In this document: in pieces, positions 1 to 64,000 of the stretch | Layout: the number at the start of each line of letters is the position of its first letter | How positions within the stretch are numbered: position 1 is the first letter of the stretch | IMG/VR virus record: IMGVR_UViG_3300018489_000278 | Length of the DNA stretch: 64,000 nucleotides | Strand: one strand, 5' to 3' | Source: a virus | Taxonomy: Duplodnaviria > Heunggongvirae > Uroviricota > Caudoviricetes | Program-made: the position numbers and the translations under genes | The notes under the pieces: generated by a model | What the model was told of the DNA's origin: nothing | What the model saw: the letters and a program-made list of their open reading frames with translations, nothing else | Database searches by the model: none

Positions 1-121
1 TAAACTATCACATCAGTGAATGTGTCCAGCCACGTTTCTGGAGCATTGGAAATACTGTAATAATCACAGAATGGGCATTTTGTGTAGCAGAAAGGAATAT
101 GAAGATAGAGGCCTTTGTTCA

Positions 122-1910
122 TTACTCAGTATCAGCCTTAAGCACCGACAAGAATGCTTCTTGTGGTATGTCTACCTGATTGAACTGTCTCATGCGCTTC
201 TTTCCAGCCTTCTGTTTTTCTAGAAGTTTCTTCTTTCTACTAACATCTCCTCCGTAGCACTTTGCTAAAACGTCCTTACGAAGGGGTTTTATGGTCTCAC
301 GGGCAACTATTCTGCCCCCTGCTTTTACCTGAATTACAACTTCCACCAGCTGTTTTGGTATGGTATGTTTCAAGTTTGATGCTACTTGCCTAGCAACCCT
401 TAGTACTTCACTCTTCGGAGCGAGCAACGTAAGGGCATCTAGTTTTTTACCGTTAATAAAAACCTCTATTTTGTCGACATCGGCTTCCTTGAAACCAATG
501 TGCTCATAGTCGAAAGACGCATATCCACGTGTTACACTTTTTAGTTGGTCGTAAAAATCAGTTATGATTTCTGCAAAGGGTAAATCGTATTCGAGTAAAA
601 CACGCTGCTGCGATATGTACTCCATGTGAAGCATTTTCCACGTCTGCCCTCACAAAGTTGAATAACAGAGCCCACATACTCTGATGGAACTACTACGGTC
701 CCCCTCACATAAGGCTCCTCCACCAGCTCCACTTCAGAAAAGTCTGGGAACTGCGAAGGATTGCGCACCTCAATGTACTCACCACTCCGTGTTAACACAT
801 GATATTCCACGTTGGGTGAGGTTAATATGAGATCCAAATCGAATTCTCTTTCAAGCCTTTCTCTAATGATGTCCATATGAAGAAGCCCCAAGAACCCACA
901 CCTAAAACCTGGGCCAAAAGCTTCGCTACTTTCCGGCTCAAACACCAAAGCTGCATCATTGAGCTGAAGCTTCTTCAAAGACTCGCGAAGTCTTTCAAAA
1001 TCCTCGTTCTCAGTAGGATAAATAGACGCAAAACCATGGGTTTCATTGCAGAAAAGCCTGGTATGGGAGCATCGGCAGGTCTCACCGCTGAGGTCATTGT
1101 ATCTCCCACCGGAACTTCGCGGATGTCTCTTATGTTGGCAGCCACATATCCCACGTCTCCTGCCTCTAAACTCTCCGTGGGCACCATCTTCAAGGAAAAA
1201 ACACCAACCTCAGTCACTTCAGATTCCAAACCGCTTGCCCAGAATCTGATCCGATCTCCTACTCTAACCTGTCCATTGAAAATGCGAACAACGGAAACTA
1301 CTCCTTTGTAAGTATCGTAAAAGGAATCGAACACAAGAGCCTGTAAAGGAGCATTTTCATCCCCATTCGGAGCAGGGATTTCCTTTACGAGCCTATCGAT
1401 AAGCTCTTCAATGCCAATTCCTTCTTTAGCTGAAACCAATACTGGATCAATATCGTCCTTTCCTAGAAGCTGGGACATGGCTCTCTTAGTACCTTCCACG
1501 TCAGCAGAAGGTAAATCGATTTTGTTAATGACGGGGACAATGGCTAAGTTGTGTTCCATGGCTTTGTAAGCATGTGCTACTGTTTGTGCTTCCACTCCCT
1601 GAGTTGCATCTACTAAAAGAATTGCACCTTCACAAGCAGCTAAGGACCTAGAAACTTCGTAGGAAAAATCGACATGCCCAGGCGTATCTATGAGGTTGAA
1701 CACGTAATCACCAATATGCAATCTAACTGGATGGCTTTTAATGGTGATCCCACGTTCGCGTTCCAAATCCATACTATCAAGCATCTGTTTCTGTAGTTTA
1801 TCTCGTCTCACTAACCCAGAAAGCTCCAAGAAACGGTCAGCTAACGTGGACTTGCCGTGGTCAATGTGCGCTATTATGGAGAAGTTTCTGATTTTGCTTC
1901 TATCAACCAT
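122..1910 (-). pseudogene. lepA: Elongation factor 4 (LepA) split over three reading frames (975-1910, 562-978, 122-634)
   Basis: N-terminal GTPase motif IIAHIDHGKSTLADR, a middle segment [23 protein letters not shown] and a LepA C-terminal segment lie consecutively on the minus strand in different frames; two frameshifts. Confidence 0.75.
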
Positions 1911-3097
1911 ACAATTCTCTCACTGAGCCACCATGCCAAATCAACTTTGGACTGCAAAGGTGCTTCTTCCACACCTCTTACTTTGCTTATGAACCAACCA
2001 CTGTTGGTGTCTACAGCAAATCCCGTCTGGGAAGTGTCAATACGGTTTGCAAATATGGCATCCACGTGTTTACGTTCCAGCTTTTCCTCAGCATCTTTGA
2101 TAACATCGGCGCCTCCAGCTGCAAAAGCAACGTAAACAGGCTTCGTGTATTTCGCTGCAAAGGAACCTACAACATCTGGTGTTGCTTTCAAAGTTAACGT
2201 TAGTTCCCCTTGTCGTCTTAATTTACCTTCTCTCCTCTCAGTGGTGAAGTCACCTACTGCAGCTGCCATTACAACTGCGTCCGCCTCCGGCAGGAAGTGT
2301 TCCATAAGCTGCATAAGCTCGCTAACAGATTCAAACTGCAGCAGACGAACACCTTGAGGTACATCTAAGGTTACAGGGCCACTTAGCAAAGTAACATCAG
2401 CACCTCTGAGTGCCAAAGCTTGCGCTAAAGCGTAACCCATCTTTCCACTGGAAGGATTTGATATAAACCTTACTTCATCAATGTACTCTCTGGTAGGTCC
2501 AGCAGTGACCACTATGTTTCTTCCACTTAAATCTTGTGGCACCACGGCTTTAGCTATGTGAAACAAAATCGTTTCTGTCTCGGGAAAACGCCCCTTACCC
2601 ACTTCTCCATCAGCTAAATGTCCAACCTCAGGCTCTACTACAACGCATCCCAAGTTTCTGAGCTTATGTAGATTCTCTTGAGTTATCTTGTTTTCATACA
2701 TGCGCACGTTCATTGCAGGAACCAACACCAATGGTTTATCACAGCCCAGTACTGTGCTAGTCAAGAGATTATCAGCGAAACCGTTAGCAATTTTTGCCAA
2801 CGTGTTTGCCGTGGCAGGAGCTACAACCAACACATCTGCCCAGCGCCCTAGTTCAATGTGCAAACTGCGGATATTTGATGACCAGTAGTCCTGATCAGTG
2901 TAAGCAGCGTCGTTGGTAAGGGAAACGAAACTCGTAGGCCCCACAAAATGCAAAGCTGATGCAGTCAGAATAGTTCGCACATGAGCATCAAACTTAGAAA
3001 GAGTAGAAGCTAAACTACAGGCCTTGAAAGCTGCAATGGAACCAGTTACTCCCAAGAGAATGTTTTTTCTGCGGAATATACTGCCAGGAATCCACAT
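1874..3097 (-). CDS. coaBC: Bifunctional phosphopantothenoylcysteine decarboxylase / phosphopantothenate-cysteine ligase
   Basis: 407 aa; N-terminal flavoprotein domain (ILLGVTGSIAAFK) plus C-terminal CoaB ligase domain; sits next to rpoZ-gmk as in many bacteria. Confidence 0.8.
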   Translation of the reverse strand: MWIPGSIFRRKNILLGVTGSIAAFKACSLASTLSKFDAHVRTILTASALHFVGPTSFVSLTNDAAYTDQDYWSSNIRSLHIELGRWADVLVVAPATANTLAKIANGFADNLLTSTVLGCDKPLVLVPAMNVRMYENKITQENLHKLRNLGCVVVEPEVGHLADGEVGKGRFPETETILFHIAKAVVPQDLSGRNIVVTAGPTREYIDEVRFISNPSSGKMGYALAQALALRGADVTLLSGPVTLDVPQGVRLLQFESVSELMQLMEHFLPEADAVVMAAAVGDFTTERREGKLRRQGELTLTLKATPDVVGSFAAKYTKPVYVAFAAGGADVIKDAEEKLERKHVDAIFANRIDTSQTGFAVDTNSGWFISKVRGVEEAPLQSKVDLAWWLSERIVWLIEAKSETSP

Positions 3098-3107
3098 ACA
3101 AAACTCA

Positions 3108-3305
3108 CTAGATGCGCAGTGTAACTGTGACTTTTCTTTCTGCTATGTCTTGAATGGCTCTTTCCACAGGAACCTCATAGGTAGGAGAATGAGATAATAC
3201 TTCTTTCTGTATTTTCTTAGCTGTCAAGCCTACCGCCACCACCACGGCATATCTAGGGAGTCCAGTAATTCTCTCCAGCTCTTCTAATGTCACCTGCTTC
3301 ATCAA
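3108..3305 (-). CDS. rpoZ: DNA-directed RNA polymerase omega subunit
   Basis: 65 aa with RYAVVVAVGLTAKKIQK resembling the RpoZ core; located between gmk and coaBC as is typical. Confidence 0.55.
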   Translation of the reverse strand: MMKQVTLEELERITGLPRYAVVVAVGLTAKKIQKEVLSHSPTYEVPVERAIQDIAERKVTVTLRI

Positions 3306-3482
3306 AAATACCTCCTTTTCTTAGTGATTCCACCATGGTGCGTGCCCTGTCCTCAGTTACAACAAAATCCACTAAAGACAGGATCTTCATTATATTTTCC
3401 ACAGCTTGATTTTACTTCCACGTTGACCACAAAAAAATGTGATTCCCTGAGGTAGTCGAGCTCCTGCAAGCTACGAAGCAGC

Positions 3483-3917
3483 CTAAGCTGCTGCTCGTCC
3501 ATTCTTCAGTGCCTCTTTCATCAAACGATGCTTAAGCTCATCCAAGGAAGGAGGCAACAAAAATATTAAAATAGCATCTGGAAACCTCCTCCGAACCTGC
3601 ATCGCTCCCTGCATATCGATTTCTAATATTACCTTCTTGCCCTGTTCCAAATGCTGCATAACGAAATCCTTGGGCGTGCCATAGTAAGAACCATGAACAT
3701 ATGCCCATTCCAGCAATCGATCAGTGGCAACCATCTTCTTGAACGTGGAGTAGTCCACAAAATAGTAATCCTTACCATCAACTTCTCCGGGTCTTCGGCT
3801 ACGCGTGGTCACTGAGATGGAAAGTACAAGTTCCTTATCCCTGTTTAATAGTTCACTTACCACAGTACCCTTCCCAACACCGGAAGGACCACTGATGACA
3901 ATGAGTCTACCGCCCAC
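3483..3917 (-). CDS. gmk: Guanylate kinase, 3' end apparently frameshifted
   Basis: P-loop ISGPSGVGKGT, guanylate kinase fold. The C-terminal ~60 aa expected for Gmk are readable only in other frames of 3330-3482 (e.g. LRLLRSLQELDYLRE), with an A7 run near 3432. Confidence 0.75.
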   Translation of the reverse strand: MGGRLIVISGPSGVGKGTVVSELLNRDKELVLSISVTTRSRRPGEVDGKDYYFVDYSTFKKMVATDRLLEWAYVHGSYYGTPKDFVMQHLEQGKKVILEIDMQGAMQVRRRFPDAILIFLLPPSLDELKHRLMKEALKNGRAAA

Positions 3918-4229
3918 TTAAACGTCCTCTCCTGATTCCTTTTGTAGTTCCGCTTCTTGTTCAGTGATGGGCTCTATTCTTTCTTCCTCTTCTTCCTCAA
4001 GGCGGCTCACCAAGGTATCAGGCAACACCGCAGATAGCACGATAAAGCCACCTTCTGTCAAAATAGCAGCCCTGGTTCTACGCCCAAAAGTGGCATCCAC
4101 AAGCCGCCCTTGCTCTTTTGCAAGCCTTATCATCCGCCTTATCGGGGCAGAGTCAGGGCTGACAATGCCAATTATTTTTGATACAGAAATGTACGAACTA
4201 AAGCCAATATTAAGGAAACCACTTTCCAC
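3918..4229 (-). CDS. remA: DUF370 / RemA-family regulator (YlzA-like)
   Basis: NIGFSSYISVSKIIGIVSPDSAPIRRMIRLAKEQGRLVDATFGRRTRAAILTEGGFIVLSAV matches the RemA core; immediately upstream of gmk as in Firmicutes. Confidence 0.65.
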   Translation of the reverse strand: MESGFLNIGFSSYISVSKIIGIVSPDSAPIRRMIRLAKEQGRLVDATFGRRTRAAILTEGGFIVLSAVLPDTLVSRLEEEEEERIEPITEQEAELQKESGEDV

Positions 4230-4288
4230 TTTTCTATTATATCATTCAAAGTCTGCTCAGCTGCAAAAGCTTAATACTTTTTACCGAT

Positions 4289-4975
4289 TTATTGACTTAC
4301 GTTTAGAACCACCTTACCTGAATTACCTGACATCATAGCGGAGAAGGCCGCTTCATAATCTTTGAAGTCGAATTGATGCGTGATTACCTTCTTCAAATCT
4401 ACTTTTCCGCTACTAACTAACGATACACCCAAGTCCCAAGTCTCCCATAGTCTACGCCCAGTTATGCCTCTTATAGTTATGCCCTTAGAAACTACATTAT
4501 TCGCTAAATCCAGAGAAACGCGGTTGTCGGGAAGACCTAAGATCGCCATTTCTCCTCCCGGCACAATCATTTCAAGACCCTGATTAAGCGCCTTTTCGCT
4601 ACCACTCATTTCTAAAACCACATCTGCGCCGCCAAGGTTCTGCACAATCTGGACGGGATCTTGTTCCTTAACATTAATAACCACGTCTGCTCCCACATCA
4701 GAAGCAAGCTTTAGCCTATAGTCAGAAAGATCTGTGGCAATAATCTCTACCGCACCCAGCGCTTTGGCCACCGGTATTGCCATGACCCCAATGGGGCCAG
4801 CTCCCGTAACCACAACCCTTTTGCCTCTAACATCCACAGATTGCACCGTGTGGACCGCATTGCCAAAGGGTTCCAAGACCGAACCAGCTTCCAAGGGAAC
4901 ACTGGCAGGCAGCTTGACCAAGTTCTCTTCGGGGATGGCTATGTACTCGGCAAAAGCTCCGTCCATGTGAACTCC
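4289..4975 (-). pseudogene. tdh: 3' two-thirds of a zinc-dependent alcohol dehydrogenase, most like L-threonine 3-dehydrogenase; N-terminal ~115 aa missing
   Basis: Rossmann motif VVVTGAGPIGVMAI and C-terminus FSAMMSGNSGKVVLNV typical of Tdh/sorbitol-DH family; the ORF runs into the composition junction at about 4975 with no N-terminal catalytic domain. Confidence 0.55.
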
Positions 4976-5643
4976 TATGATTCTTGTATTTTCGTATTGT
5001 CGATCCTGTGAAGGCTGTGTATGAGGTTGTTAATTTACCCGATGCAATTGAAAAACTTGCGCAGACAACGCTAAGAAATGTTATAGGTAAGATGGATTTA
5101 GACGAGACTCTTTCTTCAAGAGATAAGATAAATGCAGAATTGAAAACCGTGATGGAAGATGCAACAACTAAGTGGGGAGTAGAGATAAAAAGAGTTGAGC
5201 TTCAAAACATAAATCCACCTAAAAATATACAAGAAACGATGGAAAAGCAAATGCGTGCAGAAAGAGATAAGAGAGCTGTTATTTTAGAGGCAGAAGGCGA
5301 GCGAGACGCAAATATAAATAGGTCAGAAGGCATTAAACAAGCAGAAATCAACAAAGCAGAAGGAGATAAACAAGCAAAGATACTTCAAGCAGAAGGAGAA
5401 GCAGAGGCAAGAGTAAAAGTTGCAGAAGCAGAAGCAAAAGCAATACAAATTATTATGAATACTATTCAGTCAAAAGGAGATCCACTTAATTATTTGATTG
5501 CAACTAAGTATATTGATACGCTTAAAGAAATGGTATCAGGTCAAAACAATAAAGTTATCTATTTGCCGTATGAAGCATCTGCATTATTGGGTTCTATTGG
5601 TGGTATAAAAGATATGTTTCATGAGAGAAAAAGTAGTGAATAA
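4976..5643 (+). pseudogene. SPFH/band-7 (stomatin-like) protein lacking its N-terminal membrane anchor and first ~100 aa
   Basis: YFRIVDPVKAVYEV...TLRNVIGKMDLDETLSSRDKIN...WGVEIKRVELQNI matches the middle and C-terminal parts of prokaryotic stomatins; the ORF opens directly at the junction. Confidence 0.55.
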
Positions 5644-6214
5644 TACGTTTATATGGAAGAGAGGTAAAAAGTATGAAAAAAACATTAAAGTTATTATTCC
5701 CATAGTAATTATAGCTGTTGTTTGTTTGGTTATTCTTTTTCTTTATTTTATGCCTTTTATGAAAACAATTACTATGGATGTCGCAGTACAAAAAGGTGTC
5801 GCTGTAGATGGTGGCAACGGGTGGGATGGCGTTCAGGGTAGTGTTGCTTACATAAAACTTCTTCCTGTCTTTCCTAAGTTTTTGATTGTTAATGCGAGTA
5901 AAGATGATGTTACTTATTCTATAAAAGTACCGATTAAAGGTAATGTTGTTGTCACTTTAATACATGAGACTAATTTTGCAGATGAAGTAAAAGAAGATAT
6001 GAAAAATAATCCAAAAGAAACAGAAATGGATGCAGAGGACAATGTAGCCAAGAAACATAACATTAAGCTTGATGTTGTTTTCGGTAATTTAAAGAGCGGT
6101 AATGTCTATTTTGGAGAGTATGTTGATATTAGTGTATTAAAGCAAGGTGATTTTATAGCGATTAATAGAGAAATTGCAACAGGCAATCTTTCTATATTCA
6201 AGGAAGTACCATAA
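5621..6214 (+). CDS. Hypothetical membrane-anchored protein (single N-terminal TM)
   Basis: 197 aa ORF, hydrophobic segment IIPIVIIAVVCLVILFLYF near the N-terminus; no recognisable domain. Confidence 0.3.
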   Translation: MREKVVNNTFIWKRGKKYEKNIKVIIPIVIIAVVCLVILFLYFMPFMKTITMDVAVQKGVAVDGGNGWDGVQGSVAYIKLLPVFPKFLIVNASKDDVTYSIKVPIKGNVVVTLIHETNFADEVKEDMKNNPKETEMDAEDNVAKKHNIKLDVVFGNLKSGNVYFGEYVDISVLKQGDFIAINREIATGNLSIFKEVP

Positions 6215-6285
6215 GAGAGGAAACCTGCTGGTGGTTTTGAATAATTTTGCTATGATGATAGTAAAAGAACGGAGGTAAAAAAAGA

Positions 6286-9200
6286 ATGACAAAAGAAGAA
6301 ATGCGCCAGGCTTTTATTAACGAATATCGTCATGCGCAATCTTTAATCAATATGCCAAAAGTTTCAGAACCAAATATTGCAAGCGAAGTAAAGTCACTGT
6401 TCAAGATTCTAACAAATACTGATCCAATTCTGGGAGATGAATCAATAGATATGACTGTTTATTATCCTGATACTCATGAAAATGCTGGTAAAGTTTTTGC
6501 TATATTTGAAATGAAAAGTCCGAACAACACAAATGAAATGGTAGCATTATCAGACTTCAATAGAAAAGCATTCCATGAGATATTGCATCATTTTTTAGTT
6601 GCAGAATTTGGTGGTGATGATAAATTTTCTCAGGTAGAGTATTATATTATTACAGATTTAAAGTCGTGGTTCGTGTTTGATCGTGCTACATTTATTGACT
6701 GTTTTGGATACATTACACTTAAAGGATTAGCTAATAAATTATCAATAGACAAAAAGACTCTTTCAGGTTTTAGTATAAAAAAGCAGGAAGCTTATAATAT
6801 TATTTCAGACTTTATCGAGAAAAACCCAAAAGCAATGTCTTCATTTGTAAAAAAGCAGAAGATTACTATTTTGTAATTCAACAATATTCGGATGATGATG
6901 CAACAAAACTATTTGATTTTTTATACGATAAATTTGTGTTCAATAAACCAAAAGAGTTTGTTTCTCTCAATAAGGATTTCTACAACGAATTGCTCTACAT
7001 TATGGGGCTGAAAGAAAAAGAAGCTAACGGTAGAAAACAAGTTGTTTATAATGGTGTTGCTAATTCTTTTGCAGGTCAAATTACCAAAGGTACAGTAAAA
7101 GAAAATGACTTACTTCCAGAAGATAAGATACAGTTGTTGATAGTATGGTTTAATAGAATACTTTTTTGAAGTTGTTGGAAACCAATCTTGTTAAATTCAA
7201 TGGCGGAGATGAGAAGTATAAGTTTTTAAATAAGCAGAAGATTATAGATTCAGCAACTTTAGACAAATTGTTCTTTGATGTAATGGCGGTAGAAGAAGAA
7301 AATCGCACAATGAAGCAGTTTGAAAATATTCCCTACTTGAACAGTTCTCTATTCGAAGAACAAGAAGTAGAAAAGAACGGTCAACACATTAGTATGATAA
7401 GCAATGCTTCTTTACCTCTGTATTCTAAAACTGTCTTAACCTTAACTGAACAGCAAAAACAAAAGGCAGAGCTTCCACTATTGGATTATTTGTTTCAGTT
7501 TCTCGATGCTTACAATTTTAATTCAGGAAAGGAAGGAGCGAGCGAGAGACTAATCAGTCCGGCAGTATTAGGTCTTGTATTTGAAAAGTTAAATGGCTAC
7601 AAAGATGGGAGCTTCTATACACCTTCTGAAATTACTAATTATATGGCAGAAGAGGCAATTAAAAGAGTCATACTTGAAAGAATTAGAGAAGAGGTGAATC
7701 TGGATTTTAAGAATTATAAAGAATTAACTTCTCTTTATATCGATGCATCTGCTGGAGAAAGAGAAAAAATAAAAGAAGCAGTAACGAGCTTAAAGATTGT
7801 AGATCCAGCGGTTGGTAGCGCCCATTTTTTAGTCTCTGCGTTAGATGTGCTTCTTGCAATTTGGTACGATCTATGTATAGGTGAAATGGAGAGCATAAAC
7901 CATAGCCAGTATAAAATTTACTTTAAGAACCAAGGAGCAATACCAGTTAAAGTAAAACAAGATGGTTCAGAAGAAGTTTTTGCGTACCAAAGAATAGAGA
8001 AAGATAATGGTAAGTTTTTCGTAAATGGAGAAGATCAAGCGTTTGAAAAAGCTTTGTTTGATACGAGAAGGTATATTATAGAGAACAATCTATTTGGTGT
8101 TGACATTAATCCAAAAGCGGTTGAAATTGCAAGGTTAAGGCTTTGGATCGAGCTACTAAAGAATACTTATTATATAGAACCTGATTTTATAAAGATGGAG
8201 ACACTACCTAACATAGATATTAACATTAAAGTTGGGGATAGTTTATTAGCTGAGATAGTAGAGATTAGAGATAGTCTGTTTGTTCTTGATTTACCTGATT
8301 ATTTAAAAAAGATACACGAGTATCAAGAAACAAATCAAAAAGAATTAAAAGAAAAGTTAAGAGAAGAGATTAACAAACAAAGGGAGAAACTGGTAGGAGG
8401 TGTAAATACTCAATATAAAGATTTTGTTTGGACTATAGATTTTCCTCAAATCCTAAATGATGACGGCACTGTTAGAGGTTTTGATGTTGTAATTGCTAAC
8501 CCACCGTATGGAGATTTACTCAAAGGTAAGGAAAAAGCATATGTAAGCAAGCATTATAAATTTGCTAAACCCGTGGATATATCGAGTCCTTTTCTAGAAC
8601 GTGGAATTGATCTTTTAAAAGATAAAGGATATCTTACTTATATTATAACTTATGCAATAACATTTAGTAAGGATTTTTCTGGCAATAGGTATCAGATTTT
8701 TAATAATTTTGAAGAATCGCATATTTATTCTTTTGATCGAGACAGATGTAGATTTTTTGAAAATATGAGCCAATCTGTTTCGATAATAAAATGCTTTAAC
8801 AAAAACCCAAAAGTTAAAAAGGGCATTTTCTCAAGTATTATGTTCAGGAATGCTCCTAATATTGATGAAATCGAGGTATCAAATTGTGATAAATATCTAT
8901 CAAATTGTGATAAATATCTTCTTCCAAAAGGTATATCATACGACAAACCTCATAGACTTCCGAAATTAGGAGGAGAAATTAATGTGAGAATATTAGATAA
9001 GCTATTAAAAAATGTTGATGTAATGAGAAGTATTTTAGGAAACGATAAAGATGAGAAAATATGGATTAGGACAAGCGGAAATTATTGGTATAATGCTTTT
9101 GACAGAGAACCCTATAAAAGCTCAAGCATTTCTGTGCTTTGTATAAGTAAAGGCTATGCAAATTTTGTTATTACTTTAATGAACTCCTCACTTTTCTACT

Positions 9201-9661
9201 TTTGGTTTAGAATTTATGGAAACGGCAGGAATATGAGCATGGATATATTGGAGAATTTTCCTTTAATAGATAAAAACAAGATATTAGACTACGATTTTTT
9301 AATGTCCAGAATGAAAACAAGGTTTATGAAGAAATTATTTTCTGTTTTCGATCAGAAGAGAGAGAGATTTCTAACAAGTAATATAAAATCTGAGATTGAT
9401 CTATTAGACTTAATTTTAGGGAGGTATCTTTATGGTCTCGGATTTGAAGAAATAGTTTATATTTTGAGTTATGATTCTGAGATCCGAGGTGGCAACAAGC
9501 TGGATAAATCTTTTATGGATATAGTAGATAAAATTATTTCAGCGAAAAAACAAGATCCTCAGGCAGATGTGAGTAAGTTAGAGAGAGAAATCGATAAGAT
9601 GGTTTATGAATTGTATGGATTGTCGGATGAAGAAGTTAATATTATTGAAAGAGGACTATGA
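6286..9661 (+). CDS. MmeI-like type IIG/IIL restriction-modification enzyme (nuclease-MTase-TRD fusion), interrupted by a stop and two frame changes (6286-6876, 6936-7169, 7166-9661)
   Basis: N-terminal PD-(D/E)xK-like YYPD...FAIFEMKSP; gamma-class N6-adenine MTase motifs FGVDINPKAVEIARLRLW and VVIANPPYG; long C-terminal target-recognition region; total span about 1125 aa. Confidence 0.6.
8878..8919 (+). repeat. Perfect 21-bp tandem duplication (atcaaattgtgataaatatct x2) inside the RM target-recognition region
   Basis: Read directly from the sequence; in-frame, duplicates the heptapeptide SNCDKYL. Confidence 0.9.
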
Positions 9662-9775
9662 ATAATAGATTGAGCAGTATGAAGTTTCGCACGACGTGTG
9701 AAGAGAAAAATTTTGATATAAGGCGAACTACAATCATTCTCAAGAGATTAGATGAAAGGAGTGTGAGATTAGAAA

Positions 9776-10390
9776 ATGGATTTTAAAGAAGATTTAAGCG
9801 ATAGTACTTTTGATTTTGCAAGAGTTGTCTGGCCTGTAATTAAGAAAAGGATTGGCGGTGGAGAATTTATGCCTGTCAATAATGTAACTAAGTTGTCTTT
9901 TTCTCAACAACTTGATAAATTGGCTGGCGTAAATGCATGGCAAGTTAATAATAATGTTGGTATTCGTGGTATAGATATCCGCGTTCAGTATGGTCATCCT
10001 TATGCTAGTTTTACCATTTGTTCTTCTGGTTCTTCTAGTAATTTTGCCGATTTTGAGAAAATAGTTTATGCGTTGCAACATAAAAATGAGGGTTGGGTAA
10101 CACCAGCATATACGATTCGAGCTTATTTGGATGAAAGAAAAACAGGTAAGTTGCTTTATGTTTGCATGATAAAGACGAACGACTTAATTAGTTATGTGAA
10201 TAATGGAAAGCCAGGAAAAGATTGGGAATTGCGAGACAATAAAAGAGACAACAATAAATTTATAGTTGTGTGGTGCAAAGATCTTAAAGACGCGAATGTT
10301 GATCTTTTTGAGTATATTGCTCTTGGTATTTCTATAGATTATCCATCACTGAAGACAATTTTAAATAATCGCGATAAAGAAGATAGATAG
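9776..10390 (+). CDS. Hypothetical protein (204 aa)
   Basis: Intact ORF with RBS; no motif recognised. Confidence 0.3.
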   Translation: MDFKEDLSDSTFDFARVVWPVIKKRIGGGEFMPVNNVTKLSFSQQLDKLAGVNAWQVNNNVGIRGIDIRVQYGHPYASFTICSSGSSSNFADFEKIVYALQHKNEGWVTPAYTIRAYLDERKTGKLLYVCMIKTNDLISYVNNGKPGKDWELRDNKRDNNKFIVVWCKDLKDANVDLFEYIALGISIDYPSLKTILNNRDKEDR

Positions 10391-10479
10391 TTGAGACACG
10401 ATGATAGATAATAATTGGAATAAGTGGCAGTTTTATTATTTTTGAATATAAAAAATATTATATTAGGAGGCTGAGCAGA

Positions 10480-11196
10480 ATGAATAATAATAACGATAAT
10501 AACAACAAATTAGGAGATTTTTTGGCTTATTTGAATGCAAATTATAATAAAATAACGAGCGAGAGGGATATGTTTTTGCGTGAAAGATGCGATGGTCCGT
10601 TAGTAAAAAGCGCTATTAATCTTTTAGTTGCTCCACCCAATGCACATAAAAGTACGGTTGCTTTTTTAATAGCATATAGTGGGCTTGTAAATAAGGAATT
10701 TAATAATGTTTTTTACTTTGATTTTAACAATTCCCCTAGTTTTTACCAGGGTCGCTATTGGGCATACAGAGAACAAGACCGGTTGTTTTATCTTACAGAA
10801 TATGATATGAATAAATTTTTTAATGATATCGATTGGTTGGCGAATAAAACACCAAGAGAAAAAGTGGTGAGTCTGATGAAAACAATGTCAGAGGATCAAT
10901 TTGGCGATCATTCGTATTTAATAGTTTTAGATGAAGTAGAGCAGTTTATTACTTATTTCAATTTTAATGAACTGCAAGACATGTATTCTTATTTACGATC
11001 AATAAGCTTTTTAAGAGGCACTGTGTTATTAATAGAGCATACATTGTTTCATGAACAAAATATAGAATTTAACGATATAGTTCTTAATTTTTTCTATAAT
11101 AGTGCAGATGTAGTTTTTTCTATCAAGGAGCAAAAAATCTGTAATAATGATGGAGCTATTAATGTTGAATTAGCATGCGAAAAACTAAATTATTGA
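10480..11196 (+). CDS. Putative P-loop NTPase-like protein with degenerate Walker A
   Basis: VAPPNAHKST (Walker A-like with H in place of G) and YLIVLDEVEQF (Walker B-like); asparagine-rich N-terminus. Confidence 0.3.
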   Translation: MNNNNDNNNKLGDFLAYLNANYNKITSERDMFLRERCDGPLVKSAINLLVAPPNAHKSTVAFLIAYSGLVNKEFNNVFYFDFNNSPSFYQGRYWAYREQDRLFYLTEYDMNKFFNDIDWLANKTPREKVVSLMKTMSEDQFGDHSYLIVLDEVEQFITYFNFNELQDMYSYLRSISFLRGTVLLIEHTLFHEQNIEFNDIVLNFFYNSADVVFSIKEQKICNNDGAINVELACEKLNY

Positions 11197-11285
11197 AGGA
11201 ACCTGAGAAACGCACAATAGAGATACCATTAAAATGAATTATAGTTTTTTTGCACAGTGTGCGAAAGATTTGGTGGCAAGATACT

Positions 11286-11405
11286 ATGTTGAAGACGATT
11301 TCTTTATTTTCTGGTGCAGGTGGGTTAGATATTGGCTTTATGCTGGCAGGATATGATATTATTTGTGTGAATGATATTAATCCTATTCTCTTCCTACTTC
11401 ATTAA
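11286..11405 (+). pseudogene. Relic of a DNA cytosine-5 methyltransferase (first ~38 aa only)
   Basis: MLKTISLFSGAGGLDIGFMLAGYDIICVNDINP is the C5-MTase motif I (FxGxGG) and start of motif II, then a stop; no remainder downstream. Confidence 0.45.
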
Positions 11406-11454
11406 ATAGAACATAGTCAAATCGTATTGAGATATAATGGCTAATAGGTAGTAG

Positions 11455-11489
11455 AAGTATTGTGTTTTATGTTATTATATGTTATAATA
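11455..11489 (+). promoter_or_regulatory. Putative promoter with extended -10 (tgtTATAAT, 11480-11488)
   Basis: TGnTATAAT about 20 nt upstream of the 11508 start, in an AT-rich intergenic region. Confidence 0.3.
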
Positions 11490-11507
11490 GAAATGGAGGT
11501 AAAATAG

Positions 11508-11681
11508 ATGGTAACAATAGGTAATAAAAAGTTTTATGAAGTTGAAGAGGTTCAAAAGATGTTCAACATTAAGAATCCAAGAACTATCTATCATTGGATA
11601 AAAGAAGGTAGAATAAAAGCGCAGAAAATTACCAAAAGATGGTATATACCTGAAGAAGAAGTGAAGAAGTTATTGTCTTGA
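11508..11681 (+). CDS. Excisionase/MerR-type helix-turn-helix DNA-binding protein (57 aa)
   Basis: KFYEVEEVQKMFNIKNPRTIYHWIKEGRIKAQKITKRWYIPEEEV matches the Xis/HTH_17 pattern; strong RBS ggaggt. Confidence 0.5.
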   Translation: MVTIGNKKFYEVEEVQKMFNIKNPRTIYHWIKEGRIKAQKITKRWYIPEEEVKKLLS

Positions 11682-11693
11682 GCGGAGAGAATA

Positions 11694-12218
11694 ATGACAA
11701 AAGAGATTGAAGAAACTATAACTACTCTTACGGAGCATCTTAATGAGTTAACATCACAAATTGTAAATGATATTGTTAAGGTTTATAAAATGAATGGTTT
11801 GTCTGATAACGAAGTAAAAAGAGAGATTATTGAGAAGTATGCGGTCACGCTTTGTGATGTCAAAGACATAGAAGCATATTTAGAGAAGCTAAAAGGCGTA
11901 TTCGATGATACAGAGACTATGCAAGGCCACGAGGATAAAGAACAAACGAAAAGAATAGATGAAGAAGATTTTATTTTTGTTGACAAACCACATAAGAGAG
12001 CGTCGTCTTTTATATCAGATAAAGATATTAAGAACATCGTTATAGACATATTGAACACGCAAGGTGAGATGAATCAAAGAGATCTTGTTATATCCGTGAA
12101 GAAAAGAATACCTACTGGTGCATTAAGAATTATGTCTATACTCGATAAAATGGCTTCTGCGCGTGAAGTTTCTATCAAAAGAGGAAATACGAATGCGAAA
12201 GTATATTTTTTGTCTTGA
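11694..12218 (+). CDS. Hypothetical protein (174 aa)
   Basis: Intact ORF; no motif recognised. Confidence 0.3.
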   Translation: MTKEIEETITTLTEHLNELTSQIVNDIVKVYKMNGLSDNEVKREIIEKYAVTLCDVKDIEAYLEKLKGVFDDTETMQGHEDKEQTKRIDEEDFIFVDKPHKRASSFISDKDIKNIVIDILNTQGEMNQRDLVISVKKRIPTGALRIMSILDKMASAREVSIKRGNTNAKVYFLS

Positions 12219-12299
12219 GAAAAGATGGTATTTGATGGATAAAGGTGGTAATTTTTGATTATTGTTTTCTGTTATAATATAGTTAGATAAGGAATAATA

Positions 12300-12938
12300 A
12301 TGAACAAGATAGATAAGGTAAACGCTACATTTGAGCAATTGATAAAGCAAATGGACGATATAAGAATAGCTCTTAATTTAGCTGTTGAAAATAATAGACA
12401 GAAGATTAATGATGAAAAAATAGAGAAGCTTGTGCGTAAAACGCATCGTATACAAATATTTGAACAAGAAGTACAAGCAGTTTTAGATGAGTGGAAAGAT
12501 ATTGTTAATAATTTGAATATTTTAGAGTTTATTCCTGACGATGACGAGCAAGAAGTAATAGAGATACATGGTGGTGCGACCAATAAAGGGGTTGTTAATG
12601 CAGAAGATTCGTTACCAGTTAATATTGATTCTTCTCTTCTTGTTTATGTAGATGCAATTTTAAGTATTGTTTTGCGTATCGGAGGTAATGTGAGTATTGG
12701 TAGTATTGTGGAAGAAATATATCAACAAGTAGATGCTGGCACAATTCCTTTTAGTATAGGTGAATCTAGGTTAAGGTGGTCAGATGCAATAAATTTGGCT
12801 ATTGATTCAATGTCTAAAAGCGGGCTTGTGAATTACAATAACAAGAAAGGCATTTGTACTGTTACAGAGAAAGGTATTTTATACTTTAATAAAATGCATG
12901 CGCATAACAACGCGCAAGAAGGAGGTAAAAATGGATAA
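12300..12938 (+). CDS. Protein with coiled-coil N-terminus and Mrr_N-like winged-helix C-terminus
   Basis: C-terminal SIGESRLRWSDAINLAIDSMSKSGLVNY..KGICTVTEKG resembles the Mrr N-terminal winged-helix domain. Confidence 0.35.
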   Translation: MNKIDKVNATFEQLIKQMDDIRIALNLAVENNRQKINDEKIEKLVRKTHRIQIFEQEVQAVLDEWKDIVNNLNILEFIPDDDEQEVIEIHGGATNKGVVNAEDSLPVNIDSSLLVYVDAILSIVLRIGGNVSIGSIVEEIYQQVDAGTIPFSIGESRLRWSDAINLAIDSMSKSGLVNYNNKKGICTVTEKGILYFNKMHAHNNAQEGGKNG

Positions 12939-13185
12939 TCATGTTGACGACAAAAGCGTAGAGTTGGATATTAAAACAGAAATGCAAAACATTGAAGACT
13001 TTATTAAAGAAGTTGATAAAGAAGGTGTTCATACGATAGATTCTGCTGAATTTAAAGGTATATTAGAAGGTATGTATATAATATTGGATTCATTTTTAGA
13101 ATACATAAAAGAAGGCACTTTCGACATCCATAGGAACTCTGATATTGTGGTTTCAGTGATTTCTGTATTGAGAGGGAGGTTTTAA
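12898..13185 (+). CDS. Hypothetical protein (95 aa)
   Basis: ORF with RBS, overlaps the upstream gene's stop. Confidence 0.25.
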   Translation: MRITTRKKEVKMDNHVDDKSVELDIKTEMQNIEDFIKEVDKEGVHTIDSAEFKGILEGMYIILDSFLEYIKEGTFDIHRNSDIVVSVISVLRGRF

Positions 13186-13368
13186 GTATGTCGAGTGGCA
13201 AATTATTTCGCGTTAAACATAAAGAGTGGAAGCATGAAACAAAGAATACTAATGTTAGGCATATGCAACACAGAGGAACTCAATCAGAATTTAGAAGAAA
13301 GATTAGAGAGGATACATTAAAAGCATTGGAAGAGTACCACGATGATATAAGAGAAGAGGAGAGGTAAT

Positions 13369-13659
13369 ATGAAAGAGAAAATAGCCTTAGACGATGTGAG
13401 AATAGAAAGTTTGTCCGAAGATCTTAAAAAAGGTTTTCCCAAAATCGATAAGTTGTATATTGCTAAAGAGCATTATATTCTTGTAGATTTTGTGAACAAA
13501 GATTATGATATCGATACATTATTAGATTTGAGATCTCTAATTGATAAATTATGGCCTGATACAAAAATAGAAATTCTCGTAAAAGATTTTATTGATAACG
13601 AAATTCTTGAAGATTTGATGTCTGATTCTGTGTGTGTATTTGATAGAGACAAGAAATGA
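13369..13659 (+). CDS. Small protein upstream of HepT; possible divergent MntA-like antitoxin partner
   Basis: 96 aa, contains a DYDID acidic cluster but no canonical GSxxRG nucleotidyltransferase motif; assignment rests on position upstream of HepT. Confidence 0.25.
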   Translation: MKEKIALDDVRIESLSEDLKKGFPKIDKLYIAKEHYILVDFVNKDYDIDTLLDLRSLIDKLWPDTKIEILVKDFIDNEILEDLMSDSVCVFDRDKK

Positions 13660-13755
13660 TTTTAATAATAGATGATGTTCATGTGTATAATAGAGTAGGT
13701 GTTGCATTAAAAAAATATTAAATAGTAATAAAGGTGAAAGCGGAGGTGAAGAGAA

Positions 13756-14157
13756 ATGACGAATTTGGATCACAGGTTATTAGTAGAAATAGACAATGAC
13801 ATACAATTTATTAGGGTAGCGAGAAGTAGTAACGGTTTTGGCAACCTTAAAAGAGATGTTCAGCTAAGATATGCCATCTTGAAAGCATTGGAAAACATAG
13901 GAGAAGCGACAAATAAACTCTCGCCACAATTTAAAAAAGAATACAGAAACGGTAGAATTGATTTTGACCGCTACAAGATGGAAAGAAACTATATTGTTCA
14001 TCAGTACTACGATACAGCTTCTGACGATTATCTTATTTTTCTGTGGAACAAATACATACCTAACGAGATATACAAACTTGGAAATTTTGTAAGTGATATT
14101 CTTACACCTATGAGAAAACAAGGTATTAGAGATGGAGAGTTAGAGTATGATCGTTAA
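13756..14157 (+). CDS. HepT-like HEPN-domain toxin (DUF86)
   Basis: RNYIVHQY fits the HEPN Rx4HxY motif; 133 aa, size and position typical of HepT. Confidence 0.5.
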   Translation: MTNLDHRLLVEIDNDIQFIRVARSSNGFGNLKRDVQLRYAILKALENIGEATNKLSPQFKKEYRNGRIDFDRYKMERNYIVHQYYDTASDDYLIFLWNKYIPNEIYKLGNFVSDILTPMRKQGIRDGELEYDR

Positions 14158-14207
14158 ACATTGTATAGTTAATGAGACAGTTTTTGATAAAAACTGTTTA
14201 GTGGGAG

Positions 14208-14654
14208 GTGTATATGAGTAAGTATACGTTATACACAGACGGTGCTTCGAGAGGAAACCCTGGCAAATCCGCTATTGCATATGTTATCGTAAGAGACGAC
14301 GAACATGTCGAAGCGTTTCATGCAGAATACATTGGTGATAAAATTACAAACAATACAGCAGAATACATGGCAATTATTAAAGGTTTAGAAGAATGTGAAA
14401 GAAAGGGTATCAAAGATGTAGAAATTGTATCTGATTCTAAAGTTGTCATTTCACAATTAAAAGGTGAATATAAAGTATACGAGCAACATTTGAAAGTTTT
14501 GTACGAACAAGTCAAGAATATAGCAAAAAGTTTTCGTAGTGTTTCTTGCACGCATACAACAAGAGACAATTATTTCATACAAATGGCAGATAGTTTGTGC
14601 AATGAAGTATTAGATGAGGTGGGTAAAGCAATAGATGGTGGGATCGAGAAATAG
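14208..14654 (+). CDS. rnhA: Ribonuclease H (RNase HI-like)
   Basis: YTDGASRGNPG and NNTAEYMAIIKGLE are the catalytic D/E motifs of RNase H. Confidence 0.75.
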   Translation: MYMSKYTLYTDGASRGNPGKSAIAYVIVRDDEHVEAFHAEYIGDKITNNTAEYMAIIKGLEECERKGIKDVEIVSDSKVVISQLKGEYKVYEQHLKVLYEQVKNIAKSFRSVSCTHTTRDNYFIQMADSLCNEVLDEVGKAIDGGIEK

Positions 14655-15132
14655 AAGAGCTTTTACTTTGATAGAAGAGCTTATTATTATCGCTATTATT
14701 TCTATTTTGTTGTTTGCTGTTATTATAAGGCCTTCAGATATACTCTCTTTTGCTAAAGTAAGAACTTGGCAAGCAGAGATGGAAACACTGAAAAAAGCAT
14801 TGATGTCTTATTCTGCAAGCGTAGGAAGTGGTAGCTATCCAACTCTTTCAGGCGTAAAAGAGCTAAACGAGTGGCTGTCATCGAATGGTGTGTCTAGATA
14901 CATAGACGAAAAGATTGTTAATCCTTTTCACGCTAAAGCAACTATCAATATGGGTGCAACAAACGATCCTCAACCTCTAAACGATCTACCGGAAGGTAGT
15001 AATGCTAATTTGTGGATTGGTTACATAGTATCAGATGTAACAATAGGCGGAGAGACTGTTCCAAGAGGTCAATTCACTATCTACTATAAGATTAACGATA
15101 CTGTTTATTCTTTGTCAAATATAGGAGGATGA
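14635..15132 (+). CDS. Prepilin-like protein (type IV pilin/pseudopilin N-terminus)
   Basis: N-terminus RAFTLIEELIIIAIISILLFAVII resembles a class III signal peptide/methylation motif. Confidence 0.45.
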   Translation: MVGSRNRRAFTLIEELIIIAIISILLFAVIIRPSDILSFAKVRTWQAEMETLKKALMSYSASVGSGSYPTLSGVKELNEWLSSNGVSRYIDEKIVNPFHAKATINMGATNDPQPLNDLPEGSNANLWIGYIVSDVTIGGETVPRGQFTIYYKINDTVYSLSNIGG

Positions 15133-15133
15133 T

Positions 15134-15820
15134 GTGAGGATCGGAGGTTTTCAACCTTTTTCTGTTATAGATTATCCAGATAAAACATGCGCTATTATTT
15201 TTAGTGCTGGTTGTAATCTCCGGTGTCCTTTTTGTCATAACAGAGAACTTGTTTTGCCTGATGAGTATCCGGAGGAAGTTGATTTTAATGATATATTGGC
15301 GAAGTTAGATAGACGAAGAGGTCTTATAGATGCAGTCGAGTTTACAGGTGGAGAGCCACTTATACACAACGATATATTAGATCACATAAAAACAGTTAAA
15401 CGAATGGGTTTTTTAGTTAAGCTTGATACAAATGGTTCGCTCCCAGATGCTTTAATTAAAGTCATACCTTACGTTGATTATGTTGCTATGGACATTAAAG
15501 CTTCTTTGGATAAATATAAAGAGGCAACAAGCGTGTCTAATCTTGACTTATCTTCTATAAAAGACAGCATAGATATGATAAAAATAGCTGGTAAAGACTA
15601 TGAATTTAGAACCACGCTTATGAAAAACTTTGTAGAGAACGATGAGGATATTATACAAATAGGTAATTTGATTAGAGATGCAAAACATTACTACATTCAA
15701 AGGCCACAGGCACAGAATATGTTAGATCCTAATTTTATGATTAAAGTATTTTCTGACGATGAGACAAAACATTTTATAGAAGTAATGAGTAAATTTGTTC
15801 AAAAAATCAGTATAAGATAA
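15134..15820 (+). CDS. nrdG: Radical-SAM activase, most likely anaerobic ribonucleotide reductase activating protein
   Basis: CNLRCPFCHN CxxxCxxC cluster near the N-terminus, VEFTGGEPL; nrdD lies 12.5 kb downstream. Confidence 0.6.
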   Translation: MRIGGFQPFSVIDYPDKTCAIIFSAGCNLRCPFCHNRELVLPDEYPEEVDFNDILAKLDRRRGLIDAVEFTGGEPLIHNDILDHIKTVKRMGFLVKLDTNGSLPDALIKVIPYVDYVAMDIKASLDKYKEATSVSNLDLSSIKDSIDMIKIAGKDYEFRTTLMKNFVENDEDIIQIGNLIRDAKHYYIQRPQAQNMLDPNFMIKVFSDDETKHFIEVMSKFVQKISIR

Positions 15821-15836
15821 AAGAGGTGGGGTAAGG

Positions 15837-16445
15837 ATGTTATTTGAAGACATAGTAATTTTAGACGAAATAAGAGATGAACTCTTTCCTTTACAAGACG
15901 AAGAGAAGCGTCTTTTAGAAGAATCTATACTTAAAGAGGGAATAAGAGAACCTTTAATAGTATGGATTCCACAAGAAGGTCCATATAAAGGTAAAAAGAT
16001 ACTCGTTGATGGGCATAACAGATTGGATGTAGCTAAAAGACATAATTTGAAATTTAAAATTACCATTAAGCAGTTTTCTGATTTAGAAGAGGTACTAAGT
16101 TGGGTTGTAAGGAATCAGTTAGGTAGAAGAAATCTTACAGACGAGCAAAAAAGATACCTATATGGGAAGTTATACAATTTGCAAAAGAAAAGTTATGGCG
16201 ACCCTAACAGATTCTCTGCAAGTGATCAAATTGATCACATGGAAGACACTCCGTCTGGCTTGCAAAAAGAAACTCCACGAGAGAATAATAAACCAAGAAC
16301 ATCAGATAAAATTGCAGAATCAACAGAATATACAGGAGCTACAATAAGAAGGTATGGTGCATTTGCAGAAGCAGTGGACCATGTTAAAAGGTATCACCAA
16401 CTGTGGCATACAAGATACTTAATGGAGAAGTTAAAGATGCACTAA
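15837..16445 (+). CDS. ParB/Srx-like nuclease domain protein, possibly the N-terminal part of a ParB-MTase fusion
   Basis: ILVDGHNRLDVAKRHN ParB N-domain motif; its 3' end overlaps the next MTase ORF by 43 nt in another frame. Confidence 0.5.
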   Translation: MLFEDIVILDEIRDELFPLQDEEKRLLEESILKEGIREPLIVWIPQEGPYKGKKILVDGHNRLDVAKRHNLKFKITIKQFSDLEEVLSWVVRNQLGRRNLTDEQKRYLYGKLYNLQKKSYGDPNRFSASDQIDHMEDTPSGLQKETPRENNKPRTSDKIAESTEYTGATIRRYGAFAEAVDHVKRYHQLWHTRYLMEKLKMH

Positions 16446-17227
16446 CGACATTGCCTTCTTTTACTAAGAAAGCACCTGAAGAAGTATTACCTGATGTCGT
16501 TAAGAAGATAGAAGAGGGAGAAAAGAGTATAAAGAGTGCGCTTAAAAAAGTTGTTAGAGAAAAAGAAATAGAAGAAGCTGATAAAGTTGTTTTACCGCCA
16601 GTTATAGATATACGCTTTGGTGATTTCAAGGAAGTTCTCCAAGATGTAGAGCATGTAGATGTTATTATTACAGATCCCCCATATAGGCAAGAAGAGATAA
16701 ATTCTTGGGATGCATTAGGTAAATTTGCACAAGAGAAACTTAATGACGGAGGATATTTGATAGCTTATTCAGGTCAGTCTCATCTTTTTGAAGTGCAGTC
16801 TATTCTGTCAAAGTATTTAGATTATGTTTGGGTATTTTGCTTGTATTTTAACGGAGGACCTACTCAAATAGTTGGTGGTGTAAATGTAGTATGTAATTGG
16901 AAGCCTATTCTTGTTTTCGGTAAGAATATTAAAAAGTTTGAGAAACCTACTTCTGATGTAGTATTGTCTAATAGAAGAGAGAAAGATCTTTACGATCATC
17001 AACAAAATTTAGATGCAGTTAAGCAGTTAGTTGAAACTTTTTCGAAGCCTGGTGATATTGTATGCGATCCGTTTGTGGGATCTGGCACGACAGCTATTGC
17101 ATGCAAGTTAACCAATAGACAATTCGTCGGCGCAGAAATTAACGAAGAAACTTATAAATTAGCAGTAGTAAGACTCTCTAAGGAGCAAGAGCAACATGAC
17201 GAGACGGGAGAAAACGGGCAAGCGTGA
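16403..17227 (+). CDS. Beta-class DNA methyltransferase (N6-adenine or N4-cytosine), orphan
   Basis: VIITDPPYRQ (motif IV) precedes DPFVGSGTTAIA (motif I); no adjacent endonuclease. Confidence 0.7.
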   Translation: MAYKILNGEVKDALTTLPSFTKKAPEEVLPDVVKKIEEGEKSIKSALKKVVREKEIEEADKVVLPPVIDIRFGDFKEVLQDVEHVDVIITDPPYRQEEINSWDALGKFAQEKLNDGGYLIAYSGQSHLFEVQSILSKYLDYVWVFCLYFNGGPTQIVGGVNVVCNWKPILVFGKNIKKFEKPTSDVVLSNRREKDLYDHQQNLDAVKQLVETFSKPGDIVCDPFVGSGTTAIACKLTNRQFVGAEINEETYKLAVVRLSKEQEQHDETGENGQA

Positions 17228-17603
17228 TTTGACTTTTAGCCAGTGGGTGAGAGATAACTTACCGGATAGTAGTACTGGTTTTAGAGTAACTGATTTAGAT
17301 TTTGTATTTTTTAATGAAGAGACAAATACGCTAATGTTGATGGAGACTAAGCAGAATGGTGCAGAAGTAAGACATTTTCAGTCTCGTTTATTCTATATAA
17401 TAGATGCTCTTCTTTCAGTTGGCTCTAAGGTAGTAATACCAGGTGTTGGAAGAATAAAATACTTAGGTTTCCATACACTTCGTTTTGAGAATAAAGGATT
17501 TGATGATGGAAAAGCTTGGTTTGACGGGAAAGAGATTACTGCAGATTTATTTAAACAAATGATAGAGGAGAAATTTCAGAAACATGATGAAAGAAGTATC
17601 TGA
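17196..17603 (+). CDS. Hypothetical protein (135 aa)
   Basis: Intact ORF overlapping the upstream stop. Confidence 0.25.
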   Translation: MTRREKTGKRDLTFSQWVRDNLPDSSTGFRVTDLDFVFFNEETNTLMLMETKQNGAEVRHFQSRLFYIIDALLSVGSKVVIPGVGRIKYLGFHTLRFENKGFDDGKAWFDGKEITADLFKQMIEEKFQKHDERSI

Positions 17604-17952
17604 TTATTTTAAAGAAGATATAACAAGTATCGCCTCTGCTTATAATAATTTCATCAAAACAAACGATGAAACAGATCTTTACGATATTGGCCCCATGGAT
17701 TATGTATCAGAGGCAGATTCGTTGGACGAAGTTTCATATTTTTGTTGGTCAGTTGGTAAAACACCGCATAGAGAGATCAGGTTTTATTTTAACGAAGACA
17801 ATAGCCTCGCCATGATAGATTACGAAGTGTATAATGGGTCGCAAAGTGAACCTATTGTTTTACATGATGGAGATGTTTATAATTTATTAGAAGCTGTTTT
17901 TATGAATGTATTTTTTGATACAGAGGTAGAAATCCAGGAAGAGGAAAGATAA
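17584..17952 (+). CDS. Hypothetical acidic protein (122 aa)
   Basis: Intact ORF overlapping the upstream stop. Confidence 0.25.
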   Translation: MMKEVSDYFKEDITSIASAYNNFIKTNDETDLYDIGPMDYVSEADSLDEVSYFCWSVGKTPHREIRFYFNEDNSLAMIDYEVYNGSQSEPIVLHDGDVYNLLEAVFMNVFFDTEVEIQEEER

Positions 17953-17955
17953 ATA

Positions 17956-18555
17956 ATGGAAAAGCTATCTTTGTCTATTTTGTTAGATTCGTTTAATTTA
18001 GTAGAAGATGGTTACACTGCATTTCATTCAATACGAGTTACTAAGTATGCTTACGCATTCGGATGTTATTTAAGACTATCGCAAGAGGACTTGAAATCTT
18101 TGGTCGTGTCTGCGTATCTTCATGACATAGGAAAAGCAGGTATTGATGACTATATTTTGTTTAAAAATGGTCCTTTATCTGATGAAGAAAAAGTGAAAGT
18201 TAAAAGTCATGTTACAGAAGGTTTTCTTATGTTAGATGATATTAAAGAGCTTAGAAGAGAAGCAGATATAGTTTTGCTACACCATGAGAGGGTCGATGGA
18301 AGCGGTTATCCATATGGCATAAAAGGTAGTCAAATCCCATATCTTGATAGGATATTGTCTATTGTCGACGTATTTGATGCAATACATTCTAGAAGGCCTT
18401 ACAAGAAAGCGTGTTGCGTAGAAGAAGTAGTTAGTTGTATGCTAAAAGAAGAGAGTTTTGATCCGTTCCTACTTAAACAGCTTATTGAGATACAAGACAA
18501 TGTAGATAAGGTATCAAAGCTGTCAATAGAAAAGATATTAGAAAGAGTTCTTTGA
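17956..18555 (+). CDS. HD-GYP domain phosphohydrolase (candidate c-di-GMP phosphodiesterase)
   Basis: YLHDIGK ... LLHHERVDGSGYPYG are the HD and HHExxDGxGYP signatures. Confidence 0.7.
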   Translation: MEKLSLSILLDSFNLVEDGYTAFHSIRVTKYAYAFGCYLRLSQEDLKSLVVSAYLHDIGKAGIDDYILFKNGPLSDEEKVKVKSHVTEGFLMLDDIKELRREADIVLLHHERVDGSGYPYGIKGSQIPYLDRILSIVDVFDAIHSRRPYKKACCVEEVVSCMLKEESFDPFLLKQLIEIQDNVDKVSKLSIEKILERVL

Positions 18556-18586
18556 TGTATAATATAAAAGATAAGGAGAGTAGAAG

Positions 18587-20875
18587 ATGAAGAAAATATT
18601 TATTGTAATTGTGGCACTGTTAGTATTATTGAATTGTTTTTTCTTGCCCTTATCGTTAAAAGCAGATACACCTATTATAGTCAAGTTGTGGATAAATTCG
18701 CAGTACATGGAAGTTAATGGCTTGAGACAACCTATAGATGCTGAGGGCACAAAACCTATAATTATTGAATCAAGGACGCTTGTTCCTATAAGAGCGATAA
18801 TTGAGGCTTTTGGTGGCACAGTTACATGGAGTCCTTCTGATAAAAAAGTAACCATTGTTCTTGCTAATAATACTGTTGAACTAACTATTAATAAACCTAC
18901 TGCTTACTTAAATGGCTTTGCGATACCGATTGATTCGAATAATAGTAAAGTCGTGCCTCAGATTATCAATGGAAGAACAATGGTACCGTTAAGGTTTGTT
19001 GCAGAATCGTTGGGTATATTAGTAGATTATAATGCAAGTAATAAACAAATTACATTGACTTATTATATTAAAAAGAATATTCCATCAATACCTCAGTTGT
19101 TGTCGCCGATTAATGGAAGTTCTATTACAGATAAAACAGTGACATTCTCTTGGACGAAAGTTCAGGATGCAGAGTATTACAAGTTCTCTATCTATTCTAA
19201 CAATAGCATAGTTTATTCAAAGGACAATGTTATAGATACCCAAATAAATATTGATACGTCGTTATTAGGTGCAGGCAGTTTCACTTGGAATGTATGTGCC
19301 TGTAATTCGTCTGGTTGTAGTGATGTGTCTTCTTCTTATAATTTTTCTATTGTTTTGAATATCGCAGTTCCAGATACACCTACTCCAATTTCACCTGCTC
19401 AGGGCATGTTATTTGAGACTACCAATATTACTTTTTCTTGGACAAGCGTTAGCAATGTAGAAAGTTATAAACTAATTATTTCGCAAGGCAATAATATCAT
19501 TTATACAAAGGACAGCATTTTGACTAATCAGTATACCTTAAGTGGTACAGAAATAACACAAAACGGTGATTATACATGGCAAGTTTTAGCGCATAACAGT
19601 GTAGGTGATAGTCCTTTATCTTCTCCTATTAACTTTACTTTTAAGAAACTTTTGACAACTAGTGATATAGCTCAACTTGTTGATAGGGTTGTATACATTG
19701 AGGCAGAGTCTTATGAAGGCACAGGTATTGGTTCAGGATTTATTATTTCCTCTGATGGAGTAGTCGTAACAAATTACCATGTTATAGATGGTGCAACATC
19801 AGGGACTGTAACGTTCAGTAATGGCGTAAAATGTAGTATAGATTATGTTTTAGGTTATGCAAAACCAAAGAATTTTGGAGATAAAGATTTTGCAGTTTTA
19901 AAGATTAATGCAACAAATTTGCCTACTGTAACAATAGGCGACTCCGACAAAGTTAAAGCAGGAGATAAAGTAGTCGCTATAGGGAATCCTTTAGGTATTC
20001 AGAATGTTGTTTCAGAAGGCATTATAAGTAAAGTATGGAGTCCATCTGAGCAACCATATCCTGGTCTTATACAGATAACAGCACCAATTTCACCAGGTAA
20101 CAGTGGTGGTCCTTTGTTTAATATGTACGGAGAAGTTATAGGTGTTAATACTTTTCAATATGTGGATGGACAAAATTTGAATTTTGCTCTTCCTTCCAAC
20201 TGGCTTAAGAGTGTAGATACTTCGTTAAAGATGACTTTAAAAGATGTGTATCAAAAAGAGAAGAGTGGAACACAACAAGATAACAAAGTTCCGATTTTAT
20301 TGTCTCCTGAAGAAGGCGAACCGATAACCTTTTCATCAGGTCGTACCATTATTTTCAAGTGGTCTAATGTAGCAGGAGTCAATCAGTATTATTTGTGGAT
20401 AGGACGAGGCCTTAGTGGAGACGATTCTTCTAAGGTGTTCGGTCAGCAGTTGTCTGTTACTCAATACACTCTTAATACATCTTTTTTAACTGCAGGACAG
20501 ATATACACTTGGGCTGTTGCTATTAAAGATGCCAAAGGGGATACAATTTGGAGTAAAGATGGACATTTTTCTATTGTAAGCACTGGACTACCACAAATTA
20601 TATCACCAATTAATAATGGGAGATGTAGTGGTAGTTTTAGTTGGTCTTCTATACCTCCTCTTTCTTCTAATGAATTTTATGCTGTTTTAGTAACAGATGG
20701 AAACGATCAAACAATATATTATGATCTTATTTTAGATAATAGCGTTACAATCGATCCCAGTTATTTTGTTAGTGGACAAAAATACACCTTTATGCTGTCT
20801 ATTGTTTATGTTGATAAAAATTTTGGTTCTTTTATACTTTATTTTAATTATGCAAATTTTTATTTTAATGGTTGA
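18587..20875 (+). CDS. Secreted multidomain trypsin-like (S1) serine protease with copper-amine-oxidase-N-like and FN3-like repeats
   Basis: Signal peptide, two CuAO-N-like repeats (TLVPIRAIIEAFGG / RTMVPLRFVAESLG), four or more repeated ~90-aa SW/FSW modules, catalytic triad contexts NYHVIDG, DFAVLKI, GNSGGPLF. Confidence 0.7.
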   Translation: MKKIFIVIVALLVLLNCFFLPLSLKADTPIIVKLWINSQYMEVNGLRQPIDAEGTKPIIIESRTLVPIRAIIEAFGGTVTWSPSDKKVTIVLANNTVELTINKPTAYLNGFAIPIDSNNSKVVPQIINGRTMVPLRFVAESLGILVDYNASNKQITLTYYIKKNIPSIPQLLSPINGSSITDKTVTFSWTKVQDAEYYKFSIYSNNSIVYSKDNVIDTQINIDTSLLGAGSFTWNVCACNSSGCSDVSSSYNFSIVLNIAVPDTPTPISPAQGMLFETTNITFSWTSVSNVESYKLIISQGNNIIYTKDSILTNQYTLSGTEITQNGDYTWQVLAHNSVGDSPLSSPINFTFKKLLTTSDIAQLVDRVVYIEAESYEGTGIGSGFIISSDGVVVTNYHVIDGATSGTVTFSNGVKCSIDYVLGYAKPKNFGDKDFAVLKINATNLPTVTIGDSDKVKAGDKVVAIGNPLGIQNVVSEGIISKVWSPSEQPYPGLIQITAPISPGNSGGPLFNMYGEVIGVNTFQYVDGQNLNFALPSNWLKSVDTSLKMTLKDVYQKEKSGTQQDNKVPILLSPEEGEPITFSSGRTIIFKWSNVAGVNQYYLWIGRGLSGDDSSKVFGQQLSVTQYTLNTSFLTAGQIYTWAVAIKDAKGDTIWSKDGHFSIVSTGLPQIISPINNGRCSGSFSWSSIPPLSSNEFYAVLVTDGNDQTIYYDLILDNSVTIDPSYFVSGQKYTFMLSIVYVDKNFGSFILYFNYANFYFNG

Positions 20876-20886
20876 GGTAAAAGACA

Positions 20887-21648
20887 TTGGAAGGACATTG
20901 CAAAAATAATAAAAAAGGATTCACTCTTATTGAAGTGATGGTTGCATTGTCAGTCCTGTTTATTGTTATTTTGGCTTTGTTAGGAAGTTATTATTCTTAT
21001 TATAGTACCGCAAAACAAACTATGTATAAGAATATAGGACAGAATTTGGCAGAGGCAATGTTAGAAGAGACTAGGAATTTAAGCGTTAGTGTATTAGATT
21101 CTCTAGTAAAAGGTGGATCTTATCCTGCTATTTGGCAGAAATATGTACATTCTGTTATATTCCCAGGTTGTTATGAAGTTACGACAGGGACACCTGCGTC
21201 AGACATTGAAGATGGTATTCCTTTTCCACAAGATACAAATCCAAGATCAGACATATACGATTCAGGGATTGTTAATTCTTCTTACAGAGTGCAACATATA
21301 ACTTCTGTATTTGGAGTATCTAATTCGTATAGAATACCTTCTAATTTGCTCAAGAATCTTCCTGCGACAATTATAATTACGCCAGTCCATACATTTAATT
21401 TATATACATTGACTGACAACTTCGACTATACAATTTTATACAACAAGTATGTTTATCCTTATTATCAAAGAAGAATTGTAATACAAGATATGACGCCAAG
21501 CGTAAGCCAAGTTGCAAATAAGTTGTATAAGTTTTATATTACAATTTATTGGAATGTAGGCGGTAGTTATAATCCATCTACAGGAGAAGTTGTCGGTGGG
21601 GAAACAAGAAGTATGACAATAGAAGGAGATAAGAGCTTCCGTGATTAA
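20887..21648 (+). CDS. Type IV pilin-like / pseudopilin
   Basis: KKGFTLIEVMVALSVLFIVIL canonical prepilin cleavage/methylation motif. Confidence 0.6.
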   Translation: MEGHCKNNKKGFTLIEVMVALSVLFIVILALLGSYYSYYSTAKQTMYKNIGQNLAEAMLEETRNLSVSVLDSLVKGGSYPAIWQKYVHSVIFPGCYEVTTGTPASDIEDGIPFPQDTNPRSDIYDSGIVNSSYRVQHITSVFGVSNSYRIPSNLLKNLPATIIITPVHTFNLYTLTDNFDYTILYNKYVYPYYQRRIVIQDMTPSVSQVANKLYKFYITIYWNVGGSYNPSTGEVVGGETRSMTIEGDKSFRD

Positions 21649-22174
21649 AAAAGGATTTACTTTGATTGAAACAATTATTGCAATGGCTATAATGCTTGTT
21701 GTTATTACTATAATTTTTAGTGTTTTATCTCAGTATTTTACTATCAGAGTATTTTACGATCAGCAGACAGCATTAGAAAGGAATCTTGTTTATGCTTTAG
21801 ATAGTTTGTCATCAGACTTTAAGCAAGCGACAGCTGTAGGAAACACTGTTTTTGTGTCGCCGTCTGATAATTCAATGATAGATGCATCACCTACTAATCG
21901 TTTGTCTTTCTACGATGCTTCTGGTAATACTGTTTCATATTTTTTGCAACAACAGAATGGCATGTATGCAATTTATAAACAGTATGGCAATTCAACTGCA
22001 TATGCTATAACGGACAACATGCCGGAACTTGTTAAATTGTATTTTGTTAGACGTGGTGGAGAGATTATAGCCACAATAGTAGGTAAATATGAATATGGTG
22101 GCAAGCAGAATACTCTTTCTTTTACTTCTATTATATACTCGAGAAACTCTCCGCAAGCAACACCATCAACATAA
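21641..22174 (+). CDS. Type IV pilin-like / pseudopilin
   Basis: KKGFTLIETIIAMAIMLVVITI prepilin motif; start overlaps the upstream stop. Confidence 0.6.
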   Translation: MIKKGFTLIETIIAMAIMLVVITIIFSVLSQYFTIRVFYDQQTALERNLVYALDSLSSDFKQATAVGNTVFVSPSDNSMIDASPTNRLSFYDASGNTVSYFLQQQNGMYAIYKQYGNSTAYAITDNMPELVKLYFVRRGGEIIATIVGKYEYGGKQNTLSFTSIIYSRNSPQATPST

Positions 22175-22185
22175 CAGGAGGTGGT

Positions 22186-23640
22186 ATGATGAAAAGAAAA
22201 GGTTTTGCTTTGATTTATACAGTAGTAGTTGCAATGCTAATTCTGTCTAGTATTGTTGCTTTATCTATAAAACTTGTTCCTGAAAAAACAATAACTGTTT
22301 CAAGAGTAAATTCGAATAGAGCTGATACAATCGCAGAACAAGGTTTATCTCAGGTAATGTTTGATTTAAGAAGTTTCGTAAATAATAGCTATACCGTTGA
22401 ATCTGGCAATAATCATTATTTACCTATTTCAAGTGGATACGATGCAAGTTCTGGTTTAAATCTCGTTGGTTTGTCTGATTTATTGGGTAAGACGAGCGGA
22501 GTTTATACTTATCCAGAAAAAATTATCTCGTCTTCTAATGGATATACTTCTGATTATCAAGCAAAGATAAAGGTTGTTAGCAATACAAATAATGTTATGC
22601 TCGCTGATGTGTACGTACTCGGTTATCTCAAAGATAAACAGAACAATATACTTTCAAGGTCTGTTGTAATGTCTTCTTTCAATGTAAATTACGATGTCTC
22701 CGTCACAGTTGGGAATTCAAGCATATTCAATTATGTTTTGTTTTCAGGATCAGATATATCTACAGCAGGAAATGCTACTTTTACAGGCAATGTTTTTGCC
22801 GATGGTTCAATTACAATGGTTGGTAATTCTAAAATTACAGGCGATGCATACGCACATGGAACGATTACACTTTCTGGTGGTGCAAAAGTAACAGGAGTAA
22901 AAAAATCAGGAGTGCAGGAAATTCCTTTTCCTAATATAAATACTGCATATTACCGAGGACTTGCAGATGCATTTAGAGCAGGCACTGCACCATACAATGG
23001 AACTGCTGGTTTTCCAAATACAAGCGATCCGTTAGTTAACAATGTTATTAAATCATATTTAGGTAGTCCAGGTAGTAATGAAAGTTTAACTAATATTTTA
23101 AGGTTTTGTTCAGATCTTGCAACTAAAGGCGGTGCTTTTAATAGTTTGACAACAGCACAGTGGGACAACATAAAAAGTAATGCACAGAATATAGTATATT
23201 ACTCAACAGACATGCTTCAGGCTACTTCTGATTTTCTATTTGTAGGTGTCCTTGTTTTAAATAATTCTTTTGGTGGATGCCAATTTGCAGGTTCTTCTAA
23301 TATAGGGAATACAACAGATTCCTCGTTATCAGCTTTGTTAGTAAACGGTCCTATTCAAATTGCTGGTAGCCCTTGTATTTATTGTAATTTTTATACGAAC
23401 GGGAATACACAGATAGCAGGTTCTCCCATTATTTATGGTTCTTTTGCGAGCAAATATATGATACAAGGTGCAGGCACTGGTACATTCAAAGCTTCTAAAA
23501 GCAGTGTTTTGAGTGTTTCTGGTCCTACCGTTGGAGGTGGATACAGCGTTGTATCTGTCGCAGGTAGTAGCACGTCTGATCCTAATGCTTTATATATATG
23601 GAGGCAAGTAAGCTATGATGAATTTGTCAATTTACGATAA
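22186..23640 (+). CDS. Large pilin-like protein with beta-helix-like repeats (PilX/minor-pilin or tip-adhesin-like)
   Basis: N-terminus KRKGFALIYTVVVAMLIL; internal repeats such as TAGNATFTGNVFADGSITMVGNSKITGDAYAHGTITLSGGAKVTG. Confidence 0.45.
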   Translation: MMKRKGFALIYTVVVAMLILSSIVALSIKLVPEKTITVSRVNSNRADTIAEQGLSQVMFDLRSFVNNSYTVESGNNHYLPISSGYDASSGLNLVGLSDLLGKTSGVYTYPEKIISSSNGYTSDYQAKIKVVSNTNNVMLADVYVLGYLKDKQNNILSRSVVMSSFNVNYDVSVTVGNSSIFNYVLFSGSDISTAGNATFTGNVFADGSITMVGNSKITGDAYAHGTITLSGGAKVTGVKKSGVQEIPFPNINTAYYRGLADAFRAGTAPYNGTAGFPNTSDPLVNNVIKSYLGSPGSNESLTNILRFCSDLATKGGAFNSLTTAQWDNIKSNAQNIVYYSTDMLQATSDFLFVGVLVLNNSFGGCQFAGSSNIGNTTDSSLSALLVNGPIQIAGSPCIYCNFYTNGNTQIAGSPIIYGSFASKYMIQGAGTGTFKASKSSVLSVSGPTVGGGYSVVSVAGSSTSDPNALYIWRQVSYDEFVNLR

Positions 23641-24208
23641 AAATAGAAATGGATTTACTTTATTAGAGATTGTTATTGTTATGGTTATTGCAGTTGTTAT
23701 GATAGGTATTGCAGTTCCTAATGCTGTTGCGTATGTTAACGCTAAACAATTGTATAATGCAGCTACACAACTTCAAGAAGACATTGCAATTATACAGAAT
23801 AAAGCAGTTACATATAGTTCTGCTAGTAATAAATTCGTTCTTCGTTTTTATATTGATGATAACGCTTATGCTTATGTGATAAAAGAAGGCAGTTATACAT
23901 TACCTCATACATTACCTAGTGATACGCAATGGCTGGTAGTTAGAGAATTTGGCAATAATTTTGGTTTTCCTGCCACTTTTGGTAATACTACTTATGAGTC
24001 AGTGCGTATAGGCGCTTATGATAAAGTGACGAGTGGCTATGTAGATATATATTTTGATAATAAAGGATTAGCTTATTGGTCTAATAATGGAGGTAATTTT
24101 CAACAGAGAAATGGTAATATTATTTTAGTTAATAGTAATTTGACAAAGGTTATCAACGTAACTGTTTCACCTTTAGGGACAGTATCAGTCGCATGGGTAA
24201 AAAATTAG
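23615..24208 (+). CDS. Type IV pilin-like / pseudopilin
   Basis: RNGFTLLEIVIVMVIAVVMIGIAV prepilin motif. Confidence 0.6.
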   Translation: MMNLSIYDKNRNGFTLLEIVIVMVIAVVMIGIAVPNAVAYVNAKQLYNAATQLQEDIAIIQNKAVTYSSASNKFVLRFYIDDNAYAYVIKEGSYTLPHTLPSDTQWLVVREFGNNFGFPATFGNTTYESVRIGAYDKVTSGYVDIYFDNKGLAYWSNNGGNFQQRNGNIILVNSNLTKVINVTVSPLGTVSVAWVKN

Positions 24209-24231
24209 CGTTAAATATAGTTTTTTGCCTC

Positions 24232-24260
24232 TTGACTTTTGTTGTTTTATAGGTTAAAAT
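24232..24260 (+). promoter_or_regulatory. Sigma70-like promoter (TTGACT, 17-nt spacer, TAAAAT)
   Basis: Read directly from the 24209-24441 intergenic region, the only sizeable gap in this stretch. Confidence 0.35.
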
Positions 24261-24441
24261 GAATTGTAGGTGTATGGGAGATATAAATGGAGAGTAAAGA
24301 AAAAGTTTTAAAAGAAAAACAAGACTCTAATGCCATCGTTTGTGGACGATTCATTACTATTTCTTCTATGTTTTCATATCAAAAGTATACTTTTAATGTC
24401 TCCATTTTTATAAAATTTCCCTGCGTAAGGAGGTGAAATAA

Positions 24442-24753
24442 GTGAAAGCGAAAGAAGTCATAGAAGCTGTTGGAATCGCCAAGAGCTTTTCTTATGATGG
24501 TCGGAATATTGTATTACAAGCCTCTTTTTATTCGCAATATCCTCTCGATTATAGAATAGTGAACGTTACACCAGATAAGACGCAGGAATACGCTAGTGTA
24601 TTAAATATAGATTCTGTTATTTCATGCAATAGTAAAGCATTACTCGATGAACTTGCAGAAGAAATTTATGGCGACAGTTTATCTCCATCATTTCCAAGAG
24701 AGTGGTTTGTGGAAGACGCAGCAGAACTTGCTGATTTTATTGAAAAAATCTAG
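24442..24753 (+). CDS. Hypothetical protein (103 aa)
   Basis: GTG start with RBS aaggaggtg. Confidence 0.25.
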   Translation: MKAKEVIEAVGIAKSFSYDGRNIVLQASFYSQYPLDYRIVNVTPDKTQEYASVLNIDSVISCNSKALLDELAEEIYGDSLSPSFPREWFVEDAAELADFIEKI

Positions 24754-24927
24754 ATGACGGTACTTATAGTTTGGGTTTTTACATTAAGCAGTACATATCA
24801 GAGCGTGACATTTCAATAGAAAATTTTCGTCAAGCATTTGTAAGAGATATAGATGAGTTTTCTTCTTTTATCGAAAACTTCCTAGATGTGCGGAGACTCT
24901 TAAACGAGGAGAAGGAGCTGTAGTCTT

Positions 24928-25779
24928 ATGGTAATTAATGAAGAGTATATTGATAGAAGTATAAACACAACAATAGACATAGTCAAGAATGCTCATTATA
25001 GAATATTATATAACTATTCGGAAAAACACAAGAAGTGGAAAGCTGAAATAGAATTAATATTCTCCATTGAGAAAGATTTGTTTAGTCACATAAATAAGTC
25101 TTTTCAATTTCTTGTTCCTAGTTATGTAGCAGTAGGTCATCCAAATGAGAAATACGAGTTTTATTTGTTGCCAGTATTTGTGAAGAGTGGTTTAGTTGAC
25201 ATGGGTGATAGTTATTACATGAGAAGTGTTTGTAATACATACAGTAAGGATAGAAAGTTACTTGAGAGAAGAACAGAGAGAGCTGTAAAGATGTTCAAAG
25301 ATTATTTTGATGATAATTTTGTAGAGTACGCTAAAGAACATTTTCATAGGATACCATCGGATATAAAAGAAACAAGAGATTTTAGTAAAACACAAAATTT
25401 GGATCTTTCTATAGATACAAAAGCATCAGTTTTTTGGTCTCCACAAGTTTCAGCAGACTATCGTTATACAGTAGATATTCGCACACGTGCGAAAAGTCAT
25501 AGCAGTAAATTATTGTTAGCGATGTACGAACATATTCGTGAGTATGTTTTAGATCATAACAATAAATGGGGTATAACAAAAGTATTAGAAACAGATTGCA
25601 TACCACAGCGGATGTTAGATGGTAATTATATTATGGAAATGAGTATCAGTCATCCATTAAGCGATTCCTTATCTAAAGGGGATATTATAGAAGCACAGAA
25701 GAAATGTTTAGAATATACAATCAATGTATACGATTCTTTTGTCAAAAAGATTATACATAGTAAAGAGGAAGAAATTTGA
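24928..25779 (+). CDS. Hypothetical protein (283 aa) with a YxFYLLP hairpin-like motif
   Basis: EKYEFYLLPVFVKSG resembles the signature of the downstream paralog families. Confidence 0.3.
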   Translation: MVINEEYIDRSINTTIDIVKNAHYRILYNYSEKHKKWKAEIELIFSIEKDLFSHINKSFQFLVPSYVAVGHPNEKYEFYLLPVFVKSGLVDMGDSYYMRSVCNTYSKDRKLLERRTERAVKMFKDYFDDNFVEYAKEHFHRIPSDIKETRDFSKTQNLDLSIDTKASVFWSPQVSADYRYTVDIRTRAKSHSSKLLLAMYEHIREYVLDHNNKWGITKVLETDCIPQRMLDGNYIMEMSISHPLSDSLSKGDIIEAQKKCLEYTINVYDSFVKKIIHSKEEEI

Positions 25780-26546
25780 ATACAGATGTTAGCGTTTCAG
25801 AGATAATGAAACAAGTGCAAACAGCAGTACAAATAAGTGTAAACGAAGAGGCTAAAGCGTTAACGGGAATTCTAATTCTGTTTCTTCCTGCCGAGGTTAA
25901 AAAAGTTAATAATGAAGAAATAGTTACTTTATCTCCGTTGTTTCAGTCTCAAGATTTTCTTGAATTTGATACAGTTCAGATTGGTGATAGATGGCCTGGT
26001 TCTTCTGTTATAAAAAATGGTAGTGACGTGTATCTTGCTAAAGGTTTTTTATTCAGTACGAATACTCTTGATGCAGAGGCAAAAGAAAAATTGATAAAAG
26101 AGATAGAGGAGGCAAAGCAGAGTATATTGCAGCAAATACATAATATAGTGGAGTTTAACATAGATAAGATAAAGCAACAGCCTTCTAATTTCTTTTCTAG
26201 TAAAAAATTAGCGTTGCCTGAAGGTGATATTGCAATTAATATATCTGAGAAATGCGTTTTTATAACATCAACAGAAAGATATCAGTTTAATTTTATTGCG
26301 ACACTTAAATCCGATAATAAAAAACTATTAAATAGGTTGTTATCTTTTGTGTCTGAATATTTTAAAGGACAGTTTGAATATCGCATTTCGTCGTTAAATA
26401 CCACTGTAAATCAATCATTCGCTTCAAAATTCGTGTGGGTTGATTCTTGTCCTTCGACTGTGTCTGTGAAAGATATGAGAGACTTCTTTGACGGCCATGC
26501 AAGTTATTTCTTTAAAATGTGCGATAAGTTTGTCGAAAAAAAGTAG
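25776..26546 (+). CDS. Hypothetical protein (256 aa)
   Basis: Overlaps upstream stop (ATGA); LILFLPAEV motif. Confidence 0.3.
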   Translation: MNTDVSVSEIMKQVQTAVQISVNEEAKALTGILILFLPAEVKKVNNEEIVTLSPLFQSQDFLEFDTVQIGDRWPGSSVIKNGSDVYLAKGFLFSTNTLDAEAKEKLIKEIEEAKQSILQQIHNIVEFNIDKIKQQPSNFFSSKKLALPEGDIAINISEKCVFITSTERYQFNFIATLKSDNKKLLNRLLSFVSEYFKGQFEYRISSLNTTVNQSFASKFVWVDSCPSTVSVKDMRDFFDGHASYFFKMCDKFVEKK

Positions 26547-26590
26547 AAAAAGATGCAGTGCAAGACATAGAAAGATAAAAGGAGAAGTAA

Positions 26591-27046
26591 ATGAGAGAGC
26601 CAAGAGATGTTGAAGAGAATAAAGAGTACTACAAAAAGATACCACAAATAGATCCAACAGATGTTGCCATAGAGACAGAAGGACACAAAATTAAAGTTCA
26701 CATAGATAATGACATTTCTTTTTTGTATCCTGCGTCTGAAACATACTATAAAGTTACTTTTACTGCTACATTAGAAACAGGAAGTCAAGAAGTATTAAAA
26801 AGGTTGGTCGGTGAGTTGATGACTCAATACGACAAGGATTCGCTTCCAACAAAGATAGTAGAAAATGTTAAAAAGACAGAGGATAAACATTATTATGCTA
26901 CTTTTCAGTGGGTAGATGTTATTGAGACAAAATCGTCAGAGTCTGTTATACAGAGTCTTGTTTCAGCTCATATATTCACCTTTGATACGAGAGTTTATAA
27001 TATAGTAAGTAAAATAGAACGAGAAAATTCTATAAATGAGTTATAA
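26591..27046 (+). CDS. Hypothetical protein (151 aa)
   Basis: Intact ORF with RBS. Confidence 0.3.
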   Translation: MREPRDVEENKEYYKKIPQIDPTDVAIETEGHKIKVHIDNDISFLYPASETYYKVTFTATLETGSQEVLKRLVGELMTQYDKDSLPTKIVENVKKTEDKHYYATFQWVDVIETKSSESVIQSLVSAHIFTFDTRVYNIVSKIERENSINEL

Positions 27047-27126
27047 GAATGAATATACATAGAAGGTGTAGTTAGATAAGAAAGAAAAGACGATTAAAGA
27101 GAAACAACAAGAAGAAGGGAGATAAC

Positions 27127-28173
27127 ATGGAGAGAAAACTCGTATCCTTAAGGCAGGTAAAAGAGATCAGGCCTATTGAAGGTGCTGATAGGATTGAAGT
27201 TGCAGTTGTGGATGGTTGGAATGTTGTTGTACCTAAAGGTTCTTTTAAGCCTGGTGATTTAGCAGTTTATTTTGAAATAGATTCTTTTTTACCAATAAAG
27301 TCTCAGTATGAGTTTTTAAGAAAGTCTTCTTACAGAAAATTTGAAAATGGAGAAGAAGGTTTCAGATTGAAGACGATTAAGCTGAGAGGTGAAATAAGCC
27401 AAGGACTTCTTATGAAAGTATCAGATATAGAGGAGCTAAAAGATAAAAACATAGAAGAACTTATAGGACAAGACTTATCTCCTCTTCTTGGAGTGAAGAA
27501 ATACGAGCCGCCGATTCCTGCAGATCTACGCGGTACTATTTATGGCACTTTTCCTGGTATTATACCTAAAACAGATGTAGAGAGGATACAGAATGTTTTT
27601 GATGAGTTTAAAGAAAAGTATAATGATATGGATTTTGAGATAACAGTAAAAGTAGATGGCACATCTTGCACTGTTTATAGATTAGACGACCACATCGGAG
27701 TTTGTTCAAGAAATTACGAACTCCAAGAAGATGATAAAAATGCATATTGGTTAGCAACAAAAATGATTAGAGAAGCTCTCCTAAAAGAAAATAGAAATTT
27801 AGCCGTTCAAGGGGAGCTTGCAGGACCGAATATACAGAAAAATCGCCTTAACTTACATGAGCCAGCGGTCTTTATTTTTGAGATATACGATATTAATAAA
27901 CAACAGTATTTATCGCCATTTGAACGTTATGACTTTTGTGAAAAGTATGGGCTAAAACATGTTCCAATTTTGGATAAAAGTAGTAAAATATTATTGCACA
28001 CATCCGATATTGAGAGTTTATTAAAGTATCCAGAAAGTATTACTTATCTTGGGAACATAATAGAGGGTGTAGTTGCAAAATCAGTAGTAGATGGCAGTAT
28101 AAAATTTAAGGTAATAAATAACAAGTATCTGTTAAAAACAGAGAACGAAGAAACAGAAGACGTAGAGCGATAA
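27127..28173 (+). CDS. ATP-dependent RNA ligase, Rnl5/DraRnl-like (N-terminal OB-like domain plus nucleotidyltransferase domain)
   Basis: N-terminal ADRIEVAVVDGWNVVVPKGSFKPGDLAVYFEIDS pattern and ligase motif I ITVKVDGTS (KxDG). Confidence 0.6.
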   Translation: MERKLVSLRQVKEIRPIEGADRIEVAVVDGWNVVVPKGSFKPGDLAVYFEIDSFLPIKSQYEFLRKSSYRKFENGEEGFRLKTIKLRGEISQGLLMKVSDIEELKDKNIEELIGQDLSPLLGVKKYEPPIPADLRGTIYGTFPGIIPKTDVERIQNVFDEFKEKYNDMDFEITVKVDGTSCTVYRLDDHIGVCSRNYELQEDDKNAYWLATKMIREALLKENRNLAVQGELAGPNIQKNRLNLHEPAVFIFEIYDINKQQYLSPFERYDFCEKYGLKHVPILDKSSKILLHTSDIESLLKYPESITYLGNIIEGVVAKSVVDGSIKFKVINNKYLLKTENEETEDVER

Positions 28174-28335
28174 TTATGTTAAGAAGGGGGTAACAATGAA
28201 AAGAAATAAAAAGATATTAATAGGTGTGTTAGGAGGTATAAAGATATGAGTAGAACATTACAAAAGCAAAACAAAAATATTTTCGTTAGTTTTTTCGTCT
28301 CATTTAATTATTTGACAAAGCAATAGGAGGCTAAT

Positions 28336-30413
28336 ATGTCAAGACTTATTAAAACAGAAGACGGTAAAATTGTTGAATTTGATCAGTCCGTTGTAATGGA
28401 AACTATTCAGAAGGTTGGTTCTATTACTTGTGAGATTCCACCAGATACAACTCAATTTTTGGCGAATATTGTTATAACAGAGCTATTCCAAAATGATAGT
28501 AATGGTGGTGTCCCTGTCGATATAAGAGAAGTGCAGAAAAAAGTTGCAGAAGTGTTAATGAGAAAAGGTTTTTATGACACAGCAATCCATTACGTAGCAT
28601 TATCAAAAGATCGGTTAGCAGTACCAGAAATTAAACAAGAAGTAAGTAGTAACAAAATTGACATATTAGATCTAATGAGTTCATACTTAAAAGAAGAGAC
28701 ATGGGAAGTACACGAAAATGCCAATATTGATTACTCAATACAAGGATTAAAGGCATTTATTACAAGCAAAGCAGAAGAGATATATTGGCTTGAAAAAGTT
28801 TTCCAAAAGCTGTTTCAGATCTACACAAAGATGGCTTTGTACACATTCACAACTTAGGTTTTCTTGGTAGCTACTGTGTAGGATGGGACCTTGAAGACCT
28901 TATAAGAAGAGGTTTTGGTGGTGTACCTTCAAAACCATATTCAGTTCCTGCAAAACACTTTTCTTCTATATTAGGGCAGATGATGAATTTCCTCTTTACT
29001 CTTCAAAACGAAGCAGCAGGTGCTGTAGCATTTAGTTCATTAGATACTCTATTAGCACCTTTTGTTTATTTTGACAAGCTTACCTTCAAAGAAGTAAAAC
29101 AGCAAATTCAAGAGTTTGTTTATAACATGAACCAAACAATGAGAACAGGTGGGCAATCCCCATTTTCAAATATTACAGTTGATCTTACTCCTCACAAGCT
29201 GTTAAGGAATAGACCTGTTATTATAGGTGGTAAAGAAATAAAAGAATACACATATGGTATGTTCCAAAACGAAATGGATATGATAAATAAAGCATTATTT
29301 GAAGTATATCTTGAAGGAGATGGCCACGGCAGACCTTTTACTTTTCCAATTCCAACAATAAACATATCAAAAGATTTTAACTGGGATAATCCTATTCTTG
29401 ATCCTCTGTGGGAGGCAACAGCGAAGTACGGTATTCCTTATTTTGCAAATTACATTAACTCGGACTTAAAACCAGAAGATGCCAGGTCAATGTGTTGCAG
29501 GCTTAAGCTTGATGTAAGGCAGTTGCAAAGCAAAGGTGGTGGATTATTCGGTGCAGCACCTCTTACAGGTTCTGTTGGCGTTGTTACAATCAACTTGCCT
29601 CGTCTTGCTTATTTATCTAAAGATGAAGTTAGTTTTTTCTCTTCGTTAAACGATGTTATGGATGCAGTAAAAGAAGGATTAGAGAAGAAGAGAGAAGCTG
29701 TTGAAAGATTTACAGAGATTGGGCTTTATCCTTATTCTAAAATTTACCTTGAACCTATAAAAGAATCAACAGGACATTATTGGAATAATCATTTTTCAAC
29801 TATTGGTATTATTGGTATGAACGAAGCTCTTCAAAACTTGTTTGGCAGAGATGTGAACATTGGCACTGAGAAAGGTATAGAGTTTTCCGTTAGAGTTTTA
29901 CAACATATGAGAGATAGATTAGTTAAATATCAAGAAGAGACAGGACATTTATACAACCTTGAGGCAACGCCTGCAGAATCTACTTCTTATTCTTTAGCAT
30001 TAAAAGATAAAAGAAAGTATCCAGATATTATCACAGCAGGAACAGACGATACGCCTTATTATACAAATTCAACACAACTTCCTGTTAATTATACAGATGA
30101 TCCATTTGAGGCAGCTGAGCTTCAAGAGCCAATTCAAAAATTGTACACAGGCGGCACAACACAACATTTCTTTTTAGGTGAGAGAATTACCGCAAGTTCT
30201 GCTAAATTATTTGTCAAAAAAATGCTTGAGAACTTCGAGCTTCCTTACATTACACTTACACCTACATTCTCTATTTGTCCTAAGCATGGATATATACCAG
30301 GTGAACATGAATTTTGTCCGTACTGTGACGAAGAACTGAAACAGAAAGCAAAAGAGGGTGACTTGAATAATAGTCAAAACAGTGTTAAAATAGATCTGAA
30401 GATTAATATATGA
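28336..30413 (+). CDS. nrdD: Anaerobic ribonucleoside-triphosphate reductase (class III), one frame change at the A5 run near 28793
   Basis: GFVHIHNLGFLGSYCVGWDLEDL and RSMCCRLKLD motifs; C-terminal CPKHG...CPYC zinc ribbon; 28336-28857 and 28794-30413 are in different frames joined at gaaaaag. Confidence 0.75.
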
Positions 30414-30437
30414 AGTTCAATAAGATGGAGGTGTAAG

Positions 30438-31298
30438 ATGGAAAATGAGAGTTTTGACGAAGCTAAAAACACAGTAGAAGATCTAAAAAATCAGTTCATA
30501 GCTAAACTCAACAACTTATACACAAAGGACATAGAAAAAATACTCGTGCAACCTATTAAAAGAATAATAGATAATTACACTGTTTATGGATATGCATCTT
30601 TGATAGAGACGAAAGATAAAAACATTGCTGTTAAGAGATACTTATTACCTGCAGAAAAAAAAGAGCAATACGAAGATTATTTGGTTATTAGACCTTTTGA
30701 CTTAAGTAAAAATTGTCTTGCAGGTTCTGTTAGAGATATGAGTAAAGTATGGAAGCTATCAGATGGAAATGTTTATGTAGTTGTAGAAATAGCTAATGAA
30801 GTTGAAAAAAACGCGAACTTGGACGTCCTTACAAAAAGTTATGTCAAACAAATGGATAAAGATTTTTCATTGATTGAAGAAAAGTATAATGCAGCTAAAC
30901 AGAAGATAACACAAGAGTATAGGGTATCAGATTATTTTGATATAAAAGTGAATAGTAAAATTGCTTATTCTATTTATACAGATAAGAATTTGCTTTACAA
31001 CACATTTGACGACAATTGGTATATTGAAGCAACGATGTACATACCAGAAACAATAATGAAAAAGGCGCATATAAACGAAGATACGCCTTTTAACATGTTC
31101 GGTCCCAGCGTTAATGCACTTATAAATATTAACAAAAATACAATTATGCTTAACGGAAGAAAAGTAAAACAGTTGCACATGTATATATACGAGAGCAAAG
31201 ATTCCAATGAGGTAGAGAACACATATAATAAGACAATACAAAAAATTGTTAGTTTTATAGAAAGTCAGTTACAACAGAATAAAGAAAGTGAGAGATAG
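30438..31298 (+). CDS. Family A paralog 1 (VYAYA-YYLP family), unknown function
   Basis: NYTVYGYASL...VKRYLLPAE; KLSDGNVYVVVEIANEVEKN; NWYIEATMYIPE. Confidence 0.5.
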   Translation: MENESFDEAKNTVEDLKNQFIAKLNNLYTKDIEKILVQPIKRIIDNYTVYGYASLIETKDKNIAVKRYLLPAEKKEQYEDYLVIRPFDLSKNCLAGSVRDMSKVWKLSDGNVYVVVEIANEVEKNANLDVLTKSYVKQMDKDFSLIEEKYNAAKQKITQEYRVSDYFDIKVNSKIAYSIYTDKNLLYNTFDDNWYIEATMYIPETIMKKAHINEDTPFNMFGPSVNALININKNTIMLNGRKVKQLHMYIYESKDSNEVENTYNKTIQKIVSFIESQLQQNKESER

Positions 31299-31328
31299 TA
31301 TTATGGTGTTAGTTAGAGGTGAATAAAA

Positions 31329-32513
31329 ATGGATGATACACTAAAAGCAAAGGAGTCAGATTATAACCATGTGTATTCACAAGCAGTAGAAAATGTAGAA
31401 TTGGAGAAAGGTGTTTCTATGTCTAAACGGGTCTTTTTAGAAGAGAATATTCACAATTTAAGCGACAGCGGTGTTTACTATGCTGTTCTTTCAGTATATT
31501 TACCTATCGAAGGTATCGATGCTCAAATTCGTGAACTTGCCAAAAAATTGTCTTTTTTTATTGATGTAAAAGGAGAAAAAGTAAAAATTTCGGCAGATAT
31601 GTCAGATACAGGTAGTAAACTTAAACTTGTCAACGGTAATCAGTATATTTATTATCGTATTAGCGATATGTTCACAGACAAACAGGATGGCATTAGATAT
31701 GTTGAGGATGTGAAAAACAATATTCTCGTCAGAATCTCGGAACTTTACAAAAATAGAAGTATTGATATGTTGTGTAATCCTATAAGTAGAAATATAGTAG
31801 ACTATAAGGTTTATGCTTTTGCGGAGTTGAAACATTTATCTACAAAAGACTTGGTTGTTCATAGGTATTACTTTCCTTGCGAAAACGAACAAGCAAGACC
31901 TCCAAGAGGTTTAGTAAGAGGAGCGAGCGATATCGCAAAACATTACAAATATAAAGCCTCTTATCTTCAATCTGATTTTAATGGAATGTCTTATTTTGTT
32001 TTAGAAGTGGCTGACGAAGTAGAAAAAAATATTGACAAAAATACATTAGAGAAAGAGCATAGTATAAAAATAAATGCCGATTTAGAGACAGCACAAGACC
32101 TTTTTGAAGGGTTTAAGGATATCGATAGTAAAGAGTACGAAGATAGGCAAACTGGTTCTATTTTGATAGGAGGGAAGGAGACAGATGTTATAATTGATAA
32201 AAAAGCTGAATACAATGAAGCTATGAACGAGTGGCTTATAACAGCAAATATCTACATACCGGATAATGTTGCAAGAGCATTGAAGCTTAATAATTCTGTT
32301 TTAGATTCATTATCTCAAGAACATTTACTTTTCTTTGTAGATAAGGATAAGATAAGACTGCCTTCGACTGGGAAGAATGTAAGAAAAATACAATTAAATG
32401 TGTTTGATGTAGATACATTGGAAAATGCAGAGAAAGTGTTTCATGACGGATTCAACGCACTTATATCTCATATGAATAAAATAGCTCAAGCAAGCAAAGT
32501 AGAGGAGAAATAA
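31329..32513 (+). CDS. Family A paralog 2
   Basis: DYKVYAFAEL...VHRYYFPCE, RGLVRG, YFVLEVADEVEKN, NEWLITANIYIPD. Confidence 0.5.
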   Translation: MDDTLKAKESDYNHVYSQAVENVELEKGVSMSKRVFLEENIHNLSDSGVYYAVLSVYLPIEGIDAQIRELAKKLSFFIDVKGEKVKISADMSDTGSKLKLVNGNQYIYYRISDMFTDKQDGIRYVEDVKNNILVRISELYKNRSIDMLCNPISRNIVDYKVYAFAELKHLSTKDLVVHRYYFPCENEQARPPRGLVRGASDIAKHYKYKASYLQSDFNGMSYFVLEVADEVEKNIDKNTLEKEHSIKINADLETAQDLFEGFKDIDSKEYEDRQTGSILIGGKETDVIIDKKAEYNEAMNEWLITANIYIPDNVARALKLNNSVLDSLSQEHLLFFVDKDKIRLPSTGKNVRKIQLNVFDVDTLENAEKVFHDGFNALISHMNKIAQASKVEEK

Positions 32514-32518
32514 AGCGT

Positions 32519-33694
32519 ATGATGAAAGATGAAAAAATAAATCACCAGATTTCTTCTATTTTAGTAGGGCAAATCAAACTCGATGATAATGTATACGATC
32601 AAACAAGAGTTTTCATAGAACATTGGATAGAACAAGATGATTATAAATCATTTTTTTATACACAATACACTCAAATTTTTTTGTTATCTGACAAGTACGA
32701 CTACATTATACCCGAGTTTTCTAATAGGAGTGGAATGTTAAGATTTAAACTTGGCTATGAAGTTACTCTTGACGTTGAGCCATTTCATGCAAATGCAGAG
32801 AGGATTGGTAATGAGTATTATCATGCTATCACTATTGAAGAAAAAATCCATGATATTGATACAGCTATCGAAAAAATAAAGGAATATAATGAAACGCTGT
32901 CTAATTATTTCACCCGTCTCTACAAAAAGAATATAGGTAAAATAGTTGTTTCTCCTCAAAAAGTTTCTTGTGAAGATCAAACAGTTTATGCATACGCTTC
33001 CATAGGATTAGATGATAAAAAGAAGAAGAAAGTTATTAAATATTATTATTACTTACCATACGACATACAAAATAGCACAGTAGCAAGAGGATTCAAATCT
33101 GCCAAAGAACAATTAAAAGAAGTACCAGATCATGTAGATGATAATATTTTCCACGGTAGAGTTCTTTCAGATGGTAATATCTATTCACTTTTGATTGTTG
33201 AGACAGAAGTTAATAAATCTGTTAGTGAAATAAAAGATAAGATAAACAATGATTTGTCCATGATACATGACTTATATCCAAAAGTTATGCAAGAGATTCA
33301 AAAAGAACACGAAAGTGTTGGTAGTATGCATATATTCAAAGGATATAAAAACATAGATGTATATTATAAAGATTCGTTTGTGTTTCCTGAAGAAGAGTAT
33401 AATTGGGTAATGCATAGTAGCATATACATTCCTGTTAGTGCTTTTGACAACTACGAGCAATATGTGTTAGCAAAAGATGTTGTTCAAGATACAAATAGAA
33501 ATTATCGTTGGAGCGTAAGAGTGGACAATCCTCGAGAAATGTTTAATGGTGAAAATTGCTATGTGTTTTCTATTAGATTAGAGTTTAATGACGTAACAGA
33601 GGCAGAAGAAATGGCTAATAATGTTAGAAAACAATTTGTAGATCTTTTAACGGATAAAGTGTTTTCTCATTCAGTAGAGGAGCAAGAAAGATAA
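32519..33694 (+). CDS. Family A paralog 3
   Basis: DQTVYAYASI...YYYYLPYD, TVARGFKS, YNWVMHSSIYIPV. Confidence 0.5.
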   Translation: MMKDEKINHQISSILVGQIKLDDNVYDQTRVFIEHWIEQDDYKSFFYTQYTQIFLLSDKYDYIIPEFSNRSGMLRFKLGYEVTLDVEPFHANAERIGNEYYHAITIEEKIHDIDTAIEKIKEYNETLSNYFTRLYKKNIGKIVVSPQKVSCEDQTVYAYASIGLDDKKKKKVIKYYYYLPYDIQNSTVARGFKSAKEQLKEVPDHVDDNIFHGRVLSDGNIYSLLIVETEVNKSVSEIKDKINNDLSMIHDLYPKVMQEIQKEHESVGSMHIFKGYKNIDVYYKDSFVFPEEEYNWVMHSSIYIPVSAFDNYEQYVLAKDVVQDTNRNYRWSVRVDNPREMFNGENCYVFSIRLEFNDVTEAEEMANNVRKQFVDLLTDKVFSHSVEEQER

Positions 33695-33732
33695 TTGTAT
33701 GAAGACAAAAGAGTATATAAGAGGTGTAAAAA

Positions 33733-34904
33733 ATGGATAGTCAAGAGAACGAGATAAATTATGATTATTCTTCAATGTCTCTCATTGACAGTATTACATT
33801 AGATAAAGATATAGTGCGAGATATTGTGCTTGTGTTTCATCACACTATTCAAGCAGATACATCATCCGATATTGCTACCCATCAACTTACATCAGAAGTG
33901 TATTTTCCTGTGACTATAAGTAGTTCTGCTGTAGAAGAAATTATATCTAGTAATGTTTATTTGTCAGTCTTTATCGATATCAGAAAATGGAAGATTAATC
34001 TTAAAAGGCTTTTTTCTTATTCTGATAAGATATATGACGACAGGTTCTGTAAGGTTATACTATCTGTCTCCGGTAGTCCTAAAGACTTAGTTAAAAAAGC
34101 AGAGCAAATAGAGCAAGGCATATCTAAAAGTATAAAAGAAGCATATAAAACTAAGGTGGGCGAGTTATTGGTACCTTCTATGCATGTTGATATTGAAGAT
34201 AATAAGAAAGTGTATGCTTATGCAACGATATCTCATGGCAATAAAAAGGATAAAGTAACATTTTTCTATTACCTTCCTTGCCACACGGATTATCCTAAAT
34301 TAGTTAGAGGTCTTAAAGGCGTAGAAAGTCGACTAATGGAGGATAACTTTTCTTTTAACGAAGTTGTTTCACTTTCAAAAGGCAACACATTTAGCGTTGT
34401 TGCAATTGAAGAAAGAGTTCAAAAACAAGACATAGAAGCAACAAGAAGATGGGCAACGAGAAAAATGGAAGATATGCTTTTTAGTATAGAGAATGATTAT
34501 AAAAACTACATGGCAGAAATTAAGAAAGAAAAAACTATAAACAGTCAACAGAAATATATATAGGTGCAAGAAGAATCCCTATTTTTATTGAAAATCGTCT
34601 CTGTTTTAACGAAGATATTCCTTCTTATTGGTATGTTTATTCTACTGTTTATATTCCTGTTGATGAGCAATCTGAAGACGCAATAACACCTGAAGAGTGG
34701 GAGCTTGTAGAAAAATATGTTAAAGGTTGGGAATTTGCACGAGGTAGTTTTAAAGGATACTCCTGCGAGGTATTAGATAAAGGTGTATATGATCTCTATT
34801 CGATGCAAGAAGCGGAAACAGCAGCTGATGAGAATGTGATTATGCTTATTCAATTAGTCTATAATGTTTTAAATAACAAAATAAGAAGAGGTGAAGAGAG
34901 ATAA
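33733..34904 (+). CDS. Family A paralog 4, frame change near 34560
   Basis: NKKVYAYATISHG...FFYYLPCH, KLVRGLKG; the C-terminal block SYWYVYSTVYIPVDE is read in a different frame across 34569-34904. Confidence 0.45.
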
Positions 34905-34918
34905 GTGAAAAACATAGT

Positions 34919-35179
34919 GTGAGTTTTAATCGTAATTTTACGCTTAATCATCTTAGAATAGATCATAATGTATATTTTGATATTAATGTCTTTTTAACAA
35001 GCAAAATTTATGATTCATATATAACTCAGATCAATGTTTATTTACCTACAGTAGCAGAATTGTATAATGAAAAACCTATAACGTTTTTATTCAAGAACGA
35101 TAAGTGTGAGATTATTACAGATAGATACGACCAGGAAGAAGATATAGATGGCACTCAATATACAGTATATCATTTTTAA
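34919..35179 (+). CDS. Small hairpin-module protein (86 aa, GTG start)
   Basis: NVYFDINVFL...QINVYLPTVAEL resembles the family B module. Confidence 0.3.
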   Translation: MSFNRNFTLNHLRIDHNVYFDINVFLTSKIYDSYITQINVYLPTVAELYNEKPITFLFKNDKCEIITDRYDQEEDIDGTQYTVYHF

Positions 35180-35196
35180 GTAGTGTTTTTAATAAT

Positions 35197-36213
35197 ATGG
35201 AGGAGGCATTACAAAATTTAAAGCAGGCAGAAGAAGAAATTGAGAAAGAAATAAAAAGAATATACGAATTTAATACAAGTGAGATGTTAGTAGAACCCAT
35301 AACACTGTTCGAAGACAAAGACAGAAACAAAGTTTATTACTATGTTTATCGTGCATCAGTTCAACATTTCCAGTATGTTAATACCTTTTATCTTTTCCCA
35401 GCGGAAGCGAACGGATATGTCCGTGATCAGTTTAATTTTGTATTAAATAAAATGTTAACAACGGAACATTCACAAATAGATAGATACACTGTGCGTCTTT
35501 CAAACGGGAAAAACTATGTTGTTCTTTTTTGGAGAGATTTGTGGGATCTTTCATTTGCAAAAAGTCAAATTTACGAGGTATATGCCGATAAAGTATTTAA
35601 CCAAGCTCGTGATATGATAAGTAATGCATATAAAAAATATATAGAAGAAAAAAAGAAAGAACATATTGAGAATCAACAAATAGAATTTAAAGTAGGACAA
35701 GATAACTATTATCTTCTGATAAGTAAGAATTTTATGCTTGATATTAGTTCCCTTACATGGACATGCCATTGCGATCTTTCCGTTCCTCACATTGATTCAC
35801 CAAACTATATACCAGTTAAATTTAAAAAGAAATTGCTACAAACAAAATTTGGCAAAGATAGTATAGAATGGCATGTAGAAGAAGTTTCAACGCATTCTGC
35901 CTATGGCACTATATATGATGTATACGATTGCTTTGTAAAAGGTCAGACATTAGAAGAAGCTAAACAGTCTATAAATAATGTATTAGAAGAAACAAAAGAA
36001 TGGATTGAAAAAATATTGAAACAAAGAGGGATGAGGATCTTGAGCGATAATAGTCATAACATTGTTTGTGTTCTACATAATGTTGAGCTGGAAGATAGAG
36101 TAGAGGATACATTGTCATTATTAATAAGAAGTCAAATAAGGCAAAACAGTCTTGGAAACTATTTTTTATCATTGATATTTATTTACCTTCTGGCTTCTAT
36201 CACAGTAACATAA
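35197..36213 (+). CDS. Family A paralog 5 (divergent)
   Basis: NKVYYYVYRAS...NTFYLFPAE, RLSNGKNYVVLFW, LTWTCHCDLSVPHIDSPNYIPV. Confidence 0.45.
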   Translation: MEEALQNLKQAEEEIEKEIKRIYEFNTSEMLVEPITLFEDKDRNKVYYYVYRASVQHFQYVNTFYLFPAEANGYVRDQFNFVLNKMLTTEHSQIDRYTVRLSNGKNYVVLFWRDLWDLSFAKSQIYEVYADKVFNQARDMISNAYKKYIEEKKKEHIENQQIEFKVGQDNYYLLISKNFMLDISSLTWTCHCDLSVPHIDSPNYIPVKFKKKLLQTKFGKDSIEWHVEEVSTHSAYGTIYDVYDCFVKGQTLEEAKQSINNVLEETKEWIEKILKQRGMRILSDNSHNIVCVLHNVELEDRVEDTLSLLIRSQIRQNSLGNYFLSLIFIYLLASITVT

Positions 36214-36286
36214 CACCAGAAATAAGGGACATCACTAACCATATTACTAATATTAGTAGTAAAAAATCTTCATTGAACGAGAGCAA

Positions 36287-37156
36287 ATGGAAAAAATTGA
36301 CATAAATGAAAATCATTATGTTTATAAAAGCGTAGAAAGTGATCTATACGAAACTTCCGATAAAGCAGTAAGTGCATTAAAAAATACAGAAGACGATATT
36401 ATAACAAACATTAAGAAGATATATAAAACAAATATGGGTGATTCGCTCTTTTATCCTCTCCACAAATATATAGACAGAGGCAAAGCAGTATATGCATATG
36501 CGAGGCTCTTGCAGAGAAATGGTTCTAATTGGATAGTAAGAAGATGCTACTACTTGCCAGTAGAGGATGAACAAAATATCTCAGAAAGAGTATTTCATTA
36601 CGCAGAACGAAAAATAGGAATGTCTGCTTCTACATGTTTTTCTACAAGAAAACTTTCTGATGGTAAGTATTACGGTATAGTTTACGTGGACGATAGGACC
36701 GAACCAAATAAAGATGTTGGTACGCTACGTAGGGAGTATCTGACAAAACTACGAGCAGACCTCGATTTGATAGAATCGTCTTATGTGATAGCTACAAATG
36801 CGATTAAGAAAGAATTTAGCGATAAGAGAATAAAAACAATCAGTGTCTTCGGCAAGAAAAACGATGCAATAATCTTTAAACATTGTTTTTATAATGACTA
36901 CGAGAATAATTGGGGAGTGAAAGCAAGTATTACTTTAGCTGAGAAAGTATGTCTTGATATAGTAGATAAATTAGGTAAGAAAATAGATGGATGGAAATTT
37001 GACGACTTGAAGCTTGTTGAACCTGCGAATAATTTTTCTTTTGAATTTAGAAAAACAGACATTCCAACATACGCAGAAGCTGAAAAGATTTTGGATAATA
37101 AGATAAAGTCATTTATAGAAAAAGTAGCAAGTAAGAACATAGAGGAAGAAAGGTAA
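36287..37156 (+). CDS. Family A paralog 6
   Basis: GKAVYAYARL...VRRCYYLPVE, RKLSDGKYYGIVYVDD, NNWGVKASITLAE. Confidence 0.5.
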   Translation: MEKIDINENHYVYKSVESDLYETSDKAVSALKNTEDDIITNIKKIYKTNMGDSLFYPLHKYIDRGKAVYAYARLLQRNGSNWIVRRCYYLPVEDEQNISERVFHYAERKIGMSASTCFSTRKLSDGKYYGIVYVDDRTEPNKDVGTLRREYLTKLRADLDLIESSYVIATNAIKKEFSDKRIKTISVFGKKNDAIIFKHCFYNDYENNWGVKASITLAEKVCLDIVDKLGKKIDGWKFDDLKLVEPANNFSFEFRKTDIPTYAEAEKILDNKIKSFIEKVASKNIEEER

Positions 37157-37159
37157 GTC

Positions 37160-38325
37160 ATGCGAAACGAAGAATATAGAGAAGTGGGATATTATAAATT
37201 AGGCGAGCAAAAATTCAGCGATAAGGCAAAAATATTAACAGATGTGCATGTCCTTAAAAGAATTATAGATCATAGTCCAAATCAGTATTTTACATATGTG
37301 CATTTTTACTTACCGTGCAACTATCATGGTTCAGTTGTTCCTGAAATAGTTGGCAGAGGCCGTCAAATCAGTATAGAGTATAAAGGCCACACATATAATG
37401 TAGATTTAGACTATCCAGAAGCCTCTGCATATGTTGAAAATCTTCTCTATTTGCAATTCACTATATCAGGTTCACTACAAACAATGAAAGATGCAACAAT
37501 ATTTGCTAAAGAAATTGAGAGAAGGATGATTAAACAGTTACTTGAAAATTATGTTAACAATACACAAAAAATGTTATTATACAACCACTTAGTGTATCTG
37601 TGGATACCAAGAATAAAGTTTTTGCTTACGCTACATGTAGAGATACTAAGTTTAATCATATCATTAATACTTTTTATTTGCTTCCAGGCTACAATGCAGA
37701 ACAATCAATAAAAAGACCATTTTTACCTTCCGTGCACGATTTAGTTACCGAGGACCATGCAGAAGAATTAGGCGACCGCTATATGGATAATGGCCAAATT
37801 TATCATATGCTTTTAACACAAAACAAGATAAGTATTTCAGAGGATATAAATGATGTAATCAATCTTACCAAAGCAGAAATCGACAAGAGGTTTGAAAAAA
37901 TTAAGACGAAGTATTATGCAGCCAAGAATGAGATACAGAAAGAAACCAATACAAAAAATGTATTCTACCTCGATGTTGGCCATAATAGATTTGAGATAGA
38001 CATATTTAATACCTTTATTTTTGATTCGTATACATCAGAATGGAATTGCCATATAAGTATAGATATATACATGGATTGTGCGTTGAACAAAGGCATATTG
38101 AGAGAAGCAATGAGCAAGAATAATAGAGTCTTTCATGTTTTGTCTGTTGGTAAGACTTTACATGGTAACGATCTGTTAAGCGTTGAAGAATATGGAGCGA
38201 ATATACATCGCACTAGCACATTTGATGAGGCAAAAGACCAAGCAGATAGAATAACAAGCGAATTGTTGAATGATGTTTTTGATACTTTGAGAAAAGTTTA
38301 TGCAGAAAAAGAAGAAGAAAAATGA
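37160..38325 (+). CDS. Family A paralog 7, frame change at the A6 run near 37565
   Basis: N-terminal part carries QYFTYVHFYLPCNY; after the shift PLSVSVDTKNKVFAYATCRD...NTFYLLPGY and SEWNCHISIDIYMD. Confidence 0.45.
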
Positions 38326-38377
38326 TAAAACTTTTAAAATTATATACAAAAAAGTTAAATTTGTGGTATAATAGGGT

Positions 38378-38962
38378 ATGGAGCTAAAAGAACTATTAAA
38401 GTTTTTATTAGAAAAACAAAAGAAATGCCAATATGTGGTCTCTTTTAAAGAGATCTGTGAACAATTTACAGACGAAAAGGCACAGAGTATTAACATTCAG
38501 CTTCACAGATTTGCAAAAGAGGGTATGATTGTACCACTTGTCAAAGGATACTACACAAATCCATTCATGGCAGAAGAAAAACCAGAAACAATTCTGTTAG
38601 AACTTGCAAAGAAATTGAGACCTAACGATAAATTCTATTTGTCTTTAGAATATGATGCTTTCGAGTGCAATATGATCAATCAAGTGCCTAATGGTTTTAC
38701 TTTTGTAACTACTGGTAGAAGTTATAGGTATTATACACCGGTTGGAGTTATCCATTTTACTCATTTATCGAATATCAATTTAGAGTCTGAGTATATCTTC
38801 CAAGATAAATGGAGAGGAATTTATGTTGCAGAACCAAAACAAATTATTATGGATGCAATCAAGCTTAAGAAGTTTGATTTAATTGATCTTATTTTAGAGA
38901 AAAATGATGAATACAAGAGCGTAGAAGATCTATTAGAGAATTATAGAGAGGAGGAAGATTAA
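38378..38962 (+). CDS. AbiEi-like antitoxin (type IV TA transcriptional regulator)
   Basis: 194 aa directly upstream of and coupled to an AbiEii-family nucleotidyltransferase. Confidence 0.5.
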   Translation: MELKELLKFLLEKQKKCQYVVSFKEICEQFTDEKAQSINIQLHRFAKEGMIVPLVKGYYTNPFMAEEKPETILLELAKKLRPNDKFYLSLEYDAFECNMINQVPNGFTFVTTGRSYRYYTPVGVIHFTHLSNINLESEYIFQDKWRGIYVAEPKQIIMDAIKLKKFDLIDLILEKNDEYKSVEDLLENYREEED

Positions 38963-38963
38963 G

Positions 38964-39806
38964 ATGAGCATGAAAATTAATTTTAATGAAGGGAAAAAGT
39001 CGAGAGAAACGATTCAACTGATTATCTTACAGATCTTATCCGATAGAGGTTATACAAACGATATTACTTTTCACGGGGGCACATGCGAACATTTCTGCTA
39101 TAAAAATCCGAGGTATTCTGAAGACCTTGATTTTGTTACCACAAAAAATGTTAATTTTAATGCTATAAGTCAAACACTTCAAGAAGAACTGCCAAAATAT
39201 ATTTCAAACAAGATAAAAGTTGTGGGCCAAGAGAGAGATTATTCAGACAACATTGTTAAAAAGATTAAAGTAAGAGTTTTTCCGGATGATCCTAATAAAA
39301 GAAAAATTGAGGTTATTGTTGAATTTGCAACAGACATTCCAAACTACACAAGAGTATTCGCCAATATTAAAGGAGGTGAATTCGATTTTTCTTTAAATGC
39401 AGAGGCAATGGAAGAAATTTTGGCAGATAAAGTAGTTGCATTTGGCTCAAGAGCAATTTGGAAAAGTACTCCTTTTAAGGCGCGTGATTTATGGGATATT
39501 TATTGGTTAATTCAAAATAACATTAAACTCGATCCTTCTATGGTTGTTAAGAAGATAAAAAATTATAAAGAGAGTTACACTAATTTTCTTGAAATATTTG
39601 AAAAAAGATTAGAGACTCTCCATGATGAAAAAAGTATAGATGCGTTTCAGAACGGAATGCTTTCTTATGTTGATGGTAGAGAAGAGGAATTGGTTAAAGA
39701 TAAAGATTTTGTAAAGAATCTACTCTCAACCATTTATCCATTTTTATCTGATGCTTTGCATAAAGTTGAAGAGAACGCGAGATATGCAGAAGAACCTGAA
39801 AGATAA
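38964..39806 (+). CDS. AbiEii/AbiGii-family nucleotidyltransferase toxin (DUF1814)
   Basis: ITFHGGTCEHFCYKNPRYSEDLDF matches the family GGTxL...R.SxDLD nucleotidyltransferase motif. Confidence 0.65.
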   Translation: MSMKINFNEGKKSRETIQLIILQILSDRGYTNDITFHGGTCEHFCYKNPRYSEDLDFVTTKNVNFNAISQTLQEELPKYISNKIKVVGQERDYSDNIVKKIKVRVFPDDPNKRKIEVIVEFATDIPNYTRVFANIKGGEFDFSLNAEAMEEILADKVVAFGSRAIWKSTPFKARDLWDIYWLIQNNIKLDPSMVVKKIKNYKESYTNFLEIFEKRLETLHDEKSIDAFQNGMLSYVDGREEELVKDKDFVKNLLSTIYPFLSDALHKVEENARYAEEPER

Positions 39807-39882
39807 ATGAAAGATATGATACAAGCTCAGTTGTTAGTATATTCATCAGCGTTTAAAGAAGTTTTTGTAGAAATCGTAAATT

Positions 39883-41082
39883 ATGAATTATAAGGAGGCG
39901 TACACAATGAGACAAATGAGTAGAATTGCTTTACCACCAATAAAGTTAGACGATGACTTTATTGTATCACATGACTTTATAAGCGAATACGAAACATCAT
40001 ATAATGTTGTTAGGTATTCTTTTTATGTTCCTATTCTCCAGTATTCAGATAGAGAATATCTTGTTATCCCAGAATTAGATAATAAATTGCCTGGGCATTC
40101 TTTGTTAATTGATTTTGGAGAAGATAATGGCCGTGAGAGTATTCTTTCTACAGCATACAGAGACAGAAAAGTATTTTTAATCGATTCTGACTATTATTAT
40201 AAAGCCGAATTTATGAGGTCTTTCCCTACTTATCAATCTGCTACAAAAAACATGAAGGATGTTGCAGAACAGGTAAAGAATAAAGTTACCTCATTATATT
40301 CCTCTGCTGTTTCTGATATGATTGTTCCTCCTCAAAAAATTGAGATTGGAGGCAGTAAAAGTTATTTGTATACAACTTTTGCTGATGGTACAAAAAATAA
40401 GTTTGTAAGTAGGTTTTATTATTTGCCTTACCACTATAGGTCATCTATTTATCGTAATGTTGAAAATGGATATGGAGGTTTTTTGCATAAACTTACAAAA
40501 GATCCTAACTTTAAGTATGTAGGCATAAGAAAGAGCAACAACGGAGTTAAACAGTATTATGTTGTAATGATACAAGAAAGTATTGATAAAGCTCTATCTT
40601 ATGTAGATATTAAGTCTTTTTATCAAAATAAAGCCAAAGAAGATATAGAAGCAATCCAAAATGGTTATAAACATGCGATGGAGTCTTTTGCAAAAGAAAA
40701 AGAAGATAAGAAGGATTTTACTGTTCATAACATATTTGGAGATATACAATATACAGCCGTAACTACTTATTCGTATCTTGAAAATGAAGATCGGTGGCAC
40801 ATGAAAGCATCAGTTCGTCTTTTTGTTCCTTCCAATTCTGCTATTTCAGATCTTTTTGTTAACGCAATGGAAACTATCGGATTTAAAAATGCTAGTAATC
40901 CTGCATACTCAGTAAATATTGATGGCCAACCTATGGATATTCATTATATCAATATAGGGTCTGTTGATACAAATACAATAGAAGATGGAGAAACAAAGGC
41001 TATGGAGTTTATTAATAAGTTTCATTCAGCGGTACAAAAATCAGTTATGTTAGCTATGCAAACAAGACGAGTAGAAAGATAA
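39883..41082 (+). CDS. Family A paralog 8 (divergent)
   Basis: MIVPPQKIEIGGSKSYLYTTF...SRFYYLPYH and DRWHMKASVRLFVPS. Confidence 0.45.
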   Translation: MNYKEAYTMRQMSRIALPPIKLDDDFIVSHDFISEYETSYNVVRYSFYVPILQYSDREYLVIPELDNKLPGHSLLIDFGEDNGRESILSTAYRDRKVFLIDSDYYYKAEFMRSFPTYQSATKNMKDVAEQVKNKVTSLYSSAVSDMIVPPQKIEIGGSKSYLYTTFADGTKNKFVSRFYYLPYHYRSSIYRNVENGYGGFLHKLTKDPNFKYVGIRKSNNGVKQYYVVMIQESIDKALSYVDIKSFYQNKAKEDIEAIQNGYKHAMESFAKEKEDKKDFTVHNIFGDIQYTAVTTYSYLENEDRWHMKASVRLFVPSNSAISDLFVNAMETIGFKNASNPAYSVNIDGQPMDIHYINIGSVDTNTIEDGETKAMEFINKFHSAVQKSVMLAMQTRRVER

Positions 41083-41093
41083 AGGAGGTAATA

Positions 41094-41711
41094 ATGGTAA
41101 AAGTTCAGTTATTAGCGTATTCGCCAGAACCTGAAAAACTTGTTGCAAGAGCAATGAGACAATCAAGGTATTCAGGTAGTGTAACAGATTTAGAGTTGAA
41201 AGAAGAAGACACTAAAAGGTTAATTGAGCTTGCACTTCAATTAGGTCATCTTTCCGTATTTGAGCATGCAGTTTTTACATTTGCAATTTCTGGTATTTCA
41301 AGAAGTTGTTCTCATCAGTTTGTAAGACATAGGTTATTTTCTTTTACACAGCAGAGTCAAAGGTATGTTAAATTAAGAGATAAGGACGCTTTTGTCGTGC
41401 CACCTTCAATAAAGGAGAACGAAGAAGCGACAAGATTATATGAAAAAGAGCTACAGAATATCTTTGACACATACCAAAAGCTTTTATCTTTAAAAGTACC
41501 CGAAGAAGATGCCCGTTTTATACTACCTAATGCAACTGAAACAAAAATCGTTGCTACAGCGAATGCAAGAGAACTGATGCACTTCTTTAAGCTTAGAATG
41601 GATAAGAATGCTCAGTGGGAGATAAGAGAACTCGCTATGAAGATGTTTGAGTTGGTAAACATAGTAGCACCTAATATTTTTAATAAAGAAAATCTTGAAA
41701 AATTTGAATAA
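41094..41711 (+). CDS. thyX: FAD-dependent thymidylate synthase
   Basis: FEHAVFTF ... SRSCSHQFVRHRLFSFTQQSQRY is the ThyX RHRxxSxxxxSxRY signature. Confidence 0.8.
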   Translation: MVKVQLLAYSPEPEKLVARAMRQSRYSGSVTDLELKEEDTKRLIELALQLGHLSVFEHAVFTFAISGISRSCSHQFVRHRLFSFTQQSQRYVKLRDKDAFVVPPSIKENEEATRLYEKELQNIFDTYQKLLSLKVPEEDARFILPNATETKIVATANARELMHFFKLRMDKNAQWEIRELAMKMFELVNIVAPNIFNKENLEKFE

Positions 41712-41792
41712 TAGCATATTCTGGTTATAATATATTAGGAGACCATGATGAAAAAGTGGTTGAAGAATATGAGTGAGAGTGAGGTGTGAAGT

Positions 41793-42074
41793 ATGAGAGT
41801 AGAGATAAGTATAGAATCATTAGACAAAAGAGACAATTCTCATTTTTATGAGATCTCTTTCCGTATCGATAATATCAATAATATAAACACCGATCATCTT
41901 TCGCACATGTGCGAAGAAATGGTTACCAAGAATTTTATGTGTGAGATAAAGGGCAATACACTGTTTGCTTATCGTTATTATAAAGAGTCAGAAATAACAA
42001 AATTAAAAAAGATACTAGTTTTATTTTATCTTTGTTATATAAAAGTAAAAAAAAGAGTGATAAAGCGGGGGTGA
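41793..42074 (+). CDS. Small hypothetical protein (93 aa)
   Basis: Coupled ORF. Confidence 0.25.
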   Translation: MRVEISIESLDKRDNSHFYEISFRIDNINNINTDHLSHMCEEMVTKNFMCEIKGNTLFAYRYYKESEITKLKKILVLFYLCYIKVKKRVIKRG

Positions 42075-42078
42075 AGGC

Positions 42079-42432
42079 ATGATACATAACGTTCGTGTAG
42101 CAAATGAAGTAAGTTTAACAGATGAAAATCCTCAGAGAAGTCAGTACTTTACATTAAAGGTAAATTTCGATGAACTTGACACTATTCCTAAAAAGTTATT
42201 TAATCAGTTTACAGATGAGGTTGTTAGTATATTTGGAGATAAACTTGATATGGGGTTGGATGAAGATCCTGAAAATGAATATGATAATTCTATCATCCAT
42301 TTTGTAAAAACTTACAGTGCAGATGAGATACAAGAATTAGTTGCTGACATAGACGTGGCGATTAAAGAAAGTAAGAGAATTGCGCAGAAGTATAACGCAT
42401 ATGTTCAAAAAAATAATGAGCAAACAAGATAG
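42079..42432 (+). CDS. Small hypothetical protein (117 aa)
   Basis: Coupled ORF. Confidence 0.25.
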   Translation: MIHNVRVANEVSLTDENPQRSQYFTLKVNFDELDTIPKKLFNQFTDEVVSIFGDKLDMGLDEDPENEYDNSIIHFVKTYSADEIQELVADIDVAIKESKRIAQKYNAYVQKNNEQTR

Positions 42433-42441
42433 GAGGATAAA

Positions 42442-42925
42442 ATGGAGTTAACAACAGAAAATATAGAAAAGATTGCAACCTATATATACGACATTGCAAG
42501 AGAGTATTTATCACTCGATCCAGAATACAAAATAGATATATTTATTAAAGGTGGAGAATTAGAGCATTCAGATCCTGTTCCTATTAGCCAGAATGTATTA
42601 TATCCTAAAGGTGCAGAGGTTATCTATACATTAGAAGGTTCTTTTTTGAGAACACTATTAAAAACACAGATAGAAGAAAAGTTGTTGCAATTTATCTTGG
42701 AGAAAAAGGTACTTTACCAGTTGCTTTAGAGAAGAAAATAAACGAGAACCGTAAAAAGCTTATTGAATATGCTGAAGGGACTAAAGATTTTAAAGAGATT
42801 TCGCCAGAAGCACAAAATACAGTTGATGAGCTATTTGTTCATTTTATGCTTGATAAATTATACAACGAGGTTTATGGAGATTTGACTGACATAGTTTATG
42901 AGAAAAATTACGAAGAAAGATAAAA
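42442..42925 (+). CDS. Small hypothetical protein, probable frame change near 42700
   Basis: The 42442 ORF ends at 42729 but the adjacent frame continues to 42925. Confidence 0.25.
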
Positions 42926-42928
42926 GAG

Positions 42929-43237
42929 GTGATAGGTATGGTAAAGGAACGAATAACATTAACTCAAGAAGAGGAAAAAGGCGTACCTTATTTTGATTTA
43001 GAGGTCATCATATCAGGATGCAAGAATTTGCCACAAAACAAAAGAGAAGATGTGATATCTACAATCACCAATATTTCATTAAGCCAAAGAGACAGTAGAG
43101 ACAGCGACAAAATGATTTTTGGTAGAAGGTTTTCAGAACAACAGTACGATAATGCAGTAAACAATTTTTATAGAGCAATTATTGTTGTGGAACAGTTAGT
43201 TCAGGATTTGAATTATGAATTGAGTATAGAGAGGTAA
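42929..43237 (+). CDS. Small hypothetical protein (102 aa)
   Basis: Coupled ORF. Confidence 0.25.
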   Translation: MIGMVKERITLTQEEEKGVPYFDLEVIISGCKNLPQNKREDVISTITNISLSQRDSRDSDKMIFGRRFSEQQYDNAVNNFYRAIIVVEQLVQDLNYELSIER

Positions 43238-43241
43238 CACT

Positions 43242-43487
43242 ATGATAAAAGAAGCGAGATTCAAAGAACTTACAGATGATACAGGTAGAAAACATTACAG
43301 AGTCTCTTTTTTTATCCACGGTGCAGATGAAGAAGCAATAGCTCTTTTGTCTAATAAACTTCGTGGTTTTCTTTGTTTTGATATAGATAGAGATGCTTGC
43401 GAGTTTGCTCGCTTTTTCATTGATGAGAAAGAAGCAAAAAATATCTTTAAAGCTTTATACGATGATTATACAATAAATCAGAGGTGA
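43242..43487 (+). CDS. Small protein, paralog of 44293-44466
   Basis: KHYRVSFFIHGADEEAIALLSNKLRGF aligns with TYSVYTVSLFIDGANSMLDED..LKKLLEEDGF. Confidence 0.3.
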   Translation: MIKEARFKELTDDTGRKHYRVSFFIHGADEEAIALLSNKLRGFLCFDIDRDACEFARFFIDEKEAKNIFKALYDDYTINQR

Positions 43488-43491
43488 AAAA

Positions 43492-43869
43492 ATGGAGAAA
43501 CTGTATCTTCTGAACTCTGGGAATGTTCCTGTTGACTGGGAGCATTATCCTAAGGTAGTTGTCGAAGAAGCAGTAATAAGTAAAGATAGCGTTAAAATGA
43601 TACTCCAGAACACTAAATTTGTAAATGCCGTAGGCCACGAAGCAACTGCAAAGTTTTTAAGTGAATTGCTTGATATAGATATAAAGCCTGTTAGAAGAAA
43701 AGTTCTTCTCGAACCTGGTGATAGAGCAATATGTTTCCAACTGTTAGATAGATTACCTGAAGGTAAAGTTTTGACAGAAGAAGAATTAAGTAAAATTCAG
43801 TACAAATTTATACTTGCATATGTAAAAGAAAAAACTTTGGTGGAAGAGATAGAGGAGAGCGAACGATGA
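43492..43869 (+). CDS. DUF1874-like (STIV B116-like) small phage protein
   Basis: KLYLLNSGNVPVDWEHYP...VNAVGHEATAKFLSELLDIDI...LEPGDRAICFQL; recalled family resemblance, not verified. Confidence 0.35.
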   Translation: MEKLYLLNSGNVPVDWEHYPKVVVEEAVISKDSVKMILQNTKFVNAVGHEATAKFLSELLDIDIKPVRRKVLLEPGDRAICFQLLDRLPEGKVLTEEELSKIQYKFILAYVKEKTLVEEIEESER

Positions 43870-44285
43870 ACCCTGACGCAAATGCATTATTTTATAGTCA
43901 TCAATATATTCTTTCAGATAAAGAAGGAAAACCTGTTAACATTTTTATAGGTCAAAAGATATTTTTTGATAAAGATGAGCAAAGATGGTATGCGGTAGTT
44001 AGCTTTTTTGCGCCTGGTTCAGTTGTTATGGGACAACCAGCATTAGACAACTTTAATGTTAACGAATTCGTGAACGCTATTAGTTATCCGTTAACAGAAC
44101 CATGCGCCCAACTTGTTACTTATAGCACTATTGATGGCAAAACATACCTGCAATATGACACAATGGCTTTTCTCGAGCAGAATTTTGCTGGTTCTATGGC
44201 GAAGCTTAATGAATTTGAGAAAGAAGCATTGCTGAAGTTGGAGAATGAATTAAAGAAGAATTACCATAAAGAACAAGAAAGGTAG
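43866..44285 (+). CDS. Hypothetical protein (139 aa)
   Basis: Overlaps upstream stop (ATGA). Confidence 0.25.
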   Translation: MNPDANALFYSHQYILSDKEGKPVNIFIGQKIFFDKDEQRWYAVVSFFAPGSVVMGQPALDNFNVNEFVNAISYPLTEPCAQLVTYSTIDGKTYLQYDTMAFLEQNFAGSMAKLNEFEKEALLKLENELKKNYHKEQER

Positions 44286-44292
44286 GTGTCTT

Positions 44293-44466
44293 ATGATAAG
44301 AGAAATATTATTAACAGAATCGATTGAAGGTACATATTCAGTGTATACAGTCTCTCTTTTTATTGATGGTGCTAACAGCATGTTAGATGAAGATAAGCAA
44401 AAACTCAAGAAGCTATTAGAAGAAGATGGCTTCCAATATAATGAGCAGTCAAAAGGTAATCTTTGA
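44293..44466 (+). CDS. Small protein (58 aa), paralog of 43242-43487
   Basis: Shared Y-x-V-x-x-x-F-I-x-G-A core with 43242. Confidence 0.3.
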   Translation: MIREILLTESIEGTYSVYTVSLFIDGANSMLDEDKQKLKKLLEEDGFQYNEQSKGNL

Positions 44467-44629
44467 GCGTTATCTTGAAAAGCAGTTAGAAGATCCTGAG
44501 TTTAAAGAAGCATGGGACGCATTAGAACCTGAATATGAAAAAATTAGAAGAGAAATTAAGGAGCAGAACAAGCAACATTGGCTAAAAAAGAAATATTATA
44601 GAAACATAGATAGAGGAGGCAATGGATGA
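44426..44629 (+). CDS. Small hypothetical protein (67 aa)
   Basis: ORF overlapping neighbours. Confidence 0.2.
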   Translation: MASNIMSSQKVIFERYLEKQLEDPEFKEAWDALEPEYEKIRREIKEQNKQHWLKKKYYRNIDRGGNG

Positions 44630-45252
44630 ACTACTTTTTAGTCGAGAAAGTATTAAGAGATTATTCAAAAGATAATTTCAAGAAGGAATATTCTAAAGAC
44701 TTTTTAGACAAAGTATATAACTTATTTTTTAGCAGTTACATTACAACAGATCAAAGAAGAGAGCATGTTGGATACTCGCCTAAACTTATACAGCCAGAAA
44801 TAAGATTCGTAAAAGAGAACGAGAAGAAGATACTTGATTTTATTAAAAAATTAGATAAAGAAAGAGAAGTAGTTAGTAGATCAGTTAAACTTTATGAGAG
44901 TGGCGCAGTATCTTTTATGGGTGGTAAAACTGTTTTGAGATTAAACACTACAGATGATTTCTTTAAGAAAAACAAAGATAAAATAGTTAAATATATCGAT
45001 AGATTTGTGCCTGAGGAAGAAAAACGGAAACACAACGAAAAAATATTCTATCAAAGAGAAGAAACAGAGTATGTATTTGATAAGAATGGTGAAAAAGTTC
45101 CAGCGAAAAAGTTGACTATAGTTGGTAGTTGTGTTTCACAATCATCGCCTAAGCCTGACGCAATTGGTTTATCTGATTTTTTAGTAAAAGAAGTAGTTAA
45201 AGAAATGCAACAAGGGAAATATATTCTTCTAAAGAATTCGAAGAATTGGTAG
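44626..45252 (+). CDS. Hypothetical protein (208 aa)
   Basis: Overlaps upstream stop. Confidence 0.3.
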   Translation: MNYFLVEKVLRDYSKDNFKKEYSKDFLDKVYNLFFSSYITTDQRREHVGYSPKLIQPEIRFVKENEKKILDFIKKLDKEREVVSRSVKLYESGAVSFMGGKTVLRLNTTDDFFKKNKDKIVKYIDRFVPEEEKRKHNEKIFYQREETEYVFDKNGEKVPAKKLTIVGSCVSQSSPKPDAIGLSDFLVKEVVKEMQQGKYILLKNSKNW

Positions 45253-45293
45253 AGAGTATAGGCGAACATAAATTAGATTAGAGGAATAAGGGC

Positions 45294-46106
45294 ATGCAAC
45301 AAAACATATTTTCAGAAACTAAAAGTTATAAAATAGCAGAAAATATAGATGTAGCATTTTCTGTCTCATATGTAGAGACAAGTATAAAGTGGATAGTTGA
45401 CATACGTTGCATGCTCCCTGTAAACGATTCACGAGCACTGATTAGAGAATTATGGAAAGAGGATGAGGATGTGTTCGGTAATGAATTAGAGCCTTTTATT
45501 GGTGAGTTTTTCACAACGGATAACGATTCCTCTTTTCGTGTTGTTTCTAATACTTTCTTTTTTCCTATTGACAGAGATATTACAGATGTTAAAAAAGAAA
45601 TTAATAAAATTATAAATGACATAGTCAATATGCTAAGTCAAGTATATCTTTCAAATATAAGTAGGATTAAAAATGAGATCCATGATAGTAAACAGATTGT
45701 TTTATCAACGCATTCTGACAATAATAACTCTATTGTTATATTAATTAAAAGAGATATTGGTTTTGCCACACTTTTGCATAAGTGGTATCTTGATACTACA
45801 GTGGGTATACCTGCAATAAAGAAAGGCGCTGTTGTATCACTTATTCCTGAGTTTAACAAAATAGGTGATGCGAATATTCGTCAAATTCTGTTTCCCGATA
45901 AGTTAGATGTGGAAGAGAATGTATTGAATACTGAGCAAGGTCTTTTTTGTCTTTTTTATAGTCGTGAATATTTTAAGACATCAGACATAGAAGCAGTAAA
46001 TATAATCAAAGAATATGTTGAAGAAGAAAATCAGAGGATTATTAATTCTCTTGAAGATATAGTTAGAGATTATGTAAGAAAGGTGCAAGAGAATGGAATA
46101 TATTGA
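45294..46106 (+). CDS. Family B paralog 1 (hairpin-LP module family)
   Basis: ENIDVAFSVSYVETSIKWIVDIRCMLPVND and a second module ...TTVGIPAIKKGAVVSLIPE. Confidence 0.5.
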   Translation: MQQNIFSETKSYKIAENIDVAFSVSYVETSIKWIVDIRCMLPVNDSRALIRELWKEDEDVFGNELEPFIGEFFTTDNDSSFRVVSNTFFFPIDRDITDVKKEINKIINDIVNMLSQVYLSNISRIKNEIHDSKQIVLSTHSDNNNSIVILIKRDIGFATLLHKWYLDTTVGIPAIKKGAVVSLIPEFNKIGDANIRQILFPDKLDVEENVLNTEQGLFCLFYSREYFKTSDIEAVNIIKEYVEEENQRIINSLEDIVRDYVRKVQENGIY

Positions 46107-46890
46107 AGAGTATTATACTTATACGATAGATGATAATATAGATGTTCTTTTTAGTGTTCTGTATAAAGATCATGATGTTGAAGTTACAGTATTCTTGCCC
46201 ACAGCAGGGGATGATTCACCTTATTTGAAGTATGAACTATTAGATCCGGGTGTAAAGATTTTCAGAGAAGAACTTGATAACAATTTTGGCAGGCTAACAC
46301 ACATAAAAGTTAAAGCAAATGAAACATCATATTATCTTGCCAGCGATAAGATATTTGAGTTTCCCTCTTATTATGATTTTAATCGAATCAAGAAAGAAGT
46401 TTTGGATATCATAGAAGAGACATTTAATACCATTAAAGGCGTCTATTTACACAATAAACATATGTTAAAGCAAGATTTTTCAACGACTAAATTATTCACA
46501 CTTAAGAACAAAACTGTAGATGGACAAGAAATTCGAGTTTATATTAAGTGGGATGTCTTTTACCATTTATTGCCTAAAATGTGGTATGTTGAACTTTCGA
46601 TATTTTTGCCAGCAGATGAGAAAAGTGGACACGAAAAACCTATTCCTGAATTAAGATGTAAAAATTTATTAGCTCTTGAGAAAAAAATTTTTGATGTTTG
46701 TGACTTAGTAACAACTGAACCCGTATGTATTGGAAATGAGTGGTTCTATGCGTTAGAGAACGAAGCTGCTTATAAAGTAACCGGTAGCGAAGCTGACATG
46801 CGGAAAGAAATAGAAGAGAGAACGACTAAAATTATTAGTATACTTGATAATCTTGTTAAGAAAAACAGATCTGCTATGGTAGAGAGGTGA
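46093..46890 (+). CDS. Family B paralog 2
   Basis: DNIDVLFSVLYKDHDVEVTVFLPTAGDD; KMWYVELSIFLPADEKSG. Confidence 0.5.
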   Translation: MEYIEEYYTYTIDDNIDVLFSVLYKDHDVEVTVFLPTAGDDSPYLKYELLDPGVKIFREELDNNFGRLTHIKVKANETSYYLASDKIFEFPSYYDFNRIKKEVLDIIEETFNTIKGVYLHNKHMLKQDFSTTKLFTLKNKTVDGQEIRVYIKWDVFYHLLPKMWYVELSIFLPADEKSGHEKPIPELRCKNLLALEKKIFDVCDLVTTEPVCIGNEWFYALENEAAYKVTGSEADMRKEIEERTTKIISILDNLVKKNRSAMVER

Positions 46891-46896
46891 GCTTTA

Positions 46897-47694
46897 TTGG
46901 AGAAAGAATATATAATTAGGAATATAGACGATAAAATACAGATCACTTTTGATATTGAGTATAAATTTAATGAAGGTATAGCATATATTCATCTTATATT
47001 ACCTGTAAATAAATCAGGTTTTCTTATTGAAGAGCTACAGAGTAGCAAAGAAAGTGTTTTAGGGAAAAAATTATGGAAAATGTGGGGCAAGGAAGTCTTA
47101 TCAGGATCTAATCACAATAATCGTTTTAGAGAAGTATCTATTCCTTTTTATATACCTAACAACAATATGTTCGTGGCAAAACAAGTTGTTTACGATGCGA
47201 TAGACAGCATCACAAATAAACTTAAGCAGATATCAACAGAAAATAAAAGAGAAATGAGTAAGAACTTCGAAAAAGAAGAAACGATAGTATTAGGCAACAA
47301 AACAGCGAATAACACGATAATACAAATCATATTGAAAGAGTTTTTCTTTTTTGATACTTACGATCGGGAATGGTGCTACATACTACATGTCGGACTACCT
47401 TCAGAAGTGCAACAGGGGAGAATTATCCCAAGCACAAAGATATTAAGAATAGCAGATAAAAATGAAATCCTATCAAAATATCACTTGTTTCTTGATGCTA
47501 ATGCAGATACAGAAACAATTGGGAAGGAGCGATATGTATTCTTGAGAAGCAAAGTTTACTCGTGTGGAAACGATTATAATAAAGCAGTGCAAATTGCAGA
47601 AGAGATAAAAACACAAGTTGTCAATAGCATAGAAAAAGAAGTATTGAAAAACAGAGAACATGATATAATGTTAATAAAGAGTGAGCAGAGGTGA
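46897..47694 (+). CDS. Family B paralog 3
   Basis: DDKIQITFDIEYKFNEGIAYIHLILPVNKSG; REWCYILHVGLPSE. Confidence 0.5.
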   Translation: MEKEYIIRNIDDKIQITFDIEYKFNEGIAYIHLILPVNKSGFLIEELQSSKESVLGKKLWKMWGKEVLSGSNHNNRFREVSIPFYIPNNNMFVAKQVVYDAIDSITNKLKQISTENKREMSKNFEKEETIVLGNKTANNTIIQIILKEFFFFDTYDREWCYILHVGLPSEVQQGRIIPSTKILRIADKNEILSKYHLFLDANADTETIGKERYVFLRSKVYSCGNDYNKAVQIAEEIKTQVVNSIEKEVLKNREHDIMLIKSEQR

Positions 47695-48124
47695 ACTATG
47701 GAGAAGAAATTTTTACAAGGAGATGTCTATGCTTCCTGATGTAGAGACAGTATGGCAAGAAACTTATAGTAAATTGAAAGAGGCATGGGCAGAGGCCAAT
47801 CAAAATAAAACAGATTTCAGTCGGTTTATAGAAGGTATTACTTATGTTCCTAAAGAAAATTTTTCGTTATTGCTTGTTGTAAACCTTCGTTTTTATGATG
47901 ATTATAAAATGAATGGACAGTTGTTAATAAGTCTTAATATGTTACCTAACTTTATTGCTATTAGCGACATAGAATTTTGTCTTCCTTTTATAAACTCAGC
48001 TACTTGCGAGATAACAGATAAGGACCAAATAGAGTTGGTAGAACAGATTTTTAATACTTACCTTATACCTTTTGTCAGAAACGCTATTTATAGAGGAAAA
48101 GAAGATAACGAGCAGGTGATGTGA
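47681..48124 (+). CDS. Hypothetical protein (147 aa), possibly family B-related
   Basis: LLLVVNLRFYDD...LLISLNMLPNF. Confidence 0.3.
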   Translation: MSRGELWRRNFYKEMSMLPDVETVWQETYSKLKEAWAEANQNKTDFSRFIEGITYVPKENFSLLLVVNLRFYDDYKMNGQLLISLNMLPNFIAISDIEFCLPFINSATCEITDKDQIELVEQIFNTYLIPFVRNAIYRGKEDNEQVM

Positions 48125-48125
48125 T

Positions 48126-49312
48126 ATGAAACAAGTGATATTAAAAAATGGTTTGCCTGTAAACTTTGAAATCATTAAGAAAGAAACAGGAGAGACGGTG
48201 GTAGATTTTTCTTTTAATTTTCCGTCAGACGATACATACGAATACTTTAATAATTTATTCCTAGAAGCGAAAAGATCTGATGAGCCACTAACAGAAAAAT
48301 GCAAAGTAAATATCTTTGATAATAGAGCTTATTCGAAATTTCATGAAGATAAGTATGAAGTTTCTATGGAACAGGTAAAAGATTTTATTAAAACGCCAGA
48401 AGAGCTTATAGACGCAATTGTTAATAGGTTAAACAATAATATAGATAAAAGCGTAGCAGAACAGTCTGTATCAAAAACAATTACTTCTTCTTATGTTTTG
48501 TCTTCAAGAGATGTGTCTTTGAATATTCGATTTACTGAAGAATATAAATTCCGATCAGGAACGTGGCAATGCACTATTACTATGTTTTGCCAGAAGAGCC
48601 GGAGCCTCAAAAATGGATTGAACACATGAAGAGAGCAAAATATCTCAATCATTATTTAGTAGATATGTATACGCCGACGCTAATGTGGACATTGTTTTTA
48701 GCTGATTTTTGGGGCCATAGCGATCCTAGTATACCTGGCTATGTTTATGAACATTGTCATTATGAGTTGCAGAAATTGACTATTAATGATTTTGATGTTA
48801 TCAAAAATGGTGTAGATGCAATAAAAAAAGATACGATAGAAAACCTGCAACGAGTTCTTGACAAGAATGTTTTTTATTACGACTGCATACCTGATAAAGT
48901 CACAGAGATTAATATAAATAACAAGAAAATACAAATTAGGAGGAATTTTGAGTATAATTCTTATCGCAATCTGTTTGATGTTAATGTTTATTTTATTGTT
49001 CCTGCAAGACCTGACGGTAGACTAGATCGTGATATTGCTTTTTTAGTAGATAATTTGAGTGACAGTGCTTTTAGGCGTCCTTTAATGGCGGAAGAGATTG
49101 AGTCTAAGGGTGTTTTTTCTAATAAAGATTCTACTCTTACGCTTTATCTTGGTGATTTTGAGTACCAAATGAATAAAATACCTTTTGAATACAGAAAAAG
49201 AGTCAATGGTTTATATGAATATGCAGACATGAGAAGTGAACGCTTTGCGAAACGAATAGAAAGAAAGATACTTAATAGGTATAAACAAAAAATGTTAGAA
49301 GAGGCGAGGTAG
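48126..49312 (+). CDS. Family A/B-related paralog, frame change near 48560
   Basis: 48126-48629 and 48563-49312 overlap in different frames; the junction reads ...KFRSGTWQ / AMHYYYVLPEEP (YYLP signature); later NVYFIVPARPDGRLDRDIAFLV. Confidence 0.4.
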
Positions 49313-49376
49313 AAATGTCATACCAAAAAATGGTATACAGAGATGATGAAAAGATTCCAACGGAGGATAATGAAGA

Positions 49377-50561
49377 ATGAAACAGCCTGATGTTGTAGAA
49401 AAAAGAAAATTGTTGTCAGGTGATGAGGTTTGTTTTTTAGCATTTAAACAGGATTCTTCAAAGTATCGCGTCATGGTATTGCTACCTTTATCGAAAAATG
49501 TAGAGGAGAATTTTGTTAATTTTGTATATCCGGATACACGAGTAAACAGTAGTTTTGATTTTTTATATAACAGAGTGAATAATGTTTCTTTCGAAGGTAA
49601 AGACTATTTTTGTTTTGAAACAGACAAAGAGAAAGCAATTTCTGTCAATTTGTTTAATAACTTCATTGATAGCGTAGTTAATAAATTAGAGAATAATTGG
49701 AAATATAACCAGGCTAAGAAAATGTTTGATCGTGAATATTTAACAAGTTATTATGTTGGAGACGGCGATAAAAAGTATTTTTCCATATTCATAGTAGTTT
49801 TAGTTATAAGCCTAGCGTACAAAAGTGGTTGTTTTCTTTAGAGTTGTTTGTTCCAGAAGCTCCAGATAAAGAAGGCTCTGTTCCTTTTCTTTTAAGGACA
49901 CCTGATACTAATTTTAATCTTTTAAGGATAAAGATTTTTATTCCATTGTTGTCGATGGAGAAAAATATCAACGCGAGACATTAGTTGAAAGATCCAGCGA
50001 TGACATAAAAGAACTTATACAATATAAAGAAGAAATAGAGAAAGATACAGTGGATATGGTTACGAAGGTATACAACTATAATTTAGCGATAGATGATAAA
50101 GTTAAGTTTCTTAACAACAACAATAAACAAACGGTTGATATAGGCAAAGGAATTAGCGTACAATTTGAGAAGAAGTTTTCTTTTAATCCGTTAAAAGACA
50201 GAGTATCTGTTAGTGTTATTTTTTATTTGCCTACGGAGGCAGACGGTACTGTAAAAAAGAGCTAATCAATAAACCTTTACCTACGGTTAATGCAGACTTT
50301 CATAAAATTCACCAAGATAGAGAAACAAAAGAAATATATATTACGGAGAATACAGGGCAATTGGTTCATGGCAATACAAGAAAGATAGATGATTTAAAAT
50401 TTGGTTGTAAACTTTGCAATACAAATAAATTGGATATACAAGAGGCTTTAAAAAGATTAGATGACATGGATCGGACTGCAGACAAAGTAGCTAGTGGTTT
50501 TATTCAAGTTTTAAAGAAGATATATCAAAAAAATACGCAGGCATCGTTAGAGGAAAGATAA
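49377..50561 (+). pseudogene. Family B-like gene(s) broken by several frame changes
   Basis: 49377-49841 frame 0, 49772-49998 frame 2 (LFVPEAPDKEGSVPFLLRTPD), 49918-50265 frame 1 (SVSVIFYLPTEADGTV), 50361-50561 frame 0; all carry family B motifs. Confidence 0.35.
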
Positions 50562-50563
50562 TT

Positions 50564-51412
50564 ATGGAGCTGATAGGAATATCTTTAAACAACTATACAT
50601 TAAAAGGGAAGACGCATTCTTTAGATATAAAAATGTATGAAGAGCATTATATAGATGAGAATAAAGTCTTGCATTGTCGCTTATCAGCGTTCCTCCCATC
50701 TCTTGACGGCAAGTTGCATCCACTTCTTGGTAGTAACAATTTTAGAGTACTCGATGAACTTCTTACTGAACAGTTTGGTCGTTCAGAAGAAGATAAAAAC
50801 TTGAAAATTGAAGGATATGTCTCTGTCTCATCCGTGACAAACATGGGAATAATTTCTCTTGATACTTCACGAGACAGAATGAGTCGATTTGAAAATTATT
50901 ATGTTAATTCGCTTACTGATATATTGTTGTATAACGAAAAAGCATTATATTACGCTGTTCCAGATAAACATGTGTATATTACTGTAGAGCAACAAATTAT
51001 ATTAATTGACATATCTTTTTCATATGATACTTACGCAAGAACAGTATTTGCTAAAGTTGATTTTTACCTTCCAACAGATCACAAAGGAATGCTTCACCCT
51101 TTGTTAGTCGATAGGCATAAAAGAGGAAAAGCAGCAATATACGATAATAGCAATGGTCGTTTCTACAAGCTCGTTCCCGATGTAGGAAGGTTAAACAGTG
51201 CAGGTAATTTCAGGGTTGTTACGACGCGTTGGAGCTGTGATAATATAGATACGCATGTTGTTGGTATAAGTTCTTTAAAAACAGATGTGGATACTCATCT
51301 TGCACGTATATTTAAAAGAGCAGAAGATCAAATAGATAAAAAGATAAACAAATGGTCAAAAGAAGTTGAAGAACTTGCTAAAGCTAATTCAAGAGAGGTG
51401 TTAGATAGATGA
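50564..51412 (+). CDS. Family B paralog with two modules
   Basis: LHCRLSAFLPSLDGKLHPLLG and AKVDFYLPTDHKGMLHPLLVD...GRFYKLVPDVG. Confidence 0.5.
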   Translation: MELIGISLNNYTLKGKTHSLDIKMYEEHYIDENKVLHCRLSAFLPSLDGKLHPLLGSNNFRVLDELLTEQFGRSEEDKNLKIEGYVSVSSVTNMGIISLDTSRDRMSRFENYYVNSLTDILLYNEKALYYAVPDKHVYITVEQQIILIDISFSYDTYARTVFAKVDFYLPTDHKGMLHPLLVDRHKRGKAAIYDNSNGRFYKLVPDVGRLNSAGNFRVVTTRWSCDNIDTHVVGISSLKTDVDTHLARIFKRAEDQIDKKINKWSKEVEELAKANSREVLDR

Positions 51413-52635
51413 CAGAAAATACAGAAATAATATCTAGAGATGTGTATAGAAGAAATTTAATTGATGGGACACCTATCTTATTTGAGGTATCTACATTTGA
51501 GAATAAAACGAACAAGCAATTGGATAGGAAGATAAGGGCTTTTTTGCCTTATATAGATTACATGGAAGGACCTCACACCGCGAGGAAAGAAGAACCTTTT
51601 ATTTTTTACTCTCCATATATGATATGTGGCTTTGTGTTTAATAGGGTACCTAGGACAGAAGTTATAGATGTTGGAGGACAGATATTTTTTGCGATAGAAC
51701 AGACTGCGCAAGTTTTTTATCCTGACATTATAGATGACATTGTTAATAAATTGAACGAGAACTACAAATATAACACGGAGCAAAAGCACAAAGAAAAGCA
51801 TGTACAGACAGGTTACACTTTAACTTTAGGATCTGTATCTATTCAGTTCTTCGTTCATGATGACATTGAGTTTGTGCCAGATGCAGATATGTGGCTTGGT
51901 TATACTCAAATCTTTCTTCCTATGGAGACAGAGCGTGATAAATTTCCAAGTTATTATGGTATCTCGCATTATATAGCCAATAAAATAGTAAGAGTAGGAC
52001 ACAGTAGATTAAATGCAGGATGGGGAACACCTTCAAACAGATCTATAATGCCATTATATATGGTAGATGGTATAAGCCATGCACTTAGAAGAGATATAAG
52101 AGAAGTAGAACTTGAAATGGAAAATATGCGAGAAGAAATTTTTAATACTTTGAAGTCTGTTTTTGATTACAATGTTGCTGTATTTTCGCATGACTTCAGT
52201 CCGATGTTACAATCCGAGACATTCCACATAGGTAAAGGCATTGATTTAAAAGTAAAGTATGATAGTATTGATTACGACTCAGAAGAAAACACTTTTATTG
52301 TTGGCGTCTCTTTATATTTTCCAACAGGAGCGGATGGTTATTTAAGAAAAGAGTTAGTAAGTCATAATACGAGTCTTAGGATAAAAGACGATGCTAGTGG
52401 AATGCAGTATCTTTTTGAGAAAGACTTGGGCGTCCCAACTGCAGATGGAAGCAGATTGTTGAAGGTGTCTTTCTATATTCCTGATGATTTTGCTCCAGGT
52501 AGCAACAATTATGCTAAAGGATTAAAAGATGAGAACTTTGTTGGTTTATACAAAAAATTGGATAAGAGAGTATCAAGAATAGTGTCGTCTCTTCGTAAGA
52601 TTTATGAGTACAATACGCTTGAAGAGGTAAGGTAA
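51409..52635 (+). CDS. Family B paralog with four modules
   Basis: IRAFLPYID; YTQIFLPMETE; VGVSLYFPTGADGYLRKELVS...GMQYLFEKDLGVPTADG; KVSFYIPDD. Confidence 0.5.
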   Translation: MTENTEIISRDVYRRNLIDGTPILFEVSTFENKTNKQLDRKIRAFLPYIDYMEGPHTARKEEPFIFYSPYMICGFVFNRVPRTEVIDVGGQIFFAIEQTAQVFYPDIIDDIVNKLNENYKYNTEQKHKEKHVQTGYTLTLGSVSIQFFVHDDIEFVPDADMWLGYTQIFLPMETERDKFPSYYGISHYIANKIVRVGHSRLNAGWGTPSNRSIMPLYMVDGISHALRRDIREVELEMENMREEIFNTLKSVFDYNVAVFSHDFSPMLQSETFHIGKGIDLKVKYDSIDYDSEENTFIVGVSLYFPTGADGYLRKELVSHNTSLRIKDDASGMQYLFEKDLGVPTADGSRLLKVSFYIPDDFAPGSNNYAKGLKDENFVGLYKKLDKRVSRIVSSLRKIYEYNTLEEVR

Positions 52636-53182
52636 TGGCGGAGAATCTTGTTATAGATTACAGTGAGTATACGCTTATAGATGATAGTAATGTTTATTTT
52701 GAAGTGGCATTAGTCGATGAAGAAGAGCAAAAAGATTATTCGCTTTTTCTTATCGCCTATATTCCTATAAGTGCAGGTAATATTCGTCATTATATTGGCG
52801 ACAGCATATATGGTTTTATTGATATTAATAAATTTATTAGAAGCGAGGATACAATTTATTTTAATGGTGTGCATTGCGACAAATATACTTTCTCTTGTAA
52901 TTCTTTAGAAGAAGCAGAAGTTCTTAAAAAAACATTATTAATACAGCTAATTTTAATATTCGAAAGAATGATATGGAGGTTAGTAAAGAATATAGTAAGG
53001 CAAAAAAGATTAATTTTGTGTATAAAGGTGCTTCATTAGACATTATAACTTGCAAAGATTTTCGTTTTGATAAATTTAATGGTAGGTGGTATTGTTTTGT
53101 GTATGTACTTTTACCTAAAGATAAAGAATTTAACAAGTTTGTAGATCCTTTTTCAGTAAAGAAATTATTTCTGAATATATAG
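52635..53182 (+). CDS. Family B-related small paralog, probable frame change near 52980
   Basis: 52635-53039 (SLFLIAYIPISAGN) and 52973-53182 (RWYCFVYVLLPKDKE) overlap in different frames. Confidence 0.35.
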
Positions 53183-53376
53183 CAGACAAAGACAAAATTT
53201 CTATTTATTTAGGAAGCGAACATGTTGTTTCAGGCGGTAGTCGTTTTGATGAATTTTTTGGCGATAATATCCATGATGATAATGTTATTAAAGAAGTTAG
53301 CAAAATCGCAAATCCTAATGACTACCTTTGTTTTGTTATAACAGAACCGACCACTACACTTCAGAATGCAGAGCTG

Positions 53377-53892
53377 ATGGCTGATAATTTTGCTTCAGAC
53401 TGTGTAAAAATATTAGACGATCTTTTTAAAAAAAATGTTGATTTGATTTCTTCACAAGATAGCTTCAATATTGCAAAAGATGTCAAGATAGATAAGAATA
53501 CGATAATTCATATTCGAAATAAATTTGCTTATTATTCCTACCATAATGAGGTTTTAGTGAAAGTCTCTTTATTTTTACCTACAGATGCATCAACAGGGCT
53601 TCTAAGGAATGATTTTGTTGATAAGTATAATTTACTAGGCAGGATACAAGATAGTACAAACAGAAGAATAATACTTGTACCTAATGTAGGTGTAAAAGAC
53701 GGCGAGTATAGAAGGATTGATCTTGGCCTCGTGTACGGAGAAAAAGATTTAAAGGTAAAAGGATTAATGCCATCGGACGGACTTATTGCATCAGCAAGAC
53801 ATAAATCAGATGTTTATACGCAGAGACTTATCAAGAATATAATAAATATGAGACGTTACAATATAGAAAAAGGTACGGTGATAGAAAGATGA
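53377..53892 (+). CDS. Family B paralog, single module
   Basis: VKVSLFLPTDASTGLLRNDFVDKYN...RRIILVPNVGVKDGEYRRIDLGLVY. Confidence 0.5.
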   Translation: MADNFASDCVKILDDLFKKNVDLISSQDSFNIAKDVKIDKNTIIHIRNKFAYYSYHNEVLVKVSLFLPTDASTGLLRNDFVDKYNLLGRIQDSTNRRIILVPNVGVKDGEYRRIDLGLVYGEKDLKVKGLMPSDGLIASARHKSDVYTQRLIKNIINMRRYNIEKGTVIER

Positions 53893-54028
53893 TTACCAAG
53901 CAGAAACTTATAGACGGAACTGAGTGTTTATTTGACATTGAAAAAATAGTAAGGGATACTCTGCAGTTTATGCTTTTGTTCCAGTAGATACATCAGATAA
54001 TAGACGCAGAGCTGCAATTCCTAAATTA

Positions 54029-55156
54029 TTGCAAGGACCCATATTGCCGAAGAACATAGAGGAAGGCGATAAGCTTGATGGTTCAATTGATACTTTTACT
54101 GTTATTGGTGGTAAATCTTATATAGTGCATAGATATGTTTGCAAAGAAAAGTTAGCGTTGCAAGTTGTTAACGATCTGTATGACATTCTTAATAATAATA
54201 TTGAATACAACCTCCGGATGATGACGAACGAATCTACAAGATTATTGACTTACAATATAGGCAATGACACAACGTCACTTGAAGTTAAATTTTTAGTTGA
54301 GCATAGATATATTCCAAGTGTTAGGAAGTGGATATACAACGTAGTGACATTTTTGCCGATAGAGGACACAATACCGTACTATCTTTTAGGTAATATACCA
54401 AAAGAAGAGCAAGATAGTCTTTATTTATCTTATTACATAGGTAATAGATATAATGCTGGAAATTTACTAGGTTCTTTTGATTATCATTGGGGTTTACCTA
54501 CATGTATAACTCTTGGCGAGCCTTTTTACGATAAGTTTAGAACAATGCCTGGGTACAGATTTATGCAGATTACTTTTAATGATAGTGATGAAGAAGCGAA
54601 TAAACAACAAGGAGCAGAAGTAGAAAAATTTATACAAGATACCATTGATACTTTATCTAAAATCTTTGAATATAACAGCATTATGATTCATAAGCAATAT
54701 ATGTTAAGTGAAAAGCAAATAGTTGGTCCAGATGAAAACGGACAATATATTAAAGTGATACTTACGAGGAATTTTTACTACAATACATACGCTAATGAAG
54801 TTAATGTTTTATTTTCTATTAAATTACCGGTGGAACCTGGCGACCCTGATTGTCGTGTCCATCATTTGTTAGTTGACAAAGATAAGAAATTTAAGATATA
54901 TACTGGGCAAAATACAGAATTTACGATAGAACCTACATCAGGTGTCATTGATAACAATCGCACGACAAATAATTATAGAAAAATATCTTTTTTGATGAGA
55001 TATATGGATAGAGGTGCTATTAATTTTAACGTACAAGATGGGAAACATACTTTTGACAAAGCTGAATTAGATACAAATGATTTAAAAAGAAAAATACGTA
55101 CTACGATAGAAGGGATATATAATTATAATAGACATGTATTAGAAGAAGAGAGGTGA
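54029..55156 (+). CDS. Family B paralog with two modules; true start probably upstream
   Basis: YNVVTFLPIEDTIPYYLLG and VLFSIKLPVEPGDPDCRVHHLLVD; the upstream frame reads SAVYAFVPVDTSD. Confidence 0.45.
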   Translation: MQGPILPKNIEEGDKLDGSIDTFTVIGGKSYIVHRYVCKEKLALQVVNDLYDILNNNIEYNLRMMTNESTRLLTYNIGNDTTSLEVKFLVEHRYIPSVRKWIYNVVTFLPIEDTIPYYLLGNIPKEEQDSLYLSYYIGNRYNAGNLLGSFDYHWGLPTCITLGEPFYDKFRTMPGYRFMQITFNDSDEEANKQQGAEVEKFIQDTIDTLSKIFEYNSIMIHKQYMLSEKQIVGPDENGQYIKVILTRNFYYNTYANEVNVLFSIKLPVEPGDPDCRVHHLLVDKDKKFKIYTGQNTEFTIEPTSGVIDNNRTTNNYRKISFLMRYMDRGAINFNVQDGKHTFDKAELDTNDLKRKIRTTIEGIYNYNRHVLEEER

Positions 55157-55159
55157 TTT

Positions 55160-55763
55160 ATGTTAATTAGTTTTGAAGGTATTGATGGTTGTGGAAAAAC
55201 AACTATTGCGAAAGCCGTCTATGAGAAGTTGTCTAATTTAAGCATGAAAGTATTGCTAACAAAAGAGCCTGGCGATACTAAAATGGTAAGTACATCCGCG
55301 ATATACTGCTTCAAAAAAACAATGCATTAGATCCTCTATCAGAGTTTCTTTTATTTGCAGCAGATCGTAGATTACATGTAAAGGAAGTAATAATTCCTCA
55401 TTTAAGAGAAAATTATGTGATTCTTTCTGATAGATTTATGGATAGTTCTGTTGCTTATCAAGGATATGGTAGAGGCGTACCTATCAGTTTTATAGAAAGC
55501 GTTCACAAAGAAATACTAAACGGCATAAGACCTGATATGACTTTTTGTTTGATCTACCAGTTAGTATAAGCTTGAGTAGACTAAAAGATAAAGACCGAAT
55601 TGAAAGGTACGGCGAGAAATTCTTCGCACGTGTGCGAAAAGGATATCTTACACTTGCAAAAAAAGAAGAAAATAGATTTATTATATTGGACGGTGAGAAA
55701 AATGTTGAGACTCTTGCTGATGAAGTTTTTACTACAATAATTAACCGCATTGAGGAGTGTTAG
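55160..55763 (+). CDS. tmk: Thymidylate kinase, read across three frames (two frame changes)
   Basis: MLISFEGIDGCGKTT P-loop, then LSEFLLFAADRRLHVKEVIIP...LSDRFMDSSVAYQGYGRG, then C-terminal piece 55545-55763. Confidence 0.7.
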
Positions 55764-56602
55764 ATATGGAAGAAGAAATAAACCGCACTGAGGATTATTC
55801 AATAAATGAATTAGGTATTACGATAAAGATTTTAGAGAAATATATTCAACAAGGCACACAATGGATTTGTGATTGCGATGTTTTGTTGCCGGTAGACGAT
55901 ACAATGTTACAAAAATATTCGATATTTGTTCCGTTGCGATACCTTATGAATATACATACTAATATAGGTAATAAATGGCTAAATCAATTTTATGGACAGC
56001 ATAGCGTAGTGTTATATAATTATTTAGGAGAAACTTTTCACTTTATTTCGTCAGATCTTAAACAACTTATGGGTGATATTGATGGTTTTAAAAAAGATCT
56101 CGTTTCTCTTTTGAATGTTATAGCTAAATATAATTTGGAAATGATTGAAAATGAAAAAGAATTAGAACCTATGCTGTTTAGTATAGATAGAGACATACAG
56201 ATTAGTTGTTACAGAAAAGTTATGTATGACACTTATAGAAGCGAAATTCAGATTCCAATAGAGATGCATTTGCCTGTAGAAGAAGATGGTTTGCTGAAGC
56301 GAGAGTTAGTTGATCCATCAGGTAAAAGATACTTATTTGACAACACTTTGACTTTTGCAAGAAAGCAATTTCTTGTTCCTTCTATTGGAGAATATGACGA
56401 AGCATTAAATGTGCGGAAAGTATATCTTACGTATTGGTCCCCAGATACATATAGTAGTGATTTGAATACAATGCTTGGTTTGAAATTGTTTAAAAAAGTG
56501 ATAGCCGAATCAAGTAGTTTAATTAAGAAGAATATTGCAGTGTTGGAGAAAGTATATCTTAAGAATCTTGAATTGGATAAAGTTTGCGAGAGTAAAAAAT
56601 AA
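55757..56602 (+). CDS. Family B paralog with two modules
   Basis: WICDCDVLLPVDD; SEIQIPIEMHLPVEEDGLLKRELVD...KQFLVPSIGEYDE. Confidence 0.5.
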   Translation: MLDMEEEINRTEDYSINELGITIKILEKYIQQGTQWICDCDVLLPVDDTMLQKYSIFVPLRYLMNIHTNIGNKWLNQFYGQHSVVLYNYLGETFHFISSDLKQLMGDIDGFKKDLVSLLNVIAKYNLEMIENEKELEPMLFSIDRDIQISCYRKVMYDTYRSEIQIPIEMHLPVEEDGLLKRELVDPSGKRYLFDNTLTFARKQFLVPSIGEYDEALNVRKVYLTYWSPDTYSSDLNTMLGLKLFKKVIAESSSLIKKNIAVLEKVYLKNLELDKVCESKK

Positions 56603-56686
56603 ATATCGTTGAGGAATAATACGAAAAGACTTGATAAAAATGATAAAGTATGTTATAATGGTATAACTTGAAGGAGGTAGTATAGT

Positions 56687-57436
56687 TTGGAAGATTTAAG
56701 TGGAATAATTGATAAGATTCTTTTAGGCGATTGTTTAGAGATACTTAAAGAAATACCTGACAACTCTATTGATTTAATTTTTACAGATCCTCCATACAAC
56801 ATCAGCACAAAGAATAAGATCTTTAGAGATTATAGAAGTGGAAAAAACGGCGATATCAATATGGACTTCGGTGAATGGGATTATAACTTTGATCCTATTC
56901 CTTTTTTGGAGGAGAGTAAAAGAGTTCTTAATGATTATGGTAGTATTATAGTTTGGACTTCAGAGCAACTTTTTGGCGTATACAGAGATTGGTTTGCCAA
57001 AAATATGTGTCCTAAACAGTTGCTTGTGTGGATAAAAACCAATCCACTTCCTCAATTTAGACTCATCGGTTACAGACAAGCGACAGAATTAATGTTTTGG
57101 GCTACAAAAAACAAGAACACTAAAAAGAATCCAAACTTTTTGTTTCTTAAACAAGAGGAGATGACAAATGTTTTTTATGCTCCGATAGTAGGAGGCAAAG
57201 AAAGAACTACACATCCTACTCAAAAGCCTTTATCAATTAGCATGGAGATTATAAGAAGACATTGTCGTGAAGGCGGTATTGTGTTAGATCCTTTTGTAGG
57301 ATCTGGGACAACAGCAGTTGCAGCAAAAAGATTACATAGACATTTTATTGGTATTGAGATAGATCCGAAGTATGTTGAAATTGCAAATAGAAGATTAAAA
57401 GAAGAAGAGCAGAATGAAGTTCTTACACTATTTTAA
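56687..57436 (+). CDS. Beta-class DNA methyltransferase (N6A/N4C), orphan
   Basis: LIFTDPPYNIS (motif IV) then DPFVGSGTTAVAA (motif I). Confidence 0.7.
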   Translation: MEDLSGIIDKILLGDCLEILKEIPDNSIDLIFTDPPYNISTKNKIFRDYRSGKNGDINMDFGEWDYNFDPIPFLEESKRVLNDYGSIIVWTSEQLFGVYRDWFAKNMCPKQLLVWIKTNPLPQFRLIGYRQATELMFWATKNKNTKKNPNFLFLKQEEMTNVFYAPIVGGKERTTHPTQKPLSISMEIIRRHCREGGIVLDPFVGSGTTAVAAKRLHRHFIGIEIDPKYVEIANRRLKEEEQNEVLTLF

Positions 57437-57448
57437 GGAGGTTTGTAA

Positions 57449-58477
57449 ATGAGCATTGGAGTTGGAATTATTTTAGGTATTTTTGTTTTAGGTATTCTAG
57501 CAGTTTCTCATGAGTTAGGTCATTTTCTGGCCGCAAGACTCTCTCATATTCCTGTTGAAGAATTTGGATACGGAATAGGTCCAGTGATTTATCAGCACAA
57601 AGCGAAAGATGGTATGGTTTTTAAGTTAAGTGCTATACCTTTTTTAGGTTACGTCAAGATAAAAGGCATGGACAACAACATAGATGCACCAGATGGATTC
57701 TTTAATCAGCCGTTTTGGCCTAAGTTATTTACAATGGTTGCAGGTCCTCTTATGAATATACTTGTTGCAATTCTTTTATTCAGTATTGTATTCTCAACAT
57801 TTGGAAATCCTGTAGTACCTTCTAATGTTGTTGCTGCTGTGTTAAAAGATTCTCCTGCGTATACTGCTGGCATGTTACCTAATGATAAAATTATTGAAAT
57901 CAATGGTGTAAAAATTTCTGAATGGTCTCAAGTGAATAACTTAATACAAGAGAGCAAAGGAGAGCCATTGGAAATTGTTATAGATCGTAATAACGAAGAA
58001 GTTCATTTAGTTGTTACACCTTCTTATGATAATTCTTTAAATAAATGGTTGATAGGTGTATCTTCAAAAGGAGAAGTTTATAGTTTTCCAACATCTTTTA
58101 TTAAAGCAGGTAGTTTTACTTTTAAGATGTTAGGTAGTATGTTTGCCTCTATTGCAATGTTATTTACTAAAGAAGGCGCAACTTCTGTTACAGGACCCAT
58201 AGGTATTGTGTCTTTGATGGCGCAATCTGCAAGTGGAGGTTTCTTGGAGTTTTTATTTTTCTCTGCATATATTAGTTTAGCGTTAGGGTTTACTAATTTA
58301 TTGCCGATTCCTGCGTTGGATGGCAGTTGGATATTAGTATTGTTGATTGAAGGTATAACGAGAAAAAAGATTGTTAATAGGACAGCTCTTCAAATACAAA
58401 GTTTTGCACTTTTTATTCTTCTTGCATTAATGGTGTTAGTTAGTATAAATGATATTATTAGAATTATTGCCAGGTAA
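57449..58477 (+). CDS. rseP: RIP zinc metalloprotease (site-2 protease, M50 family, with PDZ domain)
   Basis: N-terminal TM with HELGH zinc motif, central PDZ-like segment (NDKIIEINGVKISEW), C-terminal TM helices. Confidence 0.7.
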   Translation: MSIGVGIILGIFVLGILAVSHELGHFLAARLSHIPVEEFGYGIGPVIYQHKAKDGMVFKLSAIPFLGYVKIKGMDNNIDAPDGFFNQPFWPKLFTMVAGPLMNILVAILLFSIVFSTFGNPVVPSNVVAAVLKDSPAYTAGMLPNDKIIEINGVKISEWSQVNNLIQESKGEPLEIVIDRNNEEVHLVVTPSYDNSLNKWLIGVSSKGEVYSFPTSFIKAGSFTFKMLGSMFASIAMLFTKEGATSVTGPIGIVSLMAQSASGGFLEFLFFSAYISLALGFTNLLPIPALDGSWILVLLIEGITRKKIVNRTALQIQSFALFILLALMVLVSINDIIRIIAR

Positions 58478-58546
58478 GGTATTGACATAATGATAAAATA
58501 TGTTAAAATATGTGTAGATATACAAAAATCATGAAGGAGGTAATTA

Positions 58547-59556
58547 ATGAGATTACAAGTAAAAACAAATGAAATACAAGATGCTTTGACATCAGTAGGG
58601 AAAGTTATTCCAAAGGTTTCGGTAGTTGAATTAGGCAATGTGTTGATTGATGTGAACGATAAGAAAGTTACTCTTGTTGGTACAAATATGGAGCAATCCG
58701 TTAAATCGGTTATCGATACAGTTTTCTGTGATGAAGGGAGTAAGCAAGTTACAGTTCAGTTTAATCTTATCAAAGATATTGTTGCTCTTTTTGATAAAAA
58801 TAAAGCGTTGGATGTTGATTTAGGAGAAAAGAATATTATTTTGAGTCAAGGAAGTGCTTCTTACACTCTTAATACTTTGTCAGCAGATACATTTCCTGTT
58901 ATACCTGATTTAAACGATCTTTCACCATCTTCTTTTTCTTTGTCTTTTAAAGATTTGTCTAATTTAATCAACAAGACTTCTTTTGCTACTAGTCAGAAGA
59001 AAGAAAGCAAAAGAGAGTTTCAATGCGTGCTTATACATATTATAAATGGTGAAGTACGATTTGTTGCATCTGATTCTACCGTATTGGCATTGGAAAAATC
59101 AATTTTCAACTACCTGAAGCGAAACTTCTCATTCCAACGAATGTTTTAAATCTTATTCCAAGTTTTTCGTTGGAAGATAATGATAATGTCGAGATTCGCT
59201 ATGTCCCTTCACTTATTAGTTTTTCTTTCAAGAATACGCAGATCGTAAGTGTTCTTGTCAATGGTGATTTCCCTGATTATACAATGCTTGTTAGAGATAC
59301 TTCAGATTTTCTCGTTGAAGTTTCTAAACAAGACTTTTTAATGTCTTTAAAAAGACTTGATGTACTAGCCAAGACATCACTGAGACGAGTAAAAACAGTA
59401 TTCGATGGGAATAAACTCGTTGTTTCAACGCTTTCTGGTATAGGGAAAGGCCAAGAAGAAATTTTACTTGCTAATTCTGTTTCTGAAAAATCGAGATTGC
59501 GTTTGATATCGGAAGGCTTATGGACGGGATTGAGCATGCAGAAGGAGATATTGTAG
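58547..59556 (+). CDS. dnaN: DNA polymerase III beta sliding clamp, one frame change near 59110
   Basis: MRLQVKTNEIQDALTSVGKVIP... typical DnaN start; 58547-59149 and 59170-59556 are in different frames joined around an A5 run. Confidence 0.7.
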
Positions 59557-59646
59557 TATTAGGTATCAACAAGAGTTTAACACCGGTTGTTATTACATCG
59601 AAGAAAGATCCTAACTATTGTTATATTATAATGCCACAAAGATGGG

Positions 59647-59874
59647 TTGAGTGATAATACAAAGATGGATAAGTTTGATTTGATAGAAATGTTTATTAGT
59701 TTGCTTATTGCAGCAGGTGTAGTTGCAATAGTTGCTATTATTAATTTTTCTTCTCAATATGTAGATAATAAAATGTTCAAGGCAATTTATAAGACAAGAG
59801 TCTTATATTCAAAGTTGTTTAAGAAGATGGGAGGTATTGAAGATGTCAGAGACGCAAGAGAAAAAGATGTATAG
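59647..59874 (+). CDS. Small membrane protein (75 aa)
   Basis: Hydrophobic segment FISLLIAAGVVAIVAIINF. Confidence 0.25.
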   Translation: MSDNTKMDKFDLIEMFISLLIAAGVVAIVAIINFSSQYVDNKMFKAIYKTRVLYSKLFKKMGGIEDVRDAREKDV

Positions 59875-61306
59875 CGTAAACGAACTGGCGAAAATAGTAA
59901 AAGTAAGCACGCTTACGATATACAGGCATCTGTATAAAAAAGAAATAAAAGCAATAAAAGCAGGAAAACAGTGGAGAATACCTGAGGAAGAAGTCGAGAG
60001 AATAAAAAAGAAGGATTCTGAGGTAAAGATGAAGAAGGTGTTGAAAATTTCTCATCTTCGTATTCGTCCAGAACTTCAAAATCTTTTACCTATGGTTGCA
60101 GGTGATACTTATAGCGAGCTTAAGAGCAGTATCCAACAAAAAGGATACCTCGATAGCGTATCTTTGATTGTTGTAGATAAAGACCATTACATCGTTGACG
60201 GTTATGCAAGATTCCAAATATTAAAAGAACTTGGATATGATAGCGTAACAGTTATAGAGAAAGAGTTTTCAAGTATAGAAGAGGAGCAGTTGTATAGAAT
60301 AAGAGAGAATATTAACAGGAGACCTTTTACAGAAGCAGAGAAAACAATATACAGAAAAAAGATAAAAGAATTAGAATCTGTGTTAGCCAAACCACAAGAA
60401 GAAATAGAAGAAACAGTTGAACCTGTTTTTAGTGGCATTTTAAAAGAAAGTGAAATTAAGAAGGTACCTGATAATTATTTTGATTGTGTTGTTGTGAACG
60501 ATCTTCAATATGTAAATTTGGCAAAAAAGAAAGTAAAAGATTCAGGCAGTCTGTTTTTTGTTGCAAAAGATACAGAGGATCTTGTTTCTATAATTAAAAA
60601 AGAACAAGTAAAAGATATTGTTGTGCATGAGAGAACAAAAAACAGTATTCGTTTCTTAGTTTGTTTAAAAGAGTGTGATTTAACAGAGAAAGATAAAGTC
60701 CGTGTTTTAAGCGGGCTTTTTTATGAAGCGATAAAATATATGATAAAGAGTACGAAAGAAGGAGATAGTGTTCTTTACTTATTAGCTGATACTTTTTGTC
60801 CCATGATAGAGGCAGAGAATAGAAAGCTTTTAACAGTTGCGAAAAATAAAGAGTATGAAACACTTGCTAAAAGTTGGGATACACTTCAAAAAGAATACAA
60901 GAAGAAAATGAAAAAAGAAGAAGCCGTTCAACCGAATGGAGTTAATATGCAAGAAATGGTTCATTGGTTGTGGGTTGAGAAGAAGGGTATTCCAGAAGAA
61001 GAGTTCTCAAAGTTTGGTCCTGCCTTCTTTAGAAAAGAGATGGGCGCGCTAAAAGATTTGCTTGCACTTCATACAAAAGAGCAGATAGAAGATGCAGTTG
61101 AGCATTTTTTGAGTGATAAATTCTGGCGACCTAAAGTAAGTTATTCTCTCGTATTAAAGCGCTGGGCTGATTATGTTTCTTCAGTAGCATACAAAGAGCG
61201 TGGTATTATAGATTTTGATGAAACAGCTAACGATAAAAGAGAAGCATTAGAGAAGTTGAAAGAGATACAGAGCAAGAAGCTAAACGGAGGTTTGGCTAAT
61301 GAGTAA
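59837..61306 (+). CDS. Excisionase-type HTH plus ParB-like N-domain protein (candidate replication/partition initiator)
   Basis: N-terminal YSVNELAKIVKVSTLTIYRHLYKKEIKAIKAGKQWRIPEEEV (HTH_17) followed by ParB/Srx-like IVDGYARFQILKELG. Confidence 0.45.
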   Translation: MKMSETQEKKMYSVNELAKIVKVSTLTIYRHLYKKEIKAIKAGKQWRIPEEEVERIKKKDSEVKMKKVLKISHLRIRPELQNLLPMVAGDTYSELKSSIQQKGYLDSVSLIVVDKDHYIVDGYARFQILKELGYDSVTVIEKEFSSIEEEQLYRIRENINRRPFTEAEKTIYRKKIKELESVLAKPQEEIEETVEPVFSGILKESEIKKVPDNYFDCVVVNDLQYVNLAKKKVKDSGSLFFVAKDTEDLVSIIKKEQVKDIVVHERTKNSIRFLVCLKECDLTEKDKVRVLSGLFYEAIKYMIKSTKEGDSVLYLLADTFCPMIEAENRKLLTVAKNKEYETLAKSWDTLQKEYKKKMKKEEAVQPNGVNMQEMVHWLWVEKKGIPEEEFSKFGPAFFRKEMGALKDLLALHTKEQIEDAVEHFLSDKFWRPKVSYSLVLKRWADYVSSVAYKERGIIDFDETANDKREALEKLKEIQSKKLNGGLANE

Positions 61307-61987
61307 TAACGATGTTATCAAAGAGATATTCTTGAAAGTTTATTCAGATAGACTAAAAGAGTATATCCTTTTTGATTTGCCACAAGAAGATCAGAATAAA
61401 GTAGATGCTTTATCCGATGCATTATTGTCAAATCAATATATTAATGTGTGGATCGCAGGAAAAATGGGAACAGGTAAAACGACAACAGCAGTTAAATTGC
61501 TTATGTCTATGTTTGCCAAGCAGAATCAGGATACTTTGAATGCTTTGGATGGTATGGACGAAATCAAAAAAGAGCTTACTATGAATGAATTAAGGCATAA
61601 ACTTATAGATAATTTTGAGTATTTTAATATGTCTGAATTATTTTTGAATTGAGTTATTACAAGTATGAAAGATATAATGATTTGCCAGTTAACAAAGTTA
61701 TCGTAATGGACGATCTCGGATGGGCTGAAAGAAATGCAAACGATAATCCGTTGTATCTTGAGCTTTTTAATATGTGGATAGAAAAAAGATACGCGAATAG
61801 AAGTATTAATATTGTAACAACAAACTTTCAGGCTGATAAGTTAATGAGAGATATTCCTGCTATTGCACGCTCTGTTGATAGACTTTCTCAAGTGGATAGA
61901 ACATTCTTAATTGATCTAAAAAGTGCAAAGAGTTTAAGGTCTAGGCTTAAAGAGATACAGGATAACGAAAATGGAGTTGAAAAATGA
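61299..61987 (+). CDS. DnaC/IstB-like AAA+ helicase loader, frame change at the T5 run near 61640
   Basis: Walker A VWIAGKMGTGKTTTA in 61299-61652 and Walker B VIVMDDLGW in 61649-61987 must belong to one protein. Confidence 0.6.
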
Positions 61988-63258
61988 GTGAGAAAATACT
62001 ATTTAGCCAAGAGATTGAAGCAGCATTGGTAGGTGCTTGTTTATCTGGCAAGCCAGAGGTTCTGTATAGAGTATTTGATATTATTTCTCCTGAAGATTGT
62101 TATTTTGATGAGTTTAAAATCATTATGAGAGCAATTAAAGAGCTTGTTGAAAAACAAACAGAAGTTGATATTGCGGTTGTTTCTGAATATTTAAGACAGA
62201 AAGGAGAACTTGATAAAGTCGGAGGATTAGAGTTTCTTGTGAAGCTTTATAATTCTACTGTTGCGACGGCTAATGCTTCTGCTTATGCAAAGTTAGTGAG
62301 AAAATATTCGACTGCAAGGAAAATAGAAGAAATCAGTAAGTGGGGATATGAGAATGCAGGTATATTAGATAACGATGAACTTTTAAATGCAATATCTGAA
62401 AAGATTATTCAGTTAAGAGAAAATAAACCGAGAGACAAATCAGAAGTATTGTCGGATATTATTGACGGTTTTTCGCATGTATCTCCATATTTTAAGACAG
62501 GATACAGTGTTATAGACAGGTATGTAAGAATGGAAAGGCGAACATATAATGTTATTGCTGCAAGGCCTGGTGTTGGTAAAACATCGTTAGCATTGAATAT
62601 GGGATTAAACATGTCAAAAGAAAAAGTCCATGTATTGTTTGTAAGTTACGAGATGTCCACAGATGAATTGCTAAAAAGAGCATTATCCGCGGAATCTTCT
62701 GTAGCTTACGATAAAATTCAGTCTGGCAATATAGGAGAAACAGATGCGCAAGCATTATTAGAAGCATCGGCTCGTATTGCAGAAGATTACACTATTGAGA
62801 TTACAGATACAGCACCGCACGATGTTAATTCGTTTACTAACTATGTGAAAAAAAGACATGCAGAATTGCCACTTGACGTGGTTTTTATAGATTACATGCA
62901 GTTAATGAGCAGTAAAGGATACGGTTATAGTGGTTCACGGGTCGCGGAAATTTCAGACATTTCCATGAAGATTAAAAGACTAGCAAGAGAACTTAATATT
63001 TCTATTATTGCATTGTCTCAACTGTCTCGTGCAATAGAAAAGCGTGGAGAAAATAGCGAGCCTAGATTGTCAGATCTCAAAGAGTCAAGTAGTATTGAGC
63101 AAGACGCAGATAGTGTTATTTTCTTATACGGAGACGAAGAAGATCTTGCATTAGGTGATATAAGTATCAAAGTAGCAAAAAACAGGAATGGCCAAGTTGG
63201 AGATGGTCGTTTGTATTTTAGAAAAAGTATTCAAAAATTTGAAGAGGTTGGGAAGTAA
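61984..63258 (+). CDS. dnaB: Replicative DNA helicase DnaB
   Basis: DnaB N-terminal domain (ILFSQEIEAALVGACL) and RecA-like core with Walker A IAARPGVGKTSLALN. Confidence 0.75.
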   Translation: MSEKILFSQEIEAALVGACLSGKPEVLYRVFDIISPEDCYFDEFKIIMRAIKELVEKQTEVDIAVVSEYLRQKGELDKVGGLEFLVKLYNSTVATANASAYAKLVRKYSTARKIEEISKWGYENAGILDNDELLNAISEKIIQLRENKPRDKSEVLSDIIDGFSHVSPYFKTGYSVIDRYVRMERRTYNVIAARPGVGKTSLALNMGLNMSKEKVHVLFVSYEMSTDELLKRALSAESSVAYDKIQSGNIGETDAQALLEASARIAEDYTIEITDTAPHDVNSFTNYVKKRHAELPLDVVFIDYMQLMSSKGYGYSGSRVAEISDISMKIKRLARELNISIIALSQLSRAIEKRGENSEPRLSDLKESSSIEQDADSVIFLYGDEEDLALGDISIKVAKNRNGQVGDGRLYFRKSIQKFEEVGK

Positions 63259-63327
63259 AATGTATTGTAAAAAAGACAGTATTATGTTAAAATATTATTG
63301 TAAAGAATTCTTTAAGTATGGAGGTGT

Positions 63328-63744
63328 ATGGTGATAGAGATTAAAGGTGTGAATGAATTTGACAAAAGCGAATTAGCTCAAAAAGCTTATGCAATTATCT
63401 TAAAACAGATCAGCTCTATTTGTAAACAAGCTAACATGTTAGATGAAACTTATATGCAAGCGTCCAGTGTGATAGGTCATACTGATGCAGTGTTGGAGAA
63501 AGAAATATCAGAACTAATGGATAAAGTGGATCTTGTTTCAACGATTTCTTTTAGAGTTATAGATGATTTAATGTCATATGCAAGAAGACCTGATATTACC
63601 AAAGATCAAGTGATGAGAAAATTGAAATCAGCAGTATCAGTGCTAGAACCTGTTTATATTGATGTCGATAGCGCTTGTCGTAGGGTTCTCAACGAAGTAG
63701 AACTATTTAGTACGCCTATTAAACATTACATGGAGGAGAAATGA
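63328..63744 (+). CDS. Hypothetical protein (138 aa, GTG start)
   Basis: Intact ORF downstream of dnaB. Confidence 0.25.
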   Translation: MVIEIKGVNEFDKSELAQKAYAIILKQISSICKQANMLDETYMQASSVIGHTDAVLEKEISELMDKVDLVSTISFRVIDDLMSYARRPDITKDQVMRKLKSAVSVLEPVYIDVDSACRRVLNEVELFSTPIKHYMEEK

Positions 63745-64000
63745 GCAAAGATAAAATCTTAGACATAGAAGAACGAATTATAGGTTTGTATAATAAGTTA
63801 GCGGATCTAAAAAATCTTTATCAGGTTAAAATGTCTTCAATATCGCAAAATAGCAAAAATGTCGAGGATATAAAGCAGGATCTTGATTTTATAGCAACAG
63901 CTATTAATGATATTGTTGGTGAGTTTAAGTCTTTAACTCCTGAGGACAAAGGATTGTATTCTGTCATAAAGAAAGTCGATGAAAAAGTCTCCTTTTTAGA
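63741..64000 (+). CDS. Hypothetical protein, 5' partial (runs off the window)
   Basis: ATG overlaps the previous stop (ATGA); coiled-coil-like sequence. Confidence 0.3.
   Translation, partial: MSKDKILDIEERIIGLYNKLADLKNLYQVKMSSISQNSKNVEDIKQDLDFIATAINDIVGEFKSLTPEDKGLYSVIKKVDEKVSFL

Follow-up and report, generated by a model that had tools for sequence, protein, structure and literature searches.

The 64,000-nt stretch of DNA analyzed here (hereafter, the window) is probably a chimeric contig, a reading to which we assign a probability of roughly 70%, in which about 5 kb of Coprothermobacter proteolyticus chromosome (45% GC) would have been joined to an unrelated AT-rich element (32% GC). The left and right sides of the window derive from different genomes, as indicated by sequence identity, NCBI names, and GC content (0.45 vs. 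0.32), and each of these parents was found uninterrupted past the breakpoint in other contigs, the first one through the tdh gene (L010-L015) and the second one through an SPFH/Band 7 gene (L003-L009 and L032-L034). Both populations belong to the same kind of community, that of anaerobic digesters or sewage. The original prediction had offered two explanations for the abrupt junction between these blocks, either a boundary left by the integration or rearrangement of a large mobile element or a chimeric assembly join, and our analysis favored the latter, because two genomes are involved, each parent is native past the break, and sibling contigs end one k-mer further on.

Two parental genomes and the anatomy of the join

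The left block was compared with native contigs from several studies (L010-L015), and an identity of 98.9-99.7% was found over 4998 nt, with the gene order tdh-remA-gmk-rpoZ-coaBC-lepA shared with the window (Table 1) and all of these genes intact in the native DNA. Counted against L010, the SNPs in this block were 35 synonymous and 10 non-synonymous. SNPs of the Coprothermobacter haplotype are located at window positions 29, 476, 536, 703, 781, 795, 1092, 2290, and 2337. The high identity, the native gene order, and the mainly synonymous SNPs suggested that the left block is an ordinary chromosomal haplotype, and the GC-richer housekeeping block proposed upstream of the junction was thus recognized as lepA-coaBC-rpoZ-gmk-remA-tdh of an ordinary Coprothermobacter proteolyticus chromosome. 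In the minus-strand ORF at 4289-4966, the Pfam match was to the C-terminal ADH_zinc_N domain only, and the retained part of tdh was 100% identical to P0121, a 341-aa protein with the NCBI name Coprothermobacter proteolyticus. The 5' half of the gene, which the original prediction had proposed to seek elsewhere, was found as part of an intact 341-aa tdh, including within the same JGI sample series, where L012 (3300019140) crosses the gene natively. Upstream of tdh, the native contigs contain other Coprothermobacter genes, i.e., a Pyr_redox-family pyridine-nucleotide-disulphide oxidoreductase, an aminotransferase, and POR. The same locus was also to be compared in related genomes, and in L010-L015 tdh was intact and ran on into Coprothermobacter DNA; an intact tdh leading into the same AT-rich DNA, an arrangement that had been put forward as an argument against both integration and chimera, was not found in these contigs. 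Two Logan contigs annotated with a "225-aa tdh" (L016 and L017) were considered as independent junctions and discarded, as they are native contigs merely ending within tdh.

On the right side, the plus-strand ORF at approximately 4984-5643 matched the Band_7 profile only from position 66 of 176, and this SPFH fragment was 100% identical to the intact 325-aa protein P0001. Seven native element contigs retrieved from ENA, Logan, and JGI (L003-L009) all aligned with the window from exactly position 4987, and upstream of the intact SPFH gene they carry LemA and many small ORFans, all of them co-directional. Native element sequence reaches at least 10 kb upstream of 4987, and at least 32-33 kb at the level of the contig. 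Three more contigs of the same JGI series, L032 (3300019106), L033 (3300018722), and L034 (3300018672), were also native through the SPFH breakpoint. In agreement with the suggestion that the lost 5' half of this gene should be sought elsewhere in the assembly, it was located within an intact 325-aa gene, including in the same JGI sample series.

The GC content was 0.43-0.47 across window positions 1-5000 and 0.30-0.35 in each 1-kb bin of positions 5001-64000, and the sign of the GC skew switched at this composition step, from approximately -0.15/-0.2 on the left to approximately +0.2/+0.3 on the right; the drop from about 45% to about 30% GC first noticed at the junction was therefore confirmed by both the 1-kb bins and the skew flip. 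The description of 59 kb of AT-rich, strictly co-directional DNA downstream was equally accurate, since the plus strand carries every credible ORF from 4987 to 64000. The last window base aligned to native Coprothermobacter DNA was 4994, and the first one aligned to native element DNA was 4987. The parents have only the 8 nt TATTTTCG in common at the join, nothing being shared beyond these, and the alignments place the crossover point somewhere inside TATTTTCG, 4987-4994. The junction is as sharp as originally described, but its position is slightly further right than the predicted 4970-4985. The join is head-to-head, inside tdh on the minus strand and inside SPFH on the plus strand. The proposed N-terminal truncation of both genes was upheld, but not the sizes of the losses (about 115 aa for tdh and about 100 aa for SPFH), which are 107 aa in each case. 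The cut falls at residue 108 in both proteins (tdh, 341 aa; SPFH, 325 aa), which we took as a coincidence.

When 400,000 random joins of both parents were simulated, microhomology of at least 8 nt appeared with a frequency of 1.4 × 10−4. This result indicated that the join is not a random concatenation and that a homology-sensing process made it, and an origin by blunt ligation or arbitrary concatenation is unlikely. Moreover, 8 nt is too short for a de Bruijn fusion (k ≥ 21), indicating that chimeric molecules or reads must have existed.

Table 1. Coordinates of the features discussed in the text (window positions, unless stated otherwise).
Feature	Position	Strand	Basis or remark
Coprothermobacter proteolyticus chromosomal block	1-4994	-	Nucleotide identity and gene order vs. 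L010-L015
lepA	122-1910	-	Read as 3 ORFs
coaBC	1874-3097	-	Left block
rpoZ	3108-3305	-	Left block
gmk	about 3253-3917	-	Broken
remA	3918-4229	-	Left block
tdh 3' two-thirds (L-threonine 3-dehydrogenase, residues 108-341 of 341)	4289-4994	-	ADH_N missing
Left-block homopolymer differences	633, 1029, 3410, 3501, 3515		Split lepA into 3 ORFs and break gmk
8-nt microhomology TATTTTCG	4987-4994	.	Side-by-side alignment of the window vs. L011, L012, and L003-L009
SPFH/Band 7 gene 3' two-thirds (residues 108-325 of 325)	4987-5643	+	Band_7 match and identity to P0001
AT-rich (about 32% GC), ORFan-rich element, 59 kb in the window	4987-64000	+	Domains and collinearity
Right-block homopolymer differences	5665, 5675, 6276, 6848, and many more		Vs. 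native contigs
L030 join	L030 5630-5651, equivalent to window 5238-5258		Element to Anaerolineaceae uvrB 3' end

The same join and the same errors in other assemblies

An exact look-up of the window CoaBC retrieved two JGI contigs. L001 (3300018425, 5063 nt) reproduces window 1-5063 exactly in reverse complement, left terminus included, the window and this contig beginning at the same base, and L002 (3300018490, 4882 nt) corresponds to window 203-5085 with one homopolymer difference. The source of the window is a 91,451-nt JGI contig, as deduced from P0282, a 211-aa truncated SPFH call, and the join was found in three assemblies labelled as different samples, i.e., the window source, 3300018425, and 3300018490. 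No publications were found under the sample and run accessions. The two shorter contigs end 77 nt (L001) and 99 nt (L002) past position 4987, and both values are standard k values of SPAdes; we infer a SPAdes-type assembler, as well as the sequencing platform of the samples. In a de Bruijn graph, an edge stops at the first k-mer lying wholly in another path only if the vertex has a second incoming edge. The k-mer-exact ends of L001 and L002 thus suggested that the native SPFH path is present in both samples and that the Coprothermobacter edge is a side branch. L001 runs unbroken at 4994 from Coprothermobacter DNA into the element, suggesting that the native tdh continuation is weak or absent in that graph.

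The identical join in three assemblies counts against a chimera, because chimeras arising independently in different libraries would not be expected to share the exact breakpoint. The window, L001, and L002 also contain the same five errors in the Coprothermobacter block, some of them in runs of 2-4 bases. Mistakes in runs this short are indicative of a consensus built at low depth, and three such consensuses, if independent, would not agree on all of them; the agreement reflects either reads or a product common to the assemblies, or else systematic errors. The five shared errors therefore make the independence of the three assemblies doubtful, and the repeated occurrence of the join carries less weight as evidence than it would seem to at first sight. 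In the AT-rich part, the comparison of the window with contigs of 3300018425 and 3300018490 gave 4 gaps in 5 kb and 3 gaps in 15 kb, located in homopolymers.

When the left block was compared with native DNA, all five indels were one-base length changes within A/T runs. Across the JGI series (Ga0193551, Ga0193580-85, Ga0192806, and Ga0181980), about 0.2-1.6 homopolymer differences per kb and almost no substitutions were observed, and in L012, a native contig of this series, tyrS, POR, gmk, and lepA are split likewise. Pseudogenization of the left block was considered and rejected, because it shows A/T homopolymer indels only, the same error type is present in the right block and in L012, and the SNPs are mainly synonymous. 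As judged from these sequence comparisons, the apparent pseudogenes lepA and gmk are consensus errors.

Origin of the join

We propose that a polymerase would have switched templates at the 8-nt microhomology during amplification or library preparation, generating chimeric reads, and that a few such reads would have formed a thin side branch in the de Bruijn graph, linking a low-coverage Coprothermobacter edge to the high-coverage element path. In two samples, this edge would have been left by the assembler as a separate contig of roughly 5 kb, and in the 91,451-nt JGI contig the same edge would have been extended into the element. Under this mechanism, no gene would be biologically truncated, and nothing would be integrated. 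Template-switch chimeras of polymerase amplification (MDA or PCR) were reportedly described by Lasken and Stockwell in 2007. Like the join analyzed here, such chimeras have microhomology of a few to about 20 nt, unrelated templates, and no recombination signals; the difference is the recurrence in three assemblies, which requires a shared amplified product or shared reads. The join also resembles inter-genome metagenome chimeras, as the halves match two genomes at approximately 100%, each of them native past the break, with an abrupt change in composition and skew and with sibling contigs ending one k-mer past the join. Typical graph chimeras, however, form at shared repeats of at least k, whereas only 8 nt are shared here, so chimeric reads are needed too.

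The same data contain a second example, in the same element gene. In P0281, a member of the SPFH cluster, residues 1-198 of SPFH run in frame into a UvrB UVR domain. The contig L030 (JGI 3300014366, Ga0181980_1018460) is element DNA up to the equivalent of window position 5258, followed by 2.8 kb at 48-50% GC, and the proteins encoded on this non-element part are Anaerolineaceae in NCBI MAGs. Comparison with native uvrB contigs showed that the exact 21-nt word GATGGAAAAGCAAATGCGTGC at the L030 join is common to both parents, a sharing between the element and Anaerolineaceae uvrB that is due to chance, and 21 is the smallest usual k. On the evidence of this shared word, L030 is clearly a textbook assembly-graph chimera, indicating that assemblies of the element do contain inter-phylum chimeras; besides, the fusion of the element to two unrelated phyla is hard to explain by residence in a host. 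In eight other element gene clusters, only frameshift fragments were found, with no chimeric tails. The possibility that L031 was the reciprocal product of the second chimera was discarded, because this contig proved to be native DNA of the element whose end is full of errors. A terminal repeat of 272 bp (4987-5258), or a physical end of the genome, was also contemplated as the cause of both chimeras and dropped, as the L030 join is the 21-nt uvrB word and native contigs run through the region.

Microhomology-mediated end joining and replicative template switching in vivo are likewise marked by a microhomology such as these 8 nt, and such a process could have joined the Coprothermobacter chromosome to a broken element molecule, giving a minority lineage in one repeatedly sampled reactor or enrichment. 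We consider such a real join unlikely. The presence of the same junction in three assemblies fits it, but the frameshifts look technical, and their being common to the three assemblies argues for shared reads; in addition, the essential gmk is frameshifted, and with this reading the block cannot belong to a working chromosome. The microhomology is unlikely to occur by chance (P = 1.4 × 10−4), and L001 is continuous at 4994 with no native tdh branch seen, both in favor of an in vivo event, but the k-mer-exact contig ends show that the graphs concerned also contain the native SPFH path. The element is clonal in all these samples (0-2 mismatches), as expected for one culture or reactor, and it has plasmid-like maintenance genes (ParB-like, ALP actin-like, DnaB, and DnaN); however, there is no independent host link to Coprothermobacter, the 13-point GC gap between host and element is large, and this SPFH gene occurs in a fusion with Anaerolineaceae DNA as well. 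When a plasmid or phage undergoes microhomology-mediated illegitimate recombination with a chromosome, as happens in aberrant excision and specialized transduction, there is likewise a short microhomology, a non-specific site, and truncation of both genes, but here there was no second junction and no sign that the element lives in Coprothermobacter, and native forms dominate. A single crossover at TATTTTCG would also give a reciprocal junction, J2, with the predicted sequence TCTCGAGATAGATGCAATTCTCTATTTTCGCAAGCGTGATACATGTTTCGCC and a 186-aa fusion ORF composed of the SPFH N-terminus and Coprothermobacter antisense. Neither a reciprocal nor any other second junction has been recorded: when the first 110 aa of SPFH were searched against a protein collection that includes other contigs of the JGI series, the matches returned were all 105-192 aa long with at most 63% identity, and the J2 fusion ORF was absent. 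This search also missed the full-length P0001 and seems to favor length-matched proteins, so its negative result is moderate, not absolute.

The composition step and the passage from housekeeping DNA to 59 kb of co-directional foreign DNA are also what the attL/attR junction of a prophage or ICE looks like, and the join could be thought of as the edge of such a canonical mobile element, or of an integrative plasmid, that had integrated into tdh with a deletion. This reading is barely credible. It is contradicted by native contigs in which the element extends upstream of the break: the join falls within the element's own SPFH gene, whereas an integration boundary would not be internal to it. 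The Pfam search found no integrase among the first ten genes right of the join, nothing of note was found around 4700-5300 in terms of att sites, direct repeats, or hairpins, and there was neither a target duplication nor an element end at the join; a tRNA or conserved target, as found at prophage and ICE junctions, was likewise missing here. An HTH_17/excisionase-like domain does occur on a ParB-like protein of the element, but distant from the join (59837-61306), the tdh locus is intact in all the other Coprothermobacter contigs, and no reciprocal junction is on record. With the break inside an element gene, no integrase, att site, target duplication, or reciprocal junction, and a fusion of this gene to DNA of another phylum elsewhere, the first of the two explanations originally offered was not supported. 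A purely in silico join without chimeric reads, made by a contig merger, gap closer, or scaffolder acting on a short overlap, is in our judgment very improbable. Window 1-5063 equals L001 exactly, which would fit an L001-like contig merged via a 77-nt overlap, and L030 shows that in silico chimeras occur in these data; nevertheless, L001 and L002 already hold the join plus 77 or 99 nt of the element, so the join predates contig merging, and the join within these two contigs needs k-mers spanning it, 8 nt being below any usual assembler overlap. We thus retain the template-switch chimera as the preferred reading.

The AT-rich element and the meaning of the contig

Look-ups with ThyX and DnaB placed the remainder of the window on a 111,788-nt contig of JGI 3300018772, and a 33.6-kb upstream contig from the same sample extends the element, so it measures at least about 145 kb. 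In each of the element stretches examined (window 4987-64000, L003/L004 upstream, and L027 downstream), a quarter of the genes at most, and often far fewer, had a Pfam match, and most of the element proteins have no Pfam or PHROGs family. The genes that could be assigned are related to replication and partition (DnaN, DnaB, ParB-like, and an ALP actin-like partition protein), to nucleic-acid and nucleotide metabolism (RNase H, NrdG/NrdD, RNA ligase, ThyX, Tmk, and DNA methyltransferases), and to defense or toxins (type IIG RM, HepT, and AbiEii), along with five pilin-like proteins, an S1 peptidase, a STIV_B116-like protein, and an M50 peptidase. The genes are strictly co-directional, and the GC skew is strongly positive. 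No tRNA genes or Rfam matches were detected in the window, and no capsid, portal, or terminase was found among the element genes, with no structural PHROGs match. A megablast of window 5000-29999 against a phage collection gave no nucleotide match, and one exact-word scan of GTDB indicated that the element is absent from it. Exact-pattern scans with a 40-mer located immediately to the right of the join gave no match in viral_contigs, metagenome_contigs, and genome_contigs, suggesting that these samples are absent from those collections. The element proteins carry no organism names in any source. Attempts to classify the element as a phage were unsuccessful, given the lack of a megablast match, DnaB matches that are only generic, and no structural PHROGs; from its gene content, we regard it as a large, unclassified extrachromosomal element whose partition genes make it plasmid-like.

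The window is collinear with native contigs of other samples over 4980-13616, 31086-51715, and 51987-64000, with 0-2 mismatches over the checked collinear stretches, except for the error-laden first 600 nt or so of L031, a contig that shows 17 mismatches over its full 8.4 kb. The element is nearly clonal in digesters and sewage, with 0-2 mismatches over up to 20 kb (4987-6862, 31086-51715, and 51987-64000 against L003-L009 and L018-L029), the outlier being the ENA contig L007, with 8 mismatches in 1.1 kb. The near-clonal contigs came from the JGI series, ENA assemblies (one contig labelled HEND19-1), Logan SRR5196688/9, and ERR6015526, and such clonality of an element between unrelated studies is unusual.

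Some element genes were found in pieces. The type IIG RM gene (DUF7149, DUF7814, and an Eco57I/MmeI-type methylase; 6286-9661) is read as three ORFs (6286-6876, 6936-7169, and 7166-9661), and the splits differ by sample, with 196, 55, and 828 aa in L031 and more pieces in L032 and L033; these may be homopolymer errors, or the gene may be genuinely phase-variable or split. The anaerobic ribonucleotide reductase is also fragmented, with an ATP-cone ORF (28336-28857) separated by approximately 120 nt from the NrdD ORF (28980-30413), which begins at profile position 91, and a 70-aa NRDD-family ORF lies approximately 40 kb further downstream (L027 17518-17730). This could be the result of a frameshift error, or nrdD could be a split or intron-containing gene. 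Four pilin-like proteins with the N-terminal methylation motif are clustered within window 14635-24208 (14635-15132, 20887-21648, 21641-22174, and 23615-24208), a fifth one with a weak motif is located within 22186-23640, and the cluster encloses a 762-aa secreted S1 peptidase with Cu_amine_oxidN1 and fn3 domains (18587-20875). Finally, L025 (JGI 3300014366, Ga0181980_1181345) is collinear with window 40049-43452 past nt 733, and its positions 1-733 contain a 218-aa gene on the opposite strand that was unmatched by the window or the other loci compared; the segment may be specific to one strain of the element, or it may mark a further misjoin.

If the join had been formed in vivo, the element would be physically linked to a Coprothermobacterota host, and chromosome-element hybrid molecules would persist in a community. 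Taken at face value, the contig would suggest a false integrated giant mobile element, truncated genes, pseudogenes (lepA and gmk), and a host for the element. Binning, host prediction, and "auxiliary host gene" calls on the 91-kb contig should therefore drop its first 4,986-4,994 bases. Collectively, the interesting object here is the AT-rich element itself, at least about 145 kb long, almost entirely made of ORFans, equipped with DnaB, DnaN, ParB-like, and ALP partition genes of its own, and virtually free of SNPs between the unrelated studies in which it recurs.

Follow-up and report, generated by a model that had tools for sequence, protein, structure and literature searches.

The window analysed here is a 64,000-nucleotide stretch of an AT-rich mobile element of ~112 kb, represented by contig Ga0192806_1000020 with 111,788 bp. 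It contains eight ORFs of the + strand, starting at positions 30438, 31329, 32519, 33733, 35197, 36287, 37160 and 39883, which an earlier note had described as a tandem array of highly divergent paralogues. The homology of the eight ORFs is real: pairwise BLASTP comparisons gave E-values between 1e-4 and 3e-21, whereas other, unrelated ORFs of the window matched the eight only with E > 0.01. The pairwise identities are 19-31%, mostly 20-26%; a value of perhaps 20-25% had been estimated previously. Three collinear blocks, LVxP..(V/I)YAYA..YYLP, LSDG..Y.V and W......IYIP, had been proposed to characterise the family, and all three were reproduced in the MAFFT alignments A1 and A2. With pairwise E-values reaching 1e-21 and family profile E-values for array members down to 1e-120, chance or low-complexity similarity of the blocks was ruled out.

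The members of the array (A to H) differ in completeness. Paralogue A (30438..31298, 286 aa; BLASTP match to B with 3e-21, A2 profile E 6e-72) comprises the middle and C modules of the three-module family protein and genuinely lacks the N-module; A-like relatives of full length, with the N-module present, are found in the related loci L067 and L155. Paralogues B (31329..32513, 394 aa) and H (39883..41082, 399 aa) were identified by BLASTP, alignment and the A2 profile as intact three-module proteins. The orthologue of B in the related element L001 has 95% amino acid identity and a dN/dS of 0.21. Paralogue C (32519..33694, 391 aa; dN/dS 0.12) is also intact, and served as the copy for AF2 modelling.

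Inspection of the reading frames indicated that paralogue D (33733..34904) is split by a frameshift at an A-run near 34520-34563. The ORF 33733-34563 does not have block 3 in frame; block 3 and the C-module are in the frame 34524-34904 (HMM match 6e-20), and the L001 orthologue is intact (392 aa). Two 1-nt deletions in homopolymers, at 35173 and 36008, interrupt paralogue E (34919..36050); they were recognised by comparing the window with locus L005 and by frame inspection. ORF 35197 continues 34919-35179, both belonging to E, and the orthologue P0002/L001 is intact (395 aa). Paralogue F (36040..37156; A2 HMM E 4e-76) was found by frame inspection to start at 36040 and to have its N-module broken by two T/A-run frameshifts at ~36150 and 36291; the called ORF 36287-37156 contains the middle and C modules only, and the L001 orthologue is intact (372 aa). 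Paralogue G (37160..38325) is split by a 1-nt deletion in the A-run at 37566: ORF 37160-37711 encodes the N-terminal module only, with blocks 1-3 in the overlapping frame 37558-38325, and the intact orthologue in L001 (388 aa) is identical except for the indel.

Comparison of the window with L005 revealed 0 substitutions and 24 single-base indels in A/T runs; nrdD and the RNA ligase gene are disrupted by such indels as well. The indels are therefore assembly errors; the ORFs are intact in Illumina-type relatives. The short or split copies E, F and G are products of single-base A/T homopolymer frameshifts, and D probably is too. The size range of 285-400 aa attributed to the family is thus largely an assembly artefact, the native size being ~390 aa.

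Close orthologues gave gene-wide dN/dS values of 0.12-0.58, which correspond to purifying selection, and the genes are therefore functional. No signal of gene-wide positive selection was detected in these comparisons (dN/dS < 1), and the strong diversifying pressure assumed in the earlier note was not confirmed. Several window copies are frameshifted and the sequence is AT-rich, as one would expect if the blocks were fortuitous or the genes were decaying, functionless pseudogenes. This explanation is extremely improbable: it is refuted by the E-values, by dN/dS below 1, by the intact ORFs of the relatives and by the origin of the indels in assembly. Recent duplication or gene conversion was not supported at the DNA level, the array having no DNA repeats longer than 31 nt.

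Copy number and content of the array vary among related elements with conserved flanks. L001 carries one paralogue more than the window, L152 has three added paralogues ahead of the RNA ligase gene between flanks that are 96% identical, and L067/L065 have at least 15+2 copies. Positional counterparts share 24-48% identity, as opposed to 89-96% for the flanking NrdD, RNA ligase and AbiEi. Because other parts of the element backbone also show just 43-60% identity between relatives, the array is not uniquely divergent. These sequence comparisons indicate that the arrays rapidly gain, lose and replace members, with the individual members under purifying selection.

The genes are co-directional, as had been reported. 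Translational coupling applies only to some of the junctions, because the gaps, mostly 3-38 nt, widen to 52-76 nt ahead of F (as called), AbiEi and H. A promoter scan found a promoter-like site at 38343-38372, ahead of AbiEi, and no promoter or terminator enrichment was seen; tRNA genes and Rfam matches were not found.

The array is interrupted between G and H by the AbiE toxin-antitoxin pair that had been noticed before: the AbiEi antitoxin gene (38378-38962, + strand; PADLOC AbiEi 7e-32) and the gene of the AbiEii nucleotidyltransferase toxin (38964-39806, + strand; Pfam AbiEii 6e-23, PADLOC AbiEii 1e-43). The arrangement is that of type IV AbiE systems, with AbiEi immediately upstream of a DUF1814/AbiEii nucleotidyltransferase gene, here 1 nt apart. 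AbiEi likewise follows the array in L001 and L067. The constant place of AbiEi/AbiEii in the array of three element variants, together with further defence genes on the element, would fit paralogues that act as sensors or modulators of a defence system with AbiE, for example as decoys or regulators releasing AbiEii on infection. We consider such a partnership improbable, as AbiE is a self-contained two-gene system, PADLOC finds nothing else, and arrays also occur away from AbiE, before the RNA ligase gene in L065 and L152 and at 45-56 kb of the window.

At this downstream location, three tandem two-module distant paralogues of 270, 265 and 265 aa are encoded on the + strand (45294..47694; A2 HMM E 8e-8 to 6e-6). 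Alignment of the trio with the family by hhalign gave a probability of 96.6% and E 7e-10 over 235 columns. They are followed by a looser network of distant paralogues amid other genes (48563..56602, + strand), connected by BLASTP matches with E-values of 1e-3 to 2e-11. Support for membership is best for 50564-51412, 51409-52635, 53134-53892, 54029-55156 and 55757-56602, and weaker for 48563-49312, 49377-49841 and 49918-50265. ORF 51409-52635 matched the A2 profile with E 8e-14, and its AF2 model contains the hairpin-strand-long-helix module twice; hhalign of alignment A4 with A2 gave a probability of 92% (E 6e-7). The total coding length of the family amounts to up to ~17 kb.

No known domain had been recognised in the proteins, and none was found in Pfam, PHROGs, PADLOC, NCBIfam, PDB sequences or annotated phages and plasmids. 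Pfam yielded nothing at E <= 1 except noise, tblastn with paralogue B did not match phages or plasmids, megablast with 15 kb of the window did not match annotated phages, and a related-locus search with paralogue C in GTDB genomes and IMG/VR returned no family member. Word-indexed protein searches, even with profiles, recovered 1-3 proteins, and an exhaustive HMM search was required, which gave only 28 matches in 1.84 billion representative proteins. The real HMM matches all belong to three or four related elements. Judged by these searches, the paralogues are a lineage-restricted multigene family, previously undescribed.

The arrays occupy accessory gaps between the conserved nucleotide-metabolism genes RNA ligase, nrdD and thyX, and are co-oriented and tightly packed. 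The phage context assumed earlier was not established: no capsid, terminase or tail gene was seen within the 64 kb window of the ~112-kb element. The window has phage-like genes (NrdD, ThyX, RNA ligase) as well as plasmid-like ones (the actin-like ALP_N, a ParB-like protein, four prepilin-like proteins). HU, a prepilin peptidase and secreted-type peptidases are also encoded, and the neighbouring conflict genes are AbiE, a type IIG RM and a HepT-like toxin. RNA ligase homologues with up to 49% identity occur in at least 80 IMG/VR contigs, and the family HMM, run on 80 IMG/VR loci carrying RNA ligase, did not detect the family there. The element is adjoined by Coprothermobacter DNA; the host link to Coprothermobacter rests on one junction, at window position 4994, which truncates a Zn-ADH gene and an SPFH gene and may be a chimera. 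Exact-pattern scans of metagenome contigs near the left end of the element gave no match. The prophage published for C. proteolyticus is a different, incomplete prophage.

The AF2 model of paralogue C (pLDDT 85.2, pTM 0.82) contains the same secondary-structure pattern three times. According to the model, three alpha+beta modules follow one another in the single chain of the native or ancestral protein (~390 aa). Every module comprises a long beta-hairpin, a third strand with aromatic-x-Pro at its end, two further strands and a ~27-residue helix, and the C-module is cross-matched by the N-module profile. Conservation falls on aromatic, Pro, Gly and hydrophobic positions, and the family alignment has no conserved polar residues of catalytic type. 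Inspection revealed no signal peptide or TM segment. DNA mimicry was not supported, the paralogues being only mildly acidic (pI ~5.6, background 5.9). The family is tentatively explained as cytoplasmic, non-enzymatic binding proteins.

The predicted modules show the alpha-beta-beta-beta-alpha-beta-beta-alpha two-layer arrangement, of ~120-150 residues, of the class I T3S chaperone/YbjN fold, and secretion chaperones are their top structural matches. The YbjN family has the same conservation pattern (aromatic/Pro/Gly/hydrophobic) and functions via protein-protein interaction (PMC5398634). Class I T3S chaperones (SycN, SicP, CesT) and members of the YbjN family (AmyR, DR_1245) are single-domain homodimers of ~120-150 aa, whereas the present paralogues have three covalently linked modules in a chain of ~390 aa and no sequence-profile match to Pfam CesT or YbjN, NCBIfam or PDB sequences. 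Conceivably, the paralogues serve proteins that the element itself exports, transfers or packages, as dedicated chaperones or adaptors, each keeping one cognate cargo secretion-competent as class I T3S chaperones do. The structural matches are in line with such a role, as is the presence of the prepilin-like proteins, the prepilin peptidase and the secreted-type peptidases, although to our knowledge type IV pilus systems do not use class I T3S-type chaperones. Class IA chaperone genes adjoin effector genes (PMC5398634), whereas the genes next to the paralogues are other paralogues, nrdD, thyX and AbiE, with no T3SS or effector adjacent. An accompanying set of 8-17 candidate cargo genes is missing, the window has no T3SS, and we regard the chaperone role as unlikely.

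Foldseek searches of the PDB placed ARPC2 of the Arp2/3 complex first (probability 0.8-0.9, with TM-scores of only 0.17-0.27), and actin capping protein (CapZ) ranked lower; against BFVD there was no meaningful match. In ARPC2 (p34), as in the modelled paralogue, one chain carries two beta-sheet-plus-long-helix modules in succession. ARPC2 belongs to the eukaryotic cytoskeleton and has no sequence similarity to the family; convergence, or a generic fold shared very remotely, probably accounts for the resemblance of the model to it. ARPC2 and CapZ are both beta-sheet-plus-long-helix platforms, the element encodes an ALP_N actin-like protein, and the coding investment is large. The paralogues might accordingly be structural or architectural, co-assembling into a heteromeric scaffold, such as a virion or decoration structure, a nucleoid or segregation structure, or an ARPC2/CapZ-like platform with the ALP protein. 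Besides the low TM-scores, the variability of the array argues against a scaffold: structural complexes are normally fixed in stoichiometry and membership, but here there are 8 to at least 17 copies, with members swapped between near-identical elements. We give this possibility a small chance.

The organisation of the array was also compared with homogeneous polyimmunity loci (Zhang, Iyer, Aravind et al. 2012, PMC3482391), which consist of tandem, co-oriented, distant paralogues with short gaps and vary in content from one close strain to the next. Polyimmunity members are non-enzymatic alpha+beta binders, some with several domain repeats per chain (PMC3482391). The array similarly has eight tandem co-oriented genes with 3-76 nt gaps and 19-31% identity, the number and type of its members differ among close relatives (L001, L152, L067/L065), and the modelled protein has several module repeats in one chain. 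It differs in being interrupted by the AbiE pair, a TA module and not a polymorphic toxin cassette, in lying on a mobile element and not on a chromosome, in having no Imm, SUKH or SuFu match in Pfam, and in that neither the window nor the related loci showed a polymorphic toxin gene.

Tandem, highly divergent paralogues in variable regions between conserved core genes are also typical of the ASFV MGF360/505 families, the poxvirus host-range arrays and the hyperplastic regions of T4-like phages. In these families, as in the present array, copy number differs among close relatives; their fold and host domain are unrelated to those of the family described here.

Organisation and fold together reasonably suggest an anti-defence or immunity role. 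The explanation that we tentatively prefer is that the array encodes a repertoire of inhibitors or immunity proteins and is organised in the manner of a polyimmunity locus. If chaperone/YbjN-fold proteins, polyimmunity proteins and homogeneous polyimmunity loci are a guide, each paralogue would bind and sequester a different protein partner stoichiometrically. The partners would most likely be effectors with a toxic or defensive action, coming from the host or from competing elements or cells, and the array would provide the element with a pre-emptive repertoire for inhibition, immunity or counter-defence. The organisation fits most of the published criteria of homogeneous polyimmunity (PMC3482391), and the neighbours are conflict genes. 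Weighing against the inhibitor repertoire, gene-wide dN/dS is below 1, strong divergence is not peculiar to the array, phage structural genes were not seen in the window, and the host link depends on the single, possibly chimeric junction. None of the paralogues could be linked to a binding partner, toxin or defence system, and there was no match to a known immunity or anti-defence family in PHROGs, Pfam, PADLOC, NCBIfam, BFVD structures or the PDB. Of the earlier interpretation, the divergent tandem family and the embedded AbiE stand, and copy variation was observed, but the strong diversifying pressure and the phage context were not established.

A bolder version of the inhibitor repertoire is possible but rather doubtful. 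The proteins would then form a new class of single-chain, triple-module chaperone-fold inhibitors, each neutralising a different host or competitor effector, and few homogeneous multigene families for counter-defence or immunity on prokaryotic mobile elements would be larger. Just as speculatively, a family with 8 to at least 17 close and ~10 distant members, taking up to ~16% of the 112-kb genome, could be seen as the bacterial counterpart of the multigene families of ASFV and poxviruses.

Whatever its function, the family is new and essentially missing from every reference database, and the element itself, with its mixture of phage-like and plasmid-like genes, is undescribed. If the array is an inhibitor or immunity repertoire, it would provide ~20-30 natural, structurally uniform binders, whose targets would point to undiscovered defence or toxin systems in Coprothermobacterota, a poorly studied thermophilic phylum, or in the true host. 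It would also mean that 'polyimmunity' logic operates on large mobile elements, by way of a triplicated chaperone-type fold.

Co-oriented ORFs fill the + strand between 30438 and 41082. The earlier note had proposed that eight of them are divergent tandem paralogues, given here with gene limits as corrected in this analysis (A, 30438..31298; B, 31329..32513; C, 32519..33694; D, 33733..34904; E, 34919..36050; F, 36040..37156; G, 37160..38325; H, 39883..41082). BLASTP searches of each ORF over the window's complete set of stop-to-stop ORFs linked all eight, with E-values from 3e-21 (A-B, B-F) to about 1e-4 and identities of 19-31%; matches between unrelated window ORFs and array ORFs had E > 0.01. 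The three blocks described as shared were recovered in two MAFFT alignments of the family (A1 and A2), and the AbiEi/AbiEii pair said to be embedded in the array does lie there (38378..39806, between G and H). No array member matched Pfam, PHROGs, PADLOC, NCBIfam or PDB sequences, which agrees with the claimed absence of a known domain. Chance similarity was excluded as an account of the blocks, as was pseudogene decay as an account of the array. The 52-nt gap preceding abiEi contains an extended -10 promoter-like site (38343-38372: TATACA, 18 nt spacer, TG, TATAAT), which would fit an autonomous, autoregulated AbiE operon within the array.

An AF2 model of C, built with a 24-sequence alignment (pLDDT 85.2, pTM 0.82), predicted three tandem copies (N-, middle and C-module) of one alpha+beta unit, in which a long beta-hairpin and a third strand are followed by two to four short strands and then by a helix of about 25-27 residues. 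An aromatic-x-Pro motif is conserved where the third strand of each module ends. The other conserved residues are further aromatics, Gly and a Lys-Glu pair ending the second long helix; no catalytic-looking residue was found among the conserved positions. The N-module profile weakly matched the C-module (hhalign P 6e-4; also HMM), which supports a putative internal triplication. In Foldseek searches ARPC2 was the first PDB match (about 290 columns aligned at probability 0.8-0.9, but with TM at most 0.27) and BFVD gave no match; the whole three-module arrangement had no counterpart among the solved or viral predicted structures of these two databases.

The gene structures were compared with those of related metagenomic sequences. 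In the scaffold L001 (93-95% nucleotide identity to the window) the array genes are uninterrupted ORFs of 372-395 aa, and an additional paralogue separates C from D. The 111,788 bp JGI contig L005 matches window positions 24912-45688 without a substitution and with 24 single-base indels. Genes that they interrupt in the window are E (at 35173 and 36008), G (37566) and nrdD (28799); those interrupted in L005 are nrdD, several paralogues and the RNA ligase gene. The two assemblies also differ by an indel in the A-run at 36291, which falls in the region of the F N-module. Because all 24 lie within A/T homopolymers, substitutions are absent and nrdD and the RNA ligase gene are also broken by several such indels in one or other assembly, the differences carry the signature of homopolymer assembly errors, and ORF calls throughout the window must be read with caution. 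Two breaks, one near 34520 in an A-run of D and one near 36150 in a T-run of the F N-module, are common to the window and L005 and absent from L001. The window's indel pattern recurs in L158, from another JGI sample, which fits systematic error; real variants are also possible. With the splits read as assembly errors and the N-module truly missing only in A, the native family size would be about 370-405 aa. Tmk and dnaN are split in L069, a further related contig.

When 1.84 billion representative proteins were searched exhaustively with the family HMM, 28 matched. One, the repetitive lysine-rich protein P0029, matched weakly and has no counterpart in the family loci. The remaining 27 fall on the window element or its variant L001, on a second element (L065/L067), or on a third (L152 and related contigs); none is named in any source, and none has an NCBI accession. 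Copy number and content vary across these elements: besides the additional member of L001, L067 carries about 15 tandem members over 17.4 kb followed by AbiEi, in L065 two members precede the RNA ligase gene, and L152, whose flanks share 96% identity with the window, has three members inserted ahead of this gene, a place where the window has none. Identity between the window element and L065/L067 is 96% for the NrdD N-terminus, 89% for RNA ligase and 90% for AbiEi; for positional counterparts in the array it is 84% for A, 48% for G, 30% for F, 27% for E and 24% for C, and for other backbone genes, too, only 43-60%. Window-L001 dN/dS values of 0.12-0.58 and mosaic divergence (G and AbiEi identical, D at just 84% nucleotide identity) indicate that the genes are functional and that recombination has occurred. 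In L155 (ENA ERZ15185456 NODE_4026, 1-7664; about 38% GC) the 3' 1.8 kb of nrdD is 83% identical to that of the element, and a truncated A-like member with an N-module follows, neighboured by three branched-chain amino-acid-binding protein genes and a canonical HU gene; this locus may be a chromosomal remnant or reflect a different host context.

More distant paralogues were found beyond the array. The A2 profile matched 51409-52635 (E 8e-14) and a tandem trio at 45294-47694 (E 8e-8 to 6e-6), and BLASTP joined ORFs lying between 45.3 and 56.6 kb into a network. Aligned with the family by hhalign, the trio gave a probability of 96.6% (E 7e-10) and a second distant group, from the network, 92% (E 6e-7). 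The AF2 model of 51409-52635 (overall pLDDT 63, C-terminal part 80-94) contains the family module twice. The superfamily may account for up to about 17 kb of the element's coding sequence. Small ORFs (81-117 aa) run along 41793-43487 after thyX; by eye they look like candidate single hairpin-strand-helix modules, and their module HMM matches were insignificant.

Most ORFs of the element are orphans. Defence-type genes are AbiE, a HepT-like RNase toxin domain ORF (13756-14157) and an Eco57I/MmeI-like type IIG restriction-modification enzyme (6286-9661; PADLOC 2e-137). The PADLOC match begins at position 290 of the profile, and the N-terminal part of the enzyme probably lies, frameshifted, in the upstream ORF 6286-6876 (DUF7149). 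Nucleic-acid enzymes (RNase H/RVT_3, 14208-14654; DNA methyltransferases; an HD protein; RNA ligase) are accompanied by nucleotide metabolism genes (NrdD with radical-SAM activase, ThyX, Tmk), a large secreted-type S1 peptidase with Cu_amine_oxidN1 and fn3 domains (18587-20875), an M50 (RseP/SpoIVFB-like) PDZ metallopeptidase (57449-58477) and replication, segregation or chromatin-type proteins (DnaN, DnaB, ParB-like proteins, the actin-like ALP_N protein, HU). The precomputed Pfam matches for L005 include a STIV_B116-like domain (PF08960; 43492-43869), of which crenarchaeal viruses are the best-known source. Window positions 14635-15132, 20887-22174 and 23615-24208 and L069 from 20186 onwards cover four prepilin-like ORFs with a prepilin N-methylation motif and a prepilin peptidase (A24), the peptidase being encoded downstream of the window. 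No capsid, terminase or tail genes were seen on the element sequence examined. Prepilins, prepilin peptidase, ALP_N and HU are odd in a phage and point to an element that is plasmid-like or encodes pili; the element may be a phage or a plasmid-like replicon. In 22 of the 81 + strand ORFs of window 5000-64000 a C-terminal Glu/Gly then Arg/Lys precedes the stop (e.g. ...EEER*), the final codons reading GAGG or GAAAGG; the next gene's Shine-Dalgarno appears to be embedded there.

Positions 1-4994 of the window are Coprothermobacter chromosome and share 98% identity with MAG JAZIGN010000003. The homology ends at 4994, within a Zn-ADH gene of which the MAG has an intact copy, and GC drops from 44% to 32%; the ORF that follows (4984-5643) is an SPFH/stomatin-like gene truncated at its N-terminal end. 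Since both genes are cut, the junction looks less like att-site integration than like an insertion without site specificity or a chimeric join made in assembly. With a possibly chimeric join, assignment to a Coprothermobacter host is tentative.

Any function given to the family is one that we infer. The array proteins would be stoichiometric protein binders with diversified specificities, a reading based on the non-enzymatic chaperone/YbjN-type fold, a cytoplasmic location, conservation confined to core residues, the packing of distant paralogues into tight co-oriented arrays, fast content turnover between close relatives and neighbouring conflict genes. They might instead act as cargo chaperones, as parts of a heteromeric scaffold or as AbiE-linked sensors. 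We lean, tentatively, towards an inhibitor, immunity or counter-defence repertoire, because the homogeneous polyimmunity locus and multi-domain polyimmunity protein (PMC3482391) come closest among described organisations, and because the literature has proteins of the chaperone/YbjN-type fold function via partner binding (PMC5398634). The organisational principle is already known; the fold arrangement is new, and the protein family and its array are real, previously undescribed and carried on an undescribed element.

Follow-up and report, generated by a model that had tools for sequence, protein, structure and literature searches.

Tandem arrays of multi-domain paralogs built from a previously undescribed protein domain in an AT-rich mobile element joined to Coprothermobacter DNA

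Between positions 45,294 and 56,602 of the stretch of DNA analysed here (64,000 nucleotides, hereafter the window), consecutive genes encode proteins that repeat a hairpin motif, which raises the questions of what the repeated unit is, whether it belongs to a known family, and what its many copies might do. An earlier note, made from the sequence alone, counted about 12 paralogs at this locus. The paralogy holds, as the listed ORFs are all real, lie on the + strand and are linked by BLASTP (E down to 3e-18), but the number does not. The locus, here called array 2, contains 10 family genes, co-oriented and tightly packed, with 2 or 3 tandem domain copies each (D1, D2 and D3 denote the domain types), and two non-family genes, one conserved and unrelated (47681) and one encoding thymidylate kinase (tmk). 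Its genes are as follows.

45294..46106, + strand: 270-aa family gene with two domains (45345-45686 and 45738-46094; HMM domain E-values 2.5e-30 and 2.2e-22; BLASTP to the gene at 46093, 3e-18)
46093..46890, + strand: 265-aa family gene with two domains, from ORF and HMM; domain 2 is divergent and the HMM detects it in two pieces
46897..47694, + strand: 265-aa family gene with two domains (46936-47274 and 47326-47658), from ORF and HMM
47681..48124, + strand: small conserved gene within the array, family membership not detectable (hhalign <1% to every domain profile)
48126..49312, + strand: one gene encoding three domains (395 aa in L072), which a 1-base frameshift near 48570-48626 divides in the window into ORFs 48126-48629 and 48563-49312
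49377..50561, + strand: one gene encoding three domains (395 aa in L072), disrupted in the window by three frameshifts at 49.8-50.26 kb
50564..51412, + strand: 282-aa family gene, D2+D3 (HMM 2e-32 and 3.8e-42); C-terminal domain 50999-51409 modelled
51409..52635, + strand: 408-aa family gene, D1+D2+D3, from HMM hits and three tandem fold copies in the AF2 model; pN/pS 0.12 among strain orthologs
52635..53892, + strand: three-domain gene of ~419 aa broken by indels; its N-terminal part is ORF 52635 (134 aa) and its C-terminal part ORF 53377 (171 aa)
53889..55156, + strand: three-domain gene of ~422 aa, D1+D2+D3; its ATG at 53889 overlaps the stop codon of the gene before it; in the window a frameshift falls between 53942 and about 53985
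55157..55750, + strand: tmk, a non-family gene interrupting the array; frameshifted in the window, intact in L001
55766..56602, + strand: 278-aa family gene, D2+D3 (P0001); pN/pS 0.08 against L001

Several of these boundaries depart from the first reading. The ORFs placed at 54029 and 55757 begin at 53889 and, per P0001, at 55766, and ORF 53377, taken for a separate 171-aa protein with one module, is a C-terminal fragment, as P0004 (291 aa) joins 52973..53892. The regions 48126-49312 and 49377-50561 do hold family genes as had been said; each is one gene, intact in L072 and frameshifted in the window. The gene at 46897..47694 is identical to P0040 and has a strain ortholog, P0002, with pN/pS 0.26. 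For the small gene at 47681..48124 the real product is probably 131 aa, from a later start; it is 34% identical to a 135-aa gene at the matching position in the relative L073 (pN/pS 0.06), and on its profile comparisons it was rejected as a divergent family member. Adjacent genes in array 2 either abut or overlap, with the Shine-Dalgarno sequence of each following gene placed within the 3' end of the one before it. The conserved C-terminal 'LEE(E/V/A)R' tail was considered as a cleavage or targeting signal and rejected, because it arises where the GAGG/AGAGG Shine-Dalgarno of the next gene sits within the coding 3' end. Scans for promoters and terminators in the region gave nothing above chance level.

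The repeated unit itself proves larger than the ~60-aa hairpin described earlier. In AF2 models it is a domain of ~115-130 aa with five strands, a one-turn helix after strand 2 and then a helix of 25-40 residues. The β1-β2 hairpin ends in [FY]x[LF]P and is followed by a turn with G-x-L...L-V-D, three further strands, and the long C-terminal helix ending in VYxxN. Structure prediction, suggested as a check on the hairpin, thus upheld a repeating fold and replaced the hairpin with this five-strand-plus-helix domain as its unit. The 408-aa protein (51409) is modelled as one fold three times in tandem (pLDDT 81.4, pTM 0.75), and the C-terminal domain of 50564 (50999-51409), modelled singly, gave pLDDT 79.9 and pTM 0.73; these models rest on shallow alignments of 11-13 sequences. 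Proteins therefore carry 2 or 3 domains where 1-4 modules had been counted, and the 408-aa protein has 3, not 4. The '...LVPxxG...R' continuation noticed in the best-preserved modules is part of the same conserved domain: the (L/V)PxxG...R segment falls within the three later strands, and alignment A4 shows little or no variation at P305, L316, V317, G341 and R349. Across the domain alignment the near-invariant positions are P and N only, while G, R, E and hydrophobic residues make up the remaining consensus; the domain alignments show no conserved constellation of residues of a catalytic type. None of the family proteins starts with a hydrophobic stretch, GRAVY values are negative except for one ORF fragment, and pI ranges from 4.75 to 9.4, mostly 5-7.

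Recurrence of the unit is far above what composition gives. Array 2 contains the core motif [hydrophobic][hydrophobic]P[TVSAIC][DENG] 13 times, whereas 500 shuffles gave 1.29±1.16 and never more than 5; this is the test by which the earlier note had proposed to refute itself. A second array upstream, array 1, has 9 against 0.97 in shuffles, and the rest of the window 5 against 4.74. The suggested domain HMM, once iterated, detects 20 domains in the window and 0 in 20 shuffled sets. A new family was delimited by mutual profile-profile probability >85%, and alignments A1-A5 with hhalign place in it the stand-alone proteins of ~116 aa found elsewhere, D1, D2 and D3 of array 2, and E1 and E3 of array 1. 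The signature is a hairpin ending hydrophobic-hydrophobic-(L/F)-P, a G-x-L turn, a strand segment with conserved G and R, and the VYxxN helix end. D2 and D3 match at 94%, D1 and D2 at 88%, and both D2 and D3 match the stand-alone family at 98%; most pairs lie at 86-98%, with D1 and D3 at only 71% and E2 at only 43%. The superfamily of array 2 also takes in array 1 and two or three scattered genes, and its domain copies number roughly 45-50 in all, spread across about 21 kb of the element. The further members and the gene pair within array 1 are listed here.

30438..41082, + strand: array 1, 9-10 genes of the same superfamily with domain order E1-E2-E3 (BLASTP; alignment A5; hhalign E3 to D3 96%, E1 to stand-alone 91%); 37160-38325 is one 388-aa gene, per P0003
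38378-39806: AbiEi/AbiEii pair interrupting array 1
43866..44285, + strand: 139-aa single-domain member upstream of array 2 (hhalign to D2 90.6% over 115 columns)
25776..26546, + strand: possible outlying member of 256 aa (HMM D2 1.7e-6 in window segments and 4.1e-7 in the ORF; hhalign only 55%)

The claim that the domain fits no known family stands, with no curated match in Pfam-A, PHROGs v4, NCBIfam 20 or PADLOC 2.0. The best Pfam values are E 0.009 or worse (12-16 bits against cut-offs of 26-40), those of PHROGs are E 0.017 or worse, and NCBIfam and PADLOC gave nothing significant; the defence and anti-defence models gave no match either, PADLOC covering defence proteins only. No counterpart of the domain was found in the PDB or BFVD. 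An HMM search of 1.84 billion representative proteins returned only 39 matches, one clearly spurious; P0022, a repetitive adhesin-like protein of 2171 aa, was dismissed as a homolog, since only a 44-column helix segment matched, in ten repeats. DNA mimicry of the DMP12 or Ocr/ArdA type, which goes with a pI around 4 and an excess of Asp and Glu, was rejected on the pI values above; the DMP12 match in Pfam reaches 16.4 bits, short of the cut-off of 27, over a helix segment of just 24 residues. The domain is previously undescribed, and its family would add an entry to the catalogues of protein families and folds.

The element that carries the arrays is mobile, AT-rich (32% GC) and at least 112 kb long, and is joined in the window to chromosomal DNA of Coprothermobacter. 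It provides a first look at such an element in connection with Coprothermobacterota, a phylum that has been little studied. It encodes ParB and an actin-like partition gene. Genes for nucleotide metabolism and replication (NrdD, ThyX, tmk, DnaN, DnaB) neighbour the arrays, with no recognisable structural genes adjoining. No capsid, portal or terminase gene was found in the 58 kb of the element within the window or in the next 9 kb, out of its at least 112 kb, and the element may or may not be a phage. It was not found in IMG/VR scans or among GenBank phages (tblastn, megablast), tblastn against PLSDB and a GTDB scan with one family protein gave no match, and Rfam and tRNA scans found nothing.

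The domain had been described as shuffled, which its order does not bear out. D1-D2-D3 or D2-D3 is kept in every array-2 member of that subfamily and also in relatives left out of model building, and this constancy points to duplication of whole genes and not to shuffling of domains. We infer from domain order and homology that the arrays arose by repeated duplication of whole two- or three-domain genes, followed by extreme divergence. Values of pN/pS between strains are 0.06-0.55, indicating purifying selection, and together with the intact ORFs in L072, L073 and L001 they show the array genes to be functional; short-term pN/pS being below 1, whole genes give no sign of positive selection. 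The relative L073 is syntenic, with flanking genes 91% (B116-like), 93.5% (139-aa), 67% (44626-like) and 58% (M50) identical, while its array has 15 genes that are only 21-34% identical to any window member and no 1:1 orthologs. Judged by these identities, the array is a hypervariable island that changes far faster than its flanking genes. Fast turnover is expected of proteins acting on the host; it could also come from relaxed constraint on redundant copies.

Stand-alone homologs of ~116 aa in other virus contigs always occur as 2-3 adjacent paralogs: three copies in tandem in the virus-like contig L079, two each in L080, L081 and L003, and three in the unclassified MAG contig L002. In unrelated small metagenomic viruses the family is found again as two or three genes in tandem. 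Because of this constant adjacency, the multi-domain proteins are probably covalent fusions of a hetero-oligomer of the domain, and the relationship between stand-alone and fused forms gives a testable prediction on hetero-oligomer formation. The best explanation overall, offered tentatively, is that the arrays of this new domain were made by gene duplication and serve as putative binders of host proteins. The products would be soluble, non-enzymatic binding modules made by the element to engage host proteins, with inhibition of defence or takeover of host functions as candidate effects. The scaffold would be conserved and every paralog would display its own diversified surface on it, which would explain how the array turns over faster than its flanks despite purifying selection on each gene. 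A more specific and more doubtful version is an arsenal of modular inhibitors on a new fold, fused hetero-oligomers whose variable surfaces would neutralise different host defence or housekeeping proteins.

Other roles have been weighed against host binding. Structural or assembly proteins (internal virion proteins, scaffolds or an intracellular lattice, with the sheet-plus-long-helix domains polymerising side by side) are unlikely. The paralog arrays would then resemble the inner-body protein families of phiKZ-like jumbo phages, but they lie between NrdD/ThyX and tmk/DnaN and not beside recognisable morphogenesis genes, the stand-alone copies in P23-77-like contigs lie upstream of the amidase-like/ATPase/capsid block, among small genes, and divergence to 21-34% is rare for structural proteins while neighbours stay at 58-94%. 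It is improbable that the proteins serve as chaperones or adaptors for products of the element itself, with partner polypeptides bound on the β-sheet face as in type III secretion class I chaperones and YbjN-like proteins. Such proteins are among the nearest structures (SycN 1xkp_B, STM2138 3epu_B, ExsC 3kxy_A, AmyR 5fr7_A), but the CesT/SycE-like and YbjN-like order of α-β-β-β-α-β-β-α differs from five strands with a one-turn helix after strand 2 and one long helix. The actin-capping protein α/β subunits (7a0h_B), also among the nearest structures, are 11% identical with a marginal score; the array domain has no N-terminal helical bundle, and the biology is unrelated. Slightly more improbable than chaperones are nucleic-acid-binding regulators or antitoxin-like proteins with a HicB/UPF0150 or dsRBD-like fold, controlling host or element expression. 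An AbiE toxin-antitoxin pair is embedded in array 1, and one array-1 protein, 35197, weakly matches HicB_lk_antitox (E 0.005, 17.4 bits) and UPF0150 (E 0.025, 15.0 bits), both below the gathering score of 27 bits. The likeness to HicB-like/UPF0150 proteins (PF15919, PF21748) is a β-hairpin followed by a proline-containing turn, which recalls HicB N-domains; no array-2 protein matches these families, and the modelled domain is not similar enough to solved HicB or UPF0150 structures to be grouped with them.

That the array is functionless and decaying, or that the motif recurs as a compositional artefact, is very improbable and largely refuted. Several members are frameshifted in the window, and the split at 48.6 kb does not lie at a homopolymer and is common to the JGI assemblies. 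Against decay, the window splits lie at or close to A/T homopolymers whose run lengths differ between near-identical assemblies, and differences between the window and JGI in the region are all indels, almost all in A/T runs; for the gene at 52635..53892 the assemblies differ by indels at 52925, 53002, 53019 and 53029. Similar indels strike tmk, dnaN and a methyltransferase gene, and the indels vary between assemblies that share 99.8-99.9% identity and have 0-2 mismatches; for these two reasons they are treated as sequencing errors. The same two facts led to rejection of programmed or phase-variable frameshifting at homopolymers, while stop-codon recoding was rejected since the breaks are frame changes and not in-frame stops. 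The family ORFs are intact in L072, L073 and L001, their pN/pS values indicate constraint, and the motif and HMM matches far exceed those in shuffles.

For the putative host binders, phage T7 Gp1.2, an inhibitor of the host dGTPase (7u65_G), offers a functional analogy only; the alignment spans roughly half a domain with 12% identity, and Gp1.2 has no sequence relationship and is neither multi-domain nor arrayed. Similar in organisation are multigene families of large viruses and elements, such as the poxvirus Bcl-2-like or ankyrin host-range proteins and the phiKZ inner-body paralogs, which likewise are divergent tandem paralogs with one conserved fold. The multicopy genes of Borg extrachromosomal elements (PMC12660748) are another lineage-specific multigene family of this class, and these families share with the present arrays a concentration in variable genome regions and evolution much faster than that of core genes. 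The arrays differ in fold and sequence family, in having the domain repeated 2-3 times per gene, and in their association with a thermophilic anaerobic host. Families so greatly expanded, faster-evolving than their neighbours and yet under purifying selection are prime candidates for new mechanisms of virus-host interaction. If the arsenal version is true, roughly one fifth of a ~112-kb element from a thermophilic anaerobe would be taken up by a single, hitherto unknown family of binders directed against the host, with a minimal version of 2-3 genes in small thermophilic viruses.

One of the small genes beside the stand-alone copies in the P23-77-like contigs is MazE/AbrB-like by a weak match.

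Across the array of paralogous genes at 45294-56602 (array 2), the analysis recovers a new domain family, present in 2-3 copies per protein in fixed order. All-against-all BLASTP of the + strand ORFs separates two distinct paralog groups, one at 30438-41082 (array 1) and one at 45294-56602, with E-values reaching 3e-18 within the latter; every array-2 ORF listed in the earlier note is found on the + strand. Relaxed to [hydrophobic][hydrophobic]P[TVSAIC][DENG], the motif that the note had described has 13 occurrences in array 2 versus 1.29±1.16 in 500 shuffles (maximum 5), 9 in array 1 versus 0.97, and 5 in the rest of the window versus 4.74. A domain HMM seeded with six C-terminal regions and iterated over stop-to-stop segments converges at 20 matches in the window, with 0 in 20 shuffled segment sets. 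The recurrence is therefore real.

The repeat unit is larger than the ~60-aa hairpin first proposed. AlphaFold2, given the C-terminal region of 50564 and 13 window-derived domain sequences, predicts strands at residues 2-10, 15-26, 46-49, 54-57, and 71-79, followed by a helix at 97-136 (pLDDT 79.9, pTM 0.73). In this model the note's "strand, turn, strand ending FYLPTD, GxLxxxLVD" corresponds to strands 1 and 2 with the next turn, and its continuation (LVPxxG...R) to strands 3-5. Protein 51409, modeled in full (408 aa) with 11 homologs (pLDDT 81.4, pTM 0.75), shows the same fold three times, each copy closing with a long helix (104-126, 230-260, 376-407); the two models therefore make the unit a domain of ~115-130 aa. 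Profile-profile comparison relates the positional subtypes of array 2 to one another (D1 to D2 88%, D1 to D3 71%, D2 to D3 94%) and each subtype to a stand-alone protein family (92-98%). Array-1 domains fall in the same superfamily (E3 to D3 96%, E1 to the stand-alone family 91%), with a weak link (43%) for the middle domain, E2.

Gene boundaries in the window need correction. A Logan contig 97.8% identical to it (L001) differs at five 1-base gaps (four within A/T runs) and has intact tmk and dnaN genes, both split in the window; four JGI contigs (99.8-99.9% identical) show 0-2 mismatches and 4-30 gaps, nearly all in A/T runs. An ENA scaffold (L072, 95.8% identical) carries one intact 395-aa ORF in place of window 48126-48629/48563-49312 and another of 395 aa in place of the broken series from 49377 to 50561. 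Library proteins P0003 (388 aa) and P0004 (291 aa) span the splits at 37160-38325 and 52973-53892. Together these comparisons point to assembly indels as the source of most broken ORFs. Against the near-identical assemblies the window shows 1-base indels, almost all of which lie in A/T homopolymers (for example 55279, 55541, 59094, 59486, and 60004), and several array genes are split as well as tmk and dnaN; the assembly looks like an unpolished long-read one, or one otherwise prone to homopolymer errors. After correction the paralogy of array 2 stands, and the "about 12" paralogs become ten family genes:

Genes of array 2 after correction (start or coordinates, strand, content)
45294, + strand, family gene of a separate subgroup, two domains
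46093, + strand, family gene of the same subgroup, two domains
46897, + strand, family gene of the same subgroup, two domains
47681-48124, small conserved gene unrelated to the family
48126, + strand, family gene
49377, + strand, family gene
50564, + strand, family gene
51409, + strand, family gene
52635-53892, + strand, family gene of ~419 aa, its C-terminal domain previously read as a one-module 171-aa protein (ORF 53377)
53889, + strand, family gene, its true ATG (previously placed at 54029) overlapping the stop codon of the gene before
55766, + strand, family gene, previously started at 55757
tmk, non-family gene

Family membership of 47681 was rejected (hhalign probability below 1%). This gene has a same-position counterpart in a divergent relative (34% identity), and its pN/pS of 0.06 indicates strong constraint.

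Each array-2 protein has two or three domains rather than one to four modules. Within the D1/D2/D3 subfamily the order is D1-D2-D3 or D2-D3, as it also is in relatives outside model building, and this fixed order argues for duplication of whole genes and against the "shuffled" domain that had been suggested. Domain count does follow protein length (r=0.91, n=60, some of these proteins having been in the training alignments): most proteins with one domain have 114-139 aa, most with two have ~265-318 aa, and those with three have ~380-420 aa. The two arrays hold roughly 45-50 domain copies in all. Array genes overlap or abut, and the Shine-Dalgarno sequence of the next gene (GAGG or AGAGG) falls inside the preceding coding 3' end, which accounts for the conserved C-terminal EE(E/V/A)R tails. 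Many genes across 30-56 kb finish in EE(E/V/A)R or VER (for example 50540-50563 and 52612-52635), with frequent overlap of start and stop codons (ATGA or TAATG), an arrangement that implies translational coupling along the arrays.

The domain has no significant match in Pfam, PHROGs, NCBIfam, or PADLOC, its best profile hit among PDB sequences has an E-value of only 0.05, and its best in BFVD has E 0.12 with TM below 0.3, in agreement with the earlier note, which could place it in no known family. GenBank phages and PLSDB plasmids give no match. Large viruses are known to carry tandem multigene families; no description of this domain, its intragenic triplication, or the scale of its expansion was found in the libraries or literature searched. 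An HMM scan covering all of 1.84 billion representative proteins returned 39 matches in five groups, which include the element's own proteins, two- to three-domain proteins agreeing by length with array genes of a divergent relative (contigs L073/L074), a small branch whose N-terminus differs (P0015, P0027, P0029), and about 20 stand-alone proteins of 114-130 aa with the motif YLPxDxxGxLxxELRN…WG…R…VYxxN. One match, the repetitive adhesin-like protein P0022, is spurious. Stand-alone genes occur as two or three tandem paralogs in AT-rich contigs. Three of these (L079-L081) are identified as P23-77-like viruses by genes for a VP16-like capsid protein and an ATPase of the Zot/DUF87 type, another (L003) carries a small terminase, DnaB, primase, and a B116-like gene, and L002 is a MAG contig with stand-alone tandem copies; the family is associated with viruses and mobile elements. 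At L079 850-2176, and equivalently in L080 and L081, the two or three copies lie upstream of a small MazE/AbrB-like gene, and L002 and L080 both have a PF27247 (MJ1673) gene close to family members.

Window 1-4994 is Coprothermobacter chromosome (LepA, CoaBC, zinc alcohol dehydrogenase), 98.7% identical to Coprothermobacterota MAG contig JAZIGN010000003.1, and the homology ends at 4994. From ~5 kb on, the DNA is 32% GC with all ORFs on the + strand save short spurious ones. This element encodes a type IIG restriction-modification enzyme, methyltransferases, a secreted protease with prepilin-like proteins, RNA ligase, NrdD, ThyX, an AbiE pair, a B116-like protein, tmk, an M50 protease, DnaN, and DnaB; on a 111,788-bp JGI contig of this element, genes for an AAA_33 protein and an actin-like ALP protein come next. 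No capsid or terminase genes are present in the window's 58 kb of element or the next 9 kb, and an IMG/VR scan did not find the element, which may be a large phage, a phage-plasmid, or a plasmid. At 4994 a truncated ADH gene meets an N-truncated SPFH gene, and the 111.8-kb contig would start at about window 5482; the junction (window 1-5650) may be a true integration site or a chimeric join.

Individual genes are under purifying selection and the arrays turn over very rapidly. Between strains, pN/pS is 0.06-0.55 for family genes, which are therefore maintained by selection, and 0.05-0.38 for the neighbors tmk, methyltransferase, M50, and DnaN. Flanking genes shared with the syntenic relative L073 have identities of 91% (B116-like), 93.5% (43866), 67% (44626-like), and 58% (M50); the array of L073 has 15 genes of 274-420 aa, all intact, each 21-34% identical to any window member and without one-to-one correspondence. 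At this conserved position the array is a hypervariable island. Relative to L072, synonymous divergence is 0.009 in gene 49377 versus 0.15 in adjacent family genes, a pattern suggestive of recent recombination or gene conversion within the array. Directly after the STIV B116-like gene, 43866-44285 encodes a 139-aa single-domain family member, possibly a conserved "core" copy that serves a distinct role.

The stand-alone tandem paralogs elsewhere are inferred to correspond to the fused domains here, and this correspondence, with the compact three-domain model (pTM 0.75), indicates that the domains probably work as hetero-oligomers. In the consensus, near-invariance is limited to P and N, the other conserved positions being G, R, E, or hydrophobic, and the proteins are thus probably binders rather than enzymes. 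Being soluble, encoded among replication and nucleotide-metabolism genes, and diversifying far faster than their neighbors, they would most plausibly engage host proteins, in anti-defence or takeover, a role put forward tentatively. That they are structural or scaffold proteins is a weaker possibility, a chaperone or adaptor role is doubtful, and nucleic-acid-binding regulators are slightly less probable again. Functionless decay, which would have to accommodate pN/pS values indicating maintenance by selection, is very improbable.

Several other features of the element were observed. In the middle of array 1, 38964-39806 encodes an AbiEii nucleotidyltransferase toxin (Pfam E 5.8e-23), and the gene of its likely AbiEi partner lies upstream (38378-38962). 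At the start of the AT-rich element (6286-9661), a DUF7149 protein precedes an 831-aa Eco57I/MmeI-like type IIG restriction-modification enzyme that carries a DUF7814 domain at its N-terminus. In the region 18587-24208, a trypsin-like protease of 762 aa, secreted and carrying Cu_amine_oxidN1 and fn3 domains, precedes three proteins that have prepilin-type N-methylation motifs and one more protein of 484 aa; such a pilus-like or pseudopilus module is unusual on a mobile element. The anaerobic ribonucleotide reductase is in pieces: an ATP-cone ORF (28336-28857) is separate from the catalytic ORF (28980-30413), which covers positions 91-529 of the 562 in the NRDD profile, and ~34 kb downstream a further ORF of 70 aa (17518-17730 of JGI contig L066) also matches NRDD.
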